Source of the DNA: Kiritimatiellia bacterium
GTDB lineage: Bacteria > Verrucomicrobiota > Kiritimatiellia > B70-G9
Assembly (NCBI GenBank): GCA_012961745.1
Contig: DTYT01000041.1
Location: 1 to 33,372 of the forward strand
Direction of reading: 5' to 3'
Length of the DNA stretch: 33,372 bases
Of the stretch, positions 1-33,372 are shown one piece after another; position 1 is the first letter of the stretch, and every line of letters starts with the position of its first letter. The notes under the pieces were generated by a model, which had not been told where the DNA came from, made no database searches, and was given only the letters and a program-made list of their open reading frames with translations. The translations under genes and the position numbers were made by a program.

Positions 1-1
1 C

Positions 2-1030
2 TTCCCCGGCAGCGGGACCGATTACCCGGTCGCCCCCGGCGAATTCGTGGTCATTGCGGCGGACGCAGACAGCTCCGACGGCTTCGCTCCCGACCTGGGG
101 GTGTTGGCCGACTGGGAATGCTATGCCGGATCGGGGGACTTCGACAATCCCACGGTACCCAATTTGATTCTGGTGAGCGGCCAGCGAGATTTCAGCCTGT
201 ACCCGGGCGGGGACAACGTGATTCTGGCGGACGGATCAGACACTAATGCACCGATCGATGCCGGGACCATCATCGACGCGGTGAATTTCGCAGGAGGAGG
301 CGGGGAACTGGCATCTCTCTCCCCCGGTGCCGGTGACCATGATCCCTCTGTTTCGGCCCCCGTCGGAAAATCAATCAATCGCTGTCCCGATGGGTGGGAT
401 ACCGACTATTCCTCAAGCGATGATTTCTTTCCGCGCGATCTCACCCCCGGCCTTACCAACGATTGTGAGATCCAATCGGTGCTGTCCGTCGAGGATGCCA
501 CCGTGACGGAAGGAGATTCCGCCTCCACCTCGGCTGTTTTCCGGCTCTACCTTTCGGAGTCGGCCACCGCTACCGTAAGCGTTGAGTATTCTACATCGCC
601 GGGCACAGCTTCGGCGGGAATCGACTACTCTCCCGCCGCAGGCACGGTGTCTTTCCTTCCCGGAGTTACTGAACAGACCGTCTCGGTTGCGGTATACGGC
701 GATACTAACCGGGAAGACCATGAGAGTTTCTACCTCCACTTGAGTAATGCGGTAAACGCTGTGCTAGGCGACAATCTGGCCGTGGGGACGATCCGCGACG
801 ACGACGGTTTCCTGATCGTTTCCATCAGCGCGTGTGAGACCCAAGCGTGGATAACCTGGGAATCGTGGAGCGGCAGGACTTACCGCTTGGAATATTCGCC
901 CCAATTGAGCAACCCGGTGTGGAATGCGCTGGGCGACACGGTCACCGCCACGGGTGCTACGGCATCCGCCCAAGATTCCACCATTTCCAACGTGCAGCAG
1001 CGGTTCTACCGGATATCCAAGCTGGACTAG
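2..1030 (+). CDS. Surface/secreted protein fragment with its 5' end outside the window. It has an LTD-like segment, one Calx-beta domain and a C-terminal beta-sandwich tail.
   Basis: The frame is open from base 2, with no stop before the GTG at 47 used by the ORF track, so the N-terminus is cut by the window edge. Calx-beta signature: VEDATVTEGDS...VEYSTSPGTASAGIDYSPAAGTVSFLPGVTEQTVSVAVYGDTNREDHESFYLHLSN...GTIRDDD. The upstream part (PGEFVVIA...LYPGGDNVILADG...IIDAVNF) resembles the end of a lamin-tail-like domain. The tail reads YRLEYSPQLSNPVWNALG...RFYRISKLD. Stop TAG at 1028-1030. Confidence 0.75.
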   Translation, partial: FPGSGTDYPVAPGEFVVIAADADSSDGFAPDLGVLADWECYAGSGDFDNPTVPNLILVSGQRDFSLYPGGDNVILADGSDTNAPIDAGTIIDAVNFAGGGGELASLSPGAGDHDPSVSAPVGKSINRCPDGWDTDYSSSDDFFPRDLTPGLTNDCEIQSVLSVEDATVTEGDSASTSAVFRLYLSESATATVSVEYSTSPGTASAGIDYSPAAGTVSFLPGVTEQTVSVAVYGDTNREDHESFYLHLSNAVNAVLGDNLAVGTIRDDDGFLIVSISACETQAWITWESWSGRTYRLEYSPQLSNPVWNALGDTVTATGATASAQDSTISNVQQRFYRISKLD

Positions 1031-1305
1031 GCCCGAGATAATATCTTGACGGCGGCGGGGCTGTTTCGGGTTGCTGAAACGGTCGTCACTCCCACCGGAC
1101 GGGGGGAGACCCGCCGGGTATAGGTTGACTGCATCTCACCCGTGCGCTTAATTAGATACGTGAATAGCTGTGGTGAAGCAGCGTGCAACTACGGAGCCAC
1201 ATACGGTAACATATCTTCGCGGGCAGGAGGCATGCATCACTCCTGGTGCGATGTTGCCCCGGCCGATTTCCACGGGCACTGAAACCCAACCAAAGGTTCC
1301 ACACA

Positions 1306-2310
1306 ATGGGGGAAGAAATCATCCACTTCAACAATCGCCGCGAGGCTCAAGATCTCACTGCCGGTGGCCCGGAGTTCCTGCGGCTCATCGCGCGGGCATT
1401 CGACATCCGTATAACCGCGCGTGACATGTGGGTAAAACTGGGGGGGACGGATGAGCGCGTCCGGAAAGCCGCGGAGTTCTTCCAGATTCTGAGAGACATC
1501 CGCGACCGGGGCGCCCGGTTGGGTGAACACGGGTTGCGCTATGCATTACGCGCCTACCAGCAGGGCCGGGGAGAAGAACTCCGGCAGCTTTACTCGGTCA
1601 GAATAGATGTCGCTCCCGGCCGACCCCCCGTCTTCCCGCGGACTTTCGGCCAGCGCGATTACGTCCAGGCCATAATGACCCGCGACATCACTTTCGGCAT
1701 TGGTCCCGCCGGCACAGGCAAGACCTATCTGGCGATGGCCATGGCCGTATCCTATCTGTTGAAGGGCGACGTAAGCCGGATCATTCTGACGCGGCCCGCC
1801 ATCGAGGCGGGGGAGGCACTGGGGTATCTTCCCGGGGACATGTATCAGAAGGTTCTGCCCTATCTGCGCCCGCTCTATGACGCACTCTATGACATGATGT
1901 CACCCGACGACATTGAACGCAACATGGATCGCGGAGTGATCGAAGTCGCCCCGCTTGCATACATGCGCGGGCGTACACTGAATCACGCCTTTGTAATCCT
2001 CGACGAGGCACAGAATACCACCTCTGAACAGATGTTGATGTTCCTTACACGATTGGGATTTGATTCCCAGTGTGTCATCACCGGCGATTTGACCCAAGTG
2101 GATCTTCCGCCCAGCAAGGCTTCCGGACTGGTGGAGGCGCGCCGGATTTTGAGCAACATCGAAGGTATCGCTTTCGCAGAGCTGACCGATGCCGACGTGG
2201 TCCGCCACTCACTGGTTCAGAAAGTCATCCAGGCTTATCGTGAGGATCGGCTCCAGACCCGCGGCCCCACCCCAGACCGGGCAGCCGACGCCCTGGAACC
2301 GACGGCATGA
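1306..2310 (+). CDS. phoH: PhoH-family ATPase (YbeZ-like)
   Basis: Walker A GPAGTGKTYLAMAMAV. PhoH hallmark blocks LTRPAIEAGEALGYLPGD, KVLPYLRPLYDAL and FVILDEAQNTT. The first true ATG is at 1306 (MGEEIIHFNN); the ORF-track start at 1246 is a GTG that adds an atypical Cys/Arg-rich leader. The stop overlaps the next gene's start (ATGA at 2307-2310). Confidence 0.9.
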   Translation: MGEEIIHFNNRREAQDLTAGGPEFLRLIARAFDIRITARDMWVKLGGTDERVRKAAEFFQILRDIRDRGARLGEHGLRYALRAYQQGRGEELRQLYSVRIDVAPGRPPVFPRTFGQRDYVQAIMTRDITFGIGPAGTGKTYLAMAMAVSYLLKGDVSRIILTRPAIEAGEALGYLPGDMYQKVLPYLRPLYDALYDMMSPDDIERNMDRGVIEVAPLAYMRGRTLNHAFVILDEAQNTTSEQMLMFLTRLGFDSQCVITGDLTQVDLPPSKASGLVEARRILSNIEGIAFAELTDADVVRHSLVQKVIQAYREDRLQTRGPTPDRAADALEPTA

Positions 2311-4634
2311 ATAACATCGTCTCCAAAGCTCGCACCCGAAGGGCCAGGGAGAAGGACCGGGCGGAGCGGCAGCGCATACGTCCCAGAAGCAGGAATGTAG
2401 TCCTGTTCACCCTCATCGGCACGGCCCTGTGGATGACAACAGTGGTACTGTTGCTTACTGCGCAGCGTCTGCCCCGCTACGTGGTCGGTTCCACGGCCCG
2501 AAACACGGTGATTTGCTCGGTGCCTTTCACGACTGAAGATGCCGCCACCACACGTCTGAAGCGTATCCAGGCAGCCGAATCGGTCCCTCCGGTGTTCCGG
2601 CTAGACAACTCTCCTGCAACAGCGGCCCGCGGTGCCCTGGCGGAACTGCTGGATGGCGCTGGCACCAACCGAGCTGAGGGGGAGACTCTACGCAAGCTGC
2701 AGGAGCAGCTGGCGGCCGCCGGAGTCGACATCCCGCCACGGCGATTCCAGCAACTCGCCCTTTCTGTTGACCGGGCTGCCTTTCTCGATGCTTACGAAGC
2801 CGCGCTCCGCAGAGTCCTTTCGCAGGGCATAGTCCCTGCCGAGGCTCGCGAAAGCCGCTTTCATAACCTGGCGGTGCACGACACCATTATTCTGGAAAGC
2901 ACTTCGGGAACCGTCACTACCAAGGTATCCCGGCTCTTAGTCCCCCGGGAAGCCGCCCAGGAGGCGGCACGCCGGTTCCGGGCACTGTACCGGACGGGCA
3001 AGTTCAATCTTAAGGATTTGACGGCACTGTTCAGACCCTGGTCAGTCCCCAACGTGACCTACTCCGCGGGACGGAGCCAGCAACTCCGGAAAGCAGCCGA
3101 GGAAAGGGTGAAACCGGTTCGGATCACCGTCGAGCGCGGGGCGCCCATAGTCACGGCCGGCGATGTGATCACGCCCGAAATCCAGGAGCGCCTGGTGCTG
3201 CACGACAGGCTCCTGCAGCAGGCCCGGAGCACATCCGACCGCCTCCGTTCCCGACTGGGCGAGCTGGTCGTGCTGCTGTTGTTCCTGATCATCTCGAGCG
3301 GAATACTCCTGGTCTGCCGGCCCCCAACGTTCAATTCACTCCGGGAACTGGCCTTTCTGGCGACGGTATGCGCGCTTACACTGCTTCTGACCGCAGCGGT
3401 GCTCTTCCTCCTGCAGCACTTCCCCGCAATCCAAGGCGTTCTGCTGGCAGCGGCTCTGCCGGTGGCTCTGGCCTCATTCCTGGTGACCATATTCATGGGC
3501 GGGGCCGCGGCGCTGGCGGCCGGGGTGTGGACCAGCGCGGCTGCGGCCATGATGGCCGGGCGGCCGTTTGATGTGTTCGCTTCCGGACTGCTGGCGACAG
3601 TAGTCGCTGCGACCAGCGCACGCGGGGTACACCGCCGGGCGCGGCTCTTTGCGGTGGGACTGTGGATAGGGGCCGCCGGTGCCGTCTCGGCGACCGCGCT
3701 CGGCCTGGCGTATTGCGTCCCGGTTTCCAGCGTGTTTCCTTCCGCCGCCCTTGCCTTGGGCAGCGGGTTGCTTACCGCGGCCCTGGTACTGATCCTGATC
3801 CCGGTATTTGAGAGTATCTTCCGCCTGACCACGGATATAGCTCTCCTGGAACTCTCCGACCTGGGGCATCCATTGCTCAAGAGGCTGGCGGTGGAAGCCC
3901 CGGGTACCTACCACCATTCCCTCATGGTCGCCAATCTGGCAGAGGCGGCGGCCCATGAGATCGGGGCGAACCCCCTACTCGCCCGCGTGGCGGCCTACTA
4001 TCACGATATCGGGAAGTTGACCAAGCCGGAATTCTTCACCGAAAACTTCCAGATGCGGTCTAATCCGCATGATGATCTGGCACCCAGCATGAGCGCTCTG
4101 GTGATTGCCTCGCATGTTAAGGAAGGGGTTTCCCTGGCCCGGCGTCACAGGTTGCCCCCGATCATCCTGGACGCGATCGAACAACACCACGGAACCAGCA
4201 TGATCTCTTTCTTCTACCAGCGCGCCCGGCAGCAGCAGGAACAGGCCGGAGCCCCTCGCCACCAGCGGCCGGTGGAAGAGAAGGATTACCGCTATCCCGG
4301 ACCGCTGCCGTGTTCCCGGGAAATGGCCATCATCGCACTCGCCGACGCGGTGGAAGCCGCCTCACGCACCCTCGAAAAACCCACTGCTTCGCGTATAGAA
4401 AACCTAGTGCACGAAATTATCCAGAAGAAGCTGCTGGACGGACAGCTCGACCAATCGCAGCTGACCCTGAGAGATCTGGCTACGATTCGGCGCGTTTTCA
4501 CCTTCACCTTGACCAATATGCTGCACGAGCGGATACAGTATCCCGAACATGAGACTGAGCGTGAAAGACTGGCAGAAGAACCATCCGCTGGACCGGGGCA
4601 AGGTAAGGGAACTCGCACAAGCCCTGGCGAATGA
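2307..4634 (+). CDS. 7TM receptor with an intracellular HD/HDIG hydrolase domain (PgpH/YqfF-like)
   Basis: A large extracytoplasmic N-terminal region is followed by a cluster of hydrophobic helices (about aa 320-500). Then comes the HD domain, HHSLMVANLAEAAAHEIGANPLLARVAAYYHDIGKLTKPEFF...IEQHHGT. It occupies the canonical position between phoH and ybeY. Confidence 0.85.
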   Translation: MNNIVSKARTRRAREKDRAERQRIRPRSRNVVLFTLIGTALWMTTVVLLLTAQRLPRYVVGSTARNTVICSVPFTTEDAATTRLKRIQAAESVPPVFRLDNSPATAARGALAELLDGAGTNRAEGETLRKLQEQLAAAGVDIPPRRFQQLALSVDRAAFLDAYEAALRRVLSQGIVPAEARESRFHNLAVHDTIILESTSGTVTTKVSRLLVPREAAQEAARRFRALYRTGKFNLKDLTALFRPWSVPNVTYSAGRSQQLRKAAEERVKPVRITVERGAPIVTAGDVITPEIQERLVLHDRLLQQARSTSDRLRSRLGELVVLLLFLIISSGILLVCRPPTFNSLRELAFLATVCALTLLLTAAVLFLLQHFPAIQGVLLAAALPVALASFLVTIFMGGAAALAAGVWTSAAAAMMAGRPFDVFASGLLATVVAATSARGVHRRARLFAVGLWIGAAGAVSATALGLAYCVPVSSVFPSAALALGSGLLTAALVLILIPVFESIFRLTTDIALLELSDLGHPLLKRLAVEAPGTYHHSLMVANLAEAAAHEIGANPLLARVAAYYHDIGKLTKPEFFTENFQMRSNPHDDLAPSMSALVIASHVKEGVSLARRHRLPPIILDAIEQHHGTSMISFFYQRARQQQEQAGAPRHQRPVEEKDYRYPGPLPCSREMAIIALADAVEAASRTLEKPTASRIENLVHEIIQKKLLDGQLDQSQLTLRDLATIRRVFTFTLTNMLHERIQYPEHETERERLAEEPSAGPGQGKGTRTSPGE

Positions 4635-5061
4635 AATTCACCGGCGTTACATGCCTGGCGGCAACTGGGGAGAACTGACGGTGACGATTACTGGTGATTG
4701 GGGGATCGCCCGGATGAACCGCCGGTATCTCGGACGGGACGGACCCACCGACGTGATCGCCTTCGGTTACCGGCCGATTCCGGGCGGATCAACCGCGATC
4801 GACGGAGACATCATTGTGAACGTTGAACGCGCCGTGCAGGAAGCGGAGCACCGCCGATGCAGTCCCGACCGCGAACTGGCGACTTATATTGCCCATGGAC
4901 TACTCCATCTGGCAGGGGAAGACGATGCTACCCCGGCCCAGCGCCGACGCATGCGAAGACTGGAACAGACCGTCATCAGCCGGGTGCTGGGAGGAAAGCA
5001 CAGTGTGATCGGCGCACCGGGAATCTTCCGACCGAAAGGGAAACGTGCCGCAGGAGGTTGA
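4549..5061 (+). CDS. ybeY: Endoribonuclease YbeY (rRNA maturation factor), with a variant metal motif
   Basis: Family blocks LTVTITGDWGIARMNRRYLGRDGPTDVIAFGY and AHGLLHLAGEDD. The ATG at 4549 overlaps the low-complexity tail of the upstream gene by 86 nt. A GTG at 4561 and an ATG at 4651 are alternative starts. An AGGAGG for the next gene lies at 5052-5057. Confidence 0.8.
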   Translation: MRLSVKDWQKNHPLDRGKVRELAQALANEIHRRYMPGGNWGELTVTITGDWGIARMNRRYLGRDGPTDVIAFGYRPIPGGSTAIDGDIIVNVERAVQEAEHRRCSPDRELATYIAHGLLHLAGEDDATPAQRRRMRRLEQTVISRVLGGKHSVIGAPGIFRPKGKRAAGG

Positions 5062-6330
5062 ATGATGGTCGTCGCCATCCTTACGGCATCCCTGTCGCTG
5101 GCCGCCGCCGTGTTCTTCGGCACCCTGTTCCGCGCCTACACCTACACCGGGCGCGCACAGGCCGACCGGCTGGCCGAAAAGTATCCTGCTATGCGACGCA
5201 AGGTGGAATTCTGGGCTCCCCGCTGGGAGGAACTCTGCTCGACTCTGCAATTGCTCATGGTCGCTTCCCGTCTTCTTTTCGTTATTGCTGCCGTCCTGTT
5301 ACTGACCCGTCAGGATGTTTCTCCCTCAGTCTGGCTGGGCGCTGCAGTCGCCTTGAGCCTCTTGTGTCTGTTCCTCCTGGAGCTTCTGCCGGATGCGCTG
5401 GCTGCTGCCTTTTCCGACCGGATCTCAGCCCGGACCCTGCCTCTGACTTCCCTGGTGGCGGTATGTGTCCGTCCCCTTGCCTGGTCCTTGGCCTGCGCTG
5501 CACGACTGTTACGGCGAGCGGTGAGCTCGGGCTCTGTGGAAGAGGACCGGCCCACGCATGAAGAAGCAATCCTCTCCATGGTGGGCCCGGATCAGGACAG
5601 CGATCTGGAAGCCGAAGAAAAGCAGATCATCCGCAGCGCATTGGAATTCAGCGACACGGTGGCACGCGAGATCATGACCCCGCGGGTGGACGTAATTGGA
5701 CTGGAAGATTCCACCCGGATTTCCGAGGCAGTCTCCATCATCAGACGTACAGGCCGCTCGCGGTACCCGGTATTTCACGAGGATATGGATGACATACTGG
5801 GCGTGGTCCACGTGAAAGATCTTCTGGTTCTTCTGGGCGAGGGCAAGGGTTCTTCGCCGGTGATCAGCGCCGTGAAACCGGTGCCCTTCGTCCCCGAATC
5901 CATCCCTATCAGCGACCTGCTCCAGTTGCTCCGGTCTCAGCAGGTACAACTGGCGGTCATCGTGGACGAATACGGCGGAACCTCGGGCGTGGTCACCATT
6001 GAAGACATCCTTGAAGAACTTGTCGGTGAAATCCACGACGAATATGACGTACGCGAAGTCTCCGCGCGCCATCTACCCGATGGCTCCGTAGTCATCAGTG
6101 CCCGGACCCCGGTCTCCGAAGCCAACACCCTCGCCGCCGTTCATATTCCCGAGGGAGAAGACTACGACTCGGTGGGCGGATACATCTTCAGTGTCCTGGG
6201 ACGGATTCCGCGCGCCGGCGAAACGGTAGACGGCGAAGATTTTACCCTCACCGTGCAGGCCGCCGACCAGCGGCAGATTCATCTGGTGAGAATCACTCCG
6301 AAGCACACACCCGCATCTGCCGCAACATGA
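5062..6330 (+). CDS. DUF21/CNNM transmembrane domain + CBS pair + CorC_HlyC domain protein (hemolysin-family, CorC/TlyC-like)
   Basis: N-terminal hydrophobic helices. Then EEKQIIRSALEFSDTVAREIMTPRVDVIGLE (entry into the CBS pair), YPVFHEDMDDILGVVHVKDLL, VIVDEYGGTSGVVTIEDILEELVGEI, and a C-terminal CorC_HlyC-like segment. The ATG at 5062 directly follows the ybeY stop, with AGGAGG 5 nt upstream. Confidence 0.88.
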   Translation: MMVVAILTASLSLAAAVFFGTLFRAYTYTGRAQADRLAEKYPAMRRKVEFWAPRWEELCSTLQLLMVASRLLFVIAAVLLLTRQDVSPSVWLGAAVALSLLCLFLLELLPDALAAAFSDRISARTLPLTSLVAVCVRPLAWSLACAARLLRRAVSSGSVEEDRPTHEEAILSMVGPDQDSDLEAEEKQIIRSALEFSDTVAREIMTPRVDVIGLEDSTRISEAVSIIRRTGRSRYPVFHEDMDDILGVVHVKDLLVLLGEGKGSSPVISAVKPVPFVPESIPISDLLQLLRSQQVQLAVIVDEYGGTSGVVTIEDILEELVGEIHDEYDVREVSARHLPDGSVVISARTPVSEANTLAAVHIPEGEDYDSVGGYIFSVLGRIPRAGETVDGEDFTLTVQAADQRQIHLVRITPKHTPASAAT

Positions 6331-7508
6331 GAATCCCTGCCAGTGGTGATCTGCACCTCACTTTCTGCCTCAACGCCTTCCCCTCCCCTCGCCCGGATGA
6401 CCTGGGACAATACTTCAACCAAGTGCTTCTGCCGATACGGGATCTGTCGGGATGCCAAGACAACCTTGGATGGGGCCTGTGGCTGGACCGGCGATCGGCG
6501 GCCCGACTCGCCGATCCCGTCCGGTCAGCGGCGTTCTGTGCCGGCCTGGCTCGGCATCAATTCTACCTCTTCACGCTGAACGGGTTCCCATACGGTGCGT
6601 TCCACGACTCCCGGATCAAGGAAAAGGTGTTCTATCCGGACTGGACCTCGCCGGAACGCCTGCATTACACACTGGAACTTGCCCGTGTACTCGGTACCTG
6701 TTCTCCACCGGACCGGTTGGGGAGTATCAGCACAGTGCCGCTGGGTGAACGCGCGGCGTTCCACTGCGACCATAAACGACGGCAGGCTGCCGGGATGCTG
6801 GTCCGGGCGGTCGCCGAGCTCGACTCTCTCCGTAAGACTCGCGGCATAACGGTCGTGCTGGCCTTGGAGCCCGAACCCGGAGCAGCCCTCGAAACCGGTG
6901 CCGAAGCCAGCGACTTCATTGAGAAAGTCCTCCTGCCGGAGGCCTCCGTGACAGATGCCGGCTTTGACGATCAGACCGTACTGCGTCACATCGGCATCTG
7001 CGTGGACCTCGCACATGCGGCTGTCATGGAAGAGTCCGTCATGGACCTTGCCGCCGAATGTCACCGGAGAAACATCCGCATCGCCAAGGTCCACATTAGT
7101 GCCGCTGTGTCGTTCCGTCCCACCCGGAGTGCACTGGAGCAGATGCACTTGCTGGCGGATCCGGTTTACCTTCATCAGCTCCGAGCCCGGCTCCCCGACG
7201 GTGGTATCGCCGCATGGCGTGATCTTCCGGATGCCCTCAGGGATCCCCGGCTGCTGGAATGTGACCAGGCGCGGATACATTTTCACGTTCCCCTGACCTG
7301 GCAAGGATCCGGTGATCTCCGTCCGGTGGCGGGTATACCCCCTCCGGAGATCGTGCAAGCCGTGGTCACGGCGGGCTGCCGGCACTTCGAGGTGGAAACC
7401 TACACCTATGCGGTATTGCCCCCCGAGTTGCGCCCTCAATCACCGATATCCGCGGCAGCCGCCGAACTAAGAACGGCCGCCAACCATCTCAAGGGGTACT
7501 ACCACTGA
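6327..7508 (+). CDS. Xylose-isomerase-like TIM-barrel protein, EboE-like
   Basis: The block YLFTLNGFPYGAFHDSRIKEKVFYPDWTSPERLHYTLELARVL matches my recollection of the EboE family signature (NGFPYG.FH...K..V..PDW). The start ATG overlaps the upstream stop (ATGA at 6327-6330). The family assignment is from memory and needs an HMM check. Confidence 0.5.
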   Translation: MRIPASGDLHLTFCLNAFPSPRPDDLGQYFNQVLLPIRDLSGCQDNLGWGLWLDRRSAARLADPVRSAAFCAGLARHQFYLFTLNGFPYGAFHDSRIKEKVFYPDWTSPERLHYTLELARVLGTCSPPDRLGSISTVPLGERAAFHCDHKRRQAAGMLVRAVAELDSLRKTRGITVVLALEPEPGAALETGAEASDFIEKVLLPEASVTDAGFDDQTVLRHIGICVDLAHAAVMEESVMDLAAECHRRNIRIAKVHISAAVSFRPTRSALEQMHLLADPVYLHQLRARLPDGGIAAWRDLPDALRDPRLLECDQARIHFHVPLTWQGSGDLRPVAGIPPPEIVQAVVTAGCRHFEVETYTYAVLPPELRPQSPISAAAAELRTAANHLKGYYH

Positions 7509-7526
7509 ATATGCCGGCCGGCGTCT

Positions 7527-8621
7527 TCAGGAGGCGGAACTCCGTTGCCGGCTCTCCTGAAGCATCGCAAGATCTGCGAGAACCAGAGCCGCCATGGCTT
7601 CGACCACGGGCACTGCCCGTGGGACGATACAGGGGTCGTGGCGCCCCTTCAGGATCAGCTCGCGTTCACGCCCCTCGTAATCCGCGGTTTTTTGGGGCAG
7701 GCGGATGCTGGCGGGCGGCTTGAAGGCCACTCGAAAGTAGATATCCTCGCCGTTGGTAATGCCACCCTGAACCCCGCCGCTGAAATTGCTCAACGTCCCG
7801 AGCCGTTGCCCCTTGCGCACAAAAGGATCGTTGTGCTGCAACCCACGCATGAGCGCTGCTCCAAAACCGCTACCGATATCAAAACCACGCGCCGCCGGGA
7901 TAGAAAGCATGGCCTGCGCCAGAAGCGCCTCCACCTTGCCGAACACAGGCTCCCCCCAGCCCGCTGGCGCGCCCCGGCATACGCAGCTGACGATCCCTCC
8001 AATACTGTCCCCTTCCCGCTTGACCTCCCGGATCAATTCCAGCATTGCGGCCGCCGCTTCCCGGTCCGGACAGCGGACCGCGGTTGCATCCACCTCCACC
8101 CGGCTGATCCGGCTCCGGTCCGGTTCCGGCGCGGCCACCGATCCCACACGGCTTACCCAGGCTACGATCTCAACCCCGTACCGCTCACGGAGCATCTTCT
8201 CGGCGACGGCGCCCCCCGCCACGCGCCCGACCGTCTCCCGTCCGCTCGCACGGCCGCCGCCGCTCTGCGCCTGCACTCCGTATTTGACCCGATACGCGTA
8301 ATCCGCGTGCGACGGGCGCGGTATTTTGCGGACGTCTTCGTAGTCGGAAGGATTCTGATCTTTGTTCCATACCAGCAGGGCTATCGGCGTACCCAGCGTA
8401 ATGTCCCCTTCCACGCCCGACAAGATCCGGACGCGGTCCTCCTCGGATCGGGGCGTATTCGCCTCACTCTGACCCGGCCGACGCCGATCAAGTTGCGCTT
8501 GGATATCCGACGGCACCAAGCGGATACCTGGCGGACATCCCTCCACAACAGCGCCGACCGCAGGGCCGTGGGACTCTCCGAAAGTCGTTATCCTGAAAAT
8601 CCGACCCAGTATGCTACTCAC
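7527..8621 (-). CDS. aroC: Chorismate synthase
   Basis: N-terminal signature FRITTFGESHGPAVGAVVEGCPPGI. Also SRPSHADYAYRVKYG, GGGRASGRETVGRVAGGAVA and LKGRHDPCIVPRAVPVVEAMAALVLAD. The ORF-track start at 8675 is a TTG. A GTG at 8621 gives VSSILGRIFRITTFGESHG with a GGAGG about 11 nt upstream and a typical length of about 364 aa. Confidence 0.9.
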   Translation of the reverse strand: MSSILGRIFRITTFGESHGPAVGAVVEGCPPGIRLVPSDIQAQLDRRRPGQSEANTPRSEEDRVRILSGVEGDITLGTPIALLVWNKDQNPSDYEDVRKIPRPSHADYAYRVKYGVQAQSGGGRASGRETVGRVAGGAVAEKMLRERYGVEIVAWVSRVGSVAAPEPDRSRISRVEVDATAVRCPDREAAAAMLELIREVKREGDSIGGIVSCVCRGAPAGWGEPVFGKVEALLAQAMLSIPAARGFDIGSGFGAALMRGLQHNDPFVRKGQRLGTLSNFSGGVQGGITNGEDIYFRVAFKPPASIRLPQKTADYEGRERELILKGRHDPCIVPRAVPVVEAMAALVLADLAMLQESRQRSSAS

Positions 8622-8778
8622 CCTCCCGTACACCTCCCGCCTGTCGAGAGTACACCGCCGCCCCGCCGCGGGCAAGCATGGGACAGGTGAGATTAGCCGA
8701 TGCGGCGCTCACGGCCCCGAAGCCTCGGAAATCGCGGTTGTCTCCGACCGCGCGGATGGGGCGCCCGGGCGGCAGCCC

Positions 8779-9939
8779 CTATTCGTTTTCTTCAGCAGGG
8801 GACACCGCTGGAAATATGAGACGGACCCGGGTGCCCTGATTGGGCCGACTTTCTACTTCAATGCGGCCGGAATGCTGCTCCACAATTTTCCTGGCGATAG
8901 CCATACCCAGTCCCATCCCGCCTCCTGCAGCCCGCGTGGTGAAATACGGCTCGAAGAGCCGCTGCATCACTTCGGCTGGCATGCCCGGGCCAGTGTCCTC
9001 CACGCATATCTCCACTTCACCATCCACTTTCCTCGTCATTACCCTTACTTCACCCGCCGTGGTGGAAGCCGCCTGGATGGCATTGGTGACTACATTGTGG
9101 ATCGCCCGCAGAAGCTGGCCGCGATCCCCGATGATATGCGGTACGCTTTCCCCGGTCTCGAACACCGGGTGGGGTGGAGAGCCCGCCTGCACGAAATTTA
9201 CGGCCACCCGAACGTCTTCGAGCAACTGCGCCGGATGGATTTTCTCCCGGCGCCTGCCGAGCTCGCCTTCCCGCCACATTGCAGCTAGATCCCGGCAGCG
9301 CCGTACGTTGTTCTCAATGATCTGTAGGTAGCGCAAGGCTTCCTCCCAATCCCCGTGCTCATTCTGCGACTTCTTCTCCAGTTCATCGGCAAGCATCTCC
9401 GTGTACCCGATAATGGTAGTAAGAGGGTTCCTCAGGTCGTGCAGTAACTCTGCTGATGCCTCTCCCAGCCGTGCCAGTTTTTCCAGGCGCGCCTTCTCCT
9501 CCACGGTGCGCCGGTTCAGCTCCCGCAGCTCCGCGATCAGCCGCAGCTTCTGCCGCTCGCGGCGCGTCCGTTCCACGTTTCGACGTACGACCCGCACCAT
9601 CTCGTGGGTATCAAAGGGCTTCGTTATATAGTCGGTGGCACCCAAGCGCAGGGCCTGCTGCGCGGTTTCCAAGGTGCCGTATCCGGTCAACACGATAACC
9701 GAAATCCGCCGGTCGATTTCACGTATTCTAGCCAGCCCCTCTATACCGTTCGTCCCCGGCATCCGGATGTCGATCACCACGGCATCGGCACCCAGATCCT
9801 GCAGCAGGCGGGCACCTTCATCCACGTTTGACGCAAGCAGTACATTGAATTGCTCCTTGAGAATGATCCTCAGGCTCTGGCGGGGTCCTTCTTCATCGTC
9901 GATCACCAACACTCGAGGTCGGTCAATGGTGGCCATCAT
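8779..9939 (-). CDS. Hybrid two-component protein: N-terminal receiver (REC), coiled-coil linker, HisKA and HATPase_c
   Basis: REC: RVLVIDDEEGPRQSL...DAVVIDIRMPGTNGIEGL...VIVLTGYG...DYITKPFD. H-box ELLHDLRNPLTTIIGYTEML. N/G boxes IHNVVTNAIQA and VEDTGPGMP...GGGMGLGMAIARKIVEQHSG. ATGATG at 9939/9936 is preceded by AAGGGAGGATA (strong SD). The longer ORF-track start at 10176 adds a Cys/His-rich leader and is not supported. Confidence 0.85.
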   Translation of the reverse strand: MMATIDRPRVLVIDDEEGPRQSLRIILKEQFNVLLASNVDEGARLLQDLGADAVVIDIRMPGTNGIEGLARIREIDRRISVIVLTGYGTLETAQQALRLGATDYITKPFDTHEMVRVVRRNVERTRRERQKLRLIAELRELNRRTVEEKARLEKLARLGEASAELLHDLRNPLTTIIGYTEMLADELEKKSQNEHGDWEEALRYLQIIENNVRRCRDLAAMWREGELGRRREKIHPAQLLEDVRVAVNFVQAGSPPHPVFETGESVPHIIGDRGQLLRAIHNVVTNAIQAASTTAGEVRVMTRKVDGEVEICVEDTGPGMPAEVMQRLFEPYFTTRAAGGGMGLGMAIARKIVEQHSGRIEVESRPNQGTRVRLIFPAVSPAEENE

Positions 9940-9984
9940 TATCCTCCCTTTCCGTGCCATCACGATGGATTGCCTACCGCTTGT

Positions 9985-10007
9985 CTGCGGGCACATTTCT
10001 CCCGCAG
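9985..10007. repeat. Perfect 7-bp inverted repeat CTGCGGG-N9-CCCGCAG in the divergent intergenic region
   Basis: Read directly: ctgcggg (9985-9991), cacatttct, cccgcag (10001-10007). It lies about 46 nt upstream of the REC-kinase start and about 90 nt upstream of the putative -35 for the KAS-like operon. Its function (operator or leader hairpin) is unknown, and it could occur by chance. Confidence 0.4.
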
Positions 10008-10094
10008 TGTGCGCGCAGCGGTGAGCACAAGCGATGCCAATACGAAATTGTCCAGATATGGGGGGGGAATTTGGAACTACCCCACATCTTGTGC

Positions 10095-10124
10095 TTGACG
10101 GTGTGCAAAAATGTAAACTATGAA
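10095..10124 (+). promoter_or_regulatory. Candidate sigma-70-type promoter for the KAS-like/kinase operon (TTGACG-N18-TATGAA)
   Basis: TTGACG at 10095-10100 and TATGAA at 10119-10124, within the only AT-richer stretch of this intergenic region. It sits about 37 nt upstream of the GTG at 10161. This is sequence pattern only, and the promoter consensus of the host is unknown. Confidence 0.35.
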
Positions 10125-10160
10125 CAAAAGCGTACAGGCAGGACGGGGAACCCCGGCACG

Positions 10161-11387
10161 GTGATAACACGCACACCAGTCATAACCGGCATTGGCGTAG
10201 CGGCGCCGAACGGGCTCGGACTGGACCGGTTCTGGAAAAATACACTTCAGCGGAAAAGTGGCGTGACTACCGTATCCCTCTTCGGCGCCGAGGGCCTGCC
10301 GTGTCGCATTGCGGGCGAAGTGTCCGAACTACGGGAAAATGACTGTACCCTACCACCGGGCCTGACACGCGCAACCCTCTTGGCCTTGCACGCTGCCCGA
10401 CTCGCCCTGACGGATGCCCGGCTGGTCCGCGAGCACGCCCCTGAAGATGAACCGGTACCGGTAATACTCGGTACAAGTACCGGCAGCCCGGAACCCCTCC
10501 CCAGGCAGTGGCCCTCCGATAAAGGTGCCGACGATGAATTTGTATACCAACCCGCTTGCACTTCACCGCAAGCCCAGGCCGTCTGGTCTATCCAGCGCCT
10601 CGGTGATCTCAATGGCCCCGTAGTCACCCTCTCAGGCGGCTGGACCGCGGGCCTTGAGGCTGTATCACTCGCTGCCGAATGGGTTCGGATGGGACGCTAC
10701 CGTATCGCGTTGGCGGGCGCCGTGGAAGCCCCACTGTCACGGCGCGTACTGGAGTCTTTCCTTGAATCCGGCGGGCTGGCCGCCCGCGCGGATCCCGAGG
10801 GGGTTCCCCGTCCCTTTGATCGTGACCGGGACGGCTGGGTTCTCTCGGAAGGTGCCGCGGTTGTCGTCGTGGAATCCGCGACATCTGCATGGGCGCGGGA
10901 AATGCAGCCTTATGCCTGTGTCGCCGGGTGTTATTCGTCTGGCGGTCGCAAGTATTCTGACATGGCCGAATCCCTCGCGCAGGCGATCCGAGGATGCCTT
11001 GCGGAGGCTTCCCTGCTGCCGGAACACATCCAGTACGTCTGCGCCAACGCCACTGGCGAGCGTACCACGGATGTGGCTGAAATCGCCGCTCTGAAACGGG
11101 CTTTCGGCAGGCACGCCTACCGATTGGCGATCAGCTCTATCAAGGGAGTCGTCGGTAATCCACTGGCCGCGGCCGGCCCTATGCAGGTCGCGGCGGCTGC
11201 CATGAGCATCCGTGAAAAACGTATTCCTCCTACTGCCAATCTGCGGGAGCCCGATCCCCAATGTGATCTGGACTGCGTGCGGGACCGGGCGCGACAGGTG
11301 GCGGTGCGCGCCGCGCTCGTCAATGCGCATGGCCGGGATGGAAACAGTCGCTGCATAGTCATGACCACCGCGGAGGGTACTGCATGA
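10161..11387 (+). CDS. Beta-ketoacyl-ACP synthase (FabF/FabB-fold) homologue lacking the Cys-His-His catalytic triad; predicted pseudoenzyme
   Basis: KAS blocks are retained: VITGIGVAAPNGLG, CRIAGEV, RPFDRDRDGWVLSEGAAVVVVES, SSIKGVVGNPLAAAG and IPPTANL.EPD..CDLD. The nucleophile position reads TLSGGWTAG (TGG at 10641-10643). The first His position reads CANATGE (AAC at 11046-11048). The second reads VGNPLAAAG (AAT at 11157-11159). The GTG at 10161 gives the usual short leader before VITG. The stop overlaps the next start (ATGA at 11384-11387). Confidence 0.8.
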   Translation: MITRTPVITGIGVAAPNGLGLDRFWKNTLQRKSGVTTVSLFGAEGLPCRIAGEVSELRENDCTLPPGLTRATLLALHAARLALTDARLVREHAPEDEPVPVILGTSTGSPEPLPRQWPSDKGADDEFVYQPACTSPQAQAVWSIQRLGDLNGPVVTLSGGWTAGLEAVSLAAEWVRMGRYRIALAGAVEAPLSRRVLESFLESGGLAARADPEGVPRPFDRDRDGWVLSEGAAVVVVESATSAWAREMQPYACVAGCYSSGGRKYSDMAESLAQAIRGCLAEASLLPEHIQYVCANATGERTTDVAEIAALKRAFGRHAYRLAISSIKGVVGNPLAAAGPMQVAAAAMSIREKRIPPTANLREPDPQCDLDCVRDRARQVAVRAALVNAHGRDGNSRCIVMTTAEGTA

Positions 11388-13888
11388 TCACGGCATGGCT
11401 GCTCTTCGGGATGGTTTTGGTCAATCTGACCGTAGCCTTGACAGTATACCTTACTAATCCCCGACGAGGCGCGAACCGTGCTTTTCTCATACTCGGCATG
11501 CATATGGGACTGTGGTCGGCATCCTCGCTGTTCTTGGTTTCGGCCAGCTCCCTCCGCGAAACTGAAATGTGGTTACGCACCTTCTTTGGCCTGGCGGCGT
11601 TCTTCCCGACATCCTTCACAATACTCTACCAGGCGGTCAAACTGGACGCCGACCGGCTGACCGAACCGGCAGTGCGCTCTCGGCTGCTTGCGTTTACCGG
11701 CGTAGTAGCCGCGGTGGCGGCATTTCATCCGGCATTTCTCAGTCTGCTGCATCCTCGGGAGGCCTCCGAGCTGCCTCCGGACGGTGTGCGATTCGGTCCC
11801 CTGTTCGTTTTCTACGGACTTTATCTCGTTCTGAGTGGAATAGTAGGAATCCTTTGCTTTCTCAGGGATAATCGCAGGACACAGGGAATCCGGCGTACCG
11901 AAATCCAGTACGTGGCTGCCGGATTCGCCTCCGCTTTCGCTATCGGTATCACTACCGTGATATTCATTCCCTATCTCTCCGGCCGTCCGCAGGGCGTCCT
12001 TTGGGGACCGGTGGTGGCCTCCGCGGCGTTGAGTCTGGTGGTGGCCTACGGCATAGCAACTACCAATATCATGGATGTATCCCAACTCATGCGGCGTATT
12101 TTTGGTTATGCACTGCTGCTGTTGTCCCTCTCCGGGTTGTACGCCCTGGTGCATCTGGTCGTCGCCCTCCTCCAGAGCAGAACCGGTTCCGATGCGCTCT
12201 GGCTGCCAGCCTTTGTGGCGGTGCTGGTTGTGGCGGCCTCGATGACTCCCGCCCAGGGCATTATGCGCCGACTCGCCCGCCGCCTTCTCATTTCTCCCCG
12301 GGAGGTCAATATTTCGCGGGCGATGGCGGCTGCGGGAGAAGTGATGTCTCCCGTCTCGACCGTGGACCGGCTGCTCTTGCGGTTCGCGAACGTAATCCAC
12401 GAGTATTTCGCCGCGTCGCACGTGGCGATCCTGATACGCAAAGGCAACGGCTTCGCGCAGGTCCAGCCTTCCCAACCCCGGGGTGGCCGCCCACTGCTGT
12501 ACCTGCCCGCGAGTGACCCGCTGATCCGGCACCTTCAGTCTTCGGGTTCCATTGTCAGCCGCCCTACCCTGCGACGACGCGGATCGGATGACCGCGCCGT
12601 ACTTCTGGCGAAACTGACCATGCTGAAAGCCGAACTCGCCGGGGGGATATCCGTGCGCGGCCGCCTGCAAGGCATCCTGCTGGTCGGTCCCCGTCCGGGT
12701 GGCGCAGTCTTCACCCGGCTGGAGCGGGTGGCCTTCCAACTTCTTCTGGGACAACTCGGGATCGCCCTGGAGAATGCGCTGTTGTATACCGAAGTACAGA
12801 ACAGCAAGATCTACAACGAAATCCTTCTCGAACATCTCCCTTCGGGAGTCATTGCGGCCGATAAGGCCGGCCGGATTACCGTTTGCAACCGGGAAGCGTG
12901 CCGGATCCTGAACGTGCAAAGGAACACTGTATTGGGACGAGCCCTGACTGCCATACCCCAGCCGTTGCACGCCCTGATGGACGATGTAATCCGAAGCGGC
13001 CGTGAGGTGCGGGACAAGGAAATTGTCCTCCCCGCAGGGGGAACCGAGACCCCGCTGCGCGTGGGTGGCGCGCGGGTTCACAATGACCGCGGCAGGCTCC
13101 TGGGAACCATCTTCACCCTCAGCGACCTGAGCCGGGTGAAGGAGCTGGAACAACAGGTACGCCGCTCCGACCGGCTGGCCAGTGTAGGAACGCTCTCTGC
13201 GGGGATGGCCCACGAAATCAAGAATCCCTTGGTGGCTATCAAGACCTTCGCACAACTGCTTCCGGAAAGATACAATGAACCCGACTTCCGGGAGACCTTC
13301 TCCCAGCTTCTACAAAAGGAAGTCGAACGCATCGACGACATTGTCACCCAGCTGCTGAACTTTGCACGCCCACGCAAGGTGGCTTCCGAACTTTGTCATC
13401 TCCATGAAGTCATCCGCCGGTCCCTGAAACTGATCCAGCAACAGGTGGAAAAACGCAACATCTCGCTGGAATGCCGTTTGGATGCCCCCCGTGATGCGAT
13501 CCGGGGAGACCATGCCCTGCTGGAACAGACGTTCCTCAATTTCTTCATTAACGCCATGGAAGCGATGAACCATAGGGGCAGCTTGAGCGTGACCAGCGAT
13601 CTCCTCGAAGACCCCGGGCACGACCACGACCCTTCCCATATTCGCGTGCGTGTACAAGACAGCGGACAGGGTATCGCACCGGAACATATCGAGCGGATCT
13701 TCGATCCTTTTTTCACCACCAAAGAAAACGGTACCGGGCTCGGTCTCTCTGTGGCTCATGAAATAATAGAGGAACACGGCGGGAGCGTGGAAGTAAGCAG
13801 CCGCCTCGGACAGGGAACCACTTTCACTCTGGTATTTCCCTTAGCTGAACAATGCATTGCTCCCGGACCCGACCAGGATGAATGCTGA
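11384..13888 (+). CDS. Membrane sensor histidine kinase: N-terminal multi-TM (HisKA_7TM-like) domain, GAF/PAS-like regions, HisKA and HATPase_c
   Basis: About 7 hydrophobic helices occupy the first 300 aa or so (NRAFLILGMHMGLWSASSLFL...). PAS-like segment LEHLPSGVIAADKAGRITVCNREACRILN. H-box GMAHEIKNPLVAIKTFAQLLPERYNEPDFRETF. N box FLNFFINAMEAM. G boxes VQDSGQGIAPEHIERIFDPFFTTKENGTGLGLSVAHEIIEEHGG. GGAGGG lies 7-12 nt upstream of the ATG. Confidence 0.88.
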   Translation: MITAWLLFGMVLVNLTVALTVYLTNPRRGANRAFLILGMHMGLWSASSLFLVSASSLRETEMWLRTFFGLAAFFPTSFTILYQAVKLDADRLTEPAVRSRLLAFTGVVAAVAAFHPAFLSLLHPREASELPPDGVRFGPLFVFYGLYLVLSGIVGILCFLRDNRRTQGIRRTEIQYVAAGFASAFAIGITTVIFIPYLSGRPQGVLWGPVVASAALSLVVAYGIATTNIMDVSQLMRRIFGYALLLLSLSGLYALVHLVVALLQSRTGSDALWLPAFVAVLVVAASMTPAQGIMRRLARRLLISPREVNISRAMAAAGEVMSPVSTVDRLLLRFANVIHEYFAASHVAILIRKGNGFAQVQPSQPRGGRPLLYLPASDPLIRHLQSSGSIVSRPTLRRRGSDDRAVLLAKLTMLKAELAGGISVRGRLQGILLVGPRPGGAVFTRLERVAFQLLLGQLGIALENALLYTEVQNSKIYNEILLEHLPSGVIAADKAGRITVCNREACRILNVQRNTVLGRALTAIPQPLHALMDDVIRSGREVRDKEIVLPAGGTETPLRVGGARVHNDRGRLLGTIFTLSDLSRVKELEQQVRRSDRLASVGTLSAGMAHEIKNPLVAIKTFAQLLPERYNEPDFRETFSQLLQKEVERIDDIVTQLLNFARPRKVASELCHLHEVIRRSLKLIQQQVEKRNISLECRLDAPRDAIRGDHALLEQTFLNFFINAMEAMNHRGSLSVTSDLLEDPGHDHDPSHIRVRVQDSGQGIAPEHIERIFDPFFTTKENGTGLGLSVAHEIIEEHGGSVEVSSRLGQGTTFTLVFPLAEQCIAPGPDQDEC

Positions 13889-15923
13889 GCCCACAACGTG
13901 TGTCATTTACAGCGCCGACCGATACTGGAGCCGGCGCCTGGCCGCAGAATTGGCTCTTCACGATGTGGATGTCACGATATCCTCTGACCGTCGCAGACTC
14001 TTAAGGAAAATTGATAGCGGCCACAGCAGCGCGGTGGTGGTGGATCTGCTTTCGCCCGGCTCGCTGCAATTGGTGCGCATGCTGTTGCAGCACCGACCGG
14101 GCCTGCCGGTCATCGCCTGCGGAAAGACCCGCACATCTCCCTTTATGGATGCACTCCACACCGGGATCTTTGCCGCGCTCGACCGCGGCGGACCGATTCA
14201 ATCCATCGCTTCGGTAGTCAGGTCGGCATTGATGTTCCGCCCTGAGACTTCTCCGGGAACGAAACCAACCTCGGAAGGCGAAAAGCAGCTCGACGACACC
14301 GCCGGGTCTCCGGCAACCATCCCCGCGCTGCTACCATCCCCCGGGCTCTTTCTGCATAACCCCACGCCCGAAGCGTTAACCGCTTATCTGGAGGCCTGGC
14401 TGCAGGCCCTATCCGCGCGATTCGGTGTGCTTCGCAGCAGCCTGTTCCTCAAAGACCCGGATACCGGCGAGTTCGCCGCGGCAATCACCATCAACTGCAC
14501 ACCCGAAATCAGGGAAACGAAGCTGCGGCCTGACGCGGGTCTGCCGACATACCTGGAAAAAGAGGCAACCACCCTGATCAGCGGCAGCGCACCGCGTCTC
14601 CTCGCCAGCCAGCTTGCCCGTATCGGCGCGGATCTTGTCGTGCCCCTGCTGGGGGATGATGGCCTGATCGGGTGGGCTGGCCTGTCCCGCCCCGCGGATG
14701 GTTCACACTGGGACGCCAACCGGCGCCGTGAGATAGCAGGCGAGTTCGTCCGCATGGCCGGCTTCCTCACACAAAGCCAGCAAGCGGCCGTCGCGGACTC
14801 GCTGGAACCGGCAATACAGGTGTTCGGGGAGGCTCTCGCCTGCGGGCTGGTAGCGGTGGACAGCAAAGCGCGCATCATTTTCATTAATCCAGTGGCGGCC
14901 CGCCTGCTGGACCTTCAGCCGGATATCGGCCCGGGAAGCGAGATCGAAGCCCTTGGCACCACGATGGCCGACATGGTCTACCGGGCGCTGGCAGGTGAGA
15001 GGGTCGAACGCAGGTTCAATGTCCCTGGCCGACCGCAGATTCTCATTCTGGCGCAGGTACTGCCGGTAGTGCGTTCGGGACGCCGTATGGCCGTTGCTGT
15101 ACTTCGCGAGATAATCCCCGAGGTGCCATCTGAAGAATCTCCCACGCCAGAGGGGGGCCCCAAGGAGGTTGTCGACGAAGACATCGTATGGGAGCAGGTG
15201 GCCGAAGGGCTCGCCCATCAGATCCGCAATCCGCTGGTGGCCATCAAGACTTTCGCCCAGCTCCTGCCGGAACGCTATCAGGACCCGGACTTCCGCACGG
15301 AGTTTGGCGTACTGGTCAACCGGGAAGTCGAACGGCTCAACGGCCTTCTCAACAGCATCGCCGCTCTGGGCCGCCCGCTGCAACCGAACCGGCGGCCGGT
15401 AGATATCCATATGCTGATAAAGCGCGGGCTGAACATGGCCCTGGTTCGCAACAAGCGGGCACCCCTCAAGAAAATCGAAGTCCACGTGCCGGATCATCTG
15501 CCGCGTATACCGGCGGACGAGGAAATGCTCACCGAGGCCTTCGTTCAACTGTTCACCAATGCTATCGAAGCCGCGACGCAGAGAAAGATGCCGCGCATAA
15601 GCGTCAGCGTGCAGGTGTGTGCCCCCCCGGACAGTGGATTGATTGGCATACAGATCGAAGACAACGGGCCCGGAATACCGGAAGACGTCCGCAAGTTTCT
15701 GTTCTCGCCGTTCTGTGGCACCAAGGCCCACGGGCTGGGATTCGGGCTGTGCATCGCCCGGCGTGCGATACGTGCCCACGGCGGCACTATAGAAATTGCC
15801 AGTTCCCGCGCCGGCACCCAGGTCTTCGTGAAACTTCCCTTTGGAGCCCAGAAGCCTGAAACACCCAGCACCCAGCGGAGGTCGCAACGAAATGAAGAAC
15901 AAGCACCTGCTGATCGTGGATGA
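13878..15923 (+). CDS. Cytoplasmic sensor histidine kinase: degenerate receiver-like N-terminus, GAF/PAS-like regions, HisKA and HATPase_c; paralogue of the preceding kinase
   Basis: No hydrophobic helices. The N-terminus has a REC-like layout (CVIYSAD...SSAVVVDLLSPGSLQLVRML...PVIACGKT...FAALDRG) with an incomplete acidic pocket and the conserved Lys position changed. H-box GLAHQIRNPLVAIKTFAQLLPERYQDPDFRTEF. N box FVQLFTNAIEA. G boxes IEDNGPGIP and GLGFGLCIARRAIRAHGG. The ATG at 13878 overlaps the upstream stop by 11 nt; the ORF-track start at 13857 is a TTG. Confidence 0.85.
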   Translation: MNAEPTTCVIYSADRYWSRRLAAELALHDVDVTISSDRRRLLRKIDSGHSSAVVVDLLSPGSLQLVRMLLQHRPGLPVIACGKTRTSPFMDALHTGIFAALDRGGPIQSIASVVRSALMFRPETSPGTKPTSEGEKQLDDTAGSPATIPALLPSPGLFLHNPTPEALTAYLEAWLQALSARFGVLRSSLFLKDPDTGEFAAAITINCTPEIRETKLRPDAGLPTYLEKEATTLISGSAPRLLASQLARIGADLVVPLLGDDGLIGWAGLSRPADGSHWDANRRREIAGEFVRMAGFLTQSQQAAVADSLEPAIQVFGEALACGLVAVDSKARIIFINPVAARLLDLQPDIGPGSEIEALGTTMADMVYRALAGERVERRFNVPGRPQILILAQVLPVVRSGRRMAVAVLREIIPEVPSEESPTPEGGPKEVVDEDIVWEQVAEGLAHQIRNPLVAIKTFAQLLPERYQDPDFRTEFGVLVNREVERLNGLLNSIAALGRPLQPNRRPVDIHMLIKRGLNMALVRNKRAPLKKIEVHVPDHLPRIPADEEMLTEAFVQLFTNAIEAATQRKMPRISVSVQVCAPPDSGLIGIQIEDNGPGIPEDVRKFLFSPFCGTKAHGLGFGLCIARRAIRAHGGTIEIASSRAGTQVFVKLPFGAQKPETPSTQRRSQRNEEQAPADRG

Positions 15924-17298
15924 CGAGGCCAGCACGCGCGAGTCGCTGCGGATGGTCTTCGAAAAGGATTATGCCGTATCGCTGGCCACGAGTGCCGCCG
16001 AAGCCCGACAAATAGTGGCCCGAAGCAATATCGACCTGGTTCTGCTGGACATAATCATGCCAGATGTCGACGGCATCACGTTCCTTCACGAACTCCACAC
16101 CGAATACCCCGACCTCCCGGTGGTGATGATAAGCGCCGCTTCATCCGTAAAGCGGGTGGTGGAAGCCATGAAGGAGGGTGCCTGGGATTATGTGACCAAG
16201 CCTTTCGATGTGGCCGAACTGCGCCACATCGTCTCGCGGGCCCTCGAAAACTCCCGGCTCAGGAGAAAACTGCATGAACTACAATGTGAAGTGGCCGAGG
16301 AGTTCCCCGTAGACCGCATAGTAGGGAATGCGCCTTTGTTTGCCCAGGCTCTCCAGGTTGTCCGCAAGGCCGCCTCAACCGATTCCACCATCCTGATCAT
16401 CGGTGAAAGCGGTACGGGGAAGGAATTGATCGCTCGTTTGGTTCACCGGCTGAGTCCCAGACGGGATGAACCGTTCGTCCCGGTGCATTGCGGGGCGATT
16501 CCGGAACAGCTGATGGAAAGCGAACTGTTCGGCTACGAAAAAGGCGCTTTCACCGGCGCCGACCGCCGCAAGCCCGGTCGTTTTGATATGGCCGGATCGG
16601 GAACCATCTTTTTCGACGAGATAAGTGAAACGCCGCATTCCGCACAGGTAAAGCTGCTCCGTGTACTGCAGGAGCGGGAGTTCGTCCGGGTAGGTGGCTC
16701 AGAGGTGGTCCGGACCGACGCGCGCATAGTCGCCGCAACCGCACAGAATCTTGAGAAACTGGTCGAGCAAGGCCGCTTCCGACGGGACCTCTTCTACCGG
16801 CTGAGCGTGGTGCCGGTGCGTCTGCCTCCCCTCCGCAATCGGCGGGAGGATATTCCCCTGCTGGCACAGTACTTCCTGAACTACTTCGGCCGCAAGGTCG
16901 GTTCCCGCCTAAGCAGTATCGACCGCGACGCCATGCGCCTGCTCCTGCGCTATGACTGGCCCGGCAACATCCGGGAACTACGCAACCTCATCGAGCGAAT
17001 GGCCGTACTGCACCGTGACCAGGATATGTTGCAGCCGGAGTTTCTACCGGAAGAATTCCATGTCCAGAACCTGTTTGCCCCCCTGCACGCCGGAACCTTC
17101 ACACTGGAGGAGGCAGTCAACGACTTCGAGCGTCATCTGGTGATCGACGCTCTCAAGAAAGCCGGCGGAGTGCAAACGCGCGCGGCTGAGCTGCTGGGAA
17201 CAACCCGCCGCATACTGAAGTACCGGATCGAGAAACTCAACATCCAACCGCAGGACTTCCGCCCCACCGTATCGTCTCCCCAGAAGGAGCGTCCCTGA
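15892..17298 (+). CDS. Sigma-54-dependent response regulator (NtrC-family enhancer-binding protein: REC, AAA+ and Fis-type HTH)
   Basis: REC: HLLIVDDEASTRESL...DLVLLDIIMPDVDGI...VVMISAASS...DYVTKPFD. AAA+: ILIIGESGTGKELIARLVH, the GAFTGA loop ESELFGYEKGAFTGA, and WPGNIRELRNLIER. HTH: TRAAELLGTTRRILKYRIEKL. The ATG at 15892 has a GGAGG 10 nt upstream and overlaps the upstream kinase by 32 nt. Confidence 0.93.
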   Translation: MKNKHLLIVDDEASTRESLRMVFEKDYAVSLATSAAEARQIVARSNIDLVLLDIIMPDVDGITFLHELHTEYPDLPVVMISAASSVKRVVEAMKEGAWDYVTKPFDVAELRHIVSRALENSRLRRKLHELQCEVAEEFPVDRIVGNAPLFAQALQVVRKAASTDSTILIIGESGTGKELIARLVHRLSPRRDEPFVPVHCGAIPEQLMESELFGYEKGAFTGADRRKPGRFDMAGSGTIFFDEISETPHSAQVKLLRVLQEREFVRVGGSEVVRTDARIVAATAQNLEKLVEQGRFRRDLFYRLSVVPVRLPPLRNRREDIPLLAQYFLNYFGRKVGSRLSSIDRDAMRLLLRYDWPGNIRELRNLIERMAVLHRDQDMLQPEFLPEEFHVQNLFAPLHAGTFTLEEAVNDFERHLVIDALKKAGGVQTRAAELLGTTRRILKYRIEKLNIQPQDFRPTVSSPQKERP

Positions 17299-17309
17299 CA
17301 CCCCCCCTG

Positions 17310-18536
17310 TCAGATCCCCCCTTCTATGAAGCCTCGAGCCGTGGCAAAAGCCCTGTCCAGATCTTCTCCGCGATCCAGTGAGGCCACGAGCACCGCCGGC
17401 ACGCGGCTGCGTCGCTTCAGCGCCGGCATCAGACGCTGCAGTGTATTCCGAATTTCCCGGCGATTCCGCCAGCCATCCAGGATCAGGCGGGCAAAGGTTT
17501 CCTCCGTAAAGCGGGAAAAGCCGAGACAGTATGCGGACAATTCCAAGGTCTCCATGAAATGGGCGAGCTTTGGCTGATACTCCAGCGCCACCACCGGGGT
17601 CAGCTCGCCGGCCGCCATGATGGCACAATGCAGACGCATCGCACAGACCATGTCCACTCGTCCAAGGACCCCCTTGACCACGTAGTGGTCGTAATCGGCA
17701 TTACTCAGCAACGCCCGCCTGTTCGGCAGCCGCACCATTGACATAAGGCGGCGGGTCACTTCCACATCCATGTACTGCGTGCAAACGAACACCACGTCCG
17801 CCCCGATCTCTTCCAGCGCACGGTTCAAGCCTGCCGCATAGATGTCCAGAACCTTCTCGCCCAGCTGTAGAGACCCTTCCGCCCAACTGTCGAAGTATCG
17901 GTTGATATTCACCGCCAGAATCGGACGATCGCGATTCAGTCCCCTTTCCTCCATCACTCGCTCGACCACTTCCGCAGGAGCCGGACACACGTCCAGCGCC
18001 GCGTCAGCTCCCAAAAGCACCCGGCTGTTCTGCACACCCAGCTCCTCCATGATTCGCAGGGATGCCCGGTCACGCACGGTTACGAAGTCCATCAATTCCA
18101 GCAATCCTCTCAGCATGCGCCGCCCGGCTCGCGTCGAGACCGGCCCCACACCGATATCATAGCACCCCAAGAGCTTCCCGCGGCGCTTGACCGCCGGCAG
18201 CATCGCGTACAGCGACGACATGAAATTGAAAAGCGGATTATATAATTCCCGATCAAACAGAATCGCATCGAATACCAGCGTCAGGTCGGTCCGCATCATC
18301 GAACGCCAGGTGGGCAGCCCCAGCATTTTCAGCGACAGGTGCCAAGGCATCATGGATACCGGACGGGTGCGATTGGGATAATGTTTCCGGATATAGGAAG
18401 GGCGAATGGTCGGTATCTCATACAGCACCCTGCGCCCGCAGGCCTCATCTATCGCCGCCATAAGGCCGGCGAGCAAGGCGGCATCGCCGGCATTGCGGCC
18501 CGAGGAACTGCCCAGCAGCGTTAGGCTGCCAATCAC
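17310..18536 (-). CDS. Polysaccharide pyruvyl transferase family protein
   Basis: The N-terminus LTLLGSSSGRNAGDAALLAGLMAAIDEA is typical of PS_pyruv_trans (CsaB/WcaK-like) proteins, as are the length and the C-terminal MRLHCAIMAAGELTPVVALEYQPK. The GTG start overlaps the upstream stop (GTGA at 18533-18536). Confidence 0.7.
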   Translation of the reverse strand: MIGSLTLLGSSSGRNAGDAALLAGLMAAIDEACGRRVLYEIPTIRPSYIRKHYPNRTRPVSMMPWHLSLKMLGLPTWRSMMRTDLTLVFDAILFDRELYNPLFNFMSSLYAMLPAVKRRGKLLGCYDIGVGPVSTRAGRRMLRGLLELMDFVTVRDRASLRIMEELGVQNSRVLLGADAALDVCPAPAEVVERVMEERGLNRDRPILAVNINRYFDSWAEGSLQLGEKVLDIYAAGLNRALEEIGADVVFVCTQYMDVEVTRRLMSMVRLPNRRALLSNADYDHYVVKGVLGRVDMVCAMRLHCAIMAAGELTPVVALEYQPKLAHFMETLELSAYCLGFSRFTEETFARLILDGWRNRREIRNTLQRLMPALKRRSRVPAVLVASLDRGEDLDRAFATARGFIEGGI

Positions 18537-19369
18537 TGCACCGCTCCGCTTGACCGGTTCGTTTCCGGCCCAGTGGCTCGTTTACGTCTGGCAAGCCGCA
18601 GAAGCCGTAAGGCCACCTCCCCCGCACCAGGACGCTCACCCACCACACCTACTCCACCGGAGACCTCCAGCAAACCACGACGCAGCGATGTCACCGGCTG
18701 ACAGGGATCAAACCCGGTAGGGACATGCGTGGCCGGGCTTCCTACGTATCTCTCCTCGCCGGGTAAGGGAAGCGAATCAGACCCTGCGGCCACCACGTAT
18801 CCCGCCCCCCGTGCCAGTTTCAGTAGTCCGGGAAGCGGACTGCTCCGGGGTAACAAGGAGCTTACCGAAAGAACAAACTTCCCCGGGATATAGGCGTCGA
18901 TCAGGTTGCGGATCTGTCGCCCGCGCCGGAATGTCCACTTGCCGGGAGACCATGGCAGCACGGGAATCCCCCCCCTCTCGCGGATAGCGTTGAGCAGATA
19001 GTCAACAGCGTGTCCCGACGGGAGATCGCTTTCCGTGCCTACTTCCAGTATTTCCAGAGCCTCATAGGTGACCATCTGCCTGCCCGGAATCAGCAGCAGC
19101 TCGCCGCCCGAGGGGGAAGATACCCTGGCCGCACCCTCCTGATGTTCCTCCACCGAATAGCCGCCTCCTTCCAGGGAAACCTGTATCCGCTCCACCATGC
19201 CGCTGAAACTGCCCTTACCGGTAGTCAGCACACACAGCACCCCGCACCAGTCATCCTCCTCTCCGGTGCGGTGGGCCGCCTCCTGCAGGTTCTGCATGGC
19301 CGCCTCTATCCATCGAGGGATGGCGAAACAATCATACAAGTGAACATGAATGTCCGCGAGGACCCGCAT
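18533..19369 (-). CDS. Uncharacterised protein with an N-terminal D-x-H-x-H metal-hydrolase-like motif (amidohydrolase/TatD/PHP superfamily-like)
   Basis: It starts MRVLADIHVHLYDCF, which is the D.H.HL.D pattern of metal-dependent hydrolases, and has a later AAGSDSLP. The ATG at 19369 has an AGAGGAG SD. It is coupled to the pyruvyl transferase. The coding call is solid; the functional call is weak. Confidence 0.6.
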   Translation of the reverse strand: MRVLADIHVHLYDCFAIPRWIEAAMQNLQEAAHRTGEEDDWCGVLCVLTTGKGSFSGMVERIQVSLEGGGYSVEEHQEGAARVSSPSGGELLLIPGRQMVTYEALEILEVGTESDLPSGHAVDYLLNAIRERGGIPVLPWSPGKWTFRRGRQIRNLIDAYIPGKFVLSVSSLLPRSSPLPGLLKLARGAGYVVAAGSDSLPLPGEERYVGSPATHVPTGFDPCQPVTSLRRGLLEVSGGVGVVGERPGAGEVALRLLRLARRKRATGPETNRSSGAVQ

Positions 19370-19496
19370 CCCGAAAACTCCTCTGCCATAATCAGGCCCT
19401 TATTGCCCCGTGAGATGCGGCTTGGCAAGAAATAATGAGCCGACTTTCTTCTTTTCCCCATACGTCCACTCCACTAGTCTCCTGGCGCAAGTCGCG

Positions 19497-20507
19497 ATGC
19501 ACGCAAACGACGTACAACCAAGACCGGAAATCAATCTGGTAACGGGGGCCAGTGGATTCGTGGGCAGCGCCCTGGTGGACTACTTGCACAGATTGGGGCG
19601 CCCTGTGCGGGCGATGGTACGTAATCCGGCCGCCGTGCCGCCGCTGCGGGCCAGGGGTATCCCTGTCACCGTGGCGGACCTGCACGACTATCAGTCCTTG
19701 CTCAAGGCGGTACAAGGTGTCGATTACATCTACCATATCGCTGCTCTTTTCCGCCAAGCAGGCCTTCCCGAGCGCGAATTCTACGAGGTAAACGCGGAGG
19801 GGACACGCCGACTTCTGGAGGCCGCCGTAGCCGGGGGAGTCAGGCGCGTGGTTCACTGCTCCACCGTGGGAGTCCTGGGACACATAAACAATCCGCCGGC
19901 CGATGAAGAGGCCCCTTATAATCCCGGCGATGTCTACCAGCGCAGCAAGATGCAAGGTGAAAAGATCGCCCTGCAATATTTCCGCAGCGGAAAAATTGCG
20001 GGAGTAGTGATCCGTCCGGCGATGATCTACGGACCGGGTGACCGGAGAACCCTGAAACTCTTCCGCATGATCGCCCGGCGCAGGTTCTTCTACGTGGGAT
20101 CAGGGGAGCTGGAGGTACACTTCGTCGATGTGCGGGACTTGGTCCGGGCTTTCGTAATGGCCATGGATCGTGAGGAAATCTCCGGCGAAGTATATATCAT
20201 TGCGGGGGAACGCGCCCTGCCCCTGCGCGAAATGGTGGAAATTGTCGCCCGCGAACTGGGGGTGGCCCCGCCGCGATGGCACCTTCCTGTACGTCCCCTG
20301 CAATGGCTCGGCAGTATCTGCGAAAGCGTCTGTATCCCTCTGCACATCCAGCCGCCCATCTTTCGCCGCCGCGTAGACTTTTTTACCAAACGCCGCTCAT
20401 TCGACACCTCCAAGGCCGCGCGCGAGCTAGGGTATTCTCCCGCCAAGTCGGTTGAAGAGGAAGTCGCGGAAATCATTGCGTGGTACCGGCAACATGGCTG
20501 GCTGTAA
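19497..20507 (+). CDS. NAD-dependent epimerase/dehydratase (extended SDR family)
   Basis: Rossmann motif INLVTGASGFVGSALVDYL. Catalytic YxxxK in DVYQRSKMQGE. Also VVIRPAMIYGPGD. The ATG at 19497 gives a standard N-terminus. The ORF-track start at 19410 is a GTG with an atypical 29-aa leader. Confidence 0.85.
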   Translation: MHANDVQPRPEINLVTGASGFVGSALVDYLHRLGRPVRAMVRNPAAVPPLRARGIPVTVADLHDYQSLLKAVQGVDYIYHIAALFRQAGLPEREFYEVNAEGTRRLLEAAVAGGVRRVVHCSTVGVLGHINNPPADEEAPYNPGDVYQRSKMQGEKIALQYFRSGKIAGVVIRPAMIYGPGDRRTLKLFRMIARRRFFYVGSGELEVHFVDVRDLVRAFVMAMDREEISGEVYIIAGERALPLREMVEIVARELGVAPPRWHLPVRPLQWLGSICESVCIPLHIQPPIFRRRVDFFTKRRSFDTSKAARELGYSPAKSVEEEVAEIIAWYRQHGWL

Positions 20508-20514
20508 ATGCCCG

Positions 20515-21315
20515 CTAGCGGAAATCTCCGGTGGCGGCACCAACCCGCAGGAACTTACGCTCATCTCCGAATTCCAACCATACTCCCCGGTTGCCAACCA
20601 AAAGAACCCGTACACCCTCGACCATATCACCGCCGCCGACAATCCGACCGTTGACGATCGCCGCCGACGCTCCGCCCGCCTGGCGGATGATACCGGACAC
20701 CTGCAACGGCGGCCACACAGGCGACCTTCGGGATGGAACCGGCTGTACCGGCTCCCCGGATACCGCTTGTGGTTCTTGCACAGCGACCGGAGGTTTCCGG
20801 GAGGCTGCTTCCGGGAGTGCCTGGCGGGCTGCAACTGCGGCAGTCGCCGCAGAGGCAGGATCACCTTCAGGAGATGTGCGGGTCCGCCCCGATGTCGATT
20901 TCGCTTCCCCCGCGGACAGATCCGGAGCCACCGGCGCCGCCTGTCGCCCCGCCGGCTCTGCAGGTGCAGGCTCCGCTGGCGGCGCCGCGGAAGAACCCTT
21001 CGGATGAACCGCCTCCGCCAGAGTCCCGGATATCGCCTCTAGCGGTTCCTCCTTCACCGGCTTCGAGACCACCGCCGCTTTTCCGGAGCCCAGACGCGGC
21101 AAGGCACGCACAATGAACAGGAGCAATCCCACTGCACTGGCCGATACTACAAGCACCAGGATCAGAACCGACAGGAGCGCGAGCCACTCTTTACGGGATG
21201 AATCCGTGGCAGCAACTACGGGCTCAGACGGAGCTTCCGTCCGATCTCCCGGAGACTCAGGCGGTCGGCCGCCATCCGCTTCCCGGCGCCGTAAGGCCTC
21301 CTGGATCAGACTCAT
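20515..21315 (-). CDS. GspB/ExeB-like protein (N-terminal MSLIQEAL motif, one TM, Pro/Ala-rich linker, C-terminal GspB-type domain)
   Basis: The N-terminus MSLIQEALRRRE resembles the MSYILDAL.K.E opening of GspB/ExeB. TM helix WLALLSVLILVLVVSASAVGLLLFIV. The C-terminus LQVSGIIRQAGGASAAIVNGRIVGGGDMVEGVRVLLVGNRGVWLEFGDERKFLRV matches the GspB C-terminal pattern (L.L.G......A.ING..V..GD...G..V..I....V.L). The start overlaps the upstream stop (ATGA at 21312-21315). Confidence 0.65.
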   Translation of the reverse strand: MSLIQEALRRREADGGRPPESPGDRTEAPSEPVVAATDSSRKEWLALLSVLILVLVVSASAVGLLLFIVRALPRLGSGKAAVVSKPVKEEPLEAISGTLAEAVHPKGSSAAPPAEPAPAEPAGRQAAPVAPDLSAGEAKSTSGRTRTSPEGDPASAATAAVAARQALPEAASRKPPVAVQEPQAVSGEPVQPVPSRRSPVWPPLQVSGIIRQAGGASAAIVNGRIVGGGDMVEGVRVLLVGNRGVWLEFGDERKFLRVGAATGDFR

Positions 21316-22121
21316 CTCACCAGTTCCAAGTGCTGCAGGCTGCGCTTGACTTCTCTCAATCCGACGAGGAGCGACCTGTTCACGAACCCCGCCAACATTG
21401 CGTGGTCTGCGATGGTGTTGATCAGGCGCGGTATGCCGCCGGAATACCGGTGGACCAGCCTTATTGCCCGTCGCTCGAAAACCACCCGGGAATCCGCCCC
21501 AGCCACTCTTAACCGGTGCGCGATGTAGCTGGCGGTTTCTTCTTCGGTCAGCGGTCCGAGGTGAGCCCGTACGATAACCCGCTGGCGCAGTTGCCGAAGA
21601 TCCGGTGAGGCCAGCTTCCTTTCCAGCTCAGGCTGTCCCACGAGCACAATCTGCATCAGCTTATGCTGATCGGTCTCCAGGTTGTTGAGCAGTCGGATCT
21701 GTTCAAGCACCGTGGGTGCAAGATCCTGAGCCTCATCTATAATGAGCGCCACGTTGTTTCCAGTCGCGAGCTGTTCCAGGAGAAAGGCATTAAGCTGATT
21801 GATCTGACTCAAACGGTCACGGCTCCGGGGCACCAGCCCGAAATCCTGAAGAATCGCCCGCAATAACTGGGTTTCGGTCATGGCAGGATTCAGGATCAGA
21901 GCGGTACGGGTGTTGGACGGCAAATCGGCCAGCGCTGCCCGACACAGGGTGGTTTTCCCCGACCCGACTTCCCCGGTCAGCTGGATGAATCCGCGTCGGG
22001 TCTCGATGCCGTACAGCAAATGGTCGTACGCCTCGCGATGGCTGGAGGAAAAGAAGAGAAAACGCGGGTCAGGAGTTATATTGAAAGGCGGCTCGCTCAA
22101 CCCATAGAAATCGAGGTACAT
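21312..22121 (-). CDS. ExeA/GspA/MshM-type AAA+ ATPase (short form with no peptidoglycan-binding domain)
   Basis: MYLDFYGLSEPPFNITPDPRFLFFSSSHREAYDHLLYGIETRRGFIQLTGEVGSGKTTLCRAAL is the classic ExeA/MshM N-terminus with Walker A. Walker B is ALIIDEAQDL. Also QIVLVGQPEL and VHRYSGGIPRLIN. Confidence 0.85.
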   Translation of the reverse strand: MYLDFYGLSEPPFNITPDPRFLFFSSSHREAYDHLLYGIETRRGFIQLTGEVGSGKTTLCRAALADLPSNTRTALILNPAMTETQLLRAILQDFGLVPRSRDRLSQINQLNAFLLEQLATGNNVALIIDEAQDLAPTVLEQIRLLNNLETDQHKLMQIVLVGQPELERKLASPDLRQLRQRVIVRAHLGPLTEEETASYIAHRLRVAGADSRVVFERRAIRLVHRYSGGIPRLINTIADHAMLAGFVNRSLLVGLREVKRSLQHLELVR

Positions 22122-22142
22122 CTGCCCATCCGTCTATCCCAT

Positions 22143-22171
22143 CTCATACTCACAGATCTGGTCGGCGTCAA
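22143..22171 (-). promoter_or_regulatory. Candidate internal sigma-70-type promoter upstream of the ExeA-like gene (TTGACG-N17-TATGAG on the minus strand)
   Basis: On the minus strand, TTGACG lies at 22171-22166, followed by a 17-nt spacer and TATGAG at 22148-22143. This is about 22 nt upstream of the ATG at 22121. Pattern only. Confidence 0.3.
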
Positions 22172-22197
22172 CGGTAAGTTCTGTCCCGGCATGGCGG

Positions 22198-23130
22198 TCA
22201 GCGGTGCCCAGCAGCGTAATGCGGATGAGGATGGTCTTTCTGTTGGCCGTGACGGCTATGTCCTCGGGAACATACCTGCTTGGCCGGGAAGATCTCCCGC
22301 CAAGCGGACTCAACCCATTCCCGGTTCAACCGCCCGGCCCGCAGGGCCGCCACGCGCTCCTGGAGTGCGTGATTCCCGGGAAACATCTCTAAGCTCCGCT
22401 CAAAGACCTTCAGCGCCTGATGCACGTCGCCATCCAACTCGTACAGGAACCCTCGGTATGACAGCATTCGCGCAAGCTCGAGCCGGATTTCCCGGTCGGC
22501 CGGATCGTGTTCGCCGGGCCAGAGGCGCATTCCCGCATCCAGCATGCGCGCGGCGGAATCCTTATCCTGGAGCATCATGTGGAGGCGCGCCGCCTCGGCA
22601 TACAGCCGGAATTCTTTCGGGTTGTGCCGGATGGCTTGCCCCATCACCCGCAATGCGAGATCGGGTCTCCCGCAATCGGTCGCCAGCGAGTAGGCCGCCA
22701 CCAAGTAGGCCTCCACATTATGGGGATCGGCCAGTGTGGCCAAGCGCAGCCACGGTAAGATCTCCCGTACCTGCCGCCCATGAATATGCACATGCCGCTC
22801 CGGTGAGATGGCGCTACGCCACTTCTGGAAAAGGTCCCCAAATGCCCTCGGGCCCTTGTGAGGCACACCGCAATGGAAGTACATGTCCGCCATCTCATAA
22901 AAAGACCCGCTCAGTGCCTTCCGGCTGCCCGAAAGCAGGTAGTCCAGAATGCCCTCTTCGCCCCGCCGCAGGGAATAGAGATAGTCATCCAGCGAGCAGA
23001 GGGTCGCAAACGCCGCCACCCATAATGCCGCCACTGCGAGCACCGGCAAAGACTGCATCCGCAGGCACCGCGGCACCCGCGCTACAGCAGCTCGCTGCGC
23101 CGGAACATCTTGTGCCGGTAACTGAGCCAT
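22198..23130 (-). CDS. Membrane-anchored TPR-repeat protein
   Basis: An N-terminal hydrophobic anchor (LPVLAVAALWVAAFATLCSL) is followed by TPR-like helical repeats (NVEAYLVAAYSLA...DLALRVMGQAIRHNPKEFRLYAEAARLHMM...DSAARMLDAGMRL...HQALKVFERSLEMFPGNHALQERVAAL). The ATG at 23130 overlaps the permease gene by 49 nt. The ATG at 23058 (MQSLPVLAV...) is an equally plausible non-overlapping start. Confidence 0.7.
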   Translation of the reverse strand: MAQLPAQDVPAQRAAVARVPRCLRMQSLPVLAVAALWVAAFATLCSLDDYLYSLRRGEEGILDYLLSGSRKALSGSFYEMADMYFHCGVPHKGPRAFGDLFQKWRSAISPERHVHIHGRQVREILPWLRLATLADPHNVEAYLVAAYSLATDCGRPDLALRVMGQAIRHNPKEFRLYAEAARLHMMLQDKDSAARMLDAGMRLWPGEHDPADREIRLELARMLSYRGFLYELDGDVHQALKVFERSLEMFPGNHALQERVAALRAGRLNREWVESAWREIFPAKQVCSRGHSRHGQQKDHPHPHYAAGHR

Positions 23131-23894
23131 GCCACCACCAGGAGCAGTGCCGCCAGCAGGGCCGCGTACGCCGCAATTCTTGCAAAGATTGTCCAGTCCA
23201 CCGGACCCCAGTCATGGACAAGTCGTCGCCGCATATCAAAGAGTTCGAAATGCGGCAACAGATAGTAAAGCAGCAACATAGCATCCATCCGCAACCCCGA
23301 AGCATACATGGCCAGCGTTGGCACCTGTGGCAACATCCAGATGCTACCACCGATAATCACCAGTGCCATGGTCACCACCGCCCCGTACGTTAGCCGAGTT
23401 GAGAATGCCAGCGCCAATGCGGACATCACGGCCAGAGCGCAGACGTGTAATGTCCAGCACTGCAGCAGCGTCAGCCAATCCGGGGACCACTCCCTGAGCA
23501 CGGCTACCGCGGTAACCAGCAGATAGAACACCGCCGTTGCAGCTGCGCACGCCAGCCAGCCCCCCAGCCACTTACCGACTATCAACTGTCCCCGGCTTAT
23601 CGGTTTGGCCAGCAAAGGGAATACGGTCCCGTCCCGTTCTTCCGCAGGCAACTGTCGCCCCACCAGAAACACGGCAAGAACTGAAGAGGCGATCCAAGCC
23701 ATCAGCAGGCCGCTGTCTACAAGATAACGCGGCGTTGATCCCAATCCGAATACGTCGGCGGTCAATAGCATGAACAACAGTGCTGCCAATATAATCGCTA
23801 ACACGTAGAAATCTTTCCGCCGGATCATCTCCAGCCACACTATGCGCGCTATGGTAAGCACTCTTCTCACGATCCCGCGGCCTCTCTGGCCCAC
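23082..23894 (-). CDS. ABC-2-type transporter permease
   Basis: About 6 hydrophobic helices. The N-terminus LTIARIVWLEMIRRKDFYVLAIIL is typical of ABC-2 / NosY-like permeases. It lies immediately downstream of an ABC ATPase. The start is uncertain, with in-frame GTG codons at 23894, 23870 and 23861. Confidence 0.75.
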   Translation of the reverse strand: MGQRGRGIVRRVLTIARIVWLEMIRRKDFYVLAIILAALLFMLLTADVFGLGSTPRYLVDSGLLMAWIASSVLAVFLVGRQLPAEERDGTVFPLLAKPISRGQLIVGKWLGGWLACAAATAVFYLLVTAVAVLREWSPDWLTLLQCWTLHVCALAVMSALALAFSTRLTYGAVVTMALVIIGGSIWMLPQVPTLAMYASGLRMDAMLLLYYLLPHFELFDMRRRLVHDWGPVDWTIFARIAAYAALLAALLLVVAWLSYRHKMFRRSELL

Positions 23895-24619
23895 GAGGCC
23901 CCGACCACTTCCACGAAGTACTGCTCCAGACGTTTACCCGCGGGCATCAGTTCCTCAATGCGGCCTTCTGCCACCACCCTGCCAGCGGTGAGTATCACCA
24001 CCCGATCAGAAACCAGCTCCACCTCCGACAACTCATGAGAAGAGAAGAACACCGTCTTTCCTCGGGTTCTCAGATCCCCGATCATGCGCCTGATCTCCAG
24101 GCGGCCCAGCGGATCGAGCCCGCTGGTCGGCTCGTCAAGGATCACCAGATCCGGATCGTTGATCAGCGCCTGCCCTATTCCTATCCGCTGGAGCATACCT
24201 CGGGAATATGAAGCTATCTTGCGGTCCGCCGCCTCCCCCAAGCCGGTGAATTCAAGCATGCGTTCTACCGCATCACGCAAGGAACTACCTTTTAGCCCAA
24301 AGAGCCGGCCGGAGTAGGTCAGCAGTTCCCTGCCGGTCAGAAAGCGGTAGAGCTGCGGATGCTCCGGCAGGTATCCTATCCTCTGGCGTGCAATGGACTG
24401 CCGTACATCCCTATCGAACACCCGGGCCTCGCCTCGAGTGGGCTCAATGAATCCCAATAGCACATGGATAACGGTGGTCTTTCCCGCACCGTTGGGGCCC
24501 AGGAACCCGACCACTTCATTCTCCTCAACGGACAAATCCACCCCCCGCACGGCATGTACCGCTCGGCGGCGCCAAGCGCGGAAGATCACCTCCAGCCCCT
24601 TTATTTCCAAGGCCTTCAT
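23867..24619 (-). CDS. ABC transporter ATP-binding protein
   Basis: Walker A GFLGPNGAGKTTVIHVLLG. Q-loop IGYLPE. Signature YSRGMLQRIGIGQAL. Walker B LVILDEPTSGLDP. H-loop FFSSHEL. The true ATG at 24619 gives MKALEIKGLEV. The ORF-track start at 24766 runs into argH and is not supported. Confidence 0.9.
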   Translation of the reverse strand: MKALEIKGLEVIFRAWRRRAVHAVRGVDLSVEENEVVGFLGPNGAGKTTVIHVLLGFIEPTRGEARVFDRDVRQSIARQRIGYLPEHPQLYRFLTGRELLTYSGRLFGLKGSSLRDAVERMLEFTGLGEAADRKIASYSRGMLQRIGIGQALINDPDLVILDEPTSGLDPLGRLEIRRMIGDLRTRGKTVFFSSHELSEVELVSDRVVILTAGRVVAEGRIEELMPAGKRLEQYFVEVVGASWAREAAGS

Positions 24620-24659
24620 CTGTCCTGTTCGGAACGGACCACAACGCCTTCCCGCTTGT

Positions 24660-26051
24660 TCATTCGGGAAGCCCAGGATACCCCACACCCAGAAGACTCG
24701 AAATTGCGGCGTGAAACCGGCGGTGCTGCGTGTCAGCCCATTTTTCAAGTGCACGGACCCTGTCACGCAGTTTCTTCAGATCAGGGTTCCCCGGTGCCCC
24801 CCGGGACCTCCGCCGCTTGACCGACTCCCGCACATCCGTTCCTCCCAGTTGCGCCAGTCTTGCTTTCACCGACCGGTAGGCATCCCGGAAGGGAATCCCT
24901 TCCACCGCTAGATCCGCAGCCGCGTCAGCCGCAAACACCGTGGGATCAAACGCATCCTCCATCGCCTTGGTGTCCAGCCTCATTTCATCGATCACCAGCC
25001 TCATGATGTGTAGGCTGGCTTCAACCGTCCGGAGCGAATCCATCAGCAGGGGCTTGATCTCCTGCAGATCCCGCTGGTATCCCGAGGGCAACCCGCGCAC
25101 AATCTCAGCCGCCGCCTGGCCTGCAGCCAGCACCACCGCCGAGCGGGCACGTACCAGCTCCAGGACATCCGGGTTGTGCTTCTGAGGCATGATACTGCTG
25201 CCGGTACACAAGTCCTCCGGGAGAACCACGTAGCCGAATTCCGGTGCCGCGAAGATGATCAGATCCGTCGCCAGTCCTGACAAAGTAAGCATCGTCCTTC
25301 CCAATGCCGAGATAAGTCTCGCTTCAAGCTTGGCTCTGCCGGTCACCGCGTACGTCACGTTCACTACCGGTCCGCGGAATCCCAGAATTTCGGCCTCATA
25401 GTCGCGGTCTATCGGCAGGGGAACCCCGTATCCGGCGCCAGCTCCCAGCGGACAACGGTCAGCAGCCCGGTAGATGTCGGTAAGCTCCTGGGCATCGTCC
25501 AGCAGGCCCTCAGAAAACGACGCCAGCCACACCGCGACGGTTGACGGCATGGCACGCTGCATGTGAGTCCTCCCCACCATCGGTGTCGTACGGTATCGCG
25601 ATGCCGAACCAAGCAGGCTTCCGACAGTTGCGTTCAACTGCCGGACCACCTCTGGAATCCGGTCCTTGATATACAATCGCAGAGCAACCGCCACTTGGTC
25701 ATTTCGACTCCGACCGAGATGAACCTTGCGCCCGACTTCACCCAGGCGCGCACTCAGCTCCCTCTCCACTGCGAGATGCACGTCCTGATCGCTGCGTCGT
25801 ATCCGGAACGTCCCCCGGCGGGACCGTCGCATGAGGCACACCAGCTCACTGATGAGCCGCTTTTCCTCCGCGGGCGTAAATACAGGACCGGGCGACCTCA
25901 GGCGAGCCAGGGCCCGCACGTGAGCGGCCGTGCCGATACAATCATATTCCAGCAGCTCCCGGTCGCAGAGAAGGTCTTCGGCCGCGGTATACTCCAGAAC
26001 CCTCTGGGAAACGTTTCCTACCAGTGTGGTGCGGCGGCGTCTCCGGCTCAT
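24660..26051 (-). CDS. argH: Argininosuccinate lyase
   Basis: Fumarate-lyase superfamily signatures with ArgH-type context: HLGRSRNDQVAVALRLY, GRTHMQRAMPSTV and GSSIMPQKHNPDVLELVR. Length is about 463 aa. The N-terminus (MSRRRRRTTLVGNV) lacks the usual LWGGRF opening. Confidence 0.85.
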   Translation of the reverse strand: MSRRRRRTTLVGNVSQRVLEYTAAEDLLCDRELLEYDCIGTAAHVRALARLRSPGPVFTPAEEKRLISELVCLMRRSRRGTFRIRRSDQDVHLAVERELSARLGEVGRKVHLGRSRNDQVAVALRLYIKDRIPEVVRQLNATVGSLLGSASRYRTTPMVGRTHMQRAMPSTVAVWLASFSEGLLDDAQELTDIYRAADRCPLGAGAGYGVPLPIDRDYEAEILGFRGPVVNVTYAVTGRAKLEARLISALGRTMLTLSGLATDLIIFAAPEFGYVVLPEDLCTGSSIMPQKHNPDVLELVRARSAVVLAAGQAAAEIVRGLPSGYQRDLQEIKPLLMDSLRTVEASLHIMRLVIDEMRLDTKAMEDAFDPTVFAADAAADLAVEGIPFRDAYRSVKARLAQLGGTDVRESVKRRRSRGAPGNPDLKKLRDRVRALEKWADTQHRRFHAAISSLLGVGYPGLPE

Positions 26052-26181
26052 TTCATGAGACTCCCGGTGCCCGGGGCAAAGAAAAAAATCGCATGTTCAG
26101 TGTTTATCTCCTGGGGGACGCCAAGTCAAGCGGCATGCCTTGGAGTGCATTGCGGGAATCCACTATCCGGCGCTCCCGGTC

Positions 26182-27489
26182 TCAGGAGCCGTCCGATTTC
26201 GAGGTCGACCCGGGACCAGTTGCTGCCATTTCATCCGCATAGGCCATGATTCTTTTCAGCGCTTCGGGCGAGAATTCCGCATGATCGAGAAACCTTTGGA
26301 TAATGCGGTTCATCCTCTGGGCTTCGCGGACCACTTGACTGTAAAGGACACTGCGGTTCTGCCGGAGCAGGAGCCGGCTGTGTTCGTCACCGGAGTCGGC
26401 GCTTCTCTCCAGACGGTCGAGCAGCTCAAGGGACCCGGCCACTGCCGTCAGAGGATTACGGATCTCGTGTGCGATCTCCGTGGCCATCTCGGCGGCTGCC
26501 TGAATCCGCTCTGCCATGCGGGCCTTGGTCTGCAGGTCAAGTAGCCGGGTGACGTCGGAAAACACGATCAGGTACCCGGAGGGCGAGTCTCCACAGCCTC
26601 CGTTGAGAACCCTGTAGATCTCCGATCCCGCAGGGAAACGGATGCGGCTGACCTCGAAGCGCGCATCGAACCGGCTTCCGTCCGTCCGCTTGAATTTCGC
26701 TGGTCGATCGCCTTGCCGCGTTTCGAGCCTGGCGATATCCAGCTCGCCATTCATGAACTCGCGGATATCGTGTCCTAGCAAATCGCCTTCTCCTCCACGT
26801 AACAGCTCGCACGCAGTCGGGTTGACCATGTATATCCTTCCGCGGGTGTCTATCAGGAGGAGGCCCACTCCCACCTTCTGGAAAACGGTATCTATCAGGT
26901 CGCGATATCTTTCGACGCGTGCATCAGCGAAGCGAAGACGACGTGACAGATAGGCACCGGCCATGCCGAAGAAGAGGAATACAAAACCCCGCATGCCCAG
27001 AGTTTCACCAATGGACGCCCAGTCGTAGCTCGGAGAATTTCCGCCGGCGTCGGGCAGCAGTCCGCTGCTTACCAGGACAACTACCAATGCGTACGCAAGA
27101 ATCCCTAAGAGGGATATTTCCAGAGCCATGGTAGGACCGGCGAGTATACCGGAAGAGAGGAACACCAGGGGATATAACATCGCCAGCTCGCTCCGCGGGC
27201 CGCCGGTAAAATAGACCAAGCCCGTCACCAGCAGGATGTCCACCACGCACTGCAAGGGGACCACCTGTCGTCCGCGGCTGACATCCTTGATCCAAAGTGC
27301 GTATGGAATCGTGGCGATGTATCCGAAGGCCACCAGCGCATAGAACGCCACGCTATCCATGTGCATAAAGAACGAAAGCACAACCACCGCCGCCGAAATG
27401 ATCGCCACCCGGATAAACACGACCACCACCAGTTCCCGCCAGCTCAAGATCCTCGGCTGTCCGTCTCCGGTTCTGACGACGGCGTCCAC
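26182..27489 (-). CDS. PilS-like membrane sensor: multi-TM domain, PAS and HisKA/DHp, but no HATPase_c catalytic domain
   Basis: The N-terminal 6-TM-type region includes VDILLVTGLVYFTGGPRSELAMLYPL. PAS-like segment VGLLLIDTRGRIYMVNPTACELL. H-box EMATEIAHEIRNPLTAVAGSLELL. X-region REAQRMNRIIQRFLDHA. The protein ends about 35 aa later with no N/G1/F/G2 boxes. The GTG at 27489 has a GGGGAGGAAAG SD. Confidence 0.8.
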   Translation of the reverse strand: MDAVVRTGDGQPRILSWRELVVVVFIRVAIISAAVVVLSFFMHMDSVAFYALVAFGYIATIPYALWIKDVSRGRQVVPLQCVVDILLVTGLVYFTGGPRSELAMLYPLVFLSSGILAGPTMALEISLLGILAYALVVVLVSSGLLPDAGGNSPSYDWASIGETLGMRGFVFLFFGMAGAYLSRRLRFADARVERYRDLIDTVFQKVGVGLLLIDTRGRIYMVNPTACELLRGGEGDLLGHDIREFMNGELDIARLETRQGDRPAKFKRTDGSRFDARFEVSRIRFPAGSEIYRVLNGGCGDSPSGYLIVFSDVTRLLDLQTKARMAERIQAAAEMATEIAHEIRNPLTAVAGSLELLDRLERSADSGDEHSRLLLRQNRSVLYSQVVREAQRMNRIIQRFLDHAEFSPEALKRIMAYADEMAATGPGSTSKSDGS

Positions 27490-27506
27490 CTTTCCTCCCC
27501 CGGCGG

Positions 27507-28640
27507 TCAGAAAGCGACAATCTCATGCATCTTGAAGATCGGCAGATACATGCACAGCACCACGCCGCCCACCGTCACGCCCAGAAAAACGATGAGCAGC
27601 GGCTCGATCAGCGAAGTCAGCGCCGCCAAAGTCGCCTCAACCTCCGATTCATAAAACTCGGCTATCTTCTGAAGCATCTCGTCCACCTTGCCCGTCTGTT
27701 CGCCGGCCTCCAGCATGTGAATCAGCATGCGGGGATAGTTGGGATCCTGTCCCAGAGTCTTGGACAGAGGCTCACCTCGCTCCACGTCGTCGCGTCCCTT
27801 CATTACCGAGCGCGCCAGCACCCGATTGCCCACTGCGTAGGCCACGATATCCAACGCATGCAAGATCGGCACCCCGCTGCGCATCAGCTGGGCGAAAGTC
27901 GAGGCGAAACGGGCCAATGCAGCCTTCTTGTTGAGTTCGCCGAATACCGGCAATCGGAGCATGAAAGAATCCCACAGATAGGCTCCCGTGTCCGTCCTCT
28001 TGAACTTCCCGAAGCCGATTACGAACATTACCAGCCCGGCCGTCACGGCGAGTGAGTAATGCCGCACCGTGAAGCTGATGTTAACCAGCATCTGCGTGGG
28101 ACCCGGCAGTTTCGCTCCGAAGTCCGCGTAGATCTCCGCGAATCGTGGCACCACGAAAATAATCAATCCCGCGGTGATCATCGAGACCACACCCATCACG
28201 ATTACCGGATAGGTCATCGCCGAAATCACTTCCCGCCGAAGCTTTGCCCGCTCCTCAAGATACTGCGCCAGCCGCGCTGCGGTTTCCGCCAGTAGACCAC
28301 CGGTTTCCCCTGCCCGCATCATGCTGACGTAGAGCTGGTCGAAAATGTCCGGATAGACTGCCAGCGCCTCGGAAAACGACTTGCCGCCCTCGATCTCGGT
28401 ACGCACACCCTCGATCACGCTTCTGAAGGTCTTGTTGGTGCTCTGTTCCTCCAGAGCGTGAAGGGTCTTCACCACCGGCATACCCGAACCGAGCATGGCT
28501 GACATCTGCCGGGTGAAAATGGGCAGCTCTTTCAGTCGGATCTTGCGCGCACCCGGCACCCGGCGTCGCCTTGTTCCGGCCTTACCTGCCGCTACGCCAG
28601 ATACCGCCCGGGCCGCCTGCGCCTGTGCCATCGCCGCCAT
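27507..28640 (-). CDS. pilC: Type IV pilus / T2SS platform protein (GspF/PilC family)
   Basis: Two T2SSF-type repeats: FTRQMSAMLGSGMPVVKTLHAL...SFSEALAVYPDIFDQLYVSMMRAGETGG, and FASTFAQLMRSGVPILHALDIV...GEPLSKTLGQDPNYPRMLIHMLEAGEQTGKVDEML. It has three TM segments. The ATG at 28640 has a GAGGAGGAG SD. Confidence 0.9.
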   Translation of the reverse strand: MAAMAQAQAARAVSGVAAGKAGTRRRRVPGARKIRLKELPIFTRQMSAMLGSGMPVVKTLHALEEQSTNKTFRSVIEGVRTEIEGGKSFSEALAVYPDIFDQLYVSMMRAGETGGLLAETAARLAQYLEERAKLRREVISAMTYPVIVMGVVSMITAGLIIFVVPRFAEIYADFGAKLPGPTQMLVNISFTVRHYSLAVTAGLVMFVIGFGKFKRTDTGAYLWDSFMLRLPVFGELNKKAALARFASTFAQLMRSGVPILHALDIVAYAVGNRVLARSVMKGRDDVERGEPLSKTLGQDPNYPRMLIHMLEAGEQTGKVDEMLQKIAEFYESEVEATLAALTSLIEPLLIVFLGVTVGGVVLCMYLPIFKMHEIVAF

Positions 28641-28676
28641 GATCCCTGCTCCTCCTCTTGTCGCTTGATTCTCCGG

Positions 28677-30395
28677 TTAGCCTTCTCCACCGGTCACCCG
28701 CATAGCCTCCTCTATGCTGGTCACCCCTTCCTTGACTCTCTGGAGCCCCGCATTCCTCAAGGTTACCATTCCCTCCTGGATGGCCTTTTCCCGGATCGCT
28801 GCCGAGTCCGCGTTCCGCAGTACCAAGTCGCGAACCGCATCGCTCATCAATAGTATCTCCATCAGTGCGCCACGTCCCTTGAAGCCGACACTGTTGCACT
28901 TCGGACATCCCACCGGTTCATAGAAGGTCGCCCCGGCGAATTCCTCGGGATCCAAACGATTCACCCGGAGTACGTCGACCGGAATTTCCCTCTCCCTCTT
29001 GCATGCCGGGCACAGTTTACGAAACAGGCGCTGCGCCTGTGCCATGATCACCGCCGAGGCGATCATGAAAGGTTCAATGCCCATGTAAAGCATCCGCGCC
29101 ACCGCGCCGGATGCATCATTGGTATGCAGGGTGCTGAGCACGAGGTGTCCGGTGAGCGCGGCCTGGATCGCAATCTGCGCCGTCTCGCTGTCACGGATCT
29201 CGCCCACCATGACGATATCCGGGTCCTGGCGCAGGATCGAACGCAACGCCGAGGCGAATGTCAGACCCACGGAGGCGTGAGTCTGGACTTGGTTGATACC
29301 TGCCAGCTGGTATTCAACCGGGTCCTCAACCGTGATGATGTTCACCCCCGGATGGTTCAATTCTTGCAGACACGAATACAGCGTGGTCGTCTTGCCGCTT
29401 CCCGTCGGACCGGTCACCAGGATCATGCCGTGCGGCTGCTTAATGGCATACATGAGACGCTCGTAAGCCAGCTGGTCCAGCCCCAGTGCCGCCACGTTGG
29501 GTGCCAGCGCCGACTTGTCCAGGATGCGCATGACAATCTTCTCCCCGTGAATGGTGGGCAGAACACTCAGACGAATATCCGCCTCCTTGCCCAGAGCCCG
29601 GATCTTGAAGCGTCCGTCCTGGGGTACCCGGCGCTCCGCAATATCCAGGTTTCCCATGATTTTGATGCGGGAGGTGATCGCTCCTTGAAGCTGCTTGGGC
29701 GGACTAGGGCTTTCGTAGAGAACGCCGTCAACCCGATACCGCAAGCGCAGCGACTTTTCCAACGGTTCAATGTGGATGTCGCTTGCTCGCTTACGGATTC
29801 CCTCCACCAGTATGGAGTTGACGATGCGGATCACCGGGGCGTCCTCGGCCTTCTGCAGCATTTCATCCAGGCTCATATCCTCCTGTTGCTCCTGCCCCAG
29901 TTCAACGTCATCGGCGTCCTCGACATCCTTGAGAATCTCCTCCAGACCTTCGGTGGAGTCCTGGACAAAGCGCTGAAGGTTTTCGGCCACCTGGGTCTCC
30001 GGAGCTACCATGGGCACGATCTGCAGGCCGGTGATCGCGTGGAGCTCATCCACCACCACAACGTCAAAGGGATCGCCCAAGGCGATCATAAGCCGATCCT
30101 TCACCCGCATGATGGGTATGACCATGTGCATGCTCATGGTCTCCGTGGGCAAGATGTTGAGCAGTTCTTCGTCCAGCGAAAAATGGCGCAGGTTTATAGG
30201 CGGCATGTCCAAATATTCGGCAAGGGCGGCGGCCATTTCCTCTGGCTCCACAACCCCCTTCTCCACCAGCCGCTTCTCCAGTCGCTCGCCGGCCGTCGCC
30301 GCCTTCCGGCGCGCCTCTTCAATGTCGTCTGGACTGGCCGCGCCCCGGCGCACCAGGATGTCCAGCAGCCGGTTCTCTGTGCCTACCTTCGCCAT
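28677..30395 (-). CDS. pilB: Type IV pilus assembly ATPase (GspE/PilB family) with an N-terminal MshEN/T2SSE_N region
   Basis: Walker A ILVTGPTGSGKTTTLYS. Asp box NIITVEDPVEY. Walker B PDIVMVGEIRD. His box GHLVLSTLHTNDA. Tetracysteine CPACK...CPKC. T2SSE_N: MPPINLRHFSLDEELLNILPTE...MIALGDPFD. The true ATG at 30395 (MAKVGTENRLLDIL) has an AGGGTAAGAG SD, giving about 572 aa. The ORF-track start at 30617 is not supported. Confidence 0.92.
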   Translation of the reverse strand: MAKVGTENRLLDILVRRGAASPDDIEEARRKAATAGERLEKRLVEKGVVEPEEMAAALAEYLDMPPINLRHFSLDEELLNILPTETMSMHMVIPIMRVKDRLMIALGDPFDVVVVDELHAITGLQIVPMVAPETQVAENLQRFVQDSTEGLEEILKDVEDADDVELGQEQQEDMSLDEMLQKAEDAPVIRIVNSILVEGIRKRASDIHIEPLEKSLRLRYRVDGVLYESPSPPKQLQGAITSRIKIMGNLDIAERRVPQDGRFKIRALGKEADIRLSVLPTIHGEKIVMRILDKSALAPNVAALGLDQLAYERLMYAIKQPHGMILVTGPTGSGKTTTLYSCLQELNHPGVNIITVEDPVEYQLAGINQVQTHASVGLTFASALRSILRQDPDIVMVGEIRDSETAQIAIQAALTGHLVLSTLHTNDASGAVARMLYMGIEPFMIASAVIMAQAQRLFRKLCPACKREREIPVDVLRVNRLDPEEFAGATFYEPVGCPKCNSVGFKGRGALMEILLMSDAVRDLVLRNADSAAIREKAIQEGMVTLRNAGLQRVKEGVTSIEEAMRVTGGEG

Positions 30396-30424
30396 TGCTC
30401 TTACCCTGCGGTTCGGATGAACAA

Positions 30425-30439
30425 GCAGAATCGGTGCCA
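30425..30439 (-). promoter_or_regulatory. Candidate sigma-54 (-24/-12) promoter upstream of pilB
   Basis: The minus strand reads CTGGCAC-CGATT-CTGCT (GG at -24, GC at -12, correct 5-nt spacing), against the consensus TGGCAC-N5-TTGCW. The -12 GC is about 30 nt upstream of the pilB ATG at 30395, which leaves a short leader containing the SD. Pattern only. Confidence 0.45.
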
Positions 30440-30643
30440 GACTACTCCCTCCCCGACGCCGGCATTCGGCCCAAGGCGTATCTGCCTGCAAACGCAACAG
30501 ATAGGTCACAAGGCGTCCCCGGGAACCACGGCTGTATTCTTTGCGGTGCGAAAATACCGGAACAACCGCCCGCCCCGCACGGAATTTTCGTATGCACACT
30601 CGACCGGCAGCCCGCAACCCGCTAAACTAGCGGTATTGACCGG

Positions 30644-31489
30644 ATGGCGATGGTGGCCGGATCTGACCAAAAGCCGGAAAAGGAATCCGAGGTTTGGAAC
30701 GCGATCGCGGCCTTCGAGCAAATCCTCGAAGCCATGCCCGATGACCGCGTGGCTCTCGAGTCTCTGTACGAAGCCTATCTGAAGATCGGGGACCAATCTT
30801 CGGCCCATAAGTACCTTCTGCGCCTCGCGCGGGTGGTAATCAGCGAAAGAGACGAGAAAGCCGCCCAAGAGCTGCTCAGCCGCCTCCAAAACTCGGGACC
30901 CCCAGACAAGGAAAGCGCAGTCCTGATCAAAGAACTTTCGGAACTGGTCAGCAAAAAGGAAGTGCCTCCGGCCCCCCCCCACACCCCAGCCCGGCACAAG
31001 CCGGTGGGTATAACCGCGGAACTCTCTCTCGCCTGGAAACTCCTCGAGGCGGGACATATCCAGCAGGACGAATATGATACAATTGTCAAGGATCTCTCCG
31101 AAAATTCCGCGAAGCATCTGAACACGCCGGTGACCGTCCTCCACGTTCTGGAAGACCGGCAGTTCCGCCACGCCAATAGCATCTTGGCGTTCCTTTCACG
31201 GGATAGCGGATTGCCCGTCATACCTCTCTCCCGTTTCGAAATCCCCCCCGAATGTTTCCGGCTGCTTCCGAACGAAATAATGGAACACCGCGGGGCAATC
31301 GTATTCGACACGATGGGTCGTGACGTTCTTGTGGCGATCCTCAATCCGTACGATGCGGAGCTCCAGCGCGAAGTCGAGGAAGCCACCCAGCGCAAATGCC
31401 ACTTCTTTCTCACCCCCGCAGCCGAATACGATGCCGCGCTCGCTGATATCCGCGCGAAAATAGCAGCCGAGAACGAAGGGAAGAAATAA
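30644..31489 (+). CDS. Stand-alone T2SS-E N-terminal (GspE_N / MshEN-like) domain protein with a helical TPR-like N-terminus and a Pro-rich linker
   Basis: The C-terminal half, AFLSRDSGLPVIPLSRFEIPPECFRLLPNEIMEHRGAIVFDTMGRDVLVAILNPYDAELQREVEEATQRKCHFFLTPAAEYDAAL, aligns by eye with the T2SSE_N segment of the neighbouring PilB (MPPINLRHFSLDEELLNILPTE...RLMIALGDPFD...). It has no ATPase domain. It is divergently transcribed from pilB. Confidence 0.7.
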   Translation: MAMVAGSDQKPEKESEVWNAIAAFEQILEAMPDDRVALESLYEAYLKIGDQSSAHKYLLRLARVVISERDEKAAQELLSRLQNSGPPDKESAVLIKELSELVSKKEVPPAPPHTPARHKPVGITAELSLAWKLLEAGHIQQDEYDTIVKDLSENSAKHLNTPVTVLHVLEDRQFRHANSILAFLSRDSGLPVIPLSRFEIPPECFRLLPNEIMEHRGAIVFDTMGRDVLVAILNPYDAELQREVEEATQRKCHFFLTPAAEYDAALADIRAKIAAENEGKK

Positions 31490-31521
31490 TTCGCCCTGCC
31501 CGCAGCCGCATTCCCGGCCGC

Positions 31522-32574
31522 TCAGGTCCCACTGCCCAGTATCCGAGCCGTCACGTCAGCCAGCAGCTCGTGACGATACAGCCGGGTGATCATCCGTACG
31601 TCGAGTGCGTGACCGGCCTTGTACGAAGTTATTGCGCCGACGAATCGCCCGCGATCCACCAGCGCGACCGCGGCCAGAAGGTCAAGTGCGGCACGGTGCC
31701 ACACCGGTTCCAGATACTTGTCACCGTGTGGTAGCCGGGGCTGGTTCACGTAGCGTCTCCGGCCCACCACCAGGATGTTTTCGTGGGTATAGCCCAGATT
31801 GCGGATATCCGCAAAGATCCGACCTATGGTCTGGCAGTACAGCTTCTTCGCCGCCGTGGTATTGGTACGGGCCACCGCCGCCCGTTCGAATAGTGCCCGC
31901 GACAAGGCAAAACGCACGCGCTGCCGCCCGATAGCGTTCTCAAAATGGATCGCACAATCAACTGTCAGAAAAGGATCGCACCCCTGCCAGGGTTCGAATA
32001 CAAGAAACGCACCGGAAGGGGAAATCACGCTCACCTTCTCCTTGACCGTCACATAGCGGGGAAGTTCCGACAGCCGACGGATGCCGGCGGAAGTCACTGC
32101 ATCTACCAGTCTCCGGCTACCCTCCGCGAACAGAGGGGGATCTCCCGAATCCGTCAGTACGTTGAGGTCGTCGATACCAAGACCTACCTTAAGAGCGACA
32201 ATATGCTCGACCATGCGGACATAATTGTGCGGCGGGCCGCTGCGCAGTACAATGTTGCTGACGATGCGGCCGGTAGTCCAGACGTTGCGCACGGAAACCT
32301 CCGTAGGAAGACAATCCGGCAGGTCCGCGCGATCAAACCACCATCCGCAGCGACTCGGCTCAAAACTCAAGTGCCGCAGCGCCCGACGAAAAAAGGTTCC
32401 GGGGCCGCTGACCCGGGCTGCCGAATTGATGGTCGTCCGGCCGTTGCGTGGCGCAGGATACGGTCCAGTGAGATCTTCGAAGTCCACCGGCTGATCGAGC
32501 CATTTCCCCAAAGCCTTCCGTCCCGCCTCGATGTTGCCCCAAAGGATCCTGCCGAAGAACTCACGCGCTTTCAT
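31522..32574 (-). CDS. Divergent LpxC-like (UDP-3-O-acyl-GlcNAc deacetylase fold) protein
   Basis: It is collinear with LpxC blocks recalled from E. coli. RTTINSAARVSGPG aligns with QRTLK....G.GLHTG. RMVEHIVALKVGLGIDDLNV aligns with TVEHLNAALAGLGIDN. WHRAALDLL aligns with RHKMLDAIGDL. ITSYKAGHALD aligns with FTAYKSGHALN. It has about 50 extra N-terminal residues, and several conserved motifs are altered. The ATG at 32574 has an AAGGGTAG SD. Confidence 0.6.
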   Translation of the reverse strand: MKAREFFGRILWGNIEAGRKALGKWLDQPVDFEDLTGPYPAPRNGRTTINSAARVSGPGTFFRRALRHLSFEPSRCGWWFDRADLPDCLPTEVSVRNVWTTGRIVSNIVLRSGPPHNYVRMVEHIVALKVGLGIDDLNVLTDSGDPPLFAEGSRRLVDAVTSAGIRRLSELPRYVTVKEKVSVISPSGAFLVFEPWQGCDPFLTVDCAIHFENAIGRQRVRFALSRALFERAAVARTNTTAAKKLYCQTIGRIFADIRNLGYTHENILVVGRRRYVNQPRLPHGDKYLEPVWHRAALDLLAAVALVDRGRFVGAITSYKAGHALDVRMITRLYRHELLADVTARILGSGT

Positions 32575-32711
32575 TGGACGGCTTCTACCCTTATACGAAA
32601 CCGGCGCAGGTTACAATACCGCCCTCCCGGAGGCAAACAAATTGGCCAGAAGAGATCCAACGGGGGAACGACGCTGCGGTTCAAGTCTCTGTGCCATGGA
32701 ACCAGCTCACA

Positions 32712-33185
32712 CTACGCATCACCTGTCTGCGAAGGAGACGTGTGTTGTCGTATCTTATCTACCATCTTGCGGTAGCACTCCGGACAGACACCATGCGTGA
32801 ATTGTGCGTCAGTGCGGCCGGCCACAAAGAGATCCAGCTTTTCCCATTGTTCCGGATCCACCTCCACCTTCCCGCAGTAGCTGCACACTTTGAACATTCC
32901 TGCCAATATACGGCGATGCTGCAGGTAGGAATAGGCGATATTGATGAATCCCACCACGATGATAGCGGCTGTGAGAATCGAGGCCCCAAAGGGATCCGGG
33001 GAGCGGGGTGGGGCGCCGTAGATGAGATTGGGCAGATCCAGTATTTGGTTGACCCAGACCAGACAGATCAACATGAAGAAAATCGCCGCCTGCCAGAAGG
33101 CAACGTAATGCAACGGGCTGCTGCGCACCAGCCTCTGGTGTGTGTGCGGCATTGCCACCTGCCACTGCCCCAGCACAACCAGCAT
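32712..33185 (-). CDS. Small 2-TM membrane protein with a C-terminal CxxC...HGxCPxC zinc-ribbon-like domain
   Basis: Two hydrophobic helices (AFWQAAIFFMLICLVWV and ASILTAAIIVVGFINIAY). Then KVCSYCGKVEVDPEQWEKLDLFVAGRTDAQFTHGVCPECYRKM. The true ATG is at 33185; the ORF-track start at 33197 is a TTG. Confidence 0.6.
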   Translation of the reverse strand: MLVVLGQWQVAMPHTHQRLVRSSPLHYVAFWQAAIFFMLICLVWVNQILDLPNLIYGAPPRSPDPFGASILTAAIIVVGFINIAYSYLQHRRILAGMFKVCSYCGKVEVDPEQWEKLDLFVAGRTDAQFTHGVCPECYRKMVDKIRQHTSPSQTGDA

Positions 33186-33341
33186 ACTCCGGATCAACTG
33201 CGCGATAAAGCTTCATCTGATTTCCCGCCCGTGCCAACCGATCGGCCGGCGACCGCAAAGCCCACGTGGCACCGGACAATACTGCCGATCCCGGATACTG
33301 CGGCAGCCGTAACGATCTCCGGGGGAGGGAGTTGCCGGACT

Positions 33342-33372
33342 TGGTGGCGGAGGTGGGACTCGAACCCACGAC
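33342..33372 (-). tRNA. 3' portion of a tRNA gene (T-arm, acceptor 3' strand and encoded CCA). The rest lies outside the window and the isotype cannot be determined.
   Basis: The reverse complement of 33342-33372 reads GTCGTGGGTTCGAGTCCCACCTCCGCCACCA. The T-stem/loop is GTGGG-TTCGAGT-CCCAC, the acceptor strand is CTCCGCC, the discriminator is A, and the terminal CCA is encoded. Confidence 0.8.

Follow-up and report, generated by a model that had tools for sequence, protein, structure and literature searches.

The best-known nucleophile-less homologue of the β-ketoacyl synthases (KSs) is the chain-length factor (CLF, or KS-β) of type II polyketide synthases (PKSs), in which Gln replaces the nucleophile Cys and which pairs with KS-α as a heterodimer. 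A second departure from the canonical active site is seen in the non-elongating KS0, a domain within multimodular trans-AT PKSs in which the Cys is kept and the His of the HGTGT motif is absent. Signalling systems in which a gene for an enzyme of lipid-metabolism type lies beside that of a polytopic membrane histidine kinase include CqsA/CqsS, LqsA/LqsS and RpfF/RpfC, and in DSF signalling RpfF physically binds the kinase RpfC. Additionally, hydrocarbon sensing of the TodX/TodST type combines a FadL-family channel with a two-component system. A change from nucleophile Cys to Trp is known from the ATL proteins, which sense without catalysis and then hand over to their partner proteins (PMC10779285).

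The window analyzed here, a stretch of 33,372 nt from a member of the Kiritimatiellia, contains an intact open reading frame that begins with GTG at 10161, ends with TGA at 11387 on the forward strand and encodes a KS-like protein of 408 aa, which shares features with each of these systems and coincides with none of them (Table 1). It has the fold and length of FabF/KAS II, but its gene lies in a kinase operon, not in a fab cluster, and it lacks the Cys, the first His and the GFGG loop, while the second His is Asn as in its whole family. Like a CLF, it is a full-length KS homologue without the nucleophile Cys, kept for what would be a non-condensing role; however, the Cys position holds Trp and not Gln, polyketide tailoring genes are missing from the locus, and neither the partner KS nor the ACP beside which a CLF is encoded occurs in the loci inspected. 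As a free-standing protein that has lost its Cys, it does not correspond to KS0 either. The arrangement of the CqsA/CqsS, LqsA/LqsS and RpfF/RpfC genes is reproduced here, but the enzymes of those systems have PLP-dependent or crotonase folds, unlike the present protein, which is without catalytic residues. Relatives with an intact Cys and His have a Toluene_X/FadL-family gene in the divergent operon, which recalls TodX/TodST, although such systems have no ketosynthase-like component and the channel gene has been lost from the Trp-bearing clade (W clade) to which the protein belongs. The W clade resembles the ATL proteins in being presumably inactive yet conserved, with Trp for the nucleophilic Cys; fold and process (DNA repair) are unrelated, and the comparison is one of analogy only.

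Table 1. Features of the KS-like locus, in positions of the window
Feature	Position	Strand	Basis or remark
Divergent hybrid receiver-histidine kinase (REC-HK), REC - HisKA - HATPase	8779..9948	-	domain matches
Sigma-54-type -24/-12 element, TGGCAT-N5-GTGCT, facing the REC-HK gene	10024..10039	-	conservation in W-clade loci
Conserved element with TGTNCA repeats, ~55 nt, just 5' of the KS-like gene	10084..10142	+	conservation
FabF-fold KS-like protein, W161/N296/N333	10161..11387	+	homology, alignments, AF2
Residues 106-150, equivalent of FabF cap/acyl-pocket helices	10476..10610	+	least conserved segment within the W clade
W161 (TGG), at the FabF C163 (nucleophile Cys) position	10641..10643	+	HMMER, MAFFT
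N296 (AAC), at the FabF H303 position	11046..11048	+	HMMER, MAFFT
N333 (AAT), at the FabF H340 position	11157..11159	+	alignments
HGRDGN, residues 390-395, degenerate equivalent of the GFGG gating/oxyanion loop (FabF F400)	11328..11345	+	alignment
HK1 sensor kinase, HisKA_7TM - PAS - HisKA - HATPase	11384..13888	+	domain matches
HK2, second histidine kinase	13857..15923	+	likely start ATG 13878
Sigma-54-dependent response regulator, REC - AAA+ - HTH_8	15841..17298	+	likely start ATG 15892

The assignment of the fold is supported by several comparisons. Both PF00109 (3e-26) and PF02801 (2.8e-24) are matched over the full length of the domains, and HMMER comparison with solved FabF structures returns those of Bacillus subtilis (4ls5) and Synechocystis (1e5m) at E values of about 1e-52, with 4ls5/4ls8 as the best matches in sequence and structure alike (E 3e-52, TM 0.88). 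An AF2 model computed from a family alignment of 26 sequences (pLDDT 86.9, pTM 0.90) superimposes on FabF structures with TM scores of 0.86-0.88, which places the protein within the thiolase-type KS fold. The KS/CLF pairs 1tqy, 6smo and 6kxd are also matched by Foldseek and phmmer. The top NCBIfam match is fabF (TIGR03150), whose score of 227.8 bits falls well below the curated cutoff of 493.75, and no NCBIfam model specific for the protein or its family was found.

Within this fold, the positions of the Cys-His-His triad are occupied by Trp, Asn and Asn, and the equivalences obtained with HMMER are reproduced by a MAFFT alignment with E. coli FabF and 120 homologues. The GFGG loop with its Phe400 is likewise missing, and the sequence that stands in its place varies inside the W clade. 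By contrast with these losses, the equivalents of FabF Lys335, Asp311 and Glu314 are kept, with K328 as the catalytic Lys, as are the PPTxN and CDLD motifs, and the active-site shell residues K328, D304, E307 and N333 are invariant. With the loss of the nucleophile, of the first His and of the GFGG loop, the protein has very likely given up canonical condensation, a judgment made on sequence grounds. The protein thus fits the description of a pseudoenzyme, that is, an enzyme homologue under purifying selection whose catalytic residues have disappeared.

The relatives of the protein put these substitutions in context. The 120 best matches in a set of 5.8 billion proteins belong to Kiritimatiellae, Lentisphaerota and Verrucomicrobiota, and in the resulting alignment of 122 sequences with E. 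coli FabF, the nucleophile position is Cys in 117, the H340 position is Asn in 117, and the H303 position holds His in 93 sequences and Tyr in 22, while the F400 position is either His or Arg. The active site of the family is therefore normally C-H-N with His at 400, or C-Y-N with Arg at 400. The Asn at the H340 position is found family-wide, Cys-bearing members included, as part of the motif SIKGxxGNP; the protein of the window carries SSIKGVVGNPLAAAG, which fits the more specific family motif SIKG[VA][TVL]GNP. A scan for the latter in species-representative genomes yielded 246 relatives, distributed over Chthoniobacterales, Verrucomicrobiae, Kiritimatiellia, Lentisphaerae/Victivallales and Pontiellaceae, together with one Omnitrophota MAG.

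The W clade is a small part of this family: phmmer, run exhaustively against 1.84 billion cluster representatives, found just three 50%-identity clusters of it. In addition to the protein of the window and a 99% identical copy, it includes sequences that are 81% (P0002; W, N, N), 51% (P0003; W, W, N) and 45% (P0005; W, W, N) identical to it. The motif VTLSGGWTAGL around W161 is kept in all of these lineages, and all members of the family outside the clade have the nucleophile Cys, so that Trp is the derived state by parsimony, outgroups and other members alike having Cys. An NJ tree placed the W clade outside the other two clades, a placement that is unreliable in view of its long branches and single outgroup. 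As judged from the alignments, the catalytic center of W-clade proteins holds one or two Trp residues, the second being found at the H303 position of the two deeper lineages. A Cys-bearing paralogue could be present elsewhere in the genomes of the clade.

These comparisons modify what the first-pass annotation had proposed, which was a full-length FabF/FabB-type homologue with its whole catalytic triad replaced. The homology and the identity and codons of the three residues are borne out, and the loss of condensation is supported as very likely. It is correct that all three positions differ from FabF, but some 200 relatives that keep the Cys all have Asn at the H340 position, and the ancestral triad was consequently C-H-N and not C-H-H; the change from His to Asn is a family trait that lies outside the inactivation, since it is common to all Cys-bearing relatives. 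What is specific to the W clade is only the change of Cys to Trp, that of His to Asn or Trp, the decayed GFGG loop and the decayed pocket-cap segment. A check of the orthologues for conservation of all three residues found the Trp kept and N333 invariant, but position 296 either Asn or Trp.

The genomic context is equally characteristic. The stop codon of the KS-like gene overlaps the ATG of HK1 as ATGA (11384-11387), in agreement with the earlier description of an intact frame tightly coupled to its neighbor, and the gene thus lies upstream of an overlapping HisKA_7TM-PAS kinase, with a divergent REC-HK gene on one side and a second histidine kinase further along on the other. HK2 has no Pfam match to any membrane domain, and in its H-box it hardly differs from HK1. 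The kinases and the regulator match the AtoS/AtoC, ZraS and PrsK/PrsR models only below the NCBIfam cutoffs, so that they cannot be assigned to any of these systems. Apart from the kinases and the sigma-54 regulator, the neighbors in the window and in annotated related loci are a chorismate synthase gene and EPS genes. The 33 kb contain neither an ACP nor a second KS, nor any other gene of fatty-acid or polyketide synthesis, and the related loci inspected are likewise without an ACP or second KS.

The same arrangement recurs throughout the family. Three other W-clade lineages have an identical gene order that extends to the flanking chorismate synthase gene, and Cys-bearing members of about 40% identity share the order too, often with a FadL/Toluene_X gene between the REC-HK and KS-like genes. 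In a collection of 88 loci (L001-L088, eight inspected individually and eighty from the motif scan), all 75 that allow the downstream gene to be called have HK1 after the KS-like gene, and 71 of the 75 have HK2 as well. Of the 88 loci, 70 carry a divergent REC-HK gene on the upstream side, and no second KS was detected in any. The converse scan, seeded with the N-terminus of HK1, gave 72 metagenome loci whose upstream DNA was long enough, and 71 of them have a KS-like gene, the lone exception being an AT-rich contig (L093). Of 124 loci, 89 show a 4-nt or 1-nt overlap between the stop of the KS-like gene and the start of HK1, and in 116 the two are no more than 40 nt apart. Judged by gene order, members of the family throughout the PVC group, with the Cys or without it, are obligately associated with a 7TM histidine kinase, and the protein of the window is a divergent, nucleophile-less member of this kinase-linked family. 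The first-pass annotation had recognized the kinase neighborhood, which is indeed conserved in the other W-clade lineages, but had missed that the partnership is obligate and family-wide. Gene order and translational coupling are also compatible with functional links other than physical contact.

Three sub-types can be distinguished when active site and context are considered together. The C-Y-N/R sub-type (55 loci) has neither a FadL gene nearby nor an adjacent sigma-54 regulator, and the C-H-N/H sub-type (27 loci) has both in most cases. In the W clade (five loci and the window), no FadL gene is found nearby, and the sigma-54 regulator is adjacent in four of the five loci and in the window.

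The intergenic region upstream of the KS-like gene contains two conserved elements. A loose sigma-54 pattern occurs 16 times in the whole window against 15 expected, which is not above chance, and the support for the intergenic site comes from its conservation in related loci. A stricter motif was found in all seven W-clade loci, in 23 of 45 C-H loci and in none of 87 C-Y loci, a distribution that parallels the clades in which a sigma-54 regulator is adjacent. In about half of the Cys-His relatives, the sigma-54-type promoter faces the channel gene and, as predicted from its position, would drive FadL together with REC-HK; this placement points to a hydrophobic-compound channel as part of the module's output. 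The second element, with TGTNCA repeats, could represent a promoter, operator or enhancer-binding site. A simple scan of the intergenic region for sigma-70 promoters and terminators returned nothing, and an Rfam scan of the window gave no match.

The gene is maintained by selection. Comparison of the window with the 81% identical relative gives a dN/dS of 0.18 for the KS-like gene at an unsaturated dS of 0.62, on par with the adjacent kinases (0.195 for HK1 and 0.25 for HK2), which indicates that the protein is maintained; the corresponding values for the regulator and chorismate synthase are 0.06 and 0.10. The Trp is kept in all W-clade lineages, down to 45-52% identity and dS above 1.9. A decaying pseudogene, against which the first-pass annotation had also argued, is ruled out by this omega value and by the intact orthologues, with synteny kept.

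Maintenance is nevertheless uneven along the protein. The KS-like protein of the W clade is relaxed and evolves faster than its Cys-bearing relatives: with HK1 identity matched at about 0.55-0.58, that of the KS-like protein amounts to 0.46 in the W clade, compared with 0.63 in the C-Y and 0.70 in the C-H clade. The relaxed segments are residues 31-45, 106-150 and 391-405, the last of which carries the GFGG loop, whereas residues 46-60, 151-165 (with VTLSGGWTAGL), 211-225 and 346-390 are conserved to the same degree as in the C-H clade or more highly. In the AF2 model, pLDDT drops below 50 at residues 109-134, which may partly reflect the small number of W-clade sequences in the alignment; a Cys-bearing control (P0004) modeled from the same alignment reaches 95.2 overall and has the equivalent stretch modeled as confident helices. 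The 7TM, linker and PAS regions of HK1 are not relaxed in the W clade, so that the decay concerns only the catalytic apparatus of the KS-like protein.

Taking these observations together, we lean, with rather modest confidence, towards the reading that this FabF-fold protein is catalytically dead and serves as a regulatory or scaffold subunit of the kinase module. The family would be a dedicated component of a multi-kinase two-component module of fixed gene order, in which a divergent REC-HK gene, with or without a FadL-type outer-membrane channel, is followed by the KS-like gene coupled to the 7TM-PAS histidine kinase, and then by a second kinase with or without the sigma-54 regulator. In the W lineage, the nucleophile Cys was replaced by Trp and the first His by Asn or Trp, after which constraint was lost at the oxyanion/gating loop and the acyl-pocket cap, the remaining fold staying under purifying selection. 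The KS-like protein would then act on HK1, HK2 or both by protein-protein contact and not by chemistry or acyl binding, a mode of action for which the ATL proteins, with Trp for the nucleophile Cys, set a documented precedent. The Trp may plug the pocket, and such an aromatic plug in the active site may lock one conformational state, possibly one like the acyl-enzyme form of the Cys-bearing relatives. The homology, the residue equivalences, the conserved order and coupling of the genes, the selection and the relaxation specific to the clade are shown by the data, whereas kinase contact, absent activity and state mimicry are elements that we infer.

Several other readings have to be weighed against a regulatory or scaffold subunit. 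The protein may be a non-catalytic ligand sensor whose old substrate tunnel binds an acyl chain, an acyl-ACP or a related lipid, with occupancy reported to the kinases. The retention of the fold, as judged from the AF2 model and its TM scores to FabF, would suit this function, as would the invariance of K328, D304, E307 and N333 in the active-site shell and the FadL-type channel gene that often adjoins the relatives. However, it is the pocket cap and the gating loop that are least constrained, the cap segment is without a confident AF2 model, the catalytic center is occupied by one or two Trp residues, and the FadL gene is absent from all W-clade loci. The binding of acyl groups, lipids or ACP, which had been suggested at first, is consequently the less likely role, and a ligand sensor is considered unlikely.

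Less probable again is a descent from a signal synthase, an idea that draws on the CqsA/CqsS and LqsA/LqsS systems, with their synthase gene beside a polytopic membrane kinase. According to this analogy, the Cys-bearing relatives would make a hydrophobic signal for the 7TM kinase, and the W lineage would only listen, its dead synthase being kept because it also binds and tunes the receptor kinase, as RpfF binds RpfC. Outside the W clade the Cys never varies, and positions 303 and 400 change together (H/H versus Y/R), which suggests a working active site in the relatives, and the 7TM and linker regions of HK1 are as constrained in the W clade as elsewhere. Against it, no ACP, thioesterase or acyl-activating gene lies beside the family genes in the loci inspected.

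It is very improbable that the protein serves as a CLF-like partner, forming a heterodimer with a catalytic KS encoded elsewhere and shaping its product. The matches to the KS/CLF pairs 1tqy, 6smo and 6kxd, and the position of CLFs as the classic nucleophile-less KS homologues, point in this direction, but the 33 kb and the annotated related loci contain no KS, ACP or PKS/FAS gene, the neighbors are always kinases, and the substituted residue is Trp rather than Gln. Identity with a CLF proper is ruled out by the gene context. The least probable reading is that the protein is still an enzyme that uses non-canonical residues for a different reaction, for although K328, D304, E307 and N333 are kept and the gene is under purifying selection, the nucleophile and the general base are gone, the oxyanion loop is degenerate, and positions 296 (Asn or Trp) and 390 (His, Cys or Leu) are unfixed within the W clade, which argues against a defined new active site.

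To our knowledge, nucleophile-less KS homologues are known only as partners of active KSs (CLFs and KS0 domains), and the locus described here holds such a homologue without a partner KS beside it. Literature searches on the kinase-linked KS-like family found no paper, nor was a curated model found, and the family appears to be undescribed so far. The annotation "beta-ketoacyl-ACP synthase family protein" is misleading for all of its members. The W clade provides a ready comparison of catalytic-looking and dead versions of the same protein, which makes the question directly testable. A broader reading, put forward only tentatively, is that these proteins form a hitherto unrecognized FabF-fold class of accessory or input subunits of histidine kinases, widespread in Verrucomicrobiota, Kiritimatiellia and Lentisphaerae, through which a multi-kinase network, in many lineages with a sigma-54 regulator, would respond to lipid or acyl-thioester status or else to a self-made lipid signal. 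The Trp clade would then be a natural "catalysis-off" mutant, and would show that the essential job of the family is allosteric kinase control and not synthesis. If it is true that the family informs kinases, it would represent a new type of input device for two-component systems and a new fate for the condensing-enzyme fold.

Two conserved elements lie in the intergenic region upstream of the KS-like gene, and their coordinates are collected in the table together with those of the other features considered here. The element that faces the divergent REC-HK gene is of the sigma-54 type, with its GG and GC elements invariant across all loci of the W clade, in which Trp occupies the nucleophile position. 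The strict -24/-12 motif was found in 7 of 7 W-clade loci, in 23 of 45 C-H loci and in none of the 87 C-Y loci, a distribution that parallels the occurrence of the adjacent sigma-54 regulator. The second element is strongly conserved among W-clade loci even though their proteins are otherwise only ~50% identical, and similar TTGTNCA motifs were found repeatedly in C-H loci; it may represent an enhancer-binding or operator site.

Features of the window
Feature	Coordinates	Strand	Remarks
Stand-alone EboE homologue	6327-7508	+	NF035939, 302.6 bits (cutoff of 250 exceeded)
Sigma-54-type -24/-12 element	10024-10039	minus	TGGCAT-N5-GTGCT, directed at divergent REC-HK gene
Intergenic element, ~55 nt	10084-10142		TGTNCA repeats and TTGAC box, directly 5' of KS-like gene
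HK1	11384-13888	+
HK2	13857-15923	+
Exopolysaccharide-type block	17310-24766	minus
PilS-like protein	26182-27489	minus	6TM-PAS-HisKA

The C-Y clade, represented by 55 species mainly from Chthoniobacterales and Verrucomicrobiae (loci L008, L010, L011, L016, L019-L022 and others), lacks FadL and the adjacent sigma-54 regulator at its loci. Its proteins carry Tyr at the first catalytic His and Arg at the position of FabF F400, whereas those of the C-H clade carry His at both, so that two active-site residues have changed jointly while the Cys is retained. Among the loci with sufficient upstream DNA, an HK1-type kinase without a KS-like gene was encountered only once (L093, 1-1395), on an AT-rich contig in which no long ORF was detected upstream of the kinase.

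Within the kinase module, the H-box and DHp segment is near-identical between HK1 and HK2 (H[EQ]I[KR]NPLVAIKTFAQLLPERY) and differs from the version in the divergent REC-HK, a pattern suggesting that HK1 and HK2 may address a common target regulator or form heterodimers.

Elsewhere in the window, the EboE homologue is flanked by a CNNM/CorC gene and chorismate synthase, an arrangement shared by the related loci L001 and L002, and no further recognised ebo-cluster genes were identified within the window. The PilS-like gene, in whose product Pfam detected no HATPase domain, adjoins T2SS/T4P genes of the GspF-like and GspE/MshE-like types.

The exopolysaccharide-type block encodes a pyruvyl transferase, a TPR protein, an ABC-2 transporter, two proteins without a family match and a homologue of the XrtA/PEP-CTERM-associated ATPase (295 bits, slightly below the cutoff of 324.5). 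In every W-clade locus the kinase module is directly followed by the pyruvyl transferase gene, which makes the exopolysaccharide-type block a candidate target of that module.

Follow-up and report, generated by a model that had tools for sequence, protein, structure and literature searches.

A ketoacyl synthase-like protein without the catalytic triad precedes two kinases and a sigma-54 activator in a Kiritimatiellia bacterium

Introduction

Two-component systems are well catalogued, yet the ligands of most sensor kinases are unknown. The window analysed here, a stretch of 33,372 nucleotides from a Kiritimatiellia bacterium (GenBank contig DTYT01000041.1), raises the question of what a relative of the fatty-acid condensing enzymes does as the first gene of an operon whose other members are two histidine kinases and a sigma-54 activator. 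A preliminary description, made from the DNA letters, knew of no described signalling module of this type. Our literature search was likewise without a match: we found no description of a cassette composed of a ketoacyl synthase (KAS) homologue, two kinases (HK1 and HK2) and an enhancer-binding protein (EBP).

Results

Four overlapping genes form one unit

We located four genes on the plus strand between 10161 and 17298. The first (10161–11387, GTG start) encodes the KAS-like protein of 408 aa, which is predicted to be cytoplasmic, with no hydrophobic segment in its hydropathy profile. It is followed by the genes for the membrane sensor kinase HK1 (11384–13888, 834 aa), the cytoplasmic kinase HK2 (13878–15923, 681 aa) and the EBP, an NtrC-type sigma-54 activator and response regulator (15892–17298, 468 aa). 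Base-by-base reading of the junctions bore out the overlaps that had been reported. The KAS-like and HK1 genes share the ATGA at 11384–11387, a 4-nt overlap, with GGAGGG at 11372–11377. HK1 and HK2 overlap by 11 nt (HK2 ATG at 13878, HK1 TGA at 13886–13888), and HK2 and the EBP by 32 nt (EBP ATG at 15892, HK2 TGA at 15921–15923). The GGAGG described 10 nt ahead of the EBP ATG was found at 15877–15881. Judged by these junctions, the window's four genes are a translationally coupled unit.

Ahead of the KAS-like gene we found neither a sigma-70-like promoter nor a plus-strand −24/−12 element, and the conserved block TTGTGCTTGAC at this place was rejected as a sigma-54 promoter because its spacing is wrong. 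An Rfam search of the whole window returned no match.

The KAS-like protein keeps the fold and has lost the catalytic triad

Both Pfam halves of a ketoacyl synthase are present in the first protein (ketoacyl-synt PF00109, 3e-26; Ketoacyl-synt_C PF02801, 2.8e-24), which is ~30% identical to FabF. Its AF2 model has a pLDDT of 89.9, with residues 109–133 disordered, and Foldseek aligned it to the FabF structures 1e5m and 4ls5 with TM scores of 0.88–0.91. The protein had been called a dead homologue, and alignment to B. subtilis FabF and genome FabFs agrees: all three triad residues are replaced, with Trp161, Asn296 and Asn333 standing at the catalytic Cys, His303 and His340. With a Trp-Asn-Asn triad, the window protein cannot condense acyl chains. 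Lys328 is retained, and FabF Lys335, Asp311 and Glu314 all have equivalents, while the gating loop has changed from GFGG to GRDG and HGTST to NATGE. The score against TIGR03150 was 227.8 bits, about half the cutoff of 493.75, and none of the other NCBIfam KAS models was reached. The window protein thus resembles FabF/KAS II in fold and in both domain halves but differs in its triad, its degenerate gating loop and its surroundings; it has no fab or ACP neighbours and is tied to kinases. In public databases, kinase-linked KAS paralogues carry the annotation 'beta-ketoacyl-ACP synthase'.

Thiolase-fold proteins without the catalytic Cys are known as non-catalytic partners, as in the chain-length factor (KS-beta) and the PqsB subunit of PqsBC. 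The Foldseek matches of our model include 1tqy_B, the actinorhodin chain-length factor. Such factors are paired with an active KS from the adjacent gene and have Gln in place of the Cys, whereas the window protein has Trp and its partner gene encodes a histidine kinase. We found no second KAS open reading frame that could serve as a KS-alpha partner in the window or in the related loci L001–L003. A chain-length-factor identity was rejected on both counts, the Trp and the missing KS-alpha gene.

The loss of all three triad residues, the disordered stretch of the model and the faster divergence of this KAS type relative to HK1 might suggest that the gene is a pseudogene in decay, or that it stands beside a usual two-component operon by chance. 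In the small Trp-bearing clade of the window the ratio of KAS to HK1 identity is ~0.9, against ~1.1–1.25 in other clades. However, five or six independent samples at 45–95% identity all have an uninterrupted Trp-type frame, with the same Trp each time. Between the window and L001 (dS ~0.6), dN/dS was 0.18 for the KAS-like gene, 0.195 for HK1, 0.25 for HK2 and 0.06 for the EBP, and the range for the KAS-like gene was 0.13–0.28. By this measure the KAS-like gene is under purifying selection at a rate like that of both kinases. Together with the high-confidence structure model and a linkage that recurs in ~95 loci, these values leave the pseudogene explanation effectively refuted.

Domains of the kinases and the activator

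HK1 matched HisKA_7TM, PAS, HisKA and HATPase_c in Pfam, with a weak GAF match. HK2 matched HisKA and HATPase_c, with weak GAF and PAS matches. In both kinases HisKA and HATPase_c exceed the Pfam cutoffs, and the H-boxes read AHEIKNPL (HK1) and AHQIRNPL (HK2). HK1 had been described as a 7TM kinase. The family match stands (HisKA_7TM PF16927, residues 8–232, 39.7 bits against a cutoff of 28.6), but the hydropathy profile shows eight segments over threshold and one weaker, so that 8–9 transmembrane segments, and not strictly seven, are indicated. When residues 1–470 of HK1, its sensor region, were used to look for homologues, only five weak matches came back, and the known orthologues were not among them.

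Residues 1–118 of HK2 form a divergent receiver-like domain. HK2 N-termini aligned to the receiver (REC) domains of the cassette EBPs with an hhalign probability of 96% (E 4e-9); they retain the position of the acceptor Asp and lack the conserved Lys. The EBP contains Response_reg (PF00072), Sigma54_activat (PF00158, 7e-67), AAA_lid_14 (PF25601) and HTH_8 (PF02954), and its GESGTGKE and GAFTGA motifs are those of an NtrC-family enhancer-binding protein. It is 92% identical to its L001 orthologue.

The top NCBIfam matches of HK1 and the EBP were AtoS and AtoC, with which they have in common an H-box of the HE[IV]KNPL type, REC, an AAA+ domain with GAFTGA, and HTH_8. The window differs in its sensor part, which combines 8–9 transmembrane segments with GAF, and in having one more kinase and the accessory KAS-like protein. 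Membership of AtoS/AtoC was rejected on scores of 338.8 against a cutoff of 646 (NF008468) and 446.3 against 714 (NF008469). PrsK/PrsR, the PEP-CTERM regulators, were rejected in the same way (TIGR02916, 100 against 300; TIGR02915, 385.2 against 502.6).

The cassette is widespread and the window is a degenerate member

We examined 80 metagenome loci with KAS-like relatives. HK1 follows the KAS gene in 63 of the 64 informative loci and HK2 is in place in 35 of 35; the cassette is also present in each of the 13 contexts that were retrieved by protein identity. The linkage of KAS-like, kinase and EBP genes that the preliminary description had taken as decisive is therefore kept in related genomes, in ~95 loci. 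Because the same order recurs in ~95 independent loci, the arrangement is far beyond chance. The KAS stop and HK1 start overlap in 49/64 loci; the overlap is 4 nt long in 36 of these and 1 nt in the other 13. The cassette occurs in at least 400 public metagenome loci, and the lineages named are Kiritimatiellae, Lentisphaerota, Verrucomicrobiota and Nitrospirales. For the window itself, an AroC search gave 65–68% identity to each of Desulfobacterales, Geoalkalibacter, Chitinivibrionales, Planctomycetota and Lentisphaerae. Several loci of the cassette have polysaccharide and envelope genes close by.

None of the kinase-linked KAS homologues examined has the canonical Cys-His-His triad. Only the outlying family member L037 (Cys-Tyr-His) keeps the second His; the metagenome sample was picked by a motif that already contains the change of this His to Asn. 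In an unbiased genome control, scanned with the full KAS alignment and drawn mostly via the generic FabF-type motif PDPxCDLDYV, so that common genes for FabF and type II PKS predominate, kinase neighbours were seen for 0/76 Cys-His-His synthases, in contrast to 4/4 non-canonical ones (CYN, CHQ, CYH, CHI). Most relatives retain the active-site Cys, as Cys-His-Asn or Cys-Tyr-Asn. The Cys-Tyr-Asn clade makes up 43 of the 80 metagenome loci, with both His gone and the Cys strictly kept, and only the window's small Trp clade has lost the Cys. The earlier picture of a pseudoenzyme as first cistron thus holds for the clade of the window but not for the family, since hundreds of related cassettes keep the Cys. 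By gene order and active-site residues, the window is a rare, degenerate derivative of a widespread signalling cassette.

A conserved candidate sigma-54 promoter faces a third kinase gene

Divergent from the operon lies a gene for a REC-HisKA-HATPase hybrid kinase (8779–9939, minus strand, 386 aa; ATG at 9939, GGAGG 5 nt upstream). Its Pfam domains are Response_reg (10–118), HisKA (159–218) and HATPase_c (271–378), and its REC domain and that of the EBP share 31% identity (hhalign E 1e-37). An orthologue holds the same divergent position in L001–L003, L005, L007–L009, L089, L090 and L092–L094 and in most metagenome loci. HK1 and HK2 are present as described, but 'two-kinase' cassette is too narrow a name, as nearly every locus includes this third kinase in the unit.

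A candidate sigma-54 −24/−12 element, TGGCATCGCTTGTGCT (10024–10039, minus strand), lies ~85 nt ahead of the REC-kinase ATG, with GG at −24, GC at −12 and the canonical spacing between them. This element recurs at that place in 10 fetched loci (L001–L005, L007–L009, L089, L090), and in 36/59 metagenome loci on the minus strand against 9/59 on the plus strand. The whole window holds 16 matches to the pattern with 15 expected, which is no enrichment, so that the evidential weight comes from positional conservation only. On the far side, a conserved block ACATcTTGTGCTTGAC (~10085–10100) precedes two adjacent 16-bp dyads of the form TGTNCA-N4-TGTNCA, TGTGCAAAAATGTAAA (10102–10117) and TGAACAAAAGCGTACA (10121–10136). 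These are the only two matches to the dyad pattern in the entire 33-kb window. The dyads are conserved in L001–L003, with a perfect palindrome, TGTACATTAATGTACA, in L002, and their distance to the −24/−12 element is fixed at ~80–110 bp even where the KAS start lies more than 300 bp away (L005). The dyads at 10102–10136 are a candidate enhancer (UAS) for the EBP, and the divergent REC-kinase gene is likely a direct sigma-54-dependent target of the cassette.

The preliminary description had instead looked to pilB. A −24/−12 element with a good match does occur in this connection at 30424–30439 on the minus strand, but the whole-window scan found no TGTNCA-N4-TGTNCA dyads upstream of pilB, and the sole conserved sigma-54 promoter and dyads tied to the cassette face the REC-kinase gene. 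We did not adopt pilB as a target.

The direction of this promoter also bears on whether the KAS paralogue might be a product of the regulation, an enzyme of lipid or polyketide type that is encoded in one operon with its regulators and stands outside signalling. Co-transcription of enzymes and their regulators is common, the Cys persists in most of the family, and the polysaccharide and envelope genes near several loci would suit such a role. However, the conserved promoter is directed away from the KAS-like gene, and the gene's place as first cistron, overlapping the kinase start in 49/64 loci, is an arrangement typical of subunits rather than targets. No partner enzyme (ACP, reductase or acyltransferase) adjoins it in a conserved way across the fetched loci, and a protein missing the Cys and both His, as in the window, cannot be the system's enzyme product. 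We regard this explanation as very unlikely.

A FadL-type channel accompanies the Cys-His-Asn form

In the Cys-His-Asn relatives the conserved sigma-54 promoter faces a FadL-type channel gene in addition to the REC-kinase gene. The first divergent gene encodes FadL (Toluene_X) in 19/20 Cys-His-Asn loci, and FadL is missing from 25/25 Cys-Tyr-Asn loci and from the Trp clade; as the Cys-His-Asn and Cys-Tyr-Asn groups are clades, these FadL and EBP associations come from few independent events, roughly 3–4 losses.

This distribution lends some weight to a signal synthase with its receptor, which we consider possible though somewhat unlikely. An ancestral Cys-His-Asn KAS would make a hydrophobic signal from fatty-acid intermediates, the signal would cross the outer membrane via the FadL-type channel and be received by HK1, and the EBP would act back positively on the gene for the channel; the clade of the window would be a listener that no longer makes the signal and whose dead synthase is kept only as a kinase-binding regulator or as a slowly changing relic. 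FadL accompanies the intact first His and is gone wherever the first His or the Cys is gone. The cassette contains no ACP or other biosynthetic gene, and signal synthases typically use housekeeping pools. The gene order matches that of phcBSRQ in Ralstonia, where the synthase gene is followed by those for a sensor kinase and regulators (PMC8578825). There is also precedent for a fatty-acid-enzyme homologue, RpfF, that binds its own receptor (PMC6361424), and for an effect of FadL on long-chain AHL signalling (PMC9938287). Against this, the second His is replaced everywhere outside L037, and a clade that keeps the Cys without either His fits acyl capture better than decarboxylative condensation. 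The window protein itself cannot be a synthase, yet it is constrained like the kinases.

Discussion

We infer a non-catalytic role for the cytoplasmic KAS-like protein, as partner or co-sensor of HK1. It is a reasonable inference from the sequence data that it may serve as an acyl- or lipid-sensing accessory subunit, as first suggested. As a whole, our best explanation is a degenerate cassette in which the KAS-like protein is such a partner or co-sensor and the EBP acts on the divergent promoter, and to this combination we assign an even chance.

Under this explanation, the KAS-like protein would be produced in fixed proportion with HK1. HK1 and HK2 would phosphorylate the EBP, a kinase–regulator pairing that is a guess, and probably also the closely similar receiver of the REC-kinase. 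The phosphorylated EBP would then bind the two dyads and switch on the divergent sigma-54 promoter. In the Cys-His-Asn relatives this promoter would drive the FadL-type channel for hydrophobic compounds together with the REC-kinase, which makes an acyl or lipid-like molecule the most likely input. In the clade of the window, channel gene and Cys are both gone, and here the KAS-like subunit probably acts solely by binding or is fixed in one state. Without the Cys, it could also have ceased to sense anything at all.

A more specific form of the co-sensor idea is that the kinase-linked KAS paralogues form a novel class of cytoplasmic co-sensors with a hyper-reactive Cys in the active site. Acyl-ACP or acyl-CoA would S-acylate this Cys, or electrophiles would attack it, and HK1 would read whether it is acylated or free. 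The Trp clade would then be an acyl-mimic locked in one state, with sensing left to the transmembrane, GAF and PAS regions of the kinases. The FabF C163Q mutant mimics the acyl-enzyme, and the bulky indole filling the site in the Trp clade may be likened to it. We think this specific form unlikely.

Known signalling systems offer partial parallels. In CqsA-CqsS and LqsA-LqsS, a synthase homologous to metabolic enzymes is encoded beside a multi-TM sensor kinase. Together with PhcB-PhcS-PhcR-PhcQ and the DSF system RpfF-RpfC/RpfR, these systems, whose signals derive from fatty acids, resemble the cassette in placing a lipid-metabolism enzyme homologue next to such a kinase or in one operon with it. 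Their synthases are an active methyltransferase, crotonase or aminotransferase, whereas the window protein has the KAS fold and, without the Cys and both His, is not a catalytically competent synthase of this type. The output also differs, being a sigma-54 EBP with two extra kinases. DbfQ-DbfRS, in which an accessory protein controls the kinase encoded next to it (PMC12714742), is similar as a small operon with the gene of a non-kinase protein adjoining a kinase gene. Known kinase accessories are periplasmic or membrane proteins, in contrast to the full-size cytoplasmic enzyme-fold protein of the window.

In this family, a whole fatty-acid-synthesis enzyme fold has become the obligate first cistron of a kinase cassette. 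The 'beta-ketoacyl-ACP synthase' label misleads metabolic reconstructions of these little-studied phyla. In the sample examined, kinase linkage and loss of the canonical triad coincide perfectly, which offers a testable route to a possible new kind of lipid or acyl-status sensing or a new class of lipid-derived signal. The natural series of variants, from Cys-His-Asn with FadL through Cys-Tyr-Asn to the dead Trp form, could separate catalysis from signalling. If the S-acylation form of the co-sensor idea is true, bacteria would be able to read acyl-chain supply directly and covalently.

A KAS homologue heads a four-gene signalling operon

Open reading frames in the window matched the four plus-strand genes of the preliminary description (10161-17298): a FabF-fold ketoacyl-synthase homologue (KAS-like, 10161-11387), a membrane sensor kinase (HK1, 11384-13888), a cytoplasmic kinase (HK2, 13878-15923) and an NtrC-type sigma-54 activator (EBP, 15892-17298). 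Base-by-base reading also bore out the described junctions. The KAS-like stop and HK1 start share ATGA (11384-11387) with GGAGGG upstream, HK1 and HK2 overlap by 11 nt (ATG 13878, TGA 13886-13888), and HK2 and the EBP overlap by 32 nt (ATG 15892, TGA 15921-15923; GGAGG 15877-15881). Because orthologue N-termini align there (MRHTPVITG in the related locus L001), GTG 10161 is the most plausible KAS-like start; the public call P0001 (468 aa) begins ~180 nt too early (window 9954-10160), and its extension overlies a conserved intergenic sigma-54 promoter and dyad sites. The EBP stops at 17298 and a convergent polysaccharide pyruvyl-transferase gene stops 11 nt beyond, with no terminator hairpin between the two stops (17296-17312). 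In L001, the called genes for these two proteins overlap outright (17130 and 17069).

Pfam/NCBIfam searches identified KAS N- and C-terminal domains in the KAS-like protein, HisKA_7TM, weak GAF, PAS, HisKA and HATPase domains in HK1, weak GAF, weak PAS, HisKA and HATPase domains in HK2, and REC, sigma-54 AAA+, lid and HTH_8 domains in the EBP; none of the four reached an NCBIfam equivalog cutoff. HK1 had been described as a 7TM kinase. Hydropathy supports a multi-TM protein but not exactly seven segments: HK1 has 8-9 hydrophobic stretches, and the KAS-like protein, HK2 and the EBP have none. HK2 residues 1-118 (window 13878-14231) form a divergent receiver-like domain missed by Pfam (hhalign probability 96%, E 4e-9), in which the acceptor Asp position is retained and the conserved Lys is gone. 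The EBP receiver is 31% identical (hhalign E 1e-37) to that of a divergent REC-HisKA-HATPase gene (REC-kinase, 8779-9939, minus strand), which suggests that the two may share a phosphodonor.

The KAS-like protein is a maintained pseudoenzyme

Alignment to B. subtilis FabF and to FabFs from a genome collection upheld the view that the enzyme is dead: Trp161, Asn296 and Asn333 occupy the Cys-His-His positions, HGTST is replaced by NATGE and the gating loop GFGG by GRDG, while the Lys is retained. An AlphaFold2 model using 120 homologues (pLDDT 89.9, pTM 0.91) is disordered only at residues 109-133 and matches FabF structures at TM 0.88-0.91. The dead form is under selection: at 80% identity and dS 0.62, dN/dS against the L001 orthologue is 0.18, compared to 0.195 for HK1, 0.25 for HK2 and 0.06 for the EBP. 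Trp replaces Cys in all members of the window's small clade (P0001, P0002, P0003, P0005, L095; 45-95% identity), hereafter the Trp clade. Lost triad, confident fold, dN/dS and clade-wide Trp together mark it as a maintained pseudoenzyme which, with catalysis excluded, can act only by binding.

Although a member of the FabF fold family, the protein has neither the Cys-His-His triad nor a score above the cutoff. A chain-length factor was rejected, as the substitution is not Gln and a KS partner is absent. The kinases and EBP are ordinary in type, yet belong to no named system, and literature searches returned nothing on a KAS-kinase unit, in agreement with the preliminary description.

Kinase linkage accompanies loss of the canonical triad

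The proposed linkage proved to be conserved. A KAS gene, a multi-TM kinase and a second kinase follow one another in every fetched context: Trp-clade loci L001-L004; L005, L007 and L008; L089-L091; L092-L094; and the genome loci L009 (Verrucomicrobiae), L010 (Nitrospirales) and L051 (Lentisphaerae). Outside the Trp clade, the nearest relatives (KAS ~40% identity; named Kiritimatiellae, Lentisphaerota, Pontiella, Verrucomicrobiae and Chthoniobacterales) retain Cys, and in every one the second His is Asn. Within the Trp clade, the cassette's surroundings keep their gene order down to 45% KAS identity (window 1-9939 and 17310-20507 vs L001-L003), with a Calx-beta protein, phoH, 7TMR-HD, ybeY, corC, an unknown gene and aroC upstream, and the pyruvyl transferase, an unknown gene and an epimerase downstream.

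Scanning metagenomes with a motif specific to the family yielded 400 confirmed loci, 80 of which were fetched; in all fetched loci, stop-to-stop ORFs were classified by phmmer against the window proteins. HK1 followed KAS in 63/64 loci having at least 400 nt downstream, and HK2 came next in all 35 having at least 3.2 kb. The KAS stop and HK1 start overlapped by 4 nt (NTGA) in 36/64 loci and by 1 nt in 13/64; junctions without overlap mostly had a 1-3 nt gap. As a control, we used an earlier genome scan (80 loci), whose matches came mostly through a motif common to all FabF-type proteins. A kinase neighbour was found for none of its 76 C-H-H loci, in comparison to all four non-canonical ones (CYN, CHQ, CYH, CHI). 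A kinase neighbour is thus coupled to departure from the canonical triad. The KAS-kinase linkage itself is general; the window stands apart through its degenerate KAS.

Three cassette forms

We distinguish three cassette forms, with labels coined here. Type A has a Cys-His-Asn KAS, a divergent FadL/Toluene_X channel plus REC-kinase (19/20 loci) and an EBP after HK2 (9/10), and type B has Cys-Tyr-Asn, a divergent REC-kinase alone (25/25) and no cassette EBP (0/11); the forms are clades, and these tallies overstate independence. The window type combines Trp-Asn/Trp-Asn with a divergent REC-kinase alone and a retained EBP. The KAS/HK1 identity ratio is ~0.9 in the Trp clade vs 1.1-1.25 in types A and B; this faster KAS divergence relative to HK1 fits a functional shift or relaxation after Cys loss. 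In type B, Cys is strictly retained in the absence of either His, a pattern that favours acyl capture or thiol chemistry over decarboxylative condensation.

A few loci (L091, L148, L163) have Trp at the first-His position and also no FadL. The first His was perhaps lost independently 3-4 times, with FadL absent in all cases. This FadL-His association keeps alive the main rival reading, in which the cassette originated as a quorum-sensing-like synthase-receptor pair, with precedents in phcBSRQ (PMC8578825), RpfF-RpfR (PMC6361424) and FadL with long-chain AHLs (PMC9938287).

Type B loci L007, L092 and L094 carry two more divergent genes past the REC-kinase, one for a protein of 620-810 aa that weakly matches Lant_dehydr_N in 2/3 loci and one for a ParA/MinD-like ATPase, as well as a fructose-bisphosphate aldolase gene after HK2. 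Six type B loci without a cassette EBP gene (L099, L131, L140, L146, L157, L173) have a plus-strand -24/-12 element, TGGCA[CT]GCAAGGTGCA, ~150 nt upstream of KAS. A FAD_binding_4 protein (~530 aa) adjoins the cassette in two unrelated loci (L089, 3494-5092; L091, 1246-2838).

A conserved divergent sigma-54 promoter

The 220-nt intergenic region (9940-10160) contains a minus-strand sigma-54-type -24/-12 element, TGGCATCGCTTGTGCT (10024-10039), ~85 nt ahead of the REC-kinase ATG. The element is equally placed in L001-L005, L007-L009, L089 and L090, is a perfect TGGCACGGCGTTTGCT in L089, and occurs on the minus strand in 36/59 metagenome loci vs 9/59 on the plus strand. Two 16-bp dyads, TGTNCA-N4-TGTNCA (10102-10136), lie ~80-110 bp upstream of it, have no further matches in the whole window, and keep a constant spacing from the promoter but not from the KAS start. 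NtrC-type activators classically use enhancers placed upstream of the promoter in this way, which suggests that the divergent REC-kinase is a target of the cassette EBP, joined in type A by the FadL channel.

The suggested EBP control of pilB was not supported. A good minus-strand element, TGGCACCGATTCTGCT (30424-30439), lies 30 nt before the plausible pilB/mshE start (ATG 30394), but it has no TGTNCA dyads and nothing ties it to the EBP. The listed start of this ORF (TTG 30617) is probably too long, and the encoded ATPase has an MshEN domain (c-di-GMP-binding N-terminus). A PilS-like protein (26182-27489, minus strand; 6TM_PilS, PAS, HisKA) ends without HATPase_c and is followed by a Lyase_1 gene in place of pilR, with no pilR visible in the window's pilus cluster. 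An AAA_22 ATPase and a TPR protein (20515-23130, minus strand), adjoined by an ABC-2 transporter pair, resemble MshM and MshN, which form a pair in MSHA-type pilus loci.

A possible role for the KAS paralogue

As first cistron overlapping the kinase start, with no biosynthetic partners and an evolutionary rate equal to the kinases', the KAS paralogue would serve HK1 as a subunit or co-sensor. The FabF fold, FadL target and multi-TM sensor point to a lipid-like input. We rate the cassette as a two-component/EBP pathway with an unprecedented, putatively accessory enzyme-fold protein; the window carries a rare degenerate member.

Follow-up and report, generated by a model that had tools for sequence, protein, structure and literature searches.

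A PilS-like sensor without a catalytic domain encoded in the type IV pilus operon of Kiritimatiellia, and its possible role as a phosphatase of PilR

What can a sensor of the PilS family still do once it has lost the domain that binds ATP, and on which regulator would it act? This question is raised by a gene, here called pilS', in a stretch of 33,372 nt (positions 1 to 33,372 of contig DTYT01000041.1, the window) from a Kiritimatiellia bacterium whose genome is a MAG of 1.99 Mb, 87% complete and in 361 contigs. A preliminary description of the window had placed the gene directly downstream of pilB and pilC, had let its product end after the DHp domain without an ATP-binding domain, and had counted three complete kinases in the window. 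All of this holds: both pilus genes lie immediately upstream, the three kinases are complete, and Pfam detects HisKA in the product but no HATPase_c (PF02518) even at E≤1. The features discussed below are collected in Table 1.

Table 1. Position and basis of the features at the pilS' locus and of related genes elsewhere in the same genome
Feature	Position	Strand	Basis or remark
pilS' CDS, CA-less PilS-family sensor, 435 aa	26182..27489	(-)	6TM - PAS - DHp - short C-terminal helix
Six-helix PilS-type membrane domain, residues ~17-180	26950..27441	(-)	Pfam PF25323 and AF2 helices
PAS domain, residues ~198-312	26554..26898	(-)	Pfam PAS/PAS_9; AF2 strands 209-312; Foldseek
DHp (HisKA) hairpin, residues 314-403	26281..26550	(-)	Pfam HisKA and AF2
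H-box H341-E-I-R-N345-P346	26452..26469	(-)	His341 codon at 26467-26469
Conserved C-terminal helix after the 'AEFSPEAL' motif, residues 408-424	26218..26268	(-)	Alignment and AF2
130-nt spacer, pilS' stop to argH start, without coding remnant of a CA domain	26052..26181	(-)	
argH, where other families have pilR and pilin genes	24660..26051	(-)	
pilC, T2SSF platform protein, same operon as pilS'	27507..28640	(-)	Pfam
pilB, MshEN and T2SSE ATPase	28677..30395, ORF to 30617	(-)	Probable ATG at 30395
Predicted sigma-54 -24/-12 promoter TGGCACcgattCTGC	30425..30439	(-)	~25 nt upstream of pilB ATG
Complete kinase	8779-10176	(-)	
Complete kinase	11384-13888	(+)	
Complete kinase	13857-15923	(+)	
Single sigma-54 EBP of the window	15841-17298	(+)	Overlaps kinase gene 13857-15923
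PilR orthologue of the window genome	C130:3921-5288	(-)	63% identical to K. glycovorans PilR
Major type IV pilin of the window genome	C252:1841-2158	(-)	Leader MKKGG/FTLVEIM

The pilS' frame opens with a GTG codon 17 nt past the pilC stop, with GGAGG 5 nt upstream. The match of the N-terminal part to 6TM_PilS (PF25323, residues 15-145) is barely above the cut-off (27.6 bits against 27), but an AlphaFold2 model built from 12 homologues (pLDDT 72) places six transmembrane helices in this region (17-41, 46-70, 77-95, 101-117, 119-141 and 157-205), followed by a PAS fold (Pfam PAS at residues 198-289) and a DHp hairpin (314-365 and 369-403). HisKA (PF00512) matches residues 333-402 with 43 bits, the H-box reads IAHEIRNP, and the loop region of the hairpin is ~9-12 residues longer than in canonical PilS. 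Past the hairpin the model contains only one 17-residue helix (408-424), with no CA-like fold, no pseudo-CA domain and no room for a CA domain. In the alignment this helix corresponds to the linker between DHp and CA and to the start of the CA domain of full-length PilS, and a variable tail follows it, so that 38 residues lie past the 'AEFSPEAL' column in the window protein compared with a median of 161 in canonical PilS. Foldseek against the PDB matched the model only to generic PAS-DHp sensor kinases. Judged from its sequence, PilS' is a genuine CA-less PilS-like sensor, and the absent CA domain should exclude autophosphorylation in cis.

A missing domain might of course be encoded nearby, or have been lost by accident. 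As the preliminary description had maintained, no catalytic domain hides downstream or in another frame: the 130 nt between the pilS' stop and the argH ATG at 26051 are closed in all three frames, and then comes argH, the only copy in the MAG, which passes the TIGR00838 cut-off. A recent pseudogene, or a normal pilS truncated by a sequencing or assembly error, has nothing beyond the missing domain to speak for it, and we give this explanation practically no chance. Apart from the lack of any CA remnant in the spacer, independent assemblies carry orthologues with 84, 66 and 47% identity, and others down to ~30%, that end at the same place as the window protein. Close relatives carrying a full-length version had been named beforehand as the sign of a pseudogene; among the orthologues found there is none. 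The dN/dS of pilS' against the 84%-identical orthologue is 0.15 overall, 0.13 in the DHp domain and 0.09 in the membrane domain, which is the most constrained part of the protein, while the DHp value against the 66%-identical orthologue is 0.07.

The same architecture is found clade-wide. By word-indexed search we retrieved 12 homologues with lengths of 410-443 aa (100 to 32% identity), from Kiritimatiella glycovorans, Pontiella sp. and 'Verrucomicrobia bacterium' among others, none of which matches PF02518, whereas all further matches (≤30% identity) are PilS proteins of 525-600 aa with HATPase_c. In an exhaustive profile search that took in 1.84 billion representatives, ~60 clusters scored above 205 bits, all of them ≤457 aa, with canonical PilS coming next. 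A FastTree phylogeny of the shared region of 130 sequences groups 49 of the 51 short proteins in one pure clade with a support of 1.0, and the two that fall outside resemble truncated canonical PilS. The clade thus comprises about 49 protein clusters at 50% identity, with lengths of 390-457 aa compared with 525-600 aa for canonical PilS, and its hosts are Kiritimatiellia and other Verrucomicrobiota. When 301 genomes of the phylum were surveyed, full-length matches were confined to a handful of families, belonging to the same class or to two other lineages, always in open frames of ≤500 aa except for two of 913 aa (G023) and 816 aa (G160) that are read-through or spurious, and no canonical long PilS was seen beside them. 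An apparent 788-aa pilC-pilS' fusion in G160 was dismissed as an artefact of a long open frame that runs across pilC in a different frame. Since the C-terminal helix corresponds to the linker between DHp and CA and to the first part of the CA domain, one ancient truncation shortly past the CA start seems to have given rise to the family. These sequence comparisons show that the CA loss is conserved and under purifying selection.

Still shorter relatives exist. In G065 a PAS-DHp protein of 238 aa without a membrane domain is encoded between pilC and pilR, and G098 and G107 contain versions of ~300 aa in the arrangement argH - pilS'' - pilR - ABC (these reduced genes lie at L043:4980-5696, L044:4971-5894 and L045:~4900-5630). 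It appears from the latter order that argH has become linked to the cluster repeatedly, in differing arrangements.

If the kinase function is gone, the residues that serve it should tell. Work on four HisKA kinases by Willett & Kirby (PMC3510030) assigned the acidic residue at H+1 to kinase activity only and the T/N at H+4 to phosphatase activity only, while replacing the His by Ala lowered phosphatase activity modestly (CrdA~P had a half-life of 53.5 min on its own, 0.7 min in the presence of wild-type CrdS and 2.6 min with the His-to-Ala variant). We counted these positions in the CA-less clade (n=49) and in canonical PilS (n=79). N or T at H+4 is retained in 47 of 49 CA-less proteins (96%) and in 77 of 79 canonical ones (97%), but an acidic residue at H+1 is found in only 23 of 49 (47%) as against 78 of 79 (99%), and a second canonical set has H-E in 108 of 108 sequences. 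From these proportions it follows that the kinase-only residue is released from selection and the phosphatase-only residue is still held. The His itself is present in 44 of 49 CA-less proteins (~90%; 79/79 in canonical PilS) and in 19 of 21 genomic pilS' loci. At least six lineages have independently put K, Y, D or Q in its place, for example K in a Pontiella MAG (L002), where the identical protein occurs on four contigs and the neighbouring PilR is intact, Y in one genome of genus g4, and D or Q in five clusters. The window protein retains both His341 and N345. An E-x-x-N phosphatase motif had been pointed out in its H-box; the motif is there, but only the N/T is specific for the phosphatase and the E belongs to the kinase (PMC3510030).

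The natural target of such a sensor would be PilR. In K. glycovorans and Pontiella the gene order is pilB pilC pilS' pilR, followed by pilins, an ABC-2 exporter and a TPR protein and preceded by a divergent MshEN-only gene, and pilR comes directly after pilS', often overlapping it, in 15 of 21 tabulated related loci. The absence of a pilR or pilin gene after pilS', noted earlier, is therefore true of the window but a peculiarity of its lineage: in this sub-lineage (the orthologues with 84, 66 and 47% identity) argH occupies the position of pilR and the same ABC, TPR and ExeA genes follow. The comparison of loci shows pilB-pilC-pilS'-pilR, preceded by a sigma-54 promoter, as the ancestral arrangement. 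In the window genome, an orphan PilR orthologue lies on C130, flanked by lpxB and a polyprenyl synthase gene. The orthology suggests that pilR moved to this other locus in the window lineage and that the PilS'/PilR pair was retained. The EBP encoded in the window, which had been proposed as the target of PilS', does not qualify: it is only 40% identical to PilR, its gene overlaps the preceding kinase gene and belongs to a kinase operon of its own, and the true, 63%-identical orthologue is the one on C130. PilR orthologues have kept their receiver residues (DD in 16/16, D52 in 15/16, T80 in 16/16 and K102 in 16/16) as well as the GAFTGA contact to sigma-54, from which we conclude that PilR should still be an activator controlled by phosphorylation. 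In the orthologue of G239 (L032:9445-10824), encoded beside a pilS' that is otherwise normal, the phospho-acceptor Asp has become V ('MISVINM'). Other details of these loci are a pilC that the 47%-identical relative carries as two ORFs (141 and 236 aa; L007:8856-9988), maybe owing to a frameshift or an assembly error, and a divergent gene for a 281-aa protein with only an MshEN-type (PilB N-terminal) domain in the window (30644-31489, +), a gene that almost every related locus also has upstream of pilB.

Control of the operon itself points in the same direction. The predicted element upstream of pilB reads TGGCACcgattCTGCT and would drive pilB-pilC-pilS'. A matching -24/-12 element precedes pilB in 12 of 16 related loci (L002, L004, L006, L007, L025-L027, L029-L031, L033 and L034) with an expected background of ~0.1 per locus, and it is the sole invariant block in an otherwise divergent intergenic alignment. 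Given this conservation and the presence of rpoN, pilS', together with pilR where the two are linked, most plausibly sits inside a sigma-54 operon activated by PilR. The major pilin gene has a weaker sigma-54-like element (TGGAAC-N5-CTGCT) ~100 nt upstream.

The preliminary description had left three roles for PilS', a dedicated phosphatase, a decoy, or a protein phosphorylated in trans; the motif statistics favour the phosphatase. With moderate confidence, we propose that PilS' would act purely as a phosphatase of PilR~P, gated by a signal. It would combine a sensing domain of six TM helices with PAS and with the DHp hairpin that docks PilR, the whole CA domain being lost. The DHp domain would bind PilR~P, and the N/T at H+4 would position a water molecule to hydrolyse the aspartyl phosphate. 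Loss of PilR~P would then shut off sigma-54-dependent transcription of the pilus genes, the operon of pilS' included, and as dephosphorylation would silence its own operon PilS' would exert negative feedback. The signal for the membrane domain is probably, by analogy to Pseudomonas PilS, the pool of pilin awaiting assembly; in P. aeruginosa, pilin bound to the TM segments of PilS raises its phosphatase activity towards PilR (10.1101/323923). Architecture, conservation, linkage to pilR, promoter and motif counts are shown by the sequences; that PilS' is a phosphatase, answers to pilin and represses is what we infer. That relatives without TM helices keep a PAS-DHp protein between pilC and pilR suggests that the contact between DHp and PilR is the invariant core of the system.

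A phosphatase needs a phosphorylated substrate, and candidate donors for PilR would be acetyl phosphate or another NtrB-type kinase. Acetate kinase (AckA) is present in all four genomes checked, circumstantial evidence that acetyl phosphate is available. On C303 an NtrB-like kinase is paired with the EBP that is the closest paralogue of PilR, which makes cross-talk onto PilR conceivable. More tentatively, this might amount to a two-component system without a kinase, in which PilR, lacking a dedicated kinase, would be charged by a metabolic donor or by cross-talk, and the output of PilS' would be a regulated dephosphorylation in answer to the membrane pilin pool. Pilus expression would then be tied to the fermentative energy state of the cell, and the sensor would only say 'stop'.

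Several observations sit less easily with a phosphatase-only PilS'. The His is conserved to ~90%, more than a pure phosphatase needs, and a role in phosphotransfer would fit as well. As phosphatases, EnvZ and NtrB are greatly stimulated by their CA domain, and a DHp domain on its own may therefore be a weak enzyme. In the window genome pilS' and pilR are unlinked and paired by orthology, in a MAG whose 87% completeness and 361 contigs mean that a partner gene missing from it is no proof of absence.

It is rather unlikely, though in line with the conserved His (44/49 clusters, 19/21 loci), that PilS' is a phosphotransfer intermediate or one half of a split kinase, with His341 phosphorylated in trans by the CA domain of another kinase, as in split kinases, or by a receiver domain, as with Spo0B and ChpT, before the phosphoryl group passes to PilR. 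Hybrid kinases are encoded in these genomes, and PilR, which keeps its acceptor Asp, must obtain its phosphoryl group from something. Known split kinases (Rv0600c/Rv0601c, or HK1/HK2, of M. tuberculosis and CheA3/CheA4 of R. sphaeroides) share with PilS' a His-bearing helical module without an ATPase of its own, as do Spo0B and ChpT, phosphotransferases of the DHp type. However, the CA part of a split kinase is encoded by the adjacent gene, and we found no CA-only gene near pilS' at the 21 loci examined, nor did we see a stand-alone CA gene in the window genome (87% complete). Spo0B and ChpT carry a pseudo-CA domain that is absent from PilS'. The candidates that a search for HATPase_c brought up were set aside: matches on C216 and C243 are pieces of hybrid kinases at contig edges, those on C161, C24 and C128 are, to judge from their sequences, GyrB, MutL and a topoisomerase-VI-B-like protein, and short HATPase_c ORFs (182-200 aa) in the complete genomes G023 and G203 belong to hydrogenase/Rex operons unrelated to pili. 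The latter, HATPase_c-only proteins of 200 and 182 aa from K. glycovorans and another complete genome (L041:3116-3718 and L042:3368-3916, both on the minus strand), have their genes between those for a NuoE-like and a NuoF-like subunit in a putative [FeFe]-hydrogenase operon, with a gene for a Rex-like repressor adjoining. Nor is a component missing that a relay would have to replace, ordinary stand-alone Hpt proteins being present in G023, G203 and G089, and the argument that a missing Hpt would call for a Spo0B-like role was dropped. Finally, the acidic H+1 residue, required for phosphorylation of the His by a CA domain (PMC3510030), is gone in half of the clade, and the His was lost in the six or more lineages mentioned above, in L002 next to an intact PilR.

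PilS' might alternatively regulate without catalysis, as an anti-activator or decoy binding the PilR receiver, as a RetS-like heterodimer partner for the DHp domain of another kinase, or by DivL-like reverse signalling, in which the phosphorylation state of PilR would be reported to the pilus machinery through the membrane domain of PilS'. The architecture without any enzymatic domain, the position of the gene next to pilC, and a DHp domain and C-terminal helix that remain constant even in relatives lacking the TM domain are all compatible with this. There are also precedents in DivL of Caulobacter and PsmA of Streptomyces, proteins derived from histidine kinases that have no autokinase activity and still signal (summarized in PMC12963549). 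These have, however, kept a degenerate CA domain and lost the His, PsmA having also lost E/DxxT/N, while PilS' proteins mostly keep the His and N/T. Pure binding would require neither the N/T at H+4 nor the adjacent Pro, yet both are as conserved as in bifunctional PilS (N/T 96 and 97%), and PsmA, a true pseudokinase, has lost a motif that the PilS' clade has not. We therefore hold a non-catalytic role to be improbable.

A phosphatase-only PilS' would depart from canonical PilS in a few well-defined respects. The two share the six-TM N-terminus, the PAS domain, a HisKA DHp domain with an H-E-I-R-N-P H-box and the link to pilB/pilC and to the sigma-54 EBP PilR, and canonical PilS proteins are the best matches of PilS' outside its clade. 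PilS' differs in lacking the whole CA domain (~130-160 residues), in its longer DHp loop, in the unconstrained, kinase-specific acid at H+1, and in being encoded inside pilB-pilC-pilS'-pilR where the canonical pair pilS-pilR lies beside pilA. DHp domains without CA have been described as response-regulator phosphatases with the phenotype of a constitutive phosphatase (Zhu et al. 2000 and Kramer & Weiss 1999, as cited in PMC3510030). The engineered EnvZ 'domain A' and the DHp-only fragments of NtrB resemble PilS' in this respect, and NtrB-NtrC is of the same kinase/EBP class as PilS-PilR, but these are laboratory truncations, whereas PilS' is natural, ancient and membrane-anchored and has kept its sensory domains. 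Histidine kinase-like proteins with HisKA and without HATPase_c, of the AF_1472 type from Archaeoglobus fulgidus, are listed in censuses as unstudied (PMC1183210, PMC5847659); they belong to an unrelated lineage, carry other sensor domains, lie outside any pilus context and have no known partner.

Thus HisKA proteins without HATPase were known from censuses, and phosphatase activity of the DHp domain alone from engineered fragments, but our literature searches found no description of a CA-less PilS lineage and nothing specific on pili in Kiritimatiella. Bifunctional histidine kinases are mostly investigated through engineered kinase-dead or phosphatase-dead mutants; the clade looks like their natural counterpart, and it provides an evolutionary test of residue assignments made by mutagenesis. 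It could also offer a simple system in which to follow the gating of a phosphatase by a membrane signal without a kinase background, and it raises the question of which donor phosphorylates PilR in Kiritimatiellia. The annotation of these proteins, now labelled 'sensor histidine kinase PilS' or left generic, can be corrected accordingly. The window genome encodes further kinase-like proteins that lack a working CA domain: a 399-aa PAS-PAS-DHp protein that ends after its DHp domain (C358:2740-3936, -), a kinase-like ORF whose DHp-like C-terminus has Q in place of His (C49:2541-4259, +), and a HisKA protein whose CA-like region is degenerate (C101:1866-3812, -).
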